From Macrostomum lignano (lineage: Eukaryota), in the NCBI GenBank assembly GCA_002269645.1, contig NIVC01002036.1, positions 146,404-210,403 of the forward strand: a DNA stretch of 64,000 nucleotides, written 5' to 3'. Below the pieces are notes generated by a model. The model had not been told where the DNA came from. It made no database searches and saw only the letters and a program-made list of their open reading frames with translations. Below, in pieces: positions 1 to 64,000 of this stretch. The position numbers were made by a program, and so were the translations under genes. Position 1 is the stretch's first letter. Every line of letters begins with the position of its first letter.

Positions 1-1345
1 AGATAGATATCCATCTGCATGCCTACTTATCCATCTGCACTTATCCATCTGCATGCCTACTTATCCATCTGCATGCCTTACTTATCCATCTGCACTTATC
101 CATCTGCATGCCTACTTATCCATCTGCATGCCTTACTTATCCATCTGCACTTATCCATCTGCATGCCTACTTATCCATCTGCACTTATCCATCTACATGC
201 CTACTTATCCATCTGCATGCCTACTTATCCATCTGCACTTATCCATCTGCATGCCTACTTATCCATCTGCACTTATCCATCTGCATGCCTACTTATCCAT
301 CTGCACTTATCCATCTACATGCCTACTTATCCATCTGCATGCCTACTTATCCATCTGCATGCCTGCTTATCCATCTGCATGCCTGCTTATCCATCTGCAA
401 GCCTACTTATCCATCTGCATGCCTACCCATCCATCTTCATGCCTACCTAACCTTCCTGCCTACCCATCTATCTTCCTGCCTACCCATCTATCTTCATGCC
501 TACCCATCTATCTTCCTGCCTACCCATCTATCTTCCTGCCTACCCATCTATCTTCCTGCCTACCCATCTATCTTCCTGCCTACCCATCTATCTGCATGCC
601 TACCCATCTATCTTCCTGCCTACCCATCTATCTGCATGCCTACCCATCTATCTGCATGCCTACCCATCTATCTGCATGCCTACCCATCTATCTGCATGCC
701 TACCCATCTATCTGCATGCCTACCCATCTATCTGCATGCCTACCCATCTATCTGCATGCCTACCCATCTATCTTCATGCCTATCCATCTACCTTCCTGCC
801 TACCCATCTATCTGCATGCCTACCCATCTATCTGCATGCCTACCTATCTATCTGCATGCCTACCCATCTATCTTCATGCCTACCCATCTATCTTCATGCC
901 TATCCATCTACCTTCCTGCCTACCCATCTATCTGCATGCCTACCCATCTATCTGCATGCCTACCCATCTATCTTCCTGCCTACCCATCTATCTGCATGCC
1001 TACCCATCTATCTTCCTGCCTACCCATCTATCTGCATGCCTACCTATCTATCTGCATGCCTACCCATCTATCTTCATGCCTACCCATCTATCTTCCTGCC
1101 TACTCATCTATCTTCCTGCCTACCCATCTATCTTCATGCCTACCCATCTATCTTCATGCCTATCCATCTACCTTCCTGCCTACCCATCTATCTTCATGCC
1201 TACCCATCTATCTAGAAGCCTACACAACTATTTACATTCCTTCTCATCTATCTTCCCGTCTATCTGCCTACCAATCCATCTATCTGCATTATTATCCACC
1301 TGTCTACATGCCGACTCATCTATCTACATGCCAATCTATCTATTA
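1..1345. repeat. Compound minisatellite: ~1-420 ACTTATCCATCTGC(ATGCCT) 14/20-bp units, then ~421-1210 20-bp TACCCATCTATCT(G/T)C(A/C)TGCC units, then a degenerate tail
   Basis: Periodicity is directly visible. The array lies in the intron downstream of the centriolin-like exon ending at 1399 and runs off the window start. Confidence 0.97.
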
Positions 1346-1398
1346 ATCTAGATGCTTATTTGTCCATGCAGTTGCTCAGAATAAACACCAAAACGCAC

Positions 1399-2226
1399 CC
1401 GAATTTTGCGCTCGTCACTCCTGCCAGACAGGTTAACGGCGGTCACGGTGACCGGATCCTGCTGCCTGGCAACCCGAAGCACCAGAGCATCGGTGATGTA
1501 GCGAACACCAACACCAGCTGATAACTTCTGCTGCTGTTCTTGCATCGCAGCGCTTGTGGGCGTCTCTTGGTGGCTTTCTAGAATTAGTTTAGAACAGATT
1601 TAGTGTGTGGAAAATGGTGCATGGGTTTTACTCCAAGGTAGAGAGTAGAGTCCGACTCGGAATACAGAAAGTTTTTTTTCTATATTTCTGTAAATTTTAG
1701 CACAAAAAAGCAGAACATCATGTAGAAACATTAATTCGATTGCACCCATTTGTCCCACAGTCAAAAAATAATTATACTGTACTTTTGAACTGTAACTCTT
1801 CACTGTCTTGTAGCTGGATGTCTATAGCCAAAAAAGCTACAAATGTAAGCTTGGTTAGATTCCAAACCATTTCGAGTGATGTCTATTAGACAAGAACTTT
1901 GAGACTACATGAAGATATTTCAAAATTTCAACAGGTTAGGATACTAGACTTTAATTTAAAGTGCAAAATATACATTAGAATTTTATTAGCGCTACATTAG
2001 TTTAACTAAATTATGCTTTTTCAAGTACTTGGACTACTTCAGTGTATATTAACACTAATAAAAAAACAATAGCCCCCCACTTTATTGGCATTACTATTAC
2101 AAAAAATTTTACCATAAGCTTACCATCAGAAGCAAAGTCACCCTGAGCAGAGGATGATGCAGGTTCAGCGCTGGTTTGCTCAGCAACTCTTCTTGGTGAG
2201 CACTGTGGAACTCTTGATTGACTCAT
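1399..2226 (-). CDS. CNTRL: Centriolin (CNTRL/CEP110)-like gene, first two coding exons; gene continues beyond the window start
   Basis: Exon 2226-2124 (ATG AGT CAA..., donor GATG|gtaagc, phase 1) splices in frame to exon 1577-1399 (acceptor ttctag|, donor CGG|gtgcgt). The product contains GVRYITDALVLRVARQQDPVTVTAVNLSGRSDERKIR, resembling the centriolin segment just before its LRRs (GVRYITEALIKKL...LNLS...KFK, recalled from memory). Confidence 0.7.
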
Positions 2227-5200
2227 AGTGCACACAATTTGATTGGTATAGGTCTACTAGCAGAGCAGATAATAGGGCACAAATGAACCACACATCTGTA
2301 TTTTTTATGTTAGACTGAAATTACAATAAATAAATATTTCTTTATACATGTATATAGAAATAAGTTTGCTATGTTGTTCAGAGCATATTATACTCTATAT
2401 CATCTAATATACTTTATTGCAAATGACTTATGAACTATATAATTTCATGTCATGATATCAATTTTATTTTTGATCTTATATTTGGGTTGGACTCTAGGTG
2501 TTATTTAAATTGTTTAATTTTTTTCTATTTTTTTAAAATATCAGTAGGGTCTAAGACTTAATATTATAATTGTTATAATTAAAAAAGCAATACATTGACT
2601 GCTACCTCACAATAACAAAATATAGTTAAATATTTTTATAAGCTTTAAGCTAGCATGGCCCTGAATTCACACTCTGGATCATCTAATATACACCCAATAA
2701 TTCAGGCATCTATTGGCCTTTTATGCCAAAAGTTGGGTGTGTATAGTTGGTATACATGACTCCTAAGAAAATAATGTGCAAAAATTAGTATTAAGTAGAA
2801 AAAGGGTTGAAAAGTTCATTTTAAATATAAATTTCAAGCTAGCTGTCCAATTTTTTAAACTCATAATTAGGCATTTAAACAAATGTTTAAGTGTATTGAT
2901 TCTCTATTATGAATAGTGTATATAGGAAAGATAAAAATAAAGCAAATTATTTGCCAAAAGGGTCTTTTAGTTTTACACAATGAAAAAAATGTAATTTACT
3001 GCTTTAATGCAAAAACAGCATTCATTATTACAACACTGGCTTAGATTTGAGATTATGGGCATCCACTTATTTTTTGGCATGTATTTATAAATATTCAATT
3101 TTTGTTTAAGTGTGCATCTAGCATGATCCAAACTATGGTCCTAAACTAAATATATAGGCCTAATATCTTGAAAAACAATTAAAGATAGGCCTAGGCCTAG
3201 GCCAGGCCCAATAAAAGACAAACACTAAACCATAAGCCCTAATAAGGGTTAAAGAGTTACTAATTATTGCTGCTGCTATACTCTGGAAAGCATATATCAT
3301 GCTAGAAAATTGTGGTATGCATTTTGTTTGGCCTAAAAATTGTGGCATGCATAGGTATGTATTTGGATATTACATGCCAAAAGTGGTGTATTGGCATGCT
3401 ATGGCATGAAATAGCAGATTTAATAGCCTAGAATGTGGCATAGCATGATAGTGAGGCATGTCTTGTTAAGACAAAAGTTTATGAAAAGACATAGTATTGT
3501 AAAGAAATGAATTTGTACTTATTTTTATTGCAAAATGACAAGTAATTTTTATGCCAAAAAGAAACATAGTATATTTGTATGCTAAAATAGTTGAAGGCTT
3601 AATTTTTTTAGTGTATTTTAAACATAGGCCTAATTAAAGTTGCATGTTTTTTTTATATAGATATTTGTTTGTTTTGCACATCTGCAACTAAAAAAGGTCC
3701 TTTATTGTTGCAACCACAATAAAGGTCATTTATCATTGCAGCTAAAAAAATGATATTGGCATGGATCTACTTAATGCTAGCATGCATTGGTTTAAAGTAT
3801 TCCCAAGTGCCTTCAACTCATAGTCAAGAAGGTTTCCTTTTCATAGAAAATTCTAGTGTAGAAAAGGGGGTTGGATATGCACTGTGCCAGTGCATTCCAG
3901 TGCAACAGCAGGCAAGGAGAAAAACCTAGCACAATAGGCCCTATGGTGCAAAAAATTGGCACAATTTGGTGCAAGACAAAAATGTCTAACAAGACTATAT
4001 TTTCTTTGACAAAAAATTAGCATATATAATTTTTTTATTAGCATTTTTTGTTTGCCAGTAGCAGTATATTGATGGTTTTTAAATTAATTTATAAAAAAGT
4101 TAATTAAATTTTTTATTAATTTTTTTTAATTTTATTAATTATTGTGTTAAGGTATCTAACAATTTCAACTATAGTCCTTAAGTCATATAGATTATTATTA
4201 AGCAATCAGCAATAGCTGCAGCTATAAGCTAGGGTTAGGCCTATGGCTAGGCCCCTATGCAATTCTTGTTTGTTTTAGTAAAAGTTAGTCTTAATCTTTT
4301 AGCTTTACTATACATTTTACAATACTTTTCCTAACATTATTATTAGTGTCAAATGTCAAATATTTCAGAATGTGTCAAAAAAGCTGGGCCTACATGTCAT
4401 TCTCATAGGCCTAGGCCTAGTCACATGTTTTAAAATAATTAAAAAAAATAAAATAAAGCCAAGGGCTAGATCTACACAACTCTAGCTAGGCATAAAAGGA
4501 CATAAATTACAGCTTCGCCTTCCATTGATTGATGATTGGTATTTATTTGGTATCTCTAGTAAATTGAGTAATACTTTACAAGGCCTACAAGAGTTTTTTA
4601 TAATAAATTACCATTATTTGAGCTTTAAATTAAATCAAAGAATGACAATTAACCTCGTATTCGATAGTAGTTCTTGGAACGTGACAAAGTTTTAATCTCA
4701 ACCCGAAATGGTATAATTTAATCGTTTTAAACATATTTAGATAGCACCTTCATAGGCTATTTCTTATTAAGTTTGTTTTATATTTAGCCCAAACAATTAG
4801 TAAAATGCGTCCTCACACCAAGTTTGTTTTACTTATTATGGTTTGTGCAATTACGTTTAATTGAGGATCCCATGAGGATGAGGACAATGCTCATAACAGC
4901 CGGCCGATCATTTTCAACAGCGAACTCCGTCTCGGCCTTCAATATTCGTAACTGCAGCTTCAATCCATCTGTGGTAGTGGCGGCTACCACGAAGGCTGAA
5001 AGGAAACTGTGGTGAATTGAATATTGCTCATTAAAATTTCCCCCTTAATAATTTTGCTCATCAATTTTGCCTTAAATATTAATATTCGTGACTATTTCTC
5101 TAATATTTAGCGGAATGGGCGCCCGCGCCTTCCCGCTGTGTCCCTTCCGGGACAGCCCTGCAGCTAAGTCTCTAATATTTTCTTTACTTTGATTGTATTT

Positions 5201-8200
5201 TCTCGTTGGCGTGATTATCCGTCATTTTCTGACGTCACGCCAATCGTTGGCCCAGGCGCTGCCCCACTCGGTGTTTTCACCCCCAAGTGGTGCCCCATCT
5301 GCGGCCCCAGGCGATGTAAATCTTCCTTTTTGGCTCATTTTGCCATTTGTTCAAGTTACGGCCAGTAGAGGGGTCAGGTGGTGGTAAATGTTCATTCCAC
5401 CCACTAATTCCCTGGGTGCCCCGCCCCCTGGCCAGATTGATTATTATAATTATATGGTGAAATGAATGCCCATTTTTTAACTCACTCTCTCCTCTGGTTT
5501 GTTTTCCCTCTTGTTAATCCTCGCTCTCCCTTCTCAGCTCTTTTGTTTTCTGCCTTTGTATCTCTCGTTTGTTAGTACATTAAACTTTATTTAGCCTATC
5601 CCGGACCGGCACGCCGGATTCATTATCGCGTAGGCCGGCTCTCAAAATTAGCGATAACTACATTTACTTATTCAGCATAAAGGGTTTTAAATAAACAACT
5701 TAATTAAATTCGACCGTTCGTTAATTAAGCCCATAGCTTTATTTTGAGTCATTTGCCCGTGGGGCGTAAAACAACCACAAGTTCTCACCTCAAAGAAATC
5801 TCTGAGAATTTCAACGTTCCGTAATACGTAAATTACGGTGGTGGCAGCAACTACCCTACTGACAGACGCTAGTTCAACACATCGACGCATTAATTTACGG
5901 AGACTGAATCTCCGGAGTTCTACAGCTGAACGACCGTGCCGCTCTACGACCGCTCCGCTACGATTGCAACTACCCTCCCCCCGGACTTGAGAACCCGGCA
6001 GCCGGAGTAAAAGGAGATAGTTTTCCCGTTGTGATTCGTCTGCGCGATTTTCCGGTTTTACTCGTGCGAACTCAACGTCGGCGGCAATTCAAACGCGGAA
6101 TCCGCCCATCTCATTGGTATCAGCAAATATTTTAAAACCCGAAAGTTCCAAGATAACTTCTCCACCCCCACCTCACATCCTTATATAATTTTTTTCAACG
6201 GATGTTTAAAATTGATATCACATTTCTTTGAAATATTGTGATAAACACAATTATGCTTAGGAAAACTAACTTTAACTTCTGTTGCGTGACTCGCAATATT
6301 TAATTGTAAAAAATAAGCTTTGCAAGCTATGTAGCTATACCTTAACTTTTCTTCTTAAAAAGTCGTTTCGTCTGCCGGCAGACGAAATGACCGCGCACCG
6401 AAATATATATTATGCACCACAATAGGTAGCATTCAAGCCACTTTTGATCAATGTATTGTAGAGCCATTCGATCTTTTAGACGAACTAGCTACGAACCATT
6501 TCATAGGGGAATGTAACATAAATTACTGGAACAGTACACGTTTTTTGTGACAATTGTACATCCAATTTGACCATTTTTAGATTGCGTAATTGGACTATAT
6601 GTAGTATAGAACGGCAAAAAAATTTACAGCTGTTACTGAAACAGAAATCAGCCAATGATGGGCACTACAATTAGCAAGTTTTTAGTCAAGAGCTATGTTA
6701 TTGACGGGTTGGATAGACCTTACATTATCGCATTTGTTTAATAGTGTATTATAACTACTCGTACATGTAGCTGAATGCTATCAATTTGTCATGCGAAAAG
6801 CTAATCAATATCGCTATTCTTGCATTTTAATCAAAGTACACTATTAAAAAAACAAAAAAAGCTACTTATTTAGTTAAACAGCAGACTGCAAGCACAAGAA
6901 TACAATTAAGATCATTTGTATTTTAACCAGCAACAATTCACAAACACAAAGTTGGTAAATGTACGCGCTAATTTATCGCAAATTTTCTTTGCAAGTTACA
7001 TTTTTATTATTTCACTTGAACATGCACGAATTGAGGCAATAGATAAATAAGCTTAATTGAACTTTAAAACACTTGTCAAAGAGGTTTGATATTTTTTATA
7101 ATATAAAAATATAAGAGTTAACTGTGCATCGGAGACAAAAATACTAGAGAAAACAGTTATATCATATTAAACAGCAAAAACCCTCCAATATAATGACATT
7201 TTTTACCAGAATGCGCAGTATTTGACCTTAAGACGTTGCTAATGCTTTAGAAAAGTTTTAACTTGTAACTACAACACAGTTTATCGAACATTTCGTTTAT
7301 TAATACAAGTTTAAAATTAATATTTTCGAGTACATACGCAAAAAGGGCTGGGTGTCTTCAAATTTATGGTAACTGTAGTAGTGTAGTACTACACTACACT
7401 AGTAGTACTACACTAGTAGTACACTAGTCTATAGCCGTCAGTTTTTAATCTAGCTATAAAGCGTGTTTAGAAAAAAAATTACATAAGAATTCAATGCTGC
7501 ACAACGTTTACTCACGCCAAAGAAAATCAATTAAAACTTTTAGCTTCTAAAGAATAAGTAGTATATTGAGAATATTACGATACACGGGCCCACGAAAAAG
7601 TTACACTGCTGAGACAACTAACGATGTTTGATACTTATATTAAAAAATAAACTTATAGTATAGAATGTTTTTATAATATATATTACAATGCTATATTAAA
7701 CTTATTTTCAAAATACGTAGACGTAAATCAATTCAACACTTAAGCAATACTATATGTTTGGATGACATTTTTAACTCTTAGCTTGCAACTGAATTATGTC
7801 AGTGAGAATTTTATATAGATACAACTTTAGAATAACTGAGAAAAACTCACGCATATTGACATCCTTGGATGGCTGCTGCGCATTTGCATAATAAATATGC
7901 CCCATGGATAAAATTTATCTCTAATAGGTTGATAGGCGATTCAATGTGAACTCAGATAATAAATTTGGTAAAGTTGTTGGAATTCTGTAAAAGATGATTT
8001 GCAATTAACGATCCTTTCAGTGTACATGCGAATGGCGTGGTGCGTTTTTTATGTAAACGATTTCATTATTAAATTATTGATTTAATTTTCGTACAGATTT
8101 TTTGTGGCGAGTCGAGCAATTATTTTTATATTAATAGAATAATATTAGAAATAAAAGCTTAACTTACCGCTGTCACAACAGGGCCCATTGCACGCCAGTT

Positions 8201-9252
8201 ATTTCATAAATCTAATGTGCAGCCAATTTTAATTGGTACGATTTGCTAAATACTAAAACAATGGAATATGGTGATTAATTTTCTACAAATAATCATGCTG
8301 CGATATTAATTAATAATTGGACTGTATAACACCCCCTAATTTATACTTTATACTATAAGATTTAAACATTTTTTTGAAGTAGAAAAAAAGTACGAGAGCG
8401 ATGATTGGTTCAGTGAATGCTATCGATAAAACATGCTGAACCCAGTGGTTAGAAAAATTGGGGCGTACCCTCTAGGCCGGCGCCCCGGCGGCCCTCAAGG
8501 GTACGCCCCATCCCGCAAGATAAAAGTTTGTAGGTTTTCTTCTTTGTACGTATGAAATATTTTTGTGAGGAAATTATGTAAAGAGCAGAATTTTTAAAGT
8601 TGATTTTTTTAGTTTCGGGTGTTTTTGTGCTCGAACCTGACAGTACGCCTTTCAGTACGTGCAGTGGACAGTGGGGCGAACTATTGATATCCTTATTAAT
8701 TATTTTCTTGTATAATGAGCTCATTATTTATTTGCATTGACCAATCCTCATACTACAGCTAACTTGAACTTTTAACCCTTTGAGCAGCCATCTCTTTGAA
8801 AAATTGCTGCAAGCTCCAAAGTGGGGTATAGGCGACTCGTGCAAATTTTTCTGAGTTTCATACACTTCAGAAATTGGATGTGAACGCAAAAGTGTGCGTT
8901 TTAGCCTACCTACTTATAAGTAATACCTTTTGATCTTCGAAATCAACGCAACAAAAAATATATTTTTTAATACTCCACTACTTAAGCACTAGCGCATGTA
9001 CAATGTTGCTTGTATTCTTAAGTTTTCATTTAGATGAGTCCGATTTGGTGGTCAATTCAGGATTTTTAAAGTAGTGGGGGCAGATTTGCCCAAATTTTTG
9101 TTTTGGTCTAAAAAGCCAAAGTAAGCTCAAAATTTACCCCCCTTATATGCAAGTCCAGCCATGGCAAAGGGGCGGCCGCCGGGTCTACTACATCTACGAG
9201 TACATTTGACCGCCACAATTTGATCGCCGTTCTATTCAAGGTGAAATAGGGC

Positions 9253-9570
9253 GGCGGGCAAATTGTCTGGCGGGCAAATTGTCTGGCGGGCAAATTGTCT
9301 GGCGGGCAAATTGTCTGGCGGGCAAATTGTCTGGCGGGCAAATTGTCTGGCGGGCAAATTGTCTGGCGGGCAAATTGTCTGGCGGGCAAATTGTCTGGCG
9401 GGCAAATTGTCTGGCGGGCAAATTGTCTGGCGGGCAAATTGTCTGGCGGGCAAATTGTCTGGCGGGCAAATTGTCTGGCGGGCAAATTGTCTGGCGGGCA
9501 AATTGTCTGGCGGGCAAATTGTCTGGCGGGCAAATTGTCTGGCGGGCAAATTGTCTGGCGGGCAAATTGT
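9253..9570. repeat. Perfect 16-bp tandem repeat (GGCGGGCAAATTGTCT) x ~20
   Basis: Directly visible. It is bracketed by a 16-bp inverted repeat, TGACCGCCACAATTTG (9207-9222) / CAAATTGTGGCGGTCA (9563-9578). Confidence 0.97.
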
Positions 9571-11073
9571 GGCGGTCAGTTTTCATATTCAGAGGCGGTC
9601 AGAGCTCAAATGGGACAGGTCATGAATAAATAACAATCTAACCCCCGCCTTGTCATTTTTCCGGATGAATAAATCCACTGAATCATAAAGGTTTCAAAGT
9701 GCCTTTGCGTTCTCATGACAGTTTTTGCCACTCAATTATTCTAGTCTTACTGAATCCCCGAGTTAACAGAAAATTATAGCTCGGCGCACGTCCGCCAGCT
9801 TGAATATTCTCGCTATATTGTTCTCTATTTGCGATCGTCTTTTACAACCCGACATCAATAAAACCCGTGTGGGCTTTATCTCTCATTAACAGAAATCTCT
9901 CATCAATTATAGCCTGTATAAAGCTTACTCATTTTGAGTTGCTCTTAGAAAAATGTTTTGAATTTCCTGGCCAGTGGCAATAACCCGTAATGACAGGGCA
10001 ATGCAAGGAATTATTTTAACCTAGAGGTGACAGCTAATTTTGGCCAATTCATTTCAGTTGGGTGGGGGGGGGGGTTAGAAGAAAGGCTAGAGAAGTGATA
10101 TGGGAATTTCTACGTTGTACCGTTCTTGCCTGCTTAAGCGAACCTATGCGAAACAAACAAACTGTCCTGACTCCTTATCAGTGCAGGTCATCAAGTTTTT
10201 TCTATTCCCATATTGCACCAAAGATAAAGGAAGAACAAAGACGAATTTCGTGCGAGGCTTGACAAGGTCTGAACTATATATATATATATCCTACATTTTA
10301 TAAGTTACAACCTAGCATAAACACATAAATACTTTGATACGGAAAGTATTGATTCGATCTGACCTAAAATAGGTGCCAGCAAAAGAAAGAAAATATTCAT
10401 AGCATTTTATATGTGCTTAAAAGTAAAACCAGATGGTAACAGATGGAAATTACAGTTGTGCAGCTAGTTGATTATTATCAATGGGATAAGTAAAATATTA
10501 CAAAAATTCTGTTGGCTTGAATTGGAGGTAGGAATACTGTATACAATACCATTAGTATTTCATACTCGTATACTGGGGTTTAAGAAAATAAATCCCCCAT
10601 TTCAGCCACATACAGCGGCATCACCTCCCACTAAGTTTCCGGCCCCTCCACCCCTCCTACACAGTTTTGAGCTAAATTACCCCTCCGGCCTCTATAACAC
10701 CGAATTTTAAGCTGTACCTAATTCTAGGGTTCAAGAATGTAAACAATAAAGATAGAATCAATATAATCAGTCTCTAAAATAACTCCAGTTCATGAATGAC
10801 CGATCGCCAGGCTTGTAGTAAACTCGTGAAACTGCGGATCCTAAAAGTAAAGATAAAATGGCAGTTGCGATCGAGTATGCATCGTAATATACTAATATTT
10901 AACTCACAATCTACAATCATGTCTGCGTGTTGAAGCTGAGAACATATACAGGAAGAAATTGCAGAATTGCAGAATACAGGGAATACGAGAATCGAGATAG
11001 AAGGAAATCGGATTGATATAAAAAACCAGAGAAAGATATTTTTAGTACTCACTTGCGACTCACGCGTCCTACA

Positions 11074-13101
11074 TCAGGCCTCCTCGGAGTCACCTGTCAG
11101 AGGAATGACAAAAAAATGGCTTGCTGGATCCCTGTCCGCTCCAGCAAGATTGGCAAGCAGATTCGCAGGCAAAATCCAGCACTTTCGCTCAGGTGTGCCA
11201 GTTAGAACACCAGATGTCATCCTGTACAAGCCGATTCCCAGACGCAAAGATGGATATGGGTTGGCGTAGATGTTGTCAACTGGGTGTAAAATCCTGCCAG
11301 TGACTTGATTAGCTTCACTTACAGCTTCGATTAGGACGCATACTTTGTCGATTATGCAACAATTATCACCTCGCTTTGTGCTGAATTTCAACGGTGGAAT
11401 TCGCTGCTCATTCAACAGAAGATCGCGAACTCTGAGCACCTGCTTAACTGAATGCGCTGCCATGTGCCTTGTCACCTTTACGCGGCGCTTTACAGATCCA
11501 AGAAAGTTTTCGAAAGGGAAAGTCGAAAAGTTGTTTAAACTGCCTAGCTTTCGGACAAACTCATCCAAATGAAGAATAGTGTGAAGATTGAAACTTATAA
11601 ACTTCTGGCCGTAAAGGTGGGCAGCCCGTTCAACAAAAACTTCAATGCAAGTTTTTGCCTGCGTCCACCACTTGGAGTACCTTTCGTTGGAGTATGCGTA
11701 AATGGCGAAATGGAGGTAAAGAAAGTGGTTATACCTTTCTTCATTTAAAATGCCTTTGAAGAGGACAGGTCCTAGGTACAGCAAGTACTGTCTGAATTCA
11801 GTAGCCTTCATGTGCTTCAGTTCCAAGTCGATTTTCCGGGGTCTTCGTTGAAAGTTTGAAGGTGTCCAACCGGCAGCCATAGTAATTCGGTCGCCCAATA
11901 GGCTCATCGGACCGGGATAGACGAGACACTTCTTGCCATTAGATTTGTCGAAAAATAGGTAAAATAGCTTCCTTGTGACTCCAAGGCATACGGCATGCTG
12001 GTAGTCAGGGGGAAAAGCATCGACAAAACTAATGTTAGGCAAATTTAGAAGGGGCGATAGAGCGATTTTTTTATTTTCCTGGTTAGACTCCTTTCCCTCT
12101 CGGTATTGTTGGCTGCTACGAGACTCCCCGACGCTCGTTGAAAATGTTACTCTGTTGTCGGTATAAGGTCCAGTAGCCCTGCAGTACATGCAACCGACGT
12201 ACGACATGTGCCCTTGAGTTACTGAGACCCAGGCTCGAGCAGGCGCATCGCAAACAAATCGGATAGTCGAGAAGCTGATGCTTAAATTTTCGATAATTTT
12301 TATTGGACCCGTAAGAAAACGTTTAGCCTCGTCGCAAAATTGTCGAAGATAATCATTCAGAGGTGGCTTGCCACAACCAGCCCATACGGCTACTGGAAAA
12401 GGTCTGCTGAATATGCTGGGAATAGACATAAGTATGGGCCAAAGACCGAAGTGGCTTGCTCGGTACAAAGGCAAGCCGTCAAAATTAACGATGGCTTCAA
12501 TTTTGTAAACCTTCTCAGTTTCACTATCGTGTTGTAGATATTCTGGCTTCATGTGCAGCTGGTTTTTGCGAAACATTAGTTCTAGATTTTTCAGAATCGA
12601 AATGTAGCGAAAATGGCCTTTTCCCATGGGCTCCAATTTTTCCGTTGGATCGCCAGCATTGATGACGGCCTCAATAGAGTTGACAGACTTCGGCGCAGGC
12701 AAGCCTATGTCTCTTAGACCATCAACAAGGAATTTTTTAGATCCACGACTTAGGTTGAAACAAGAAAAGTAGACTACCAGCAAGGCGAATATTTTATCTT
12801 CTAAAGAGCGGTCATCCTCTTTCTTGTCAATCTCCTCATCTTCATCGCTGCAAACTCGCGCGAACTCGTCAAAATCAGGATAGCTGCCATTGTCGTTGTC
12901 AAGATCTGGATCCGTACCTTCATTGACTTCTGCTACAGAGGACTCCGAAGCGATGAAACCGGCGACTCTCCCAGAATCATCTGCTTCGAATACTTTTCTT
13001 TTTTTCTCTTGCAGTGCGATGTCTTCCAAAGCTTCTTGTTCTCCTTCCATGAACAAGCCCAGCAAATCCTTATTTGCTTGTCGCCTCAATTGCCTTGTCA
13101 T
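11074..13101 (-). CDS. EnSpm/CACTA-type DDE transposase, 675 aa, single uninterrupted ORF
   Basis: Motifs typical of CMC/EnSpm transposases: NFDGLPLY (D1), FVCDAPARAW (D2), GH..Y.GC..C, PPDYQHAVCLG, KATEFRQYLLYLGP, FNLHTILHL, STFPFENFLG (E). Confidence 0.9.
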   Translation of the reverse strand: MTRQLRRQANKDLLGLFMEGEQEALEDIALQEKKRKVFEADDSGRVAGFIASESSVAEVNEGTDPDLDNDNGSYPDFDEFARVCSDEDEEIDKKEDDRSLEDKIFALLVVYFSCFNLSRGSKKFLVDGLRDIGLPAPKSVNSIEAVINAGDPTEKLEPMGKGHFRYISILKNLELMFRKNQLHMKPEYLQHDSETEKVYKIEAIVNFDGLPLYRASHFGLWPILMSIPSIFSRPFPVAVWAGCGKPPLNDYLRQFCDEAKRFLTGPIKIIENLSISFSTIRFVCDAPARAWVSVTQGHMSYVGCMYCRATGPYTDNRVTFSTSVGESRSSQQYREGKESNQENKKIALSPLLNLPNISFVDAFPPDYQHAVCLGVTRKLFYLFFDKSNGKKCLVYPGPMSLLGDRITMAAGWTPSNFQRRPRKIDLELKHMKATEFRQYLLYLGPVLFKGILNEERYNHFLYLHFAIYAYSNERYSKWWTQAKTCIEVFVERAAHLYGQKFISFNLHTILHLDEFVRKLGSLNNFSTFPFENFLGSVKRRVKVTRHMAAHSVKQVLRVRDLLLNEQRIPPLKFSTKRGDNCCIIDKVCVLIEAVSEANQVTGRILHPVDNIYANPYPSLRLGIGLYRMTSGVLTGTPERKCWILPANLLANLAGADRDPASHFFVIPLTGDSEEA

Positions 13102-13465
13102 TGTTTTCGTCCGAATCAGACTTTGATGATAGTTGACTGTTGTAATAATAATAAAGTAATTACTACGATTGCTTATTTCGTATTAAAGAAAGGATATGAA
13201 CAAAAGCTGGGAAGAATTGAAAACTATTCCTTTGGGGGTTTGTGCGCGCTGATTGGACAGGTATGGATGCGGGGACGGTAGGGCCAATGAAATTGGAAAA
13301 GCCAGGGCGGCCTTTTTCATTCGAAGAACTATAGAAGACAATTGCTTCTAGAAGCAACCTAAACCACTGAATCATTAAATAAGCATAAACTATAGTGTGA
13401 GCTCCAAACTCTTGCTTTATTTGGTACTCAGTTTTGCACTAGCATAGTCTAGTCTGCATGCTACA

Positions 13466-16320
13466 ATGAAGTTTTTAGTGATCTTTAAAGACGACCGTCA
13501 AATTGTTGAGGTCTCGGAAAGCGAAGTGAAGCTTCCTGAAGGCTTTCAAAACCTTAAGGAAGAGGAATGGTTAGAAAAGAGGGACTCCACTGAGAAGTGG
13601 AAGTGTGAAGCCTTGTATGAAGGCTGTTTTTACTCTGCTCTAATTATTCAGGTAAGCAACCGATCCCAACGATTGAAATGTTAAAATTCTTGAATCGATC
13701 TAATATTTGTACGCTCATATTTTCTCATTAATTTAAAGGTAATACTAAGCAACAACCTAGAGCCTGGGAGCTTCCGCTTTGTGCGTGAATTGGTGGCCAA
13801 AAAGACCCGACTGAACCGAATTCTCGAGTTGGTTCAACCCAGAGTCTTTCAGGAGCGTGACATGAAGAAAGCACGAAGGCATTACCAGACTAAGGTAAAA
13901 TTAAGCACAGCCCATATAATTTTTATCGAGAACTTTGTTTTCTCCGTTTTACCTTTTAAACTATTTTTTAAGAAAAGGGAAGAAATTAAATGTGAAAATA
14001 ATCTTTAAAACTGACATTAACTTGATAATTTCTCATGCCGTAACCATCCCAAACAGAATCTGTCAGACGGCTCAGCCACCGATTCCGAGGCAATCTTCGA
14101 AGATAAGAGCAGCCGCTGTTTGCAACCTCCAGCTTTGCTGCCTAAACAACATCCGCCTACGATTGCACAGTTAGCGCCAATGCCTCCTATTAGTGATGAT
14201 GAAGCAGAAGCTGGCGTAGACGCCGATATGGAAGCTGAGGCGGAAGCTGAGGCGGAAGCTGAAGTGGAAGCTGAGGCGGAAGCTGAAGTGGAAGCTGAGG
14301 CGGAAGCTGAAGCGGAAGATGAGGTGGAAGCTGAGATCGGAGCTGAGGTGGAAGCTGAGATGGGAGCTGAGGCGGAAGCTGAGGCGGAAGCTGAGGTGGA
14401 AGCTGAGATGGGAGCTGAGGTGGAAGCTGAGGCGGAAGCTGAAATAGAAGCTGAGTTCGTAGCAGATGATCGATCGACGATTCCTAAGTCGCCTCCCACC
14501 ATTTCATCTTTTAATTTTGGTTCTGGCTTTCTTAGAAAACTAGAAGAGCAGATCCAAGCCGGTGTTAGCTTTGAGCTGGAAAGTCCAAGAGGCATCAAGT
14601 TTCTGTCCTTATATGCCCTACGCGAACTTACTATGCGCAAGAATGAATTGAAAGCATTAGAAAATAGTTTGACCAAACAAATCACCGCAATGCGCACTGA
14701 AGTGCAGAGCGTGCTACGCTTTTTGGAACCTGTTGGCGCTGACATTCCAACTGATAATTCTGAGCCTTCATTCTGGCCGATCAACTCCTGTGAAAAATAT
14801 GTGCAATTCGCTTCCAGTCCAAATGAACATATTTCTACTTTGGTAAGTTCATGACAGAGTTTTTTTATTTTCTTTTCATTAGAAGAAATGCTCTAACTAC
14901 TACTCAAAGCGCACTAGTACTATCACTGAAATAATAATCTATAAGTATTCTCACCTGTAAAAATCTAAACAGAAGAGCCTGCTACGTTCATGCAAGCGAG
15001 ACAAGTGGTCCGATGCTTTAATGGCAATGCTTAACGAGAGCTTGTCGAAAGAGATGCAGGCGGTTATTAATTTAATCGGGTCAGACATGCGAAGCCGAGC
15101 TGTTGCTGCTGGAGTTGCGACCAACCTTACTGATGCGCAGCTTGGATTTCAGAGCACTCTGCTCAGCCATTTCCAAAGTAAGTCTACTTAATCAACGTTC
15201 AATGAGACTTTTAGAGCTAAATATCAAGAAATTAGTCGAGCACAGTGCATGCTATTCATAGTAACTTTCAACTTTTTTCCTAACAGAAGCAATCACATTC
15301 ATCTATGGCGCGACCGCTGAAGCCGGCAGGCCCTCTGAACAATCTGTAAGAAATACTTGCAGACAGCAGCTAAAGCATGGCGGTGACCGATTAAAGGGGC
15401 GGTCGCATCGCACAGGAAGCCAGCTGCTTTCCGGAGTCCAGACTCAAAGCCCCGCTTCTGACAGCGCCGTACAAAGACAGTCTCTGGTGGCAGCGACTCC
15501 AAGCCCCGCTTCTGGCAGCGCCGTACAAAGACAGTCTCTGGTGGCAGCGACTCAAAGTCCCGCTTCTGACAGCGCCGTACAAAGACAGTCTCTGGTGGCA
15601 GCGACTCCAAGCCCCGCTTCTGGCAGCGCCGTACAAAGACAGTCTCTGGTGGCAGCGACTCCAAGCCCCGCTTCTGGCAGCGCCGTACAAAGACAGTCTC
15701 TGGTGGCAGCGACTCCAAGCCCCGCTTCTGGCAGCGCCGTGCAAAGACGGTCTTTGGTGGCAGCGACTCAAAGTCCCGCTTCTGGCAGCGCTGTGCAAAG
15801 ACGATCTCTGGTGGCAGCGACTCAAAGTCCCGCTTCTGGCAGCGCCGTGCAAAGACGGTCTTTGGTGGCAGCGACTCAAAGTCCCGCTTCTGGCAGCGCC
15901 GTGCAAAGACACAGCCATTCATCTTCTTTTTCCCTAGTGAGTAAAAACGTATCTAAACTGAATAATGAACGATGAATACTATGATTGCTAAGCATTAAAT
16001 ACTACTATCAGTAAGATAAAATGTGCATGCAGTAATTTTTTGTTTTCTTTCCAATGTCACAGACACCATCGCGACTATCAGCGGGAGAAGTGCCGCCAGC
16101 GGCGACAGCAAAGCCGAGCTCCCAATCCAGAAAGCGAGCGAGTATTCAGTTGGATTCTCAGCCTCGAAAGCGGAACAACCATCGCCCCCGTTCAGCAAAG
16201 TCAAAAACCAACTACCGCACTGACTGCTCTCTCGAATCTGATGACGAAACCGAATCAAGTGGATCAAACTGGTCCGAAGATCAGCGAGAGCTGGATGATG
16301 GACAATTTAAAATCTTCTAA
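13466..16320 (+). CDS. Transposon accessory gene (ORF2/TnpA-like, DUF4806-like segment), 6 exons, ~746 aa
   Basis: Exons 13466-13651, 13739-13894, 14057-14842, 14973-15177, 15287-15936 and 16063-16320 all have GT-AG ends and compatible phases (total 2241 nt = 747 codons including stop). Segments SFWPINS..., [13 protein letters not shown]...F and [13 protein letters not shown] resemble DUF4806-type proteins that accompany these transposases (inference). Confidence 0.7.
14210..14460 (+). repeat. Coding low-complexity repeat (GAAGCTGAGG(C/T)G-type units) encoding an (EA)n acidic tract in ORF2
   Basis: Visible repeat in frame within ORF2 exon 3. Confidence 0.9.
15440..15910 (+). repeat. Coding 54-bp tandem repeat x ~8.5 (18-aa unit VAAT(P/Q)[10 protein letters not shown](Q/R)SL) in ORF2
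   Basis: TCTCTGGTGG recurs at 15481 and 15535 (54-bp period), in frame within ORF2 exon 5. Confidence 0.9.
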
Positions 16321-17713
16321 TTATGAGAGCACGTATTTTACGAGTAAATGCTGTCAAAATGATTTTAAAACTGACATTCTTTCAACACCTTTGTTGCCAA
16401 AAACTTAACTATTTTTCGTTCTAATATTGTGTTTTAATATCAGTTCCATTTAACTTCGCTAAATAAATTCAAATTTCATTACATTTAAGTTTCTTATTCG
16501 ATTTCATTCATAGACTCAAACTAATTTTCTAAAGAACTGCAAAAAAATTTACAAAAGGCAAACTTCGTAAGCAGGTAGCAGCAAGGTTGTTTAAATTTAT
16601 AATGGAAGAGACAATTGCTTAAAAAAATCAGATAGCTCTGAAAATTATTTGGAAATAAATTCAATTTTGAAACAACCAGAAAGCTAGGCTGCTGCCAGAG
16701 CAAAATATATCAGTAAAAGCCCTGCATACTACTGTTAGTAGAGTAAACCAATTCTTGCCTTAATTTATTGGGCAGTCCACCGGGCGCCGGGTATAAGGCC
16801 GGCGCCCCGACTGGACAAAGAGTGCGCCCCGCTACCGGCCACAGGCCACCGGGCGCCGCGGTCTGCGCACCCTTGGGCGTACCAGAATTTCCCACTGGGA
16901 ATAGCCGATGAAACAGTAGAGACAGGGGGAATGCGGGGCAGTTGCGTGGCGAGAGTGCGATGCGATTCTATTAATAATTACAATAAATTATAAACACTGC
17001 GATAGTAAAACAATAATTCAATAAATGAATAAACGATATTAGCGAAGTGAATGCGGCATACGGAAATTGATGCTTGCTAAAATTTAAGAAATATTTCAAA
17101 CACGGAAAAGCAAACAGAAAAACAAATACGGAGCCAAATTTTATTTACTTCCACGCTGCTGCTCGCCAGAAGGCCTCGAAGGGGGAGGAAGGAGGCGCTG
17201 ATCCGCGATCGCCAGTCTCTGGCTGCACCGCCCGATTTTCAGCGACTCCAAGTTGCGGCGAGTTTTGAAGATTTCAATTTCAAAACAATAATAATTTTAG
17301 TTAGCAATGAGGGGGTGCGTCAGCTAAGGAGAGGGGGTGGGTTGCTTGAATTATCTTTCAGATATGCGCTTCGAGATTTAGTAGCTCTGGACAGTGGGGA
17401 GTTTCAATGCGTTATTAGTTGCTATTATTGTATATTATAATGTGTTTTATGCCATCGACACAAGCCAGCGCCTCATCAACCTGGTCAGAATGGAGAGAAA
17501 AGTTCGAAGGTGGGGCGCGTATCGGCCTGGGACCGAAATAAAAATTTCAGTCTTAGCTATAAACTACAATAGAATACCAATTGCTGAAGTCATTAACTCA
17601 AATTTAATCTAGCCTATTCTTAAATAAAAATTCAGATTGACTAAGTCGAAAGACTGACTTTTATTACATTTGAAGTGCGAATGCTTGCACTCCAACTAGC
17701 TGAAAGACTCACC

Positions 17714-20700
17714 TTATTTCCCACCGGCGGCTGACTTCTCCCACCAGTTCTGTTGCTGCTGTCCGCCGCTTCGGCCATCGCTGCTGCCGGACTCCTGCTG
17801 GTCGCGGCTTTGGCCCCAGCCCTGCTGACTGCCATTGGACTGCTGCTGCTGCTGCTGGTATTGCTGCCACTGCTGCCACTGCTGCCACTGATCTTGCTGG
17901 GTGGACTGGGTTTTGATGAGGGATGGCGGACAGAAGGGGTATGTTTCTATTAGTTCTCTTTCCACGTTTCCTACCGTATCTAACACCTATCCTAGTCCTA
18001 ACCCATCTAGCACCTCTGCTACCCCATCTAGCACCTCTGCTACCCCATCTAGCACCTCTGCTACCCCATCTAGCACCTCTGCTACCCCATCCAGCACCTC
18101 TCCTAACCCATCTGGCACCTCTCCTACGACATCTAGCACCTCTGCTACCCCATCTAGCACCTCTCCTACGACATCTAGCACCTCTGCTACCCCATCTAGC
18201 ACCTCTCCTACCCCATCTAGCACCTCTCCTACCCCATCCAGCACCTCTCCTACCCCATCTAGCACCTCTGCTACCGCATCTATCATCTCTCAAGCCGATC
18301 AATCAAGTGAAAGCGTACCGACTGCTGTTGCGACTGCGGCTGCTGTTGCGCCGATGAGCCGGCAGGCTGCTGGCCGGCCTGCTGCAGGATGGCATCGGCG
18401 TAATTGTCCATGCCCTGGCGGCGATAGTACTCAGCCCAGGCCAGGCTGTAGTCCATCTGGCCAGTCTGGTCATTGTACTGCGGCGCTGGTAGCGGCTCCT
18501 GTTGCTGCTGCTGCAATTGCTGCTCCTGGCCGTTGTTGCCATAGTAACCAGCCGAGTCGCCGCCGTACTGCTGCTGGCCATACTGCTGCTGATAGCTCTG
18601 TCCACCCTGCTGGCTCTGATGGGGCAGGCCGGCTTTCTCGCAGATGAGGCGAACAGCTTCCGCTATTTGAGCTTGGCTGCCCTGCAATGAAAAATACAGA
18701 GACAAAGGTGAGATGTGATAACGACTCGAGCAACTGCTTGGCTTGGACTTTGTGGCACTGCAACAAGTCAAGGCGACAACTGACCCACAGACAGAGGCAA
18801 GCAACAATGCCCATGCCGACCAGTCAGAACTTAGATAAAAAACCAACGTAATAGCTAATGAGTAATAAATATAGGTAATTTTGCTACTAGAAAGTACTTG
18901 ATTACTAAATGAGGTATTCTTGACTGGATAGGGTATTTTCGGTTACTGAATCGGGGTATTTTTGGCTGCTGAAAAGTGGTATTCTTTGCATTAGATGGTG
19001 GGGTGTACTTGGCTACTGGATAGGAGTATTCTTGGCTACTGGATGGGGGTATTCCTGGCTAATGGATGGGAGTATTCTGGGCTACAGGATAGGGTATTCT
19101 CGACTACTGGATGGGGGTATTCTTGGCTGCTGGATGAAGAACTCTCTGCATACCTGAATATCAAACACCTTGATAGAATCGTTAGGCGGCGGTTCCCGTT
19201 GGATGGCAACGTAGGCGCCGGACACGCGCTGGATTTCTTTGATCGTCTCGCCGCCTTTCCCGATGACCAGGCCGGCTTTCTCGGCCGGTATGGCGTACGT
19301 GGCCGGCCGGTTGTCCGGGCCGCCGCCGCCGCCGCCGCCGCCGCGAGACCGATCAGCCGAGGGCATTTCGCCATTCATAACAGCGTTGATGAGCTCGTGA
19401 ACTCGCTCTACGGCCATCTGCGCACAGTGCACGTTGCCGGAGATCTGCGTTGGGGGTAATGGGGCGGTGGTGAAGGGTAATGGGCGGCGGTGAAGGGTAA
19501 TTGGCGGTGGTGAAGGGTAATGGGCGGCGGTGAAGGGTAATTGGCGGTGGTGAAGGGTAATGAGACGGCGGTGAAGGGTAATGAGACGGCGGTGAGGGTA
19601 ATGGGGTGGTGAAAGATAATGGGCGGTGGTGAAGGGTAATGAGAAGGTGAAAGGTATTGGGACGGTGGTGAAGGGTAATAGGGCGGCGGTGAAGGGTAAT
19701 GGGGCGGCGGTGAAAGGTAGTGGGGCGGCGGTTTCCAACTTCCAAGCCAATATCTAGGGGCTCAATTGTAATTGCGAACAGAACAAGAGGGCTGTATAAT
19801 GAAGTTTCATTGAGTAGAAAAAGGGGCGATTTTTTAGCCATAAAGTGATTTTAAGGACGGTTTGATACTACATTTCTAATAATTGTTATCATGAAATGAA
19901 GGCGCTGGAACTACACGAGGCAACACTGGTCTTGATAACTTGTAAAGACAGCTTGCAAGCTTACCTGCAGAGTGCGCTCAGGCAGGTCTCGATCACCTGG
20001 TCCCTCCTGCTTGAACTGCACCTTGGCCCCGGTGTCCTGATTAATCTTGCGCAGCATCTCGCCGCCCTTGCCAATGACAACGCCAACACATCGGCGAGGC
20101 ACTTTAATCTCTTCAAAACTCTCGCCGTAGCCGCTGCTGCCGCCGTAGTGACTGCCGCCGAAAGCGCCACGGCCGCCATAGCCGCCGCCACCGCCACCGC
20201 CGCCGCCAAAACTGCCAGGTCCCCTGGGCCCGCCAGCGCCTTGGCCGAAGCCGCCAGAGGGCTGCTGCTCCTTGGAGTTGAGCAGCTCCATCACCAGATC
20301 GCGAGCGTAGTTTAACCGATCGGGGGTGCCTAATTGTAAATGGGGAGGGGGGCGTTTCTTCACTTCTGACGACTTCGCACTGCTGCCTGAATTTTATTTC
20401 ACATCGCTGCGCTGACAGTTAATTCTTTATCTTTCCAATACCATGCAGAATACCTCTGCGACCAAATTGATCAGTTGCTAATGTTTCCATGGAAATAGAT
20501 TCTGCTCAAAGCATCGAGAGAATTGCTCACGAGAACTTTGCAGTCGATGTCAATGACTACTTTGTCGATTTCTATTTGGCAGTCCAGATTTACTAATTCA
20601 AAGCAAGCTCATTAGCTGATGGAAACTGTCGCCCAGCTGAACTAATTACATCATAGTCGATCAACAATGACAATGATTAACTGCTTACTTATCACGTACG

Positions 20701-23700
20701 TACGAGAGCATTCAATCATTCTAAGGTAGGCACTCGATGCAAATCCAATTTACTGAAGTGGCCATACATGTAAATCGTTATTGCTGACCAACAGCACAGT
20801 ATAAATGCAGTAACGATGAGCCAGCCTAACAGGCCAATATTGGCTTTTATAAATCGACGGCTGCAGAGAATCAATGTCGAATTCGGGCGAGTCTAAGAGC
20901 GCTGTCCAAGGTGCGGCTACCAGCAGGGCAAGAAAATTGGCTTGGAATGAAGGCAACAGCAAGGATGAAATACTAGAAATCAAGGATACCGACGAGATAT
21001 CGGCAATGGAGCTTCAAGACAGAAGCATGGAGCTGCTCCACTTTGGGAACTATGCGCAATTTGCTGCGGAACTGCAGCAGCATCCGGAGCTGCTGCGGCA
21101 CAGCGACTGCCGATTCTGCGACGGCGTCACCGACGACAGCTCGGAGGCAGATCGGCAGCCCAAGCTGTCACAGTTCTGCCTCGTGCTGCTCGCTCGGGAC
21201 GACGAGCTGGCCAGCCGAGCCGTCGAGCTGGTTGACAGCCTCGGTCTGTGGGACCGCGTCCGCTGCGCCCTGTTCCTCCTGGTGGACTTTTGCTGCTCCA
21301 GCCTGGCCAGCCCGACTGACGAGGCGCAGCTCGCTTGGTTCTTCGCCAGACTGTCGCGCCAGCATCCGGACGCGTGCGCTCGGCTGCTGAGCGAGGAGCT
21401 GACAGCCGACTGCTTGACACCGCTGGAGTACGCAGCGGCCAGGGACTGCTTCCACCTGGCGGCAGCGTTCGCCAATGCGCCCGGATACCTGATCAGAGAG
21501 CGCGAGCACCCAACCGACCCGAACCTGCTGGTCGAGGAGGTCGACCTCAGCCGCTACTCCAGCTCTGGTGGAGATCGCTTCCTAAAGTCTCCGTTCGTGA
21601 AATTCGTTTTAAGCGCACAGCAGCTTATTGGAGACAAACTGCCACCAAGTTACTTGTGTTTCTTCAAAAGTCCTGTTGCACAAGCGTACTTTAGCAGCAT
21701 CGGCAACAATGCGCAGTACCAACTGGCCACTTTGATTTCGCTGGCGTTCAACACGCTGACGTTTATTTTCCTGCTGGCCACACTTAATATCAGAATATTC
21801 ACTATGAACACCTTCAACTCGAGCGTGCAGGTGAAAATTCCGGGCCAGAAGGACTACAGTTTGGCCTTTATTGATGTCGTGTCCCCTGAATTCATTGCAA
21901 GCTATCGCTACTTATTTTACATTAGAATATCAATCCAGGTGTTTACAATTCTTTCCGGATTGTACTGGATTGCAGCCGAATTCGTCAATCACTACACCAC
22001 GCCGAAGCTGATGCGACAGAGATGGAAGGGCCTGCTATGGATTAAGGGCTTCGCAACTCTGCGGGGCTGCATATTTGAGGGTGTAATGCTCGGATTCTTT
22101 GGCATCCAGATCGCAGCGCTAGTGCTGGAGCAGCTATTTTTTCTGGACCCGAGCAGCTATTTCCAGGTGGGCAGGGACTGGTTTGTGGAGTCTGTGCGGC
22201 TGCAGTTAGTGTTTATAATCGATACAGAGTTCATGGTGATGATGATGCTGCTGTTTGCCTGCAAGATGGCCGGTTACTGCCAAACTGTGTTTTATGTGCT
22301 GCACTGCCTGAATGCCTGCGTAACGCTGATATACATCATCTGCCTGCCTCTGCTTCTTGTTGGCTTCACTATGCTGCTCAATCAGCCTTACGTCACCTGC
22401 CAGAGCTTCTCCTGGGTCTGCGCCATGGACTATTTGGGTCGGACGTTCCGTTACACCTTTACCTTGGGTGAATTCAGCGGAATTAGCGACTACCTGGTGC
22501 TGTGGCCTCAGGCAGTTGTTTACTTGTGGGTAGCGGTGTTCCTGCTCAACTTTGGCGTCGGACTGCTCACTCAGCAGATAGCGGTACTGCAAGAGAATGT
22601 CGAAGTTCGACAGGCAATCTTTGTCGCGTACGTGTCCCAGCAGTACGCTATGTCGCGTTGGAGTCCAATGGGACTCCTGCGTCCAAAGCGTCCAAGCAGG
22701 TTTGTGCTGACCAGGGGTCGCGTGAATATCAAGTCAAGTAGTTGGATTGACGGCTGTCACTTTTTCAGCGAATATGAATAAACCATTAAAAAGCATCATC
22801 TATTTGGTTCTTTTATATGTAATACTCGTATATAAGTAAATTAACATTACCCCAATGTTTTGAGCAAACATTACTGCAAATATTATGATATTAATTAGAT
22901 TACAAAGTCTAACCCACTGTTCCATTCTGCTGTGAATTCATCTGTCATCTGATTAGCTGACAGCAGAAGTTAATTAAATAAAATCCATGGCAACCGACCA
23001 GTGTTTATTAAAACACACTTTACTTCACATGAAAGGAACTTTCAAATTTCCAAAAAAGAGCTGTGTTTTCCTCCTATAAGACTACTTTATCATTTAGAGC
23101 TTCCTGCTTGATTATGAGTAGCAAACTTTATTTATTTATAATGTAGTGTACAAACCATGATTTGGCTGACAATAAGAAAGTCGGGGGTTGCTGTACATCC
23201 TGCATGTGACTGACAAGACTTTGCCACCTGCCTGGCTCGGGGCTGACTGTCGATTTCATTCGCGTCAGAACTCAAAATCCCTACAGCAAACTTCTATCTT
23301 CTAACCGGTTGCGTGCATGCGTAGCATTTCTCCGACTCACCAGTTATCTTAAGCGGCTTCTCAGACATCGAAGCCGTTGTGCCGTCCTGAATCAGAATCA
23401 TTTTGACGCCGGATTTCTCCTGCAGGCTTTTAATATTCTCGCCTCCTCGGCCAATCAATAGGCCAACTTTAGCGGCCGGAATGTTAATCTCGATGCTTTC
23501 CTGTGCCTGGTCGCCTCGGCTCCGATCGCCGGCTCCGCCTCCACCCTTCTCGGCAATCATGGTGTCCATCATCCGCTTGGCCCGCTCGACCTCGGACTGC
23601 CCGCCCGAGATGGTCACATTGCGGGTGCCGTCCACGCTGTCCGAGCTGATCTGGATGCGGGCGCCAGACTCTGCCTGCAGCCTGGTGATCGTCTCGCCGC

Positions 23701-26700
23701 CCCGGCCAATCATCAGGCCGACATAGCGGTCGAGGATTTTGTGCTCCACAGTGTGGCTGGGCGCCGCAGGGGCCGCGTCAGCCAGGGAGGTCATCAGCAT
23801 CGGCGGCTTCACCGCGGCCGCAGCTGCACCACTGCCGGCGGCGCTGCCGCAGAGCTTCTCATTAATTTTGGCGGCTGCGGCGGCGGCGGCGGCCAACTTG
23901 GCGCTGCTGGCGGGCGTGACAGCAGAGGCGGCTCCCGCTGTTGCCGCTGCAGAGTCGCCGCCGGGACCAGCGAAGCTGCGCTTTGTAGCCGGCGAGTCGT
24001 CATCGTCGGAGTTGCTGGAGTTGAAGCTGCGCTTGGCGCCTGCAGTCGGGTCGGCAGATGCGGCCGCTCCGCCTCCATCGGGCGCAGAGGCAGTCAGACT
24101 GGCAGCAATCTGTCGGAAAAGATGCATGAGCTCAACTCAGCTGCTAGTTTAGCAGTTTCCTACCAACCAGTGTCTTGTTTGTATGCAAAAACTTTAATAT
24201 AAATGGCAATGGTTATAAAAATGCATAAATTCTTATTATATCACTCGTTTTACCTATTTGTGCTGTTAAGTCGCAGTTGAGAATATAAACTTTTGGAGAC
24301 CAAAAATGATCCGTCTGTAAAAGTTTTTCTGCACAATGCACTATACACTTTTACCTCATGAGGCCAGACTAGCATAGACAGAGTCAGACAGAGCCATAGA
24401 CATTTAGTGCTAGCTCATTATCTTTACAATTGGCATGGCCGTGGCCTCATGAGGTAAAACTCGCTTCCGCTCTAGATTGCTAATTATAGAACTCCTTGGC
24501 AGAGGCTACTTAGCATTAGCAACGAGTACACCATTTTACCTCCTATTTTGAACAATTTTTTTCTTGCATTTTTCCTATGGTACTTACTGGCTTCATTGTC
24601 CCTAAAAATGTACTAACTTTTTTGAATATTTAAGAAAAATGAATTAAAGAAACTGTTTTAGCCCAATTTGGAGCTGCTTAGCTCCAATTTTGTGCCAATC
24701 AGTTGTGAAAAATTTGTGCCATACAGTGGCGAAAAATTCTTGCCATTGCTGAAAAATTTGTGCATTTGCGCCTCATTTGTGCCAGGTGCAAATTTGCACC
24801 TCACTAGGACCACTGACTATAATGCTTAGCTGATGAGTTTCATAGCATTTTTTAATTGCCTTGAAAAAATGCTATATTTATTATTTTTTGTTTTGCCATG
24901 GTACCTTACTGAAACTAAATGTAATATAATATAAAAACATAAGTTTCAAAACACAGTATAAAAAGGTCATTTATTTTTGCAATATTGGCCTAGATTTGAG
25001 TGTTGGCATATTGCATGCACTTAATTTTTCAGGCATATATTTGTAGCTATTTAATTTTTGTGCAGGCTTGCACCCAGTATGATCTGGACTACAGCAAAAA
25101 GAGTTGTAACTAAGCTGACTAAATGTGACTAAGGTAACTAATCTTTCATTTTGTTCTAATATTTGATTTATATATTTATTAACAATGGTAGATTTGGAGA
25201 AGAGGCATACAAGGTATGCACCACCGTGGTAACAGTCCAATTCAGTAATAGCCACTTTAGTAATAGCCATTTTAGTAACACCACTTTAGTAACAAGTGGA
25301 AATAACAGTAAATATATAGCAAAATCTAAAAATATGGGATAAAATGGTAAAACAAATCTGTGGATATTTGATAGAAAGTAATGTATCTAAAAAGCTTTTT
25401 GAAAGACAAATGAGTCTTTAAAAAGTTCTAGATAAAAACTTTATGCTTTGTATTGTTCAATAAATGAGTAAAAAAACCACAAAAAACATTTTAAAAGTCT
25501 GAGTTGACTGTGTCACAATTTTTGTTTTACTTTTTTCACTAATAAACAATTAATTTTAGGACTGGTAGACCTTAAAGAAAGCTATTTTTACTATTTACAA
25601 AACAGAAAGTATTCTATGGTTTGCTTTTCATTTTATTCAAAAAGATGAAAGATTTCTAAGTTTATCTAAAACTATATAAACTCACAAAAATTCATACTAA
25701 TTTAAAATGCAAAGCTTGATAATAAACATTTCTCTTTAAAGTAGATATACTGCTCATTCCTTGCTGCAAAATAATCTTCAAGTTGTTTTCTTTCATTTAA
25801 ATATCAGCTTGTATAATATTAGTGTATGTCATATACCTATATTAAGACTTAATTTGCTTTAGTAGAAGCTGAGTAAAATGTAATTTTCTGATCCCTGATG
25901 GGAATTCCAATGTGTTACCTAGCTTTCAAATCAGATGCTTCCTGTATGCTTATTAAGCAACAAAGAACAATGAAATTATACTTAAATAAATATGTATCAT
26001 TGCAGCATATATATAGGGAGAAAAATAATTTTCCAAACTGCTTTAGTAGAAGCTAAGTAAAATACAATTTTCCTATCCTTACAAGAGATGTGTATGCTTA
26101 ATAATAAACTTATATTGAATCCATTAATTGCAGACAAACTTTTACATAACCTTTGAAACTTTGAATAAACCCTTGAAAAGTATGTTAAATATGTTCTAGC
26201 ATTATAGAATGTAAATTTAGGATACTTAAAGCTAATAAATACATTATTAGAGCTTTTCTATCATTTCATTAAGTCATTTTAGTCATAATTTAATTGATCA
26301 TTTTAACAAATCATTTCATTAAAGATAAGGCTATATGTAAATAATTTGTGCTTTTATAGATGTTTTTTAACTTTTTAAACTAAACTAAATTTATTTTATA
26401 GCTTTATTGTTTTCAAAACACAAAAATTGAATTTTTTAAAAAAACTTGCTCTTAATTTTCTTTCTTTTGCTATATTGATTGATATGCTCTAAAAAGATTT
26501 TGCAAACAAACTTTAAAGAAAGAATGACAAAAATAATTGAGATATATTCTCACAAAATTTGAGATTTGGATTGATGCGAAAACTATATGTATATTAATAT
26601 ACCTGTATTTTTATTCTAATTTCTAGGTATATCAGATGCATATAAGCTGAAACAACCTATTGACTAAATATTATAAACATCAGAATCTCTGAGTTAGTGA

Positions 26701-28372
26701 CTTCATTTATCAAATCTACTTTTTCTTCATTTATAATTACTTAATTCAAAATTTCTATTTCTAAACTATTGCATATTTTACACTTCAGATCATGTAGTAT
26801 ATGCCTAAAAATTTGGGTGTGCATTGGCCTTGCACTCCAAAATTAGGCATGCATCACTCTTAAAAAAATAATATGCATGCACACCTGATATGCACTTTAT
26901 AGAATCACACATATTAGTTATTGTAAAGTAGAAAAAATTATTTTTTAAGCATAAATTTTAAGCTTTCTAGTTTTTTTAAGCTTGTAAAAAAGCATTGATT
27001 GAAACAAATCTTTGTATGTATTAATTTTCTACTATAAATAGTATTGCCAAAAAAGCATAAAAATCAATCAAATTATCTGCTAATAAATGTCTATTATGCA
27101 ATTCAAAAAGGTCATTTATTGTCATAACATAAAAAAGGTCATTTATTGTTGCAACAGTATATATTTGAAAATAAGCATACACTAATTTTTTGGCATGCAT
27201 TTGTAATCATTCAATTTTTGTTTAGACATACACCTAATATGATCTAGATTATAGTGTATATTGATATTGTTCTTTGCCATCTATAAAATTTTTTCCAAAG
27301 TTTAGGCACAAATTTAGACAAATTATAATTTAGTTTAACTAGAAAGTTAAACCATACTTGGAAATAAAATTTTTCAAAAGTTAATTATTAAACTAATAGT
27401 TATTAATGTTAATTACCATGAAAATATAATGTTAATAATATTAGTTATAAATTTGCTTTGTTACCAAAGTGGTTGTTACTAAAGTGGCTATTACCAAAGT
27501 GGATTGTATTTCCCCCTATTGCATTAGATTTTATTTATTAATATACATTATCATACATATAGATATGACAAAATCCAAACACATGGAATAAAATAGTAAA
27601 ACAAGTCTGCGGACATTCAATAGAAGGTAATATATCTAAAAAAGCTTTTTGAAAGACAGATAGGTCTTTAAAAAATAGTTTTGTAAACATAAATCACTGA
27701 AACATCTTATCACCAAAACGACTGGTACCCATAAGATACTTAAAGTTAATAAAATACATTATTATAGCTTTTCTATCATTTTTATTAGAGTCATTTTAGG
27801 TTGTAATTAAACTTACCATTTTAACAAATCATTTTATTAAAAGTAAAACTATATATAAATAATTTCTGCTTTTAAAGACTTTTTAGGCCCTCCTACCTTT
27901 TTAAAACTTATATAAATTTATTTTATAGCTTTATTGCTTTCAAATTGCCAAAAAACAAATTTTCATAAAACTTGCCCCCAATTTCTGGATTTCGCCATGT
28001 AGTATATATATGATACATACATGTACCTTGTCCTTAGCCATCTATACCCTTGTTAAAAATGTGTATAACTTTTTTAACTTTTTTGGACACATCTAACTCT
28101 TTTTGCAACATTTTAAGTGTTGTAAAAATAAAGTATTGGAAGATGTGTCCGAAAATGTGTTGGCAAAAGTTTTAAAGTTATATAGATAGGTCATTCAAAA
28201 TTCTCTGGATCTGTAGGCCTACCTGTTGCTGTTAATTACCTAGCAATAACAGACAAGTTGCAAGGACATGAAATTTGTATAAATTAGTTTACAAAAGTAT
28301 ACTATAACAGACTTCCAAATGCCTTACCTGTTTTGCTTTAGCTAATGCAGCTTCAAAAGTTGGGTTGCTCAT
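17714..28372 (-). CDS. FUBP1: Far upstream element-binding protein / KHSRP / PSI homolog (4 KH domains + DUF1897 repeat), 6 coding exons, ~674 aa
   Basis: Exons 28372-28328 (MSNPTFEAALAKAKQ|), 24109-23341 (IAASL..., KH1-KH2), 20329-19965, 19444-19154, 18681-18319 and 17905-17714 all have GT-AG ends and are phase-consistent. Four GxxG KH loops are present (IGRGGE x2, IGKGGE x2), as is the C-terminal DYSLAWAEYYRRQG motif. The Q|IAA intron position matches that recalled for vertebrate FUBP1. A likely 73-bp 5'UTR intron lies at 28381-28453. The symbol denotes the family, not a specific paralog. Confidence 0.92.
17995..18275. repeat. 21-bp minisatellite (CTCT(G/C)CTACCCCATCTAGCAC) x ~13 in the last coding intron of the FUBP gene
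   Basis: Visible 21-bp period between donor 18318 and acceptor 17906. Confidence 0.93.
19455..19735. repeat. ~20-bp minisatellite (GGGCGGCGGTGAAGGGTAAT) x ~14 in FUBP intron 3
   Basis: Visible 20-bp period inside intron 19445-19964. Confidence 0.92.
20874..22781 (+). CDS. Divergent TRP (TRPV-like) cation channel, 635 aa, intronless CDS nested antisense in FUBP intron 2
   Basis: Long open frame with an ankyrin-like motif (LTPLEYAAARDCFHLAAAF) and six hydrophobic segments. A pore-helix-like GRTFRYTFTLGEFS lies between S5 and S6, and S6 reads VFLLNFGVGLLTQQI (cf. TRPV LLNMLIA-M). The ORF lies wholly within intron 20330-23340. Confidence 0.75.
   Translation: MSNSGESKSAVQGAATSRARKLAWNEGNSKDEILEIKDTDEISAMELQDRSMELLHFGNYAQFAAELQQHPELLRHSDCRFCDGVTDDSSEADRQPKLSQFCLVLLARDDELASRAVELVDSLGLWDRVRCALFLLVDFCCSSLASPTDEAQLAWFFARLSRQHPDACARLLSEELTADCLTPLEYAAARDCFHLAAAFANAPGYLIREREHPTDPNLLVEEVDLSRYSSSGGDRFLKSPFVKFVLSAQQLIGDKLPPSYLCFFKSPVAQAYFSSIGNNAQYQLATLISLAFNTLTFIFLLATLNIRIFTMNTFNSSVQVKIPGQKDYSLAFIDVVSPEFIASYRYLFYIRISIQVFTILSGLYWIAAEFVNHYTTPKLMRQRWKGLLWIKGFATLRGCIFEGVMLGFFGIQIAALVLEQLFFLDPSSYFQVGRDWFVESVRLQLVFIIDTEFMVMMMLLFACKMAGYCQTVFYVLHCLNACVTLIYIICLPLLLVGFTMLLNQPYVTCQSFSWVCAMDYLGRTFRYTFTLGEFSGISDYLVLWPQAVVYLWVAVFLLNFGVGLLTQQIAVLQENVEVRQAIFVAYVSQQYAMSRWSPMGLLRPKRPSRFVLTRGRVNIKSSSWIDGCHFFSEYE
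24354..24454. mobile_element. 101-bp TA-flanked MITE-like element
   Basis: TA|CCTCATGAGGCCA ... TGGCCTCATGAGG|TA. The inverted repeat extends to 18 bp (24349-24366 / 24442-24459) including flanks. Confidence 0.5.
25228..27513. mobile_element. Degenerate TIR-bounded non-autonomous element in FUBP intron 1
   Basis: Left GGTAACAGTCC...(CCACTTTAGTAA)n matches the reverse complement of right (TTAC(C/T)AAAGTGG)n...GGATTGTATTTCC over ~60 bp. No clear TSD and no coding remnant. Confidence 0.45.
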
Positions 28373-29672
28373 TTTTCCAGCTAGAAAACTTGGAGTCTAT
28401 TTGTCTATATAAATTTAAGTTAAAATTAGAAACAAAATTTGACTTTGTTTCACCTGAGTTTGTTGACTAATGTGGGTCAATTCGATCGAGCTGAGAGAGA
28501 TCAAAATGATTATGGGTGAATCACGAGTCTCAATTTGCGGACCTACACTCTGGATTACACTGGTGTGAAGTTAGCACAATGTAAACTGATCAAGACAAAA
28601 CTACTACTGATTAAACCTAAGCAATTGTTAGAGCTTAGAAACAATATATTAAGCTTATTTAAATTATTAATTAGGCTTAAAGTTAAAAAAGTTCAAATTT
28701 ATCATCTTGTTTAGTACGCATTAGTTTTACTTGCTACAGTTGTCATTTAAAAATTTACAAATGCCTTTTTCCAAGAATAGTGGACGAGTGCATTGCATTG
28801 AGGCCGAGGGTTCATAATAGAATTTTTTTGGTCTACTAAAATGGTCAATGGAACACTGACTGCCCAATCCTGAACGCTGAAACACTGTTTGTTATATAGT
28901 ATTTGCAACGAATAGATCATCCTATTCATAATATTTCAAAAACCTTTTTTGCTAAGAAGCCACATTTTGATCATTGATCCTGACTGATGACTCGTGATAA
29001 TTATTTAGTCCTGCTACTGCTAGCAGATTTTGATTTTGTCTAGAAAATGTCGGCTAGCAGATTTTTTATAGCTAAGTTCGTACTCTCACAATTTCAGGCA
29101 GAGCAGAATTCATAGGGAAAATGAAAATTGAAGTTCATTTTTCAACAGTAGGCCTAGTGCAACCAGAAATTTGTTGAGGGGAGAGCACATTCTGGAGAGT
29201 AAAGACCCGCGGGGGCGGCAGAGGGGTGGCTCTGTTTTTGGCAAAAATTTGTTTGGCCTCCCTTTGATTTTTTAAGGTCTCCACCTAAGAAATGCAATAT
29301 ACCTCCCCTCCTAATGGCTATGGCTAGTTATGCCACTGAATTTTCATGTCATTTTATGCCCATTGGCCCTAGTCATTTTTATTAATAATAGGCCTTAGGT
29401 CTAGTCTAGTATATTTTTTTGGCTATTTATGCTATATACTACTAAACTAATCAATCATTTGTCTTTAGTTTTGGGATCTAGTAGGCAATCTCAATAGGCC
29501 AATGCTATGATATCTTGTCTTTTTAAGCTATTGTGTTATGTCTTGAATTTAAAATAAGCTGCACATTGCACAAGTTGTTAAGTAGTGCTCCAAAATAATT
29601 GCATACTTCTTATGCTCTAGACCTCTTAAGGTTCTTTTATATTTTAGCTTGCTATACAGTGGGCTTTAAAAT

Positions 29673-32600
29673 GGTAACCAGTCATTTTGCCTATAAACCG
29701 TTTTGGCCATGAACATTTCACCCCCTGACCATTTTGCCCATAGACTGTTTTGGCCATGGACCATTTCACCTCTAATTTAGACCATGCAGGGTTGAAATGA
29801 ACAAAGTCATGAGCTGAGAGTTTGCGAAATGAGACGAAAGTGCCAAGAGCACTGAAAAACAACAATACGATTTATTATAAGCGAGGTTCAAATGTAGCCA
29901 CCCCTACTTCCAGGGCTAAAACACCAATAATCTGCATGACCTATATTCAATATATATTAAAATCACAATAGAGCAGAGATCTGCAAAGAATGTGAGCTGC
30001 GGACCATGAGCATTAAGCACATGCACTCCACTGGTATCACAAGTTCCTCAGTCTCAACATTTCTGTCTGGCACTTCTACCGTTACTTTTGCTAAGTAACT
30101 GGTTTGTTTTTGCATTAACATCTGCTCCGACATAGACTCAGCTTGCCTGAAGATTGAAATGACTTACATGTACAGCAGTTTTTTACTTTACTTGATCACA
30201 GTTTTACACTTTGTGCTTTGATTCTCAGTTTTGGTGACAAATCTTAATTATTCTTTTAGTATTTATGGCCTTACCTTGCCTTGTAACCAAAACCCCTTTC
30301 AGCTCCTCCTTGATTGAAATGGCTTTTATATAGCATTTTTACTTTAAAATACTTTATCTTGGTTTTACACTTTGTGCTTTAATTGAAACTGAGAAACCCT
30401 TTCTCACCCTCTGATTGTACAAATTGGCTTTAATTGTTGCACATTTGAAAGGAATGACTTTAAAAAAGCTCATAATAATTCACAATCGTAATAAACAAAC
30501 TCGCAACAATGCAATAGCACAATTGTTGTGGCAACAATTCAGATAATATTTTATTACAAATTAAAACTAAAAATTAGCATTGAAAAAAGAAAATAAAGAT
30601 ACATGTATGGCTGTATCTCTAAAATATATAATGACCATTTTGGCCGAAATGCCCATTGCCCAAAATTTCTCCTCATGGCAATGACCCATGGCAATGGCCG
30701 GCCATTGCCTAGAATTCCAATTTCAATGCAACCAATTAATTCAAGCCAGTTTTTATCCAGCATCTTGCAAAGCGTATCTTGCATCAGTCAATTCAAAATG
30801 TTTATTTTAAGATGTAAATAATTAAACTGGCATAGGAATTGCAAAATCGACAGTACAAAAAGCACAGTGTCAATATATCATGTAAATTTTTGTCGGTGAT
30901 GAACATCATACTGGTCAAGCAAAGTACTAAAAGTCATTAAATAAAAAATATTAAACTAGACTGTCGTTCTTATTCTTTCAGTAATTCTACGAGTACAATT
31001 TGCTGATTCCTGTAGAAGTAAAAATTGCATGCCTAATTAAAGGAACATCCGTGAAAGGTGCAATTGTTGAAGGCAAACTTCGTACCAACAGAATAGGCAG
31101 CTTCAGTGCTAACACTAACCTCCGTCAATACTGCAGTCTCACTGACAATCTCAACAGCATCAGCATGTTCAGGTGGCCCAGCTTCTTGCTCTAGATCATG
31201 ACAATTCAATGCCACCTGAACAGACTCACTCGTCTTTTGAAGCGACTGGTTGGACGCTTGGCTAAGTACCTCCTAGTCGTTCGCTCGCTCAGCTGTCCAG
31301 TAATGCTCATTATATTGCTCATGCTGTGCCCTGTCGCCTCGAGATCGCATATTCGCGTGACCCTGTTTTAGAGTGCAAATTTATATAGTTGGATTCATGA
31401 GTAATTGGTAACATAACATGTATCATAACATAATAAGTTACTATTATTAATTTATCAGTCTTACCAAATGCAATGATTCGTGTAGGTCTTCGCAAGTCCC
31501 ACCTTCGTACTCAAGTTTCTCATGAAGCCACTCAGATAATTCTCTCCACCGTTCTGCTTCGAGAAGAAAACAGGGCCTCCATCATTGCGGCTGGCCAAAG
31601 GATGAGAAAACAGATTGTTGTCCTTTGTTGTAACTGGAAGCAGCTTGAGGTATTTCTCCACCTTTTCCACGTCATAAATTCTGGCCTGCTTGTTGTCCGG
31701 CTGCTTCTTGGCCTTCTCTGGATCTGCTGACTTATTTTTCGAGGGCAATGGAGGCAGACAGTAGTACAGCTTTCCATCAGAGTCGACGTGCAATTGAAGT
31801 GAGCTTCTATCCTTCAAGAACTTGAGGTGCTCCTGGCCTCGCTTGCCAAAGCTGTATATGATGTAGAATAAGAATTTGTCCTGCTCAACTTCAGCTATGC
31901 TGCCTTGGAAGTAGATCATCAGCTTCCTCATGTCCCCCTCCTCGATTGGCTCAAACTGCTGCATCATCCCACCACTCTGGTGAAAGTCTCAAACCTCCAC
32001 ACGCAGCATGCTATTTGCAGAAGAAAAGTCTTCTCCACTGATGATGTCAACAGTTAGCTTCTCGATCATCCGCAAATAGCACTGCAGTCCAGCCCTGATG
32101 CATACCAGCGATGCGGGCAAGTAGGGTTTGCCGTCAATCTTCTTCAGTTTAAAGTAGAAGTAGCAAATGTATTGGTTGAGCACCGAATTCCGAATGGTTT
32201 GTAAATTGCGCTGAAGATTTTCCTCTGTGAGGAATGTCTTGAACTGCTGTCCATGGCACTGATATCTACGCCACCTTCCTGCAGGAGTGGCAGATGCTCA
32301 TCAGGCTCGGGCTCCTTTTGAATGAATTCAAGAAATCTAGCGAACTCGTCGTCCCTTCTGTCATTGTAAGAAGCCTCCAAAACAAAATTCAATTCGTCCT
32401 TGGTCACATTGCCCAGCTCACTGCAAGGCAAATGCTTCCAATTAATGAGTGGTGCCTCCATCTCTGCAGCCATCCGCTTTTCTCTATCTGAGATTTGACC
32501 TCTAGACATGCAAATATTTGTATTTGTAATTAATTTAGGGGTGGGTGCAGAGTAAGGGGTGGGTGACTTCAGGTGCGCGACCTAAAGGTGAGACATAGGC

Positions 32601-32868
32601 GAGGTGGAGGTAACCTTATCTCAAACCCCCTTAGCAGCATTGACTGATAAGAATTCACGATAGTGTACATAAAGTGCATAGATTACATAAGAGTTTTGAA
32701 ATTTAAAGCAATGATGCGTGCGGCGGTAGCCACGAGTGTCAATTAGGCCATTGCCTTAAACTCTGACTTCCAATGAACCCTCCATTGCCAAACTGGTTTA
32801 TGGGCAAAATGTTCTAGGGGCAAAATGTCCATGGCCGAAATGGTTTGGGGGCAAAACAACCGGAATTC
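29673..32868. mobile_element. 3.2-kb element with ~85-bp imperfect TIRs and a near-identical 8-bp flank (Merlin-like), carrying a Crypton-like insert
   Basis: Left GGTAACCAGTCATTTTGCCTATAAACCGTTTTGGCCATG... aligns with the reverse complement of the right end GAATTCCGGTTGTTTTGCCCCCAAACCATTTCGGCCATG... Flanks are TTTAAAAT (29665-29672) and TTTAAAAC (32869-32876). Merlin elements have 8-bp TSDs (established); the family assignment is inference. Confidence 0.55.
31033..32509 (-). pseudogene. Decayed Crypton-like (DUF3504-type) tyrosine recombinase with one spliceosomal intron
   Basis: Fragments: ...YICYFYFKLKKIDGKPYLPASLVCIRAGLQCYL..., FLFYIIYSFGKRGQEHL, YTNHCI(W)|intron 31464-31363|VTRI...IMSITG(Q)LSERTTRRY, and C-terminal FNNCTF. 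Lesions are a frameshift near 32190, an in-frame TGA at 31991-31989, and substituted catalytic R (W) and H (Q). Confidence 0.75.
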
Positions 32869-33603
32869 TTTAAAACTGGTAACTGTCTCTTGGCTTCATG
32901 CAAGCTTATAGATAAAAGCAAAACAATCCAAACTTACAACATAAATACAAGTACACAGTTGTCACATTATATTATATTATATAATTTGTATTGCATAGGT
33001 GCAGTCTATTATAGGCCTAAAAAAAGGATAATATGTAGATATTAACTATTCATCTAATATGAGACAAAAAATATAGCTTTTATTTGTCTAGTATCGGATA
33101 AATATTAAATATATAGAAAATTGTTCCTATAAAATTATAAAGGTTAAAACTAGTAGCATTCATTCATTTCTACTCTCCTGCTCATTAAATAAAGGGCTTA
33201 AATGATCTTGGTTATTCATTATTTTTGCCAATATTATTAGATAGAGAACTATATTTTCCTATAACCTTTTAGCATTTGTTTATTTTGTCTAAAATTTGTC
33301 ATATCTAATAAACTAGTTTCTTTTAGCTATATTTGAAGCTATAATGGAACTCTATTGTTAAAATATTAACTATATTGTAGAATAGTTTTTTAATTTCAAA
33401 TCAAGCTTTTTATGTGTATTTTTTGAAAAAAAGTAATAATTACTTTAACATCATATATACTAGACTCAGCTTTGACATATTATTGGATACAATATTGATA
33501 TTGTTCATGGCTACATAGCTTTGATAGCTCTTTAAAGTGCAGTAACTTTTTTCAGTGCAAGTAACTCAATAATCTAGCAGTTCAATTAGCTGCAACAGTC
33601 AAC

Positions 33604-34385
33604 ATGGACTGGCTCATTGGCAAAGCTCGTGGCAAGCCAGGAGGCGCTGCAATTGCTTCTAATGGCAATTCTGGCTCCAATTCTACAGCTGGGCCAGACG
33701 AGTCCAGACTCTATACCCAGACTGAATATGCGTCCAAGCAGATCTCACTGAGTGCAGATCTGGACAGCCTTCTCGACCAGCCACTGCTGCTCCAGCAGAA
33801 CGAATGGATCGCCACTCACGTGACTGCCCTGTATGAAAATGTTGGCACCCTGTTTGAGGCTGTGTTCGATTTTTGCACCTGCGATCGGTTTACTGGCCCT
33901 GGAGGCGTCAATTTTGGAGTTACTGAGGAGAAAGCAAAGAAGGTGAGAGACCCGCAGGTGTTTAAATCATACCTGGGTTCATGGCAGCTCAACTCATGAA
34001 TGAAATCTTCAATTAACTCGAACTCTGGTGTCTCCAGGCCCGCGCCAACGCCCGCAACCAGATCGACAGCGCCCTGGCCCAGTGCCAGGAGCTGCTCGGC
34101 CAGTTCCCCACCCGCTACGGCCAGGCCTTCCTGCACGACCTGCACTCCGCCTCTGGCTGCGTGCTGCGCCACCTGCTGCACATTCTGGCGCACATCTACT
34201 CAGCGCATTACGACGCCGTGCTGCGCCTCGAACTGGTGCCGCACCTGAACACCGTGACCAGGCACTGCCTGCTGTTCAATGCCAAGTTCCGCATTGTTGA
34301 AGACCGCGAGCTCGACCACCTGGCCGACCTGCAGGCGGCTCTCATTGGCGGCGCCAGTGCGGCTGCTGGCGGCCGCAGCCTTTGA
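33604..34385 (+). CDS. MOB2: MOB kinase activator 2 (MOB2), 2 exons, 228 aa
   Basis: Exons 33604-33942 (AAG|gtgaga) and 34038-34385 (tctccag|GCC) join in phase 0. N-terminus MDWLIGKAR and motifs NEWIA, FCT, FPTRYGQAF and LRHLLHILAHIYSAH...LELVPHLNT match MOB2 as recalled. Confidence 0.9.
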
Positions 34386-35029
34386 TCTTTCTGCCAGGCT
34401 GTCGGTGTTTCTTTTGATCTGTTCTGATTCTAATCAGAAACTCAGTGTTTAGTTCTATTTGGAGCTCAAAGCGGCATCTCTTTTGATCTTTTTTGTGAAG
34501 CTATTGATAAGCCTGATATTCAGGATTCAGATAACAGCGATCGACAGTCGTAGTTCTACATTTTGCTTTTTTGTAAAATAATCTTCTATCTTATTGGAAT
34601 TGGGCAGATTACAGGTAGCTCAAGCTGAATTCCTAAGTGACTTTGCGACTTTCTCATGCTTTTTTACGAGCGTATTCTGAGTCAACAGTTTTTCTCTATT
34701 CTCTTGTTTTTAGACTTTTATTTAAAGCAAGCGTTTGCTAGATAGAGCATGTCCTTTTGAGTCTCCACAACTCCTTCGCGCGGGATTTAATCCTCCTGTC
34801 TAACCAGCTCACTCGGGCTTGGCTTGCAATATGGCCTCGTCAACAGTCGGATCTCTCACGCCTTTGTTTTGATTTTTCTATTCTGGCATTATTTTGCGAT
34901 AATTTTTCTCTATTGCCTCATGTTTTCTGTTGTACAGATTATCACGGTAGATTTGTTTGAAGTATTACGATAATTATAGCTGCTCACTTTGTCTCGCTGG
35001 GCTGCTGCTTTGCTTTGTATTGAATACGA

Positions 35030-35460
35030 CCTCTCCAAACCTCTCATCTCAATCCGTCCCTGTGCATCTCATCTTCCTCACCTCTCATCTCCCTCACATA
35101 TCTCCCTCCTCATATCTTATCTGTCTCCTTACATCTCATCTCCCTTCAAATCTCATCTGTCTCCTCACATCTCATCTCCCTTCACATCTCATCTATCTCC
35201 CTTCACATCTCATCTATCTCCTCACATCTCATCTCTCTCCCCACATCCAATCTCTCCTCACATCTCATCTCCCTTCACATCTCATCTCCCCACATCCAAT
35301 CTCTCCTCACATCTCATCTCCCTTCACATCTCATCTCCCCACATCCAATCTCTCCTCACATCTCATCTCCCTTCACATCTCATCTCTCTTATATCTCATC
35401 TCTCTCCTCACATCTTATTTCCCTTTCCTTCCATATCATTTCAGATCTCATTTCTCGCCT
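35030..35460. repeat. Pyrimidine-rich degenerate minisatellite (CTCCTCACATCTCATCTCC-like)
   Basis: Visible repetition downstream of MOB2. Confidence 0.88.
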
Positions 35461-35997
35461 CACCTGCTCTCATCAAACTCAATTTGCAGTGAATTGCAAT
35501 CCTTCCAGCAATAATTTTGCTTAACTGCTCCAGCAATAACCCGAGCTGCTGATTCAAGAAACCAAGTTAAACAGAAATGAATATCTGCTTGCATATGTTA
35601 GCGTATTGTTAGCTGCGACACTGTGCTTCATCTCGGCTCTGCGGCAGGCAATAAATAAATAATTTTTACCGTCTCCCAGTCTGTCATTATCCCGCACTGA
35701 TCAGCTGCTGTCATTCTTCATCTCACTATCGCGCAGTTTGAACAGATCGGTTTTTAATACAATAAATAGACCGCATTGCGTATCGCTTACCTGATTAGAG
35801 CTCTTATTAATAATATTTACTGTTACTGTTTCTGCAGTACTTAGTCAAACATTTACAAATTACATTAGTGTTGTTTCTGCTTTATTTTACTAATAAGTTT
35901 CAGGTGATCTTATACTCGAATGCCGGTAGGAAGTCCTGGGGCCGAACGAGCTGACAAGATAAAGTTGGCTTCAATTAAGCTACTGGTAATTATAACT

Positions 35998-36320
35998 GAG
36001 GGTCGCTTTCACAAACCCTAAATTTCACAACGTCGCAAGACGCAAACTTTCATAAGCTCTAAATTTCGAAAACAAAACTTGCATCAGACTGCAAAAACTA
36101 TAAATTTCACAAGCCGTAAATTTCACATTATTCGGAGATACAGAAGGATTGTAGAAGAAAGATTGTATCTCCATAGTGTTTTTAGGCGTTGTGAACTTTA
36201 GGGCTTGTGAAATTTAGGGCTTTTGAAATTTAGGGCTTGTGAAATTTAGGTGTTGTGAAATCTGCTGCATTGCTTATTTTCGATGTTGTGGAAATTAGGG
36301 TTTATGAAATATAGGTTTGA
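35998..36320. mobile_element. MITE-like element with TTTCACAA/GTGAAATTTAGGG subterminal repeats
   Basis: TTTCACAAACCCTAAATTTCACAAC near 36010 matches the reverse complement of GTTGTGGAAATTAGGGTTTATGAAA near 36285-36310. Several internal GTGAAATTTAGGG copies are present. Exact ends are uncertain. Confidence 0.5.
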
Positions 36321-37083
36321 CTAGCAATCTACGCCCCCCGTTGGGGAGCCAAAGAAATGCATTTAAATTCTTTAAATGTAGCTCGTTACATTATCTAGGG
36401 AATTTATAATTTCAAAAACTGATTCGGTGTAAAATGCTTTTGATATTAGTCAAATATTAGTATCCATGCCCAACCTTAAAGGTACGCCATGTCTTCACTG
36501 GAGTCTGCACTCCAGCTGCAATATTGAGAGAAAGAGGCGCATTCAAGATCGTCACTGAACTGCGCAGTGGCGAACGCAAAACCTGCAATCTGATGTTTCC
36601 ATTGCTGCGAGCTCTGCTGCACTCCACAGTTTAAATTTCCAGATGAAAATATTTTTGTTTTATCATTTCTGGCAAACAGTTAACTAGATGGCCTTCGTAC
36701 TTCAACTAATTATTCTGAAAAGCATTTAGCACAGGAGAAAAGACAGAAAAGTTCTTCGTAAAAATAATGTACGCGTCCTAATTTTAGATCCACTGTTTAC
36801 GGCATACTTGCACTGAGGGTGCAGTAAATTGGGGTTGACAAAACTAAGCAAGCCAATTGTACACTATCAGAGTACTCTTGGCTTGTAGGCAACGCGTACC
36901 ACAATAAAATGCTCATTCCAAACTGGAAGTACGCCACTCAGTTTGCAAAATATTGTAGCTTGAGGAAGCCGTTCATGATTTTTATTGTTCTCTCACCTCA
37001 AGCATAAATAGAGTAGTTGTCCCGTGCTCATTGCAAACGTTTCTGCTTGAGCTGCTCACTCTATCTTAGGTTAAATTTAAAAA

Positions 37084-40000
37084 ATGCAATCCGACGCCAA
37101 TGCAGAGACTCGGACTTCATCAGTTCGCAAGTGGCTGCATGAGCAGAACAGTCCAGAAGAGATCAGAGACCCGGCTACCGGATGGACTCAACTTCATTCG
37201 GCAGTGTGGCGCAATGAAATTGAAACGGTTCGCTCCCTGATCGAAGCCATGGCTGATGTCGATGCAACCACAACAAACGGATCAACGGCCGTGCACTTGG
37301 CTGTTCGCCGAGGTCATCTGCAAGCTCTGCGCTTGCTGATGGCAGCTCAGGCGGATTCAAGCCTCGCAACATTGTCCGGCGAGACCCCAGTGACCGAGGC
37401 TGCTGCCCTGTGCAATTCCGAGATGGTGCAGCTCCTCCTATCCGAGCTCTGCCCTGTATCGGAGATGCAACTAAACTTGTCGCTATTCACAGCCGCCCTC
37501 AACTGCGATTTAAGTGCTGCGGTGGCTCTAGTACAGGCCGGGGCGGACTTGAACTTTCAAACAGCCGTTTGTTTTCCGGTTGGCAATGTTGGTCGTCTTC
37601 AGGCAAGCAATAATCGCCGAGAACGAGCTATCAACTCCGCGGGAAACACTATCCTTCAAGCTGCCGTTTTGGGTGGCAGTCCTTCGGTAGTCAGCTTATT
37701 GGTAGCCAACATGACCGATGTCGATCTTGCAAACGATGACGGGATATCAGCACTGCAAAATGCGGTGCTGGTTGGAAACGCCGAACTTGTTTCGATTCTG
37801 CTGGCAGCTCAAGCCAGTGCGAATGCCAAAGATTCGATTGGCTGGTCGGCGCTCAGCGTCGCTGCAGAAGATGGACTTGATAATATCGTTGCAGCTCTTA
37901 TCGCTAGCAACAGCTCGGTTGATAGGTGCAACAATCGTCAATTGACTCCTCTCCACTACGCTTCGCAGAATGGGCACTTGACTGTGGTGAAGGCGCTAAT
38001 TAAGGCCGGAGCAAACATTCAGTGCTCAGACAGCAACCAATCGACACCCCTACACAGTGCAGCGATGAGTGGACACGCCAAAGTCGTGGCCGTCCTAATT
38101 TCCGCCGGGGCCGATGTCAACAGTCCTGATTCGAGTGGAGATTCGCCAATTTTCATGGCAGCTCAGCACGGCTACGATCGCATTGTATCGCTGCTGATAG
38201 AAAATGGTGCATACGTCGACATGCAAGAGAACGCAGGCGATTCGCCTTTGCAGTTCGCAGCTAATCACGGCCACGCTGACGTCGTGTCGATGCTGATCGA
38301 ATCTGGGGCAGAAATCGATCTTAGGGAAAGCATCGGTTGGACCGCCTTGCACGTTGTTTCCCAGCAGAGCAAAGCCGCAGTTGCCGAAGTGCTGATCAAG
38401 GCCGGCTGTCAAATTGACATTCGCGAATTTGATGGATGGACTCCGCTTCACGTGGCCATGCTGCAAGGCGGGCCAACTGATGTTGTTGCTAAGCTTATTG
38501 AAGCAGGGGCCAATGTAGAACTTGTTGACAAAGATGGCTGGTCACCTCTTCACTTTGCTGCAGCATTTGGCCAGTTTCACCTCATCGAGCTCTTCTGGAA
38601 TCCGAAGACTTGTCAGACAGCTGCTGGTTCCTGTCGGCAGGACATCGAATTCCGCGACGAATTTACTGATGAGGCGACAGAGGACAGGCAACTCTCAGTC
38701 AAACTGTCCTCCGCCATGTCTGATGCGGGATTCAACCAAGCAGCAGCCACTTTACAGGTGGGCTCAGGCGCGGTTCTTCAAGACCTGATCAGGCTGAGGT
38801 GCGAGTGCAGGGACTTCTTCGTCTTTGGAAGCTTTGCCGACGGTTGGGGCAGCAGTCTGACGGGAATCGATGGTCGGATCGATGACGACTCAGACATCGA
38901 CATTACAAGAATTTTGGCCGGAACAAAGCTGCATATTGTCAGCTCGCTTGACTCGGACAGCAACGCCACCTGCCCTAACGAATGCACACCGGTTCGTTAC
39001 GAGAATGGACATGTCGAGTTTCTCATCAATGGTGAGCTTATTGAATTCTCCTAAAGTCCCCAACCACTCTACGTTGTATCAAACTTTTCAACTCCATACA
39101 CGGATAGATTTTTGTGCTCTCAGCACCCAGCTCCCAAGCACCCAGCTACAGCTCTTGCCCTTGGGTCTCATTCAGGAGCTCCCGTCCCACCTCCGTAGTA
39201 TAGCATCAGGGAGCAGCAGGAGCTACTCACGCTTGCCCGGTAACCAAACCAATCAGTCATGCGAACTCTTAGCAAGCCGGTTCTAGCTGTTGGCATGAGG
39301 ATGAGACCCTCGGCATTTATTCTCAGCCTCAGACAGTAATGAATGGGGCTGCAAAAGAAAAATGCCAGAATTCACTACACCAGTTTTACAGCAGCTGGCA
39401 ATTATGGAACGTTTCGAAATGTAACAATACTAGCTAACTCCCACCATCACTTCAGTTACGAGGCCAAATCAAATGAACGAGGGATCGCCCTTGTGCCCCG
39501 CAATCGATGAGATTCGAGCCCACCCGTGCTGCAACTACCCACCAGTGCAGGTGCTGCAGCCCTCCTATCGGTCTCGCATGCCAGACGTTATGCTTGAGGC
39601 CTTGCGCGGCTGCCTGCAAAACTCGGAGTGCCATGCAGTCTCGGCCTCACCGCCGGGAATGGCTGGCAGCCGCATGCGCGTCAGCACCACGCATCTCGAG
39701 CGAGCAGTGATGCAGCGTCTCTCCACTGTTCAAGGACAGCTGTTTATCGTCTTAAAGTACCTCATCAAGAAAGTGATAGCAAAGCAAGCCACTGGAATAA
39801 AGACCTACCATGCTAAAAACCTGCTTTTCTATATGCTCGACGAGACTCCGAAAGAGCTCTGGAAGCCAGAAAACTTGCTGCTGCTAGTTCGACTGTCACT
39901 ACAGCTGTTGCAAGAGGGTCTCCGAACGGTGACGCAGAGTAGGAGCGAGTGCATGAGGCACTTCTTCCTGCGGGACGCCGCAGTGTACTTGCGCGGCGAT

Positions 40001-40852
40001 CACCAGTCCAAAGAGGTGATCAGTCGCGTGGTGACAGGTGTGCTGTCAGATTTGCCGGACCTGCTCGCAAAGTACAAAAGTATTCTGCGAATCCAAGCCT
40101 CGGGCGGCGTGATCAGGTTTCACCCTTTCACGATTCTCATCTCAACATCCGACACGTCTTCTTATTTGGACGAAGCAATCGAACTGCCGTGCCACAGAAT
40201 TTACCCCATCATCAAGCGCGTGATTGCGGAACTGGCTAAAGATGCTGCCGACATGGAGGCTGAATCACAAAATATCGTGGAGAATTTAATCAACAGATTA
40301 TCAGATTGTGCCAGAACGACAAGGGAATGCCTGAGAGCCCTGATGTGTCTGAAATTCGGACTGCCATTGCGCTTGGATGCTGAAGTAAGCCTCCAGTGTG
40401 GCAGTCGAGACATTCACTGTCCACGTGACCAACCCCTATCTGTTGATGAAGCAAAAGTGCTAATTTGGAATCACCTTCAAAGCACCGACTCTGCCGTGAA
40501 ATTCTGCTTCAAGTTTAACGAAAAGCCGGTCTTCGAATTTCTGCCCTGCCACATCAGTGAAGCTTTCCCAGCTCCAACTTACTCCTATACGAACTACTTC
40601 TATGTGAACTTCGACGCACTGATGAAGACTTTGCAGCTGGAGTTCGGCTTGAGCAGTCCAAGCAGTCGTGCTGCTCTGTTTGAAGAACTGCTCAACAGCA
40701 GCGAGCCTGACACACAGGAGCTTCAGATGGCGCTGAACTACTGCCAGGACGATGAGCTGCTGGTCCGCCTGGTGCACAAGCACAGAGACTGCATCGCTGC
40801 CAGCAGACTTTTTGACGAGTTCCTTCGAGAGTACAAGTCTCGGGTAAGCTGA
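37084..40852 (+). CDS. Ankyrin-repeat / Mab21-cGAS-like nucleotidyltransferase (cGLR) fusion protein, 2 exons, 1114 aa
   Basis: Exon 37084-39031 (AATG|gtgagc) and exon 39456-40852 (cacttcag|TT) join in phase 1 (3345 nt). About 13 ankyrin repeats are followed by the NTase motif GSFADGWG...DDDSDIDIT. Exon 2 has AIDEIRAHPCC, CHAV, RVSTTHLE, QLFIVLKYLIK, KTYHAKNLLFYMLD..W..ENL and RHFFL, typical of Mab21/cGAS C-lobes. Confidence 0.85.
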
Positions 40853-41735
40853 AGCTAAAGCCTCAGTTGCACCTGCCATTTGTAAAGCTCATCTGTGCCG
40901 CTCCTGTTTCAGATTGGAATGCTAACAACTTGCGAAAGACTCGCCTTTTCTGCGCTGGGAAGATCTGTGCCTATGCAGGTAAGCGAAATGATTCGATCAT
41001 TTTTGCCTGTTTTGATGCAGTTGTCAACCTTGAATCTGCATTGTCAGCCTGTAATTTGCAGCATCTGCACCAACTGGAGACTTCTGAGTCAGAGGATTCG
41101 AGATGATGTGAGAGCGACATTGTCCAAACAGTTACCTGTATTCATAACTTCTTCTGTTTCAACTGTACTCGCATCTTCTACGGTAGTCTGCTGTAGTGGG
41201 CAGCACAAAAACCTTTGTTCCAGGAAGAGCCAGAAACCATTGATGCACTGATTAACTGGTAGAGTTTGTTTTAAGTCTCTCACTTGTCCTGTAATTATTC
41301 ATTTTTTAATAAATATGAGCTACCAGTCATCATCTTCAGTTCTTCAGGCAGTTTACAATTTGCCAAAACCAACTGGCCTCTTTTTCCTTAAATTATTCAA
41401 AGCATTTTTTCTGTATGCACTTTCAACAACTGCATTAAGGTTTAAAAACGAGCTGAATTACATAAAAACTTTAGCAGCACTTGAAGTTAAAGCGAGTCAT
41501 AATTTTTAGAAGACACTCATGTACTGAGGAGCTGAGGTTGCGCAATATATTTAGCGAAATTGCTCGAACATTGCGCGCGTGTTGTTCTATTTTTACAATT
41601 TTTGCTCAAGCAGAAAGGCATGCAAAGCGAATTCTAGGTGCGTCAAACTTCTCAAGTTTCTAGTTGCCAGACTTGAACTCATCGCAAGTTCGCACAATAT
41701 AGCAGAGTGAGACGGCGGTGCCAAAGTCGCCGAGC

Positions 41736-44700
41736 TCAGTAGACTCTAAGATTGCACATTGCCGATGGCGGAGCACCGGCTGAGCCTGGGCTGGCCACCG
41801 TCCCGCCCGTGCTCGCCTCGATGTAGATGAACCGACCGTACATTGGCTTGCCGCAGGCAACCATTATGCTCTGAGGCTGCGGATTGTGATTGGCTAGTTT
41901 TGAACCATAGACAAAAATTGTTTGGGGCTCTCAAATTGCGTGCATTTAAAGCTTGTGCCAAGCAGAGTGAGTGGACAGACAAGTTGAGTGGACAGACAGG
42001 TTGAGTAGACCGACAGGTTGAGTGGACAGACAGGTTGAGTGAACAGACAGGTTGAGTTGACAGACAGGATGAGGTGGACAGACAGACATACACAGAGTGA
42101 ACGGATAGAGTGAACATATGGTTACAGAATGAGTGGGAATAAACAGAATGAACATGCGGATACAGGGTGAGCAGACAGGCACAGGGTGAGCAGACAGGCA
42201 CAGGGTGAGCAGACAGGCACAGGGTGAGCAGACAGGCACAGGGTGAGCAGACAGACACAGGGTGAGCAGACAGGCACAGGGTGAGCAGACAGACACAGGG
42301 TGAGCAGACAGACACAGGGTGAGCAGACAGGCACAGGGTGAGCAGACAGGCACAGGGTGAGCAGACAGGCACAGGGTGAGCAGACAGGCACAGGGTGAGC
42401 AGACAGGCACAGGGTGAGCAGACAGACACAGGGTGAGCAGACAGACACAGGGTGAGCAGACAGGCACAGGGTGAGCAGACAGGCACAGGGTGAGCAGACA
42501 GACACAGGGTGAGCAGACAGGCACAGGGTGAGCAGACAGACACAGGGTGAGCAGACAGACACAGGGTGAGCAGACAGGCACAGGGTGAGCAGACAGGCAC
42601 AGGGTGAGCAGACAGGCACAGGGTGAGCAGACAGGCACAGGGTGAGCAGACAGACACAGGGTGAGCAGACAGACACAGGGTGAGCAGACAGACACAGGGT
42701 GAGCAGACAGACACAGGGTGAGCAGACAGACACAGGGTGAGCAGACAGACACAGGGTGAGCAGACAGACACGCAGGCAGCATACCCGATCGTGCGGAGGC
42801 GCTCCGGCGCCAGCGCCAGCCTGATCAATCCCGCACAGAAACTTTCTCGCCCCGATCCTGCGCCTGCGCGACCGGCCAGACTTGATCACCTGGCGCGATC
42901 TCCTCGCCACGTACACCTCCAGTCTTCGCTGCGGACCGGCCAGGGTGCCGTCTGTGAAGAAATTAAAGTTTAATGAACACCCTGACTGAGACTCAGGCAT
43001 TTGGCCTCGTCCTCTGCAGTCTGTTGTCTGTCAACCCTCTTGAAACACATGCACTCTAATCCGTTTTGAAAGCCCTACAATTGAGTATAACATAAATATA
43101 AGAACAAAACGCAGATATTCCTACTGGCCGTGAGTAGTACACCCTGTACTAGCATCTTCAATCGTAGATCGACCAGCCATCCCACGACAGACGCGTCGGG
43201 CGACACCTGCACGCAGCCGTTGCCGATGGTGTCGGTTTTGTCCCAGCTGGTGATTCCGTCGGGACTGTCGGCGACTTGCCGCCTCCGGTGCTTGACGCCG
43301 CCGGCAGCGGCGTCGCTGCCCATCCAGGTCGGCTTGTTGAAGGCCAGGTTGGCCAGGCAGCGGCTGGAGTTGCTGACGCGGAAGAAGGCGCCGCCGCCGC
43401 CGCTGGCGCACGAGTCCGTCTGGTGGCAGCCGAGGACGTCAACTCGCATGGCGATACCGCCGTGCCAGTCCACCGGGTGGAAGCGGACGTAGCGGGCGGT
43501 GAAGGGCCGGTACAGGTAGTGCACCCGCTCGCTGTTCCGATTGTGATTTCCGCGGAACAGCTGCGGGTTGGTGCGGCAACACAAAAGCAGAAATTAAAGC
43601 CTTTTAGTGGCCACTTCATCGTGTCCTACCTGCTCCCACTTGCACAAGATGACAGTGTCAATATCCTTGGCATCATCGGTGCAGTATGGGGGCCAGCAGA
43701 GCCAAGCAGAAGAAACGAAAGTCTTTTGATCGCTTTTAGTGCGAGTGCAGTTCAAATGCGAAGTCGAATGTTGCCAGAGTTGCGGCAAAGATAAAATATG
43801 GAAGCGAGTTTGGGCGCGAGCGAATCGCCCACGACTGCAACACTCGAATCGCTACATGGCCTCTTTATCTCGCAATAACCATTAAGCCAGAGATATTCGA
43901 GTCCCCCCAAGCCTGTCGAAGTACTCTATCGAAGAGCTTAATGACGCCTCGAAAGCAGCAATAGGAATGCGAAGAAATGTAATGGACCATCATTAGACTG
44001 CGAAATGATAGCTAAAATGGCTGCGAGTAAAATTGTCTACTTTCTGTTCTATCCTCATCTGCTGGCCTCGCCCTGGCGTCTTTGGGATCATCCGAATTGG
44101 CGGTGGAATGTCGCCGAACTTTGCCTTGCCTTGCGCCGTCATTTACCCCCGCTTCTCCTCTCCTTATCGATGCTTCCGGCCGGCCGTGTTTGCATTTTTA
44201 ACTTGTTGCACGCTGCCCCCGAGCGCATAACGGATTGCGCAAATGCGTAGCGGCCAGTCTTCGAGAAATCCGTGCGCTCTCCTATTGGCATGCACGGAAT
44301 CCGCTAATGGGGGAGACAGAGATGAAGATGCCGACCGATATTCATGTCGCATAGCCCGATCGAGGTTCGCCTTGCCAGCGTGAGAGCCGCGCGCGGCCCT
44401 CAATGCAAGCTGCTGCTGCTGCGGCAGATGCGACAATGATTCTAAGTGGGCGGCCCCGCGCGTTGTGCCAGACGTTCGGGATCATAACTGCATAGCCAAC
44501 CGCTTGCCTTGTGGTCTGTTTATGAACTGCATGTCTGCTGTCCATTCGATAGCTATAAAAATGAAGCCGCTGCTTTAAACATTTTTCTTAAGCAACCGTT
44601 TACCTTGGGCATTAGATGGTTCGCGTCTTTATACAGGGCCCACGACAGTCCGTCGTTGCTGTAGGCAACTCTGTAAGACGTCACCCAGGTGTCCTTCCTG

Positions 44701-47700
44701 CCATCGCCGCGTCCTTTTGTCACCAAGCCGGTAACTCTAGCGGGCGGGCCGAGGTCCACCTCCAGCCACTGCTCGCCTAAAATCCGTGGTCGGGGGTGGG
44801 TGGCGGCTCTGTTCGAGCTGGCTGCACAGTTTTGGTACCCGAGTTCCGCTGCCGCACTAATTCCCACGCCTCCAATTGTTGCTGCCATGATTTGCCATGA
44901 TTTGCCATGATTTGCTGCCAACCGGCATAGTGGCAAGCTTGGGGCTCGTTTTGCATTTTCTCCACTGCCTGTACCCTACCTGTAACCTGCCTGCAACCTA
45001 CACCTGTAACCTGCCTGCAACCTACACCTGTAACCTGCCTGTAACCTGTCTGCAACCTACACCTGTAACCTACCTGTAACCTGTCTGCAACCTACACCTG
45101 TAACCTGCCTGTAACCTGTCTGCAACCTACACCTGTAACCTGCCTGTAACCTGTCTGCAACCTACACCTTTAACCTACCTGTAACCTGTCTGCAACCTAC
45201 AACCTACACCTTTAACCTACCTGTAACCTGCCTGCAACCTACACCTGTAACCTTCCTGTAACCTGCCTGCAACCTACACCTGTAACCTTCCTGTAACCTG
45301 CCTGCAACCTACACCTGTAACCTGCCTGTAACCTGCCTGCAACCTACACCTGTAACCTGCCTGTAACCTGTCTGCAACCTACACCTGTAACCTGCCTGTA
45401 ACCTGTCTGCAACCTACACCTTTAACCTACCTGTAACCTGTCTGCAACCTACAACCTACACCTTTAACCTACCTGTAACCTGCCTGCAACCTACACCTGT
45501 AACCTTCCTGTAACCTGCCTGCAACCTACACCTGTAACCTTCCTGTAACCTGCCTGCAACCTACACCTGTAACCTACCTGTAACCTACTTAGCACTATAC
45601 CTATTGGTGTAGTGCTAAGTCCAGCCCAGTTTCCATCGCAACAAAAACATTGTAAAGTCACTCACTGTTCACCCGCTTGGCGCACCAGGCCTTGCTAGTG
45701 AACAGGTGTCCGTACGAAGCGTCGCAGGTTCGCATTGCACGCCGACCGCGAGAGCTGGAGGCCGTCAACCGAGCGAACGGCGGCTGAGCCAGCGACTTCT
45801 TGCAGGCTGTCGGCAGTCAGTATGATCGGGTTGATGTCATTAGTGTTCGCCTTCACTGTACTTCACTCTGGACTCATTCATATTTCAAATGGATCCTAGT
45901 GATGCCGACTCATTACAGCATTGATTCTGGTGCACTACGGCATTGATGCTGGTTCATTACAGCCCTGATGCTGGTTCATTACAGCATTGATGCTGGTTCA
46001 TTGCAGCCCTGATGCTGGTTCATTACAGCACTGATGCTGGTTCATTACAGCACTGATGCTAGTTCATTACAGCACTGATGCTGGTTCATTACAGCACTGA
46101 TGCTGGTTCATTACAGCCCTGATACTGGTTCATTACAGCCCTGATACTGGTTCATTACAGCCCTGATACTGGTTCATTACAGCCCTGATGCTGGTTCATT
46201 ACAGCCCTGATGCTGGTTCATTACAGCACTGATGCTGGTTCATTACAGCACTGATGCTGGTTCATTACAGCCCTGATGCTAGTTCATTACAGCCCTGATA
46301 CTGGTTCATTACAGCATTGATGCTGGTTCATTACAGCCCTGATGCTGGTTCATTACAGCCCTGATGCTGGTTCATTACAGCACTGATGCTGGTTCATTAC
46401 AGCACTGATGCTGGTTCATTACAGCACTGATGCTGGTTCATTACAGCACTGATGCTGGTTCATTACAGCCCTGATGCTAGTTCATTACAGCCCTGATACT
46501 GGTTCATTACAGCCCTGATGCTGGTTCATTACAGCATTGCAGGCAAAGATACCGGTCCCCAGTAATCCCAAAAGTATTCGTTATTTTAAGATACGACTTT
46601 TTATGCCCGCCTTTGCCTGGGAGCCAAATAATATCCTTAGAAATGCACTTGAAAAAGCAGCAATTTTATCGGCCAGACTGGCAAAGCAGCGCACAGGGCT
46701 TGCCAGTTCAGCCTTGATAATAAAGTCGCAGTCTCCTGCATCGGACTTGCGCAGTCCGATAAGTTGAACCGAGACTTGACTGCGCGCAATCCCATAATTG
46801 GGACAGCCGGGGCTGGCGATTATTACGGGTCTGTAATCTAGCAGTTATAACAAAACAGCAAACTGCCACTGCTGGCGAGCTCACGCTGGCAGCCCAGCAG
46901 CTCCACTCGCATGCTGGGATGGCGGTGAAACTGCAGCGGCTGCAGCCTCACGAACTCGGCCGAGAACGGCCGCTGGAAGAGATTGTGCTTCACCGAATAC
47001 GAGTCCACGTTGCCTTCGAAAATCTGGAAGTTCAGTTGAATTTGACGCCATCAGTGCAAGAGGGCAGCATAAGGATGGGAGAGAGCGGCATTGGCCTGCC
47101 ACCTTCGGCTTCTCACCTTCGGCCTGCCAGCCTCGTCCAGCACGGTCCGCCAGCTTATGGCGTCGCTGCTGTAGTTCACGGCGAACGCGGTGACCCACTC
47201 CTTGCCGTCGCCGCGGCCCTGGGTCATGACCCCCGTCACCGTGGCCTCCGTGCCCAGCGCGATCTGCAGCCACTCGCTGCGGCTGTTGAACTGCGGGCAC
47301 CAGGCCCTCCCGTCACGGCCGTAGAGTCGCGCGTGATGCCCCTGGCAACCGGCGCCCCGAGAGAATTTCTCCGGGAAGCTGGACGAAGCCGTCACCTGCC
47401 AGTCGCGGATTTCGCCCGAAATCATGCCGAGTGGCCCGTCCTGGTTGCCGCAATGGCCGGCGGGGCTGCCTGCTGTGGGATTGGGAGGAAAAATTCAACT
47501 GATCTGCATTAGCTGGTATTGTATCTGCAATAGCTGGTATTGAATCTGCAACAGCTGATATTGAATCTGCAACAGCTGGTATTGTATCTGCAATAGCTGG
47601 TATTGAATCTGCAACAGCTGATATTGAATCTGCAACAGCTGATATTGAATCTGCAATAGCTGGTATTGAATCTGTAACAGCTGGTATTGAATCTGCAACA

Positions 47701-47997
47701 GCTGATATTGAATCTGCAACAGCTGATATTGAATCTGCAACAGCTGATATTGAATCTGCAACAGCTGGTATTGAATCTGCAACAGCTGGTATTGAATCTG
47801 CAACAGCTGATATCGAATCTGCAACAGCTGGTATTGAATCTGCAACAGCTGGTATTGAACTAACTTGAACTAACTGAACTAAAATTGACTTATCGTCCTA
47901 GTGGGATGCTCAGCAACCAAAAAAGCAGTTTATTACCGTGAGCAATGCAGAGAAGACTCAACGCAGTCAGAAGCTGCGCTGCAATCGAATGCCTCAT
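41736..47997 (-). CDS. Secreted protein with two F5/8 type C (discoidin) domains and a C-terminal F-type-lectin-like domain, 8 exons, ~537 aa
   Basis: Exons 47997-47937 (signal peptide MRHSIAAQLLTALSLLCIAHG), 47472(or 47469)-47117, 47023-46885, 45806-45666, 44776-44604, 43560-43125, 42951-42785 and 41876-41736 all have GT-AG ends and are phase-consistent (1614 nt). Discoidin motifs: WLQIALG..VTGVMTQGRG, RVELLGC, WLEVDLG..VTGLVTKGRG, RVDVLGC. Lectin-like motifs: NLAFNKP...WLVDL...GRFIYI...CNLRVY. Confidence 0.88.
41960..42775. repeat. 19-bp minisatellite (ACAGGGTGAGCAGACAG(G/A)C) x ~32 with a degenerate 5' part, in the last intron of the discoidin gene
   Basis: Visible 19-bp period from ~42165. 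Confidence 0.95.
44965..45586. repeat. Compound AACCT-based minisatellite (CACCTGTAACCTGCCTGCAACCTA, 24/35-bp variants) in discoidin intron 4
   Basis: Visible repetition, ending directly at a hairpin (45587-45620). Confidence 0.93.
45935..46540. repeat. 22-bp minisatellite (GCCCTGATGCTGGTTCATTACA) x ~27 in discoidin intron 3
   Basis: Visible 22-bp period. Confidence 0.95.
47500..47870. repeat. 21-bp minisatellite (CTG(G/A)TATTGAATCTGCAACAG) x ~17 in discoidin intron 1
   Basis: Visible 21-bp period. Confidence 0.95.
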
Positions 47998-48039
47998 TGT
48001 ACCAATAAATTTTTTCAATTACTTTATTGCGCTCTTTCT

Positions 48040-48185
48040 TCAGCTGCAGCTTCGCAGGTGAATAAAATCGCTGGAGTTCGCTGAGGTGGCCTCCGGGGAC
48101 CCGCCCCCGTATTTATGGGCCGCCTTGGTGCTGCATGGTGACACGGCCGGCGCGCCCTGCAGCCCTCGGCCAGCCAATCAGCGAC
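48040..48185 (-). promoter_or_regulatory. Candidate core promoter of the discoidin gene
   Basis: On the minus strand, ATTGG (inverted CCAAT, ~48173-48177), a TATA-like CATAAATA (~48108-48115) and a GC box GGGGCGGG precede the ATG at 47997 by ~100-180 bp. This is motif-level evidence only. Confidence 0.4.
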
Positions 48186-48451
48186 TCTCAAAATCCGACT
48201 TTCACTGCCATTAGGGCCGGCATTGAATGCGAAGAATCAAACTGACCTGACATGTTCAATCAGGCCGGCCATCAGTTCCGCTTGAGAGCTTGAAAGTTTT
48301 CCACTTTGGAAACAATTGGGGGCTGTTAGGGATAAAAGGGTCAGCGCAATCTGACAATTATCCCAATGACTGCTGCTGCTTTTTAGAACATTGCTGCTTC
48401 ATCGATGTTGCTGCGAGATTTTCTGGGTTAACTTTATGCATCTGCTGTCGG

Positions 48452-48453
48452 TG

Positions 48454-48550
<97 letters not shown>

Positions 48551-48633
48551 TAGTGTCTGTCTGTCTGTCTGTCTGTCTGTCTTAGTGTCTGTCTGTCGGT
48601 GTGTCTGTCTGTCTTAGTGTCTGTCTGTCTTAG

Positions 48634-48714
<81 letters not shown>

Positions 48715-48717
48715 TAG

Positions 48718-48790
<73 letters not shown>

Positions 48791-48805
48791 TAGTGTCTGT
48801 CTGTA

Positions 48806-48894
<89 letters not shown>

Positions 48895-48917
48895 TAGTGT
48901 CTTTCTGTCTGTCTGTT
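48452..48917. repeat. (TCTG)n microsatellite with GTCTTAGTG interruptions
   Basis: Directly visible. Confidence 0.97.
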
Positions 48918-49156
48918 TTAAGAAATTTGAAGACTGAAGAATACAATAAATTAATTTAAAATGATGAACTTTTTCATGTACATTAAAAAGCTGGTGTTGC
49001 ACCGACAGCACAGCTGCGAGAGCGCAGTAATTTACAGTGTCAAATGAAGTTCATGTTGCAATGCTACAAAACTATCAGGAACATTCTTAACTCAGAGCAA
49101 AATATAAACTTCTGATGAAAGTCCCAGTCTCGGTTGCTCGGGCATGGCGGTCGAAG

Positions 49157-50430
49157 TCACAGGTAGAAGGAAGCCGAGCTGTCGGGCTCCGCATCCCAGC
49201 CGCAGCCGCTGCAGCACCTGTCGGTGGGGCTGGAGCCGAAGTCCAGACGGTCGAGAGCATCGAGGTTCAGCTGCTGCTCGCTGGCGCCAAAGTCGTCGAA
49301 GGCGTTGCGGATTCGCTCTCTGGAGGTGCACATGGCGTGCATGCAGTTCTCGGTGCTGCAGTCTGCAGGCAGCGGGATTCAAGTGTCTGTATATGGCTGT
49401 CTTGGTGTCTGTATATGGCTGTCTTGGTGTCTGTATGTGGCTGTCTTGGTGTCTGTATATGGCTGTCTTGGTGTCTGTATGTGGCTGTCTTGGTGTCTGT
49501 ATATGGCTGTCTTGGTGTCTGTATATGGCTGTCTTGGTGTCTGTATATGGCTGTCTTGGTGTCTGTATATGGCTGTCTTGGTGTCTGTATATGGCTGTCT
49601 TGGTGTCTGTATATGGCTGTCTTGGTGTCTGTATATGGCTGTCTTGGTGTCTGTATATGGCTGTCTTGGTGTCTGTATATGGCTGTCTTGGTGTCTGTAT
49701 GTGGCTGTCTTGGTGTCTGTATGTGGCTGTCTTGGTGTCTGTATGTGGCTGTCTTGGTGTCTGTATGTGGCTGTCTTGGTGTCTGTATGTGGCTGTCTTG
49801 GTGTCTGTATGTGGCTGTCTTGGTGTCTGTATGTGGCTGTCTTGGTGTCTGTATATGGCTGTCTTATTGTCTGTATATGGCTGTCTTGGTGTCTGTATGT
49901 GGCTGTTTTGTGTCTGTATATGGCTGTTTTGTGTCTGTATGTGGCTGTCTTGGTGTCTGTATGTGGCTGTATTAGTCTGTCTTTCTGTCTCTCTAGCAGT
50001 CTTCGTGTCCACCTGTCTATCGTTTATCCTAGTGCCTTTGCTATTGAACAGAACGGTAGATAAGTTTATAAAGCAAATGGTTTAAGACATGAATCATTGA
50101 GGACCGAGTTTTGGATAAAATCTCTGAGAGGTCCCGAGCTCGCACCCCCTCAGCCGGCTCACCCGTCATCCAGGCGGTGCCGAAGTCGTACAGCCGCTGC
50201 TGCTGAGCGGCCCCGTCAACCCGGCACTGCAGCAGCTGGTGGCTGGAGACCCGGTGCAGGCTGGCCCAGGACCGGTGCCCGGAGGACCCGCCCGATTGCG
50301 CCTCACGGCACCCGTCCGGCTCGATGCTTCGCCGACGGAAATTCCACGGAATTGCCGGCTGGTGCGACTTCCGGGTCTGCCTGGCCTTGGACCGGCTTTG
50401 CTTGCGGGGCCGGCTGTGCGCGCAGCCCAT
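49157..50430 (-). CDS. Candidate 2-exon gene, 157 aa, unknown function (MGCAHS... N-terminus); may be the 3' end of a larger gene
   Basis: Exon 50430-50163 (ACG G|gtgagc) and exon 49362-49157 (cctgcag|AC TGC) join in phase 1 (474 nt including stop). The exons are GC-rich and flank a minisatellite intron. No recognisable domain. Confidence 0.45.
49382..49975. repeat. 22-bp minisatellite (AT(A/G)TGGCTGTCTTGGTGTCTGT) x ~27
   Basis: Visible 22-bp period; fills the intron of the candidate gene. Confidence 0.95.
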
Positions 50431-50747
50431 TGAGAGCTCTGCTACTAGTTGAACCGCTTGCCTCGCTGCCTTTCCGTTCCTGACCGTTTTGAGTCCCCAG
50501 TTTGAGTTGACAGAATTTCCCAAGAATTTATGACTTCTTGGGTCAGAGTGAAAATCGATACAAGAATTTCAGTTGCGGGCGCTGATCAGCTGCGCCCCGC
50601 GTGACCGGCGGCTCTCGCGATCCGCCCCAGCCCCGACTCGCGGTGGAAGCCACCCGATTGGCGAAACCTTTGTTTGCTTTCTCATCAGCTTGTGCCAGCA
50701 CTGATTCAATACGTTGTCGCTATGCTTTGCTGCTCATTCAGTCACGT

Positions 50748-51836
<1,089 letters not shown>

Positions 51837-52432
51837 TGCAGGAACTCAAGCCTATATCAGTGATTTAAGTGGCCTTAATTTTAAGTCATTATTTATTTGA
51901 GCTTCCAGGCTCGTATGAGTTTCAATTTTAAACTCAAGCCGTACATTCAGTCTGTGTCACATGCACACGCGAATCCCTCACTAGGATTTGCAAGCGGTGC
52001 CGCTCCCTCCGCCCCCATGTTATCAGTGATGACCCAAAACAAAGAAATGACGCACATCGTAGGGGATACCCGACAGGCCACATCACAGATATGACACTCC
52101 AAAAAAATATATCCGACCAGAATATTTCGAAATATGACACATAAAAGTTTCGCAAAAAACTATAAATTTTGCATTACATGCTACTAATAGTAGAAATGCG
52201 AAAATAATTCGATCGCAGCTCCAAAGGGTTTCAAATAAATCGCATTAGACACAAGTCCAGCTATTTTAGTTATATATATTATTTACTTGCAAATTTTATA
52301 ATTATATTTTATGTGCATACGAATTTTAGTTATAATTAATAAGTTTTCAAATATTATATTATCTTTACATGTTTCACATGTTAGAAAATAGTTATATTAG
52401 CATGTTGAAATAGTGCATTGGTAGGCAGTCAC

Positions 52433-53922
52433 CGAATGGGCAAATGTACTCCTGCCGGCATGCGACTTGGGCCGCTCAGCTGGGCCGGGCGGCTGCTGGG
52501 CTGCGGTGGGCGGCTGCTCAGCTGATCCGGGCTGTGACGCATCGGTCTGAGTAGAGAAATTGCAGTTATTGGTAGAGACAGGGCAGAATGGTAGAGACAG
52601 GGCAGTTATTGGTAGAGACAGGGCAGTTATTGGTAGAGACAGGGCAGAATGGTAGAGACAGGGCAGTTATTGGTAGAGAAAGGGCAGAATGGTAGAGACA
52701 GGGCAGAATGGTAGAGACAGGGCAGAATGGTAGAGACAGGGCAGAATGGTAGAGATAGGGCAGAATGGTAGAGACAGGGCAGTTATTGGTAGAGACAGGG
52801 CAGAATGGTAGAGACAGGGCAGTTATTGGTAGAGAAAGGGCAGAATGGTAGAGACAGGGCAGAATGGTAGAGACAGGGCAGAATGGTAGAGACAGGGCAG
52901 AATGGTAGAGACAGGGCAGAATGGTAGAGAAAGGGCAGAATGGTAGAGACAGGGCAGAATGGTAGAGACAGGGCAGTATGGTAGAAACAGGGCAGAATGG
53001 TAGAGACAGGGCAGAATGGTAGAGACAGGGCAGAATGGTAGAGACAGGGCAGAATGGTAGAGACAGGGCAGAATGGTAGAGACAGGGCAGAATGGTAGAG
53101 ACAGGGCAGAATGGTAGAGAAAGGGCAGAATGGTAGAGACAGGGCAGTATGGTAGAGACAGGGCAGAATGGTAGAGACAGGGCAGAATGGTAGAGACAGG
53201 GCAGAATGGTAGAGACAGGGCAGAATGGTAGAGACAGGGCAGAATGGTAGAGACAGGGCAGAATGGTAGAGACAGGGCAGAATGGTAGAGAAAGGGCAGA
53301 ATGGTAGAGACAGGGCAGTATGGTAGAGACAGGGCAGAATGGTAGAGACAGGGCAGAATGGTAGAGACAGGGCAGAATGGTAGAGACAGGGCAGAATGGT
53401 AGAGACAGGGCAGAATGGTAGAGAAAGGGCAGAATGGTAGAGACAGGGCAGAATGGTAGAGACAGGGTAGAATGGTAGAGACAGGGCAGAATGGTAGAGA
53501 CAGGGTAGAATGGTAGAGACAGGGCAGAATGGTAGAGACAGGGTAGAATGGTAGAGACAGGGCAGAATGGTAGAGAAAGGGCAGAATGGTAGAGACAGGG
53601 CAGTATGGTAGAGACAGGGCAGAATGGTAGAGACAGGGCAGAATGGTAGAGACAGGGCAGAATGGTAGAGACAGGGCAGAATGGTAGAGACAGGGCAGAA
53701 TGGTAGAGACAGGGCAGAATGGTAGAGACAGGGCAGAATGGTAGAGAAAGGGCAGAATGGTAGAGACAGGGCAGTATGGTAGAGACAGGGCAGTTATTGG
53801 TAAAAATATTGCTCTTCACCTTCACTTACCATTAACTGGAATCGATCAGACGCGGCGAGCTCTTTCTCAAACGACTTTTGCCGCTTAGCGACGTCATAGC
53901 ATTTGCCTTTGCGGCTTATCAG
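52433..53922 (-). CDS. Two candidate internal phase-0 exons of an unknown gene (53922-53830 and 52546-52433)
   Basis: aaaacag|LISRKGKCYDVAKRQKSFEKELAASDRFQLM|gtaagt and tactcag|TDASQPG...STFAHS|gtgact. Both are open and multiples of 3, and they flank the 19-bp array as an intron. Start and end of the gene were not found. Confidence 0.4.
52565..53800. repeat. 19-bp minisatellite (GGTAGAGACAGGGCAGAAT) x ~65 with recurring variants
   Basis: Visible 19-bp period. Variants GAAAGGG, GCAGTAT, GCAGTTATT and GGTAGAAT recur in blocks. Confidence 0.97.
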
Positions 53923-55101
53923 CTGTTTTATGAACTCCAATTGTTTGGACATTTGGGTTAATTTATTGAAAAAATGAAATTAATTGACAAATAGAAATCT
54001 GGCTTTTTGAAAGGCCAACTGAAGTCCCATTTTATATGAAGCGGCAGTTTGACATCAACAAGTTCACTCTAATTTTCATTGGTTCGGAATGGGGTGGTCA
54101 AAATATTTCACGTTCATAGTACGTGTCAAATCCACTATGCTTTTAGACTCGAAGGGGTGGACTGCTTCATTTCAGTAGTGACTCATTTTGACACCAAATT
54201 ACTTTGATTCAAAATGAAACATGCGCATTAACCAGCATGAAACATACATTAGGTACAATATGCCCCACTCACATTCACAGCCTCATTCACAGCCTCATTC
54301 ACTGCCTCATTCACAGCCTCACAGCCAGACTCACTGATCGACCCTAATCCAGTTTGGGTTTCGAATACTCAGTTATTTCTGCATTTTCAATTCATTGAGT
54401 AGCTCTGTGAGATCCGCTGCTGTCAATATACAGTGGGCAGTGGATAACAAATAAATGACACACAATGAATTGGATAGGAATTAAATGAATGATGCAAAAT
54501 AGAAATTCGAGAAATAGATTAAATATGCAAGAAAAAGACGTATATGCTCAAAAATTAGGATGAAGTCAGTCATCAACAAATCAAAGAGTAGATAAAATTT
54601 CTCTTTGGTGACTAAATAAAGTTTACAATTTTACATATTTGGAACTGCTTGACACTATTCTTTACGATAATGGCGCAATCATAAGTTTGGTGCAACAAAT
54701 TTGCTTAGATAGGTGTCTTCCACCATGAACCACCCATCACTGTCACCGAGCATTGCGCAATCTTGAGCATACCCAGAGCACGTATTTGCTTTTAAGCAAT
54801 CGTGAGAACTGCGATTCTTATCTTTACTCAAAATCCAGCTACAGTGGAAAGATCGAGAAAAGCGCGAAACACACCTCCAAACAAACCGCTGTGCATAATA
54901 CAAAACAATATATAGATAAAAAGTGGAACGCTCACAGCAGGTGACCAAACCAAAAGTAAAAGCAAAGCCCAATTGTATTTTGATAAAAAGCCATTACTAA
55001 AGAAGCTGGCGAAATATTTCTGAGCTAACCTGTCAATATCAAGTATAAGTTAAAATGTACGAGCGCAGTAAATTCAAACATGGATTTAAACTATAGCGGC
55101 G

Positions 55102-58100
55102 CTGTCAATATATAGAATTAAATGGAGAGCTTAGAAATGACACTCAATGGGGCTGATATACACAGGTGCAAAGATGACGCAGAGCCCGCTACTCTCAGCA
55201 TCTCTAACTAGCCCTGTCGCTGTCAATATATAGAATTAAATGGAGAGCTTAGAAATGACACTCAATGGGGCTGATATACACAGGTGCAAAGATGACGCAG
55301 AGCCCGCTACTCTCAGCATCTCTAACTAGCCCTGTCGCTGTCAATATATAGAATTAAATGGAGAGCTTAGAAATGACACTCAATGGGGCTGATATACACA
55401 GGTGCAAAGATGACGCAGAGCCCGCTACTCTCAGCATCTCTAACTAGCCCTGTCGCTGTCAATATATAGAATTAAATGGAGAGCTTAGAAATGACACTCA
55501 ATGGGGCTGATATACACAGGTGCAAAGATGACGCAGAGCCCGCTACTCTCAGCATCTCTAACTAGCCCTGTCGCTGTCAATATATAGAATTAAATGGAGA
55601 GCTTAGAAATGACACTCAATGGGGCTGATATACACAGGTGCAAAGATGACGCAGAGCCCGCTACTCTCAGCATCTCTAACTAGCCCTGTCGCTGTCAATA
55701 TATAGAATTAAATGGAGAGCTTAGAAATGACACTCAATGGGGCTGATATACACAGGTGCAAAGATGACGCAGAGCCCGCTACTCTCAGCATCTCTAACTA
55801 GCCCTGTCGCTGTCAATATATAGAATTAAATGGAGAGCTTAGAAATGACACTCAATGGGGCTGATATACACAGGTGCAAAGATGACGCAGAGCCCGCTAC
55901 TCTCAGCATCTCTAACTAGCCCTGTCGCTGTCAATATATAGAATTAAATGGAGAGCTTAGAAATGACACTCAATGGGGCTGATATACACAGGTGCAAAGA
56001 TGACGCAGAGCCCGCTACTCTCAGCATCTCTAACTAGCCCTGTCGCTGTCAATATATAGAATTAAATGGAGAGCTTAGAAATGACACTCAATGGGGCTGA
56101 TATACACAGGTGCAAAGATGACGCAGAGCCCGCTACTCTCAGCATCTCTAACTAGCCCTGTCGCTGTCAATATATAGAATTAAATGGAGAGCTTAGAAAT
56201 GACACTCAATGGGGCTGATATACACAGGTGCAAAGATGACGCAGAGCCCGCTACTCTCAGCATCTCTAACTAGCCCTGTCGCTGTCAATATATAGAATTA
56301 AATGGAGAGCTTAGAAATGACACTCAATGGGGCTGATATACACAGGTGCAAAGATGACGCAGAGCCCGCTACTCTCAGCATCTCTAACTAGCCCTGTCGC
56401 TGTCAATATATAGAATTAAATGGAGAGCTTAGAAATGACACTCAATGGGGCTGATATACACAGGTGCAAAGATGACGCAGAGCCCGCTACTCTCAGCATC
56501 TCTAACTAGCCCTGTCGCTGTCAATATATAGAATTAAATGGAGAGCTTAGAAATGACACTCAATGGGGCTGATATACACAGGTGCAAAGATGACGCAGAG
56601 CCCGCTACTCTCAGCATCTCTAACTAGCCCTGTCGCTGTCAATATATAGAATTAAATGGAGAGCTTAGAAATGACACTCAATGGGGCTGATATACACAGG
56701 TGCAAAGATGACGCAGAGCCCGCTACTCTCAGCATCTCTAACTAGCCCTGTCGCTGTCAATATATAGAATTAAATGGAGAGCTTAGAAATGACACTCAAT
56801 GGGGCTGATATACACAGGTGCAAAGATGACGCAGAGCCCGCTACTCTCAGCATCTCTAACTAGCCCTGTCGCTGTCAATATATAGAATTAAATGGAGAGC
56901 TTAGAAATGACACTCAATGGGGCTGATATACACAGGTGCAAAGATGACGCAGAGCCCGCTACTCTCAGCATCTCTAACTAGCCCTGTCGCTGTCAATATA
57001 TAGAATTAAATGGAGAGCTTAGAAATGACACTCAATGGGGCTGATATACACAGGTGCAAAGATGACGCAGAGCCCGCTACTCTCAGCATCTCTAACTAGC
57101 CCTGTCGCTGTCAATATATAGAATTAAATGGAGAGCTTAGAAATGACACTCAATGGGGCTGATATACACAGGTGCAAAGATGACGCAGAGCCCGCTACTC
57201 TCAGCATCTCTAACTAGCCCTGTCGCTGTCAATATATAGAATTAAATGGAGAGCTTAGAAATGACACTCAATGGGGCTGATATACACAGGTGCAAAGATG
57301 ACGCAGAGCCCGCTACTCTCAGCATCTCTAACTAGCCCTGTCGCTGTCAATATATAGAATTAAATGGAGAGCTTAGAAATGACACTCAATGGGGCTGATA
57401 TACACAGGTGCAAAGATGACGCAGAGCCCGCTACTCTCAGCATCTCTAACTAGCCCTGTCGCTGTCAATATATAGAATTAAATGGAGAGCTTAGAAATGA
57501 CACTCAATGGGGCTGATATACACAGGTGCAAAGATGACGCAGAGCCCGCTACTCTCAGCATCTCTAACTAGCCCTGTCGCTGTCAATATATAGAATTAAA
57601 TGGAGAGCTTAGAAATGACACTCAATGGGGCTGATATACACAGGTGCAAAGATGACGCAGAGCCCGCTACTCTCAGCATCTCTAACTAGCCCTGTCGCTG
57701 TCAATATATAGAATTAAATGGAGAGCTTAGAAATGACACTCAATGGGGCTGATATACACAGGTGCAAAGATGACGCAGAGCCCGCTACTCTCAGCATCTC
57801 TAACTAGCCCTGTCGCTGTCAATATATAGAATTAAATGGAGAGCTTAGAAATGACACTCAATGGGGCTGATATACACAGGTGCAAAGATGACGCAGAGCC
57901 CGCTACTCTCAGCATCTCTAACTAGCCCTGTCGCTGTCAATATATAGAATTAAATGGAGAGCTTAGAAATGACACTCAATGGGGCTGATATACACAGGTG
58001 CAAAGATGACGCAGAGCCCGCTACTCTCAGCATCTCTAACTAGCCCTGTCGCTGTCAATATATAGAATTAAATGGAGAGCTTAGAAATGACACTCAATGG

Positions 58101-61100
58101 GGCTGATATACACAGGTGCAAAGATGACGCAGAGCCCGCTACTCTCAGCATCTCTAACTAGCCCTGTCGCTGTCAATATATAGAATTAAATGGAGAGCTT
58201 AGAAATGACACTCAATGGGGCTGATATACACAGGTGCAAAGATGACGCAGAGCCCGCTACTCTCAGCATCTCTAACTAGCCCTGTCGCTGTCAATATATA
58301 GAATTAAATGGAGAGCTTAGAAATGACACTCAATGGGGCTGATATACACAGGTGCAAAGATGACGCAGAGCCCGCTACTCTCAGCATCTCTAACTAGCCC
58401 TGTCGCTGTCAATATATAGAATTAAATGGAGAGCTTAGAAATGACACTCAATGGGGCTGATATACACAGGTGCAAAGATGACGCAGAGCCCGCTACTCTC
58501 AGCATCTCTAACTAGCCCTGTCGCTGTCAATATATAGAATTAAATGGAGAGCTTAGAAATGACACTCAATGGGGCTGATATACACAGGTGCAAAGATGAC
58601 GCAGAGCCCGCTACTCTCAGCATCTCTAACTAGCCCTGTCGCTGTCAATATATAGAATTAAATGGAGAGCTTAGAAATGACACTCAATGGGGCTGATATA
58701 CACAGGTGCAAAGATGACGCAGAGCCCGCTACTCTCAGCATCTCTAACTAGCCCTGTCGCTGTCAATATATAGAATTAAATGGAGAGCTTAGAAATGACA
58801 CTCAATGGGGCTGATATACACAGGTGCAAAGATGACGCAGAGCCCGCTACTCTCAGCATCTCTAACTAGCCCTGTCGCTGTCAATATATAGAATTAAATG
58901 GAGAGCTTAGAAATGACACTCAATGGGGCTGATATACACAGGTGCAAAGATGACGCAGAGCCCGCTACTCTCAGCATCTCTAACTAGCCCTGTCGCTGTC
59001 AATATATAGAATTAAATGGAGAGCTTAGAAATGACACTCAATGGGGCTGATATACACAGGTGCAAAGATGACGCAGAGCCCGCTACTCTCAGCATCTCTA
59101 ACTAGCCCTGTCGCTGTCAATATATAGAATTAAATGGAGAGCTTAGAAATGACACTCAATGGGGCTGATATACACAGGTGCAAAGATGACGCAGAGCCCG
59201 CTACTCTCAGCATCTCTAACTAGCCCTGTCGCTGTCAATATATAGAATTAAATGGAGAGCTTAGAAATGACACTCAATGGGGCTGATATACACAGGTGCA
59301 AAGATGACGCAGAGCCCGCTACTCTCAGCATCTCTAACTAGCCCTGTCGCTGTCAATATATAGAATTAAATGGAGAGCTTAGAAATGACACTCAATGGGG
59401 CTGATATACACAGGTGCAAAGATGACGCAGAGCCCGCTACTCTCAGCATCTCTAACTAGCCCTGTCGCTGTCAATATATAGAATTAAATGGAGAGCTTAG
59501 AAATGACACTCAATGGGGCTGATATACACAGGTGCAAAGATGACGCAGAGCCCGCTACTCTCAGCATCTCTAACTAGCCCTGTCGCTGTCAATATATAGA
59601 ATTAAATGGAGAGCTTAGAAATGACACTCAATGGGGCTGATATACACAGGTGCAAAGATGACGCAGAGCCCGCTACTCTCAGCATCTCTAACTAGCCCTG
59701 TCGCTGTCAATATATAGAATTAAATGGAGAGCTTAGAAATGACACTCAATGGGGCTGATATACACAGGTGCAAAGATGACGCAGAGCCCGCTACTCTCAG
59801 CATCTCTAACTAGCCCTGTCGCTGTCAATATATAGAATTAAATGGAGAGCTTAGAAATGACACTCAATGGGGCTGATATACACAGGTGCAAAGATGACGC
59901 AGAGCCCGCTACTCTCAGCATCTCTAACTAGCCCTGTCGCTGTCAATATATAGAATTAAATGGAGAGCTTAGAAATGACACTCAATGGGGCTGATATACA
60001 CAGGTGCAAAGATGACGCAGAGCCCGCTACTCTCAGCATCTCTAACTAGCCCTGTCGCTGTCAATATATAGAATTAAATGGAGAGCTTAGAAATGACACT
60101 CAATGGGGCTGATATACACAGGTGCAAAGATGACGCAGAGCCCGCTACTCTCAGCATCTCTAACTAGCCCTGTCGCTGTCAATATATAGAATTAAATGGA
60201 GAGCTTAGAAATGACACTCAATGGGGCTGATATACACAGGTGCAAAGATGACGCAGAGCCCGCTACTCTCAGCATCTCTAACTAGCCCTGTCGCTGTCAA
60301 TATATAGAATTAAATGGAGAGCTTAGAAATGACACTCAATGGGGCTGATATACACAGGTGCAAAGATGACGCAGAGCCCGCTACTCTCAGCATCTCTAAC
60401 TAGCCCTGTCGCTGTCAATATATAGAATTAAATGGAGAGCTTAGAAATGACACTCAATGGGGCTGATATACACAGGTGCAAAGATGACGCAGAGCCCGCT
60501 ACTCTCAGCATCTCTAACTAGCCCTGTCGCTGTCAATATATAGAATTAAATGGAGAGCTTAGAAATGACACTCAATGGGGCTGATATACACAGGTGCAAA
60601 GATGACGCAGAGCCCGCTACTCTCAGCATCTCTAACTAGCCCTGTCGCTGTCAATATATAGAATTAAATGGAGAGCTTAGAAATGACACTCAATGGGGCT
60701 GATATACACAGGTGCAAAGATGACGCAGAGCCCGCTACTCTCAGCATCTCTAACTAGCCCTGTCGCTGTCAATATATAGAATTAAATGGAGAGCTTAGAA
60801 ATGACACTCAATGGGGCTGATATACACAGGTGCAAAGATGACGCAGAGCCCGCTACTCTCAGCATCTCTAACTAGCCCTGTCGCTGTCAATATATAGAAT
60901 TAAATGGAGAGCTTAGAAATGACACTCAATGGGGCTGATATACACAGGTGCAAAGATGACGCAGAGCCCGCTACTCTCAGCATCTCTAACTAGCCCTGTC
61001 GCTGTCAATATATAGAATTAAATGGAGAGCTTAGAAATGACACTCAATGGGGCTGATATACACAGGTGCAAAGATGACGCAGAGCCCGCTACTCTCAGCA

Positions 61101-64000
61101 TCTCTAACTAGCCCTGTCGCTGTCAATATATAGAATTAAATGGAGAGCTTAGAAATGACACTCAATGGGGCTGATATACACAGGTGCAAAGATGACGCAG
61201 AGCCCGCTACTCTCAGCATCTCTAACTAGCCCTGTCGCTGTCAATATATAGAATTAAATGGAGAGCTTAGAAATGACACTCAATGGGCTGATATACACAG
61301 GTGCAAAGATGACGCAGAGCCCGCTACTCTCAGCATCTCTAACTAGCCCTGTCGCTGTCAATATATAGAATTAAATGGAGAGCTTAGAAATGACACTCAA
61401 TGGGGCTGATATACACAGGTGCAAAGATGACGCAGAGCCCGCTACTCTCAGCATCTCTAACTAGCCCTGTCGCTGTCAATATATAGAATTAAATGGAGAG
61501 CTTAGAAATGACACTCAATGGGGCTGATATACACAGGTGCAAAGATGACGCAGAGCCCGCTACTCTCAGCATCTCTAACTAGCCCTGTCGCTGTCAATAT
61601 ATAGAATTAAATGGAGAGCTTAGAAATGACACTCAATGGGGCTGATATACACAGGTGCAAAGATGACGCAGAGCCCGCTACTCTCAGCATCTCTAACTAG
61701 CCCTGTCGCTGTCAATATATAGAATTAAATGGAGAGCTTAGAAATGACACTCAATGGGGCTGATATACACAGGTGCAAAGATGACGCAGAGCCCGCTACT
61801 CTCAGCATCTCTAACTAGCCCTGTCGCTGTCAATATATAGAATTAAATGGAGAGCTTAGAAATGACACTCAATGGGGCTGATATACACAGGTGCAAAGAT
61901 GACGCAGAGCCGCTACTCTCAGCATCTCTAACTAGCCTGTCGCTGTCAATATATAGAATTAAATGGAGAGCTTAGAAATGACACTCAATGGGCTGATATA
62001 CACAGGTGCAAAGATGACGCAGAGCCCGCTACTCTCAGCATCTCTAACTAGCCCTGTCGCTGTCAATATATAGAATTAAATGGAGAGCTTAGAAATGACA
62101 CTCAATGGGGCTGATATACACAGGTGCAAAGATGACGCAGAGCCCGCTACTCTCAGCATCTCTAACTAGCCCTGTCGCTGTCAATATATAGAATTAAATG
62201 GAGAGCTTAGAAATGACACTCAATGGGGCTGATATACACAGGTGCAAAGATGACGCAGAGCCCGCTACTCTCAGCATCTCTAACTAGCCCTGTCGCTGTC
62301 AATATATAGAATTAAATGGAGAGCTTAGAAATGACACTCAATGGGCTGATATACACAGGTGCAAAGATGACGCAGAGCCCGCTACTCTCAGCATCTCTAA
62401 CTAGCCCTGTCGCTGTCAATATATAGAATTAAATGGAGAGCTTAGAAATGACACTCAATGGGCTGATATACACAGGTGCAAAGATGACGCAGAGCCCGCT
62501 ACTCTCAGCATCTCTAACTAGCCCTGTCGCTGTCAATATATAGAATTAAATGGAGAGCTTAGAAATGACACTCAATGGGGCTGATATACACAGGTGCAAA
62601 GATGACGCAGAGCCCGCTACTCTCAGCATCTCTAACTAGCCCTGTCGCTGTCAATATATAGAATTAAATGGAGAGCTTAGAAATGACACTCAATGGGCTG
62701 ATATACACAGGTGCAAAGATGACGCAGAGCCGCTACTCTCAGCATCTCTAACTAGCCCTGTCGCTGTCAATATATAGAATTAAATGGAGAGCTTAGAAAT
62801 GACACTCAATGGGCTGATATACACAGGTGCAAAGATGACGCAGAGCCCGCTACTCTCAGCATCTCTAACTAGCCCTGTCGCTGTCAATATATAGAATTAA
62901 ATGGAGAGCTTAGAAATGACACTCAATGGGCTGATATACACAGGTGCAAAGATGACGCAGAGCCCGCTACTCTCAGCATCTCTAACTAGCCCTGTCGCTG
63001 TCAATATATAGAATTAAATGGAGAGCTTAGAAATGACACTCAATGGGGCTGATATACACAGGTGCAAAGATGACGCAGAGCCCGCTACTCTCAGCATCTC
63101 TAACTAGCCCTGTCGCTGTCAATATATAGAATTAAATGGAGAGCTTAGAAATGACACTCAATGGGGCTGATATACACAGGTGCAAAGATGACGCAGAGCC
63201 CGCTACTCTCAGCATCTCTAACTAGCCCTGTCGCTGTCAATATATAGAATTAAATGGAGAGCTTAGAAATGACACTCAATGGGGCTGATATACACAGGTG
63301 CAAAGATGACGCAGAGCCCGCTACTCTCAGCATCTCTAACTAGCCCTGTCGCTGTCAATATATAGAATTAAATGGAGGCTTAGAAATGACACTCAATGGG
63401 GCTGATATACACAGGTGCAAAGATGACGCAGAGCCCGCTACTCTCAGCATCTCTAACTAGCCCTGTCGCTGTCAATATATAGAATTAAATGGAGAGCTTA
63501 GAAATGACACTCAATGGGGCTGATATACACAGGTGCAAAGATGACGCAGAGCCCGCTACTCTCAGCATCTCTAACTAGCCCTGTCGCTGTCAATATATAG
63601 AATTAAATGGAGAGCTTAGAAATGACACTCAATGGGGCTGATATACACAGGTGCAAAGATGACGCAGAGCCCGCTACTCTCAGCATCTCTAACTAGCCCT
63701 GTCGCTGTCAATATATAGAATTAAATGGAGAGCTTAGAAATGACACTCAATGGGGCTGATATACACAGGTGCAAAGATGACGCAGAGCCCGCTACTCTCA
63801 GCATCTCTAACTAGCCCTGTCGCTGTCAATATATAGAATTAAATGGAGAGCTTAGAAATGACACTCAATGGGCTGATATACACAGGTGCAAAGATGACGC
63901 AGAGCCCGCTACTCTCAGCATCTCTAACTAGCCCTGTCGCTGTCAATATATAGAATTAAATGGAGAGCTTAGAAATGACACTCAATGGGGCTGATATACA
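55102..64000. repeat. 118-bp satellite DNA, ~75 near-identical copies, continuing past the window end
   Basis: Monomer CTGTCAATATATAGAATTAAATGGAGAGCTTAGAAATGACACTCAATGGGGCTGATATACACAGGTGCAAAGATGACGCAGAGCCCGCTACTCTCAGCATCTCTAACTAGCCCTGTCG starts at 55102, 55220, 55338 and so on. The only variants noticed are scattered 1-bp deletions after ~61280. Confidence 0.99.

Follow-up and report, generated by a model that had tools for sequence, protein, structure and literature searches.

A Macrostomum lignano gene very probably encoding an ankyrin-fused member of the cGAS-like receptor family

The locus described here lies on the forward strand of the window, the 64,000-nt stretch of Macrostomum lignano DNA that was analysed, and is a single intact spliced gene (Table 1). 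A sequence-only reading had proposed that a phase-1 intron joins two large open reading frames into one protein of 1114 residues ending at position 40852. The junction is borne out by canonical GT-AG borders, by the junction peptide FLIN/VTRPNQ, which is matched exactly in gene models P0001, P0002 and P0306, and by paralog P0004 (37% identical), where intron 1 has a counterpart that agrees with it in both alignment position and phase (L003:11334-11413). Splicing does open a frame of 1114 residues, but the proposed end was premature, as two further exons carry the protein to 1148 residues and the gene to position 41106. Translated, the four exons match GenBank PAA61404.1 (1148 aa; BOX15_Mlig024404g1, annotated as a "hypothetical protein" of Macrostomum lignano) at 100% identity, including the start at the ATG (37084), which is preceded by an in-frame stop at 37078. 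The frame is intact over all 1148 codons and each of the three introns has canonical splice sites. Exon 3 is possibly a cassette exon; the homeolog model (UniProt A0A1I8GXP2) omits these 66 nt, and equivalent skipping here would yield 1126 residues. The gene is located within a repeat-rich region. A tblastn search with 161 family proteins found no further family paralogs in the window outside 37084-41106.

Table 1. Features of the gene, in window coordinates
Feature	Position	Strand	Description or basis
ORF1	37084-39054	+	start-side ORF, found in ORF check
ORF2	39473-40852	+	second large ORF, found in ORF check
Exon 1	37084..39031	+	start codon, ankyrin array, linker, NTase N-lobe up to split codon V650
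Ankyrin array, 14 repeats, residues 32-516	37177..38631	+	Pfam Ank_2 E 2.5e-102, Ank E 9.2e-73; 33-aa segmentation
Active-site motif G582-S583 ... D604-x-D606, GSFADGWGSSLTGIDGRIDDDSDID	38827..38901	+	AF2 secondary structure, low-stringency alignment, family conservation
Intron 1	39032..39455	+	424 nt, phase 1, donor GTGAGC, acceptor CTTCAG
Exon 2	39456..40843	+	remaining NTase core, Mab21 C-lobe, most of C-terminal domain
D667 codon, predicted third catalytic acid (AIDEIRA)	39506..39508	+	placed on hcGAS D319 by hhalign
Mab-21_C (HhH/H2TH-like) region, including K-T-Y-H-A-K	39743..39979	+	Pfam PF20266, 23.6 bits, cut-off 24.1
Family-specific C-terminal alpha/beta domain, from residue ~856	40073..40843	+	runs on into exons 3-4
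Intron 2	40844..40912	+	69 nt, GTAAGC...TTTCAG
Exon 3	40913..40978	+	66 nt, 22 aa, IGMLTTCERLAFSALGRSVPMQ; in PAA61404.1, absent from homeolog model A0A1I8GXP2
Intron 3	40979..41061	+	83 nt, GTAAGC...TTGCAG
Exon 4	41062..41106	+	HLHQLETSESEDSR then TGA stop

The encoded protein is cytosolic-looking and runs from an ankyrin array through a nucleotidyltransferase (NTase) core of cGAS/Mab21 fold to a family-specific C-terminal domain. About 13 N-terminal ankyrin repeats had been expected; the array is clear in Pfam, and division into the tandem 33-residue repeats that mark ankyrin-repeat proteins gives 14. Repeat number varies among paralogs from 0 to about 22. The C-terminal extension, previously described as helical and about 200 residues long, is present, although it measures about 270 residues and is mixed alpha/beta in an AF2 model built for this domain separately (pLDDT 78, pTM 0.79). 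Compared with PDB structures this model has no significant match (best E 0.58, TM <0.27). The domain is conserved across paralogs.

Pfam alone is insufficient to classify the protein as Mab21/cGAS-like. Mab-21_C scores 23.2-23.6 bits, just below its 24.1 cut-off, and the Mab-21 N-terminal model has no match on the spliced NTase region. Classification instead comes from profile and fold comparison, which confirm the Mab21 C-lobe. The AF2 model (pLDDT 83.2, pTM 0.84) has a bilobal cGAS/Mab21 fold, and of its 56 Foldseek matches against the PDB at E<=1e-3 the best 39 are all cGAS (4k9b_A, E 1.8e-6, TM to target 0.52), with Sp-cGLR1 (8gjy, E 2.3e-5) and MAB21L1 (E 7e-5) also matched; TM to target is about 0.5. 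The NTase/Mab21 fold anticipated from the letters of the DNA is therefore recovered. Aligned by hhalign with seven known cGLRs, the family profile reaches a probability of 97.7% (E 1.7e-12, 180 columns), which places the protein in the cGLR/Mab21 family by profile homology; against PDB sequences the same profile returned nothing significant, only Sp-cGLR1 at E 0.69. An OAS or TUTase identity was rejected, neither being among the best 50 Foldseek matches. Also rejected was an inactive protein of the MAB21L1/2 type, which Fig. 1A of Li et al. 2023 (PMC9980059) presents as a Mab21 fold lacking a predicted functional active site; here the catalytic motif is intact, and cGAS outranks MAB21L1 among the Foldseek matches. 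Taken together, the gene is very probably an ankyrin-fused member of the cGLR family.

The motif GSFADGWG...DSDID sits at the position first given for it. In the AF2 model GS follows strand 1 and DxD lies at the start of strand 2, as in the secondary structure of cGAS, and G582/S583 and D604/D606 align with hcGAS G212/S213 and E225/D227 in an N-lobe-only alignment that is non-significant (E 0.13). The third acidic residue suspected in AIDEIRA proved to be D667, which hhalign pairs exactly with human cGAS D319 in the family alignment. The same alignment pairs RVSTTHLE with R376-L-S-F-S-H-I-E383 and KTYHAK with SSYHVK, matching the R-x-S-x-S-x-x-E and S-Y-H-x-K motifs of cGAS. By sequence alignment the active site is complete (G-[SG], [DE]-x-[DE] and a third [DE]), and the core appears to keep every residue class used by cGAS for catalysis and nucleotide binding. 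The loop from GS to DxD is longer than in cGAS, with 20 residues from GS to D604 compared with 11 from GS to E225 in hcGAS. The core has a pI of 7.7 (net charge +1.4) and the whole protein a pI of 5.2, so it lacks the basic character of nucleic-acid-sensing cGLRs of the cGAS, Dm-cGLR1 and Sp-cGLR1 type, for which Li et al. 2023 (PMC9980059) give a pI >8.5. The near-neutral core and acidic whole protein argue against a classical nucleic-acid-binding cGLR.

Human and mouse cGAS share with the window protein the bilobal NTase/Mab21 fold, the catalytic residues and the nucleotide-contact motifs, although sequence identity in the structural alignment from Foldseek is only 12-15%. They differ in that cGAS has about 9 extra residues around the Zn-ribbon segment relative to the M. 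lignano family alignment, while the window protein has a near-neutral rather than basic core, the longer GS-DxD loop, an added N-terminal ankyrin array and the 270-aa C-terminal domain. Beyond Macrostomum, a profile search finds the closest named relatives among cGLR-type proteins of bivalves (for example Sinanodonta woodiana KAL3855470.1 and Mercenaria mercenaria XP_053407825.1; E 1e-10 to 1e-14). These proteins of about 700 aa share the G-S-x-x-E-G ... S-D-x-D flavour and have C-terminal extensions; the homology falls mainly in the Mab21 C-lobe and the beginning of the extension, and sampled bivalve matches are about 700-1000 aa long.

Within M. lignano the gene belongs to a large family, in line with the expanded invertebrate family that had been suggested: at E<=1e-30 there are at least 77 divergent clusters, and the 20 strong matches that were sampled are all M. 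lignano proteins. At least three N-terminal ankyrin repeats are present in 43 of 79 family representatives. Of 69 family domains, 59 (86%) have the catalytic motif complete. Where a residue is present at the position concerned, G, S, D and D are each conserved in 82-84 of 86 domains, and the third acid position is D in 74 of 83. The motif is conserved across paralogs that are only 35-47% identical. Compared with a 98% identical homeolog, residue differences amount to 1.6% in the NTase core, 4.1% in the ankyrin region and 3.7% in the C-terminal domain, making the core the most conserved region between homeologs. Many near-identical gene copies exist in M. lignano. Two paralog clusters are fused to a caspase domain, P0072 (PAA59752.1; Peptidase_C14, E 2.7e-25) and P0085 (PAA93319.1; E 2.8e-27), and in each of them two of the catalytic acids have been lost (GSDNS and GSDNT).

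That ankyrin-fused cGLRs might already be catalogued had been raised as a caveat, and such proteins, M. lignano proteins among them, are indeed listed as cGLRs in Li et al. 2023 (PMC9980059). The M. lignano candidates found there are PAA86972.1 (#89), PAA45980.1 (#90), PAA57558.1 (#91), PAA93208.1 (#92) and PAA68676.1 (#93), together with the ankyrin-bearing PAA67649.1 and PAA58690.1; Table S2 gives Ank_2 domains in four of the M. lignano proteins. PAA57558.1 and our family match P0008 share a 90% cluster. These proteins have in common with PAA61404.1 the G-S-[FY]-x-[DE]-G-W-G ... S-D-x-D and K-T-Y-H-A-K motifs and a C-terminal extension, but they are other paralogs, roughly 35-45% identical to it, and its array of 14 repeats and the precise lengths of its domains set it apart. 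PAA61404.1 does not appear in the parts of that study's tables that were searched. The same study cloned five of the M. lignano paralogs, two of them as ankyrin-less cores, screened them against poly I:C and 45-bp dsDNA (ISD45), and flags none of the five among its 15 active enzymes. This negative screen is compatible with an unknown ligand and also with no cyclase activity. Fig. 4C of Li et al. shows the cnidarian S. pistillata to combine a cGLR core with an ankyrin module in a strongly expanded repertoire as well; its proteins are distant in sequence, and an M. lignano-type C-terminal domain is not known for them. Novelty is accordingly low: the gene is an intact member of a family already catalogued, and a sound candidate immune sensor.

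A putative immune role is suggested by family membership and lineage-specific expansion. On balance we favour, with moderate confidence, a ligand-triggered, candidate nucleotide second-messenger synthase under ankyrin regulation. Such a cGAS-like receptor would be kept inactive until its ligand is recognised; once activated, it would link NTPs at its G-S / D-x-D / D site with the help of Mg2+ or Mn2+, and the resulting cyclic di- or oligonucleotide would be the second messenger that turns on a downstream receptor. The ankyrin array would most likely serve as the recognition or regulatory module through protein-protein contact, as sensor, auto-inhibitor or scaffold. Points against this mechanism are the E of 0.13 for the alignment of GS and DxD with cGAS, the sub-cut-off Mab-21_C score and the lack of a Mab-21 N-terminal match. 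The pathway context adds another, as the planarian Schmidtea is without cGAS and without STING (PMC13563047). With STING of human and of Ptychodera as queries, word-indexed searches gave deuterostome proteins only, among the matches listed, and a literature search for a Macrostomum STING found nothing. In Li et al. (PMC9980059), S. pistillata has 7 STINGs, and M. lignano is absent from Table S5.

The Mab21 core and ankyrin array could instead form a non-enzymatic signalling scaffold, acting by protein contacts only, for instance by recruiting a kinase or caspase, with no second messenger. We regard this as rather unlikely, though it has a precedent in LvMab21-1/2/3 of the crustacean Litopenaeus vannamei, Mab21/cGAS-family immune proteins that have no ankyrin fusion and were not found to synthesise cGAMP in response to nucleic acid; they bind no nucleic acid, make no cGAMP and directly activate IKK-epsilon, a case of protein-based signalling (PMC12928593). 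P0072 and P0085, which retain the same core with two catalytic acids gone, indicate that the scaffold is usable without catalysis, and the screened paralogs not flagged as active in Li et al. (PMC9980059) fit as well. However, all five motif residues are present in the window gene, as are the R/S/E and Y/H/K motifs for nucleotide contact; the motif is intact in 86% of family domains, and the core is the least changed region between homeologs. That the motif is lost specifically in the caspase fusions further suggests that it matters where it is retained.

Activity of another kind is also conceivable, and we consider it improbable that the protein is an active NTase making linear 2'-5' or 3'-5' oligonucleotides in the manner of OAS, or transferring nucleotides to RNA or protein. 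The G-S-x-x-[DE]-G ... S-D-x-D flavour of its motif, which we take to resemble that of terminal nucleotidyltransferases generally, and the long GS-DxD loop would suit such an enzyme, but Foldseek puts cGAS, cGLR and MAB21L1 first, with OAS and TUTase absent from the best 50, and in Cv-cGLR2, an active enzyme from oyster, the G-S ... S-D-I-D spacing is similar. The repeat-rich surroundings and the many near-identical gene copies would be expected of a decaying, transcribed member of a recent gene-family burst without selected function; this, or a non-immune role, is very improbable given the intact 1148-codon frame with three canonically spliced introns, the sparing of the catalytic core by substitutions relative to the homeolog, and the conservation of the motif across divergent paralogs. 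A broader and more speculative proposal, which we think has only a small chance of holding in full, is that the ANK-cGLR clade forms a repertoire sensing proteins rather than nucleic acids, with variable ankyrin arrays doing the recognising, in a STING-independent, cGLR-based inflammasome-like cell-death pathway. The flatworm lineage concerned has relatives from which cGAS and STING have been lost. Signalling would pass through an unknown second-messenger receptor or by direct caspase assembly, with the C-terminal domain as an oligomerisation or effector-coupling module. A hint of the direct caspase route comes from the caspase-fused paralogs, whose catalytic sites are degenerate.

Should the favoured second-messenger synthase prove active, it would be a flatworm representative among cGLR receptors with a non-nucleic-acid ligand, in a phylum where most species reportedly lost cGLR signalling. 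RNAi and transgenesis are feasible in M. lignano, which makes the family workable for establishing the function of an ankyrin array attached to a cGLR, which messenger is made and, if STING is absent, what receives it. The single locus mainly confirms an existing type of catalogue entry. The more interesting leads are at the level of the family, in the size of its expansion, in the C-terminal domain and in the paralogs that combine a caspase fusion with a degenerate active site, of which P0072 is a compact five-exon gene.

The structure of BOX15_Mlig024404g1 is that of a single four-exon gene. The sequence-only reading had joined two ORFs through a phase-1 intron, and this holds: intron 1 has canonical ends and its removal leaves a single open frame of 1114 codons. 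The junction is supported independently by its peptide (...VEFLIN/VTRPNQ...), which is found in the gene models P0001, P0002 and P0306, by alignment to 35-47%-identical paralogs that runs unbroken across it, and by an intron of equal phase at the equivalent alignment position, eight residues past G-H-V, in the 37%-identical PAA59246.1. The proposed end at 40852, with 1114 aa as the full protein, is incorrect. A GTAAGC donor at 40844, directly past ...EYKSR, leads into two overlooked 3' exons, which bring the protein to 1148 aa. The four-exon translation is 100% identical to GenBank PAA61404.1 (BOX15_Mlig024404g1, UniProt A0A267EKA4, 1148 aa), which is annotated as hypothetical or uncharacterised and nothing more. 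The window is genomic DNA of the free-living flatworm Macrostomum lignano, and the best protein matches are UniProt/GenBank entries of this species at 97-100% identity. The ATG at 37084 is the annotated start, with an in-frame stop two codons 5' of it. Exon 3, included in PAA61404.1, is absent from A0A1I8GXP2, the model of the 98%-identical homeolog. This may reflect cassette-exon use or simply a difference between the annotations.

PAA61404.1 combines an ankyrin array, a nucleotidyltransferase core and a conserved C-terminal domain. Of the roughly 13 N-terminal repeats first counted, the array stands and segmentation corrects the number to 14. Pfam is weak on the core: Mab-21_C reaches 23.2-23.6 bits where 24.1 is the cut-off, and the N-lobe has no match; the proposed Mab21 C-lobe thus falls just under threshold and is instead backed by fold and profile comparisons. 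AlphaFold2, given 17 family sequences, yields a confident model (pLDDT 83.2, pTM 0.84) that retrieves 56 PDB matches with Foldseek at E<=1e-3. cGAS structures fill the top 39 places, with 4k9b_A the best (E 1.8e-6, TM to target 0.52); Sp-cGLR1 (8gjy) and MAB21L1 come next. Profile-profile comparison with seven known cGAS-like receptors (cGLRs) drawn from Li et al. 2023 Table S3 gives a probability of 97.7% (E 1.7e-12); model and profile together confirm the NTase/Mab21 fold. The C-terminal extension described as helical and of about 200 aa is present but is alpha/beta and longer. It models well by itself, but nothing in the PDB resembles it significantly (best E 0.58); some bivalve relatives match its first ~100 residues.

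Positions of features in the window, in the protein and at one paralogous locus
Feature	Position	Strand	Evidence or description
ORF1	37084-39054	+	ORF scan
ORF2	39473-40852	+	ORF scan
Intron 1	39032-39455	+	GTGAGC donor; pyrimidine-rich stretch then CTTCAG; phase 1
Exon 3	40913-40978	+	canonical splice sites; 66 nt in frame, 22 aa
Exon 4	41062-41106	+	canonical splice sites
PAA59246.1 intron	paralog locus L003, donor 11334, acceptor 11413		alignment to window gene
14 ankyrin repeats	residues 32-516		Pfam Ank_2 E 2.5e-102; repeat segmentation
Nucleotidyltransferase core	residues ~550-855		AlphaFold2, Foldseek, profile-profile alignment
C-terminal domain, alpha/beta	residues ~856-1148		separate model, pLDDT 78
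KH RNA-binding ORF, 277 aa	23294-24127	-	Pfam KH_1 E 3.1e-31
Long ORF, 675 aa	11074-13101	-	
Long ORF, 635 aa	20874-22781	+	
Short-period tandem arrays	43-1343, 42162-42771, 44968-46536, 47502-47859		8-35 bp units, up to 90 copies
Short-period tandem arrays	48441-48916, 49383-49970, 50749-51836, 52570-53793		8-35 bp units, up to 90 copies
118-bp satellite	55100-64000 (window end)		75.5 copies, 99% identity

Catalytic and nucleotide-contact residues are retained. In the significant profile alignment (E 1.7e-12) the acidic residue suspected in AIDEIRA, D667, pairs with human cGAS D319, RVSTTHLE with R376-L-S378-F-S380-H-I-E383 and KTYHAK with S434-S-Y436-H-V-K439; the cGAS numbers follow from the construct start and the established cGAS numbering. 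The GS...DxD signature is placed as in cGAS by the model, with G582-S583 after strand 1 and D604-x-D606 at the opening of strand 2. A low-stringency N-lobe alignment, non-significant alone (E 0.13), sets these on G212/S213 and E225/D227. The intervening loop exceeds its cGAS counterpart by about nine residues and bears a D-G-W-G-x-x-L motif conserved in the family. G-S/D-x-D/D is kept in 59 of the 69 family domains that cover all five positions. Residue differences from the homeolog (1.6% in the core, 4.1% in the ankyrin array, 3.7% in the C-terminal domain, 12% in the linker) are few, and their direction fits constraint on the core. Our data support PAA61404.1 as an ankyrin-fused cGLR with an intact predicted active site.

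PAA61404.1 is plausibly a ligand-gated nucleotidyltransferase whose product would be a second messenger; its ankyrin array would then serve as sensor, auto-inhibitor or scaffold. The main rival makes the whole protein a scaffold with no enzymatic activity. In shrimp, Mab21 proteins signal via IKK-epsilon binding and make no cGAMP (PMC12928593), and in two M. lignano paralog clusters the same core, with ankyrin repeats, is fused to a C-terminal caspase (Peptidase_C14; E 2.7e-25 in P0072, PAA59752.1, L004:3001-6651; 2.8e-27 in P0085, PAA93319.1) and has lost two catalytic acids (GSDNS and GSDNT against GSDDD). The P0072 fusion is probably genuine, given a compact five-exon gene with introns of 73-99 nt. 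However, PAA61404.1 and 86% of its family keep the motif, which favours catalysis over a scaffold here. As for the ligand, the predicted pI is near-neutral for the core (7.7) and acidic for the whole protein (5.2), against values above 8.5 that Li et al. (PMC9980059) give for nucleic-acid-sensing cGLRs. In the same study, five M. lignano paralogs (Table S3, #89-93) were cloned and assayed with poly I:C plus 45-bp dsDNA, and the Note column that flags active enzymes is blank for each of them; the 15 enzymes described as active come from insects, anemones, molluscs, hydras and corals. Both the charge and the absence of a flagged response to dsRNA or dsDNA favour a ligand other than nucleic acid. 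The matches listed for two STING queries are all deuterostome proteins and do not bear on M. lignano; absence of both cGAS and STING has been reported for the planarian Schmidtea (PMC13563047).

Ankyrin-fused cGLRs were suspected to be catalogued already, and they are. Li et al. (PMC9980059, preprint of the Cell paper) list about 3,000 cGLRs, 87% of them stand-alone enzymes and some with TPR or ankyrin modules, and give nematodes and most platyhelminths nothing beyond Mab21-like proteins. Table S2 assigns Ank_2 to M. lignano PAA67649.1, PAA58690.1, PAA68676.1 and PAA86972.1, the last two screened as ankyrin-less cores. PAA61404.1 was not found in the accessible parts of these tables; with the kind known and paralogs assayed, the locus is an additional member. 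Its place in an expanded invertebrate family, as first proposed, is borne out by a profile search. Among 1.84 billion representative proteins it finds 469 relatives at E<=1e-3, of which 77 reach E<=1e-30; all 20 strong matches whose source was checked are M. lignano proteins. The closest named relatives outside Macrostomum are bivalve proteins (Sinanodonta, Mercenaria; E 1e-10 to 1e-14), and bivalves hold the largest cGLR repertoires in Table S5 of Li et al. (PMC9980059). Of the 79 representatives whose NTase N-terminus is intact, 43 have at least three N-terminal ankyrin repeats (range 3 to 22) and 26 have none, so the ankyrin-cGLR layout dominates a lineage-specific expansion with variable array length. 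The family-level leads, namely the C-terminal domain without PDB match, the degenerate-site caspase fusions and the STING question, outweigh the locus itself.

Some family models are unusual. P0021 (UniProt A0A1I8GXZ3, 1346 aa) holds two full NTase-Mab21 units separated by ankyrin repeats, and is either two tandem genes that annotation has merged or a multi-cGLR fusion such as Li et al. mention. Members at 41-42% identity lie on two short contigs, one in a 'Kangiellaceae bacterium' MAG bin (L001; GCA_036350755.1, JAZBNS010000776.1, 1065 bp) and one from a metagenome (L002; JGI 3300040779, 1745 bp); these are most likely DNA of an unsampled relative, as eukaryotic contamination of the bin, rather than bacterial genes.

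No second family member was found in the window. The KH ORF is probably an exon of an adjacent gene, and the other two long ORFs match no Pfam family at E<=0.01. Base composition is uniform across the last 9 kb. Dense tandem arrays flanking the gene yield long spurious ORFs on both strands, such as 41746-43000 (-). A0A1I8JPX6 (P0019, 'HTH La-type RNA-binding domain-containing protein') maps piecewise to 42800-50443 (+), 3' of the cGLR gene, and is also 77% identical to 12% of the cGLR query; it therefore looks like a chimeric model of two adjacent genes.
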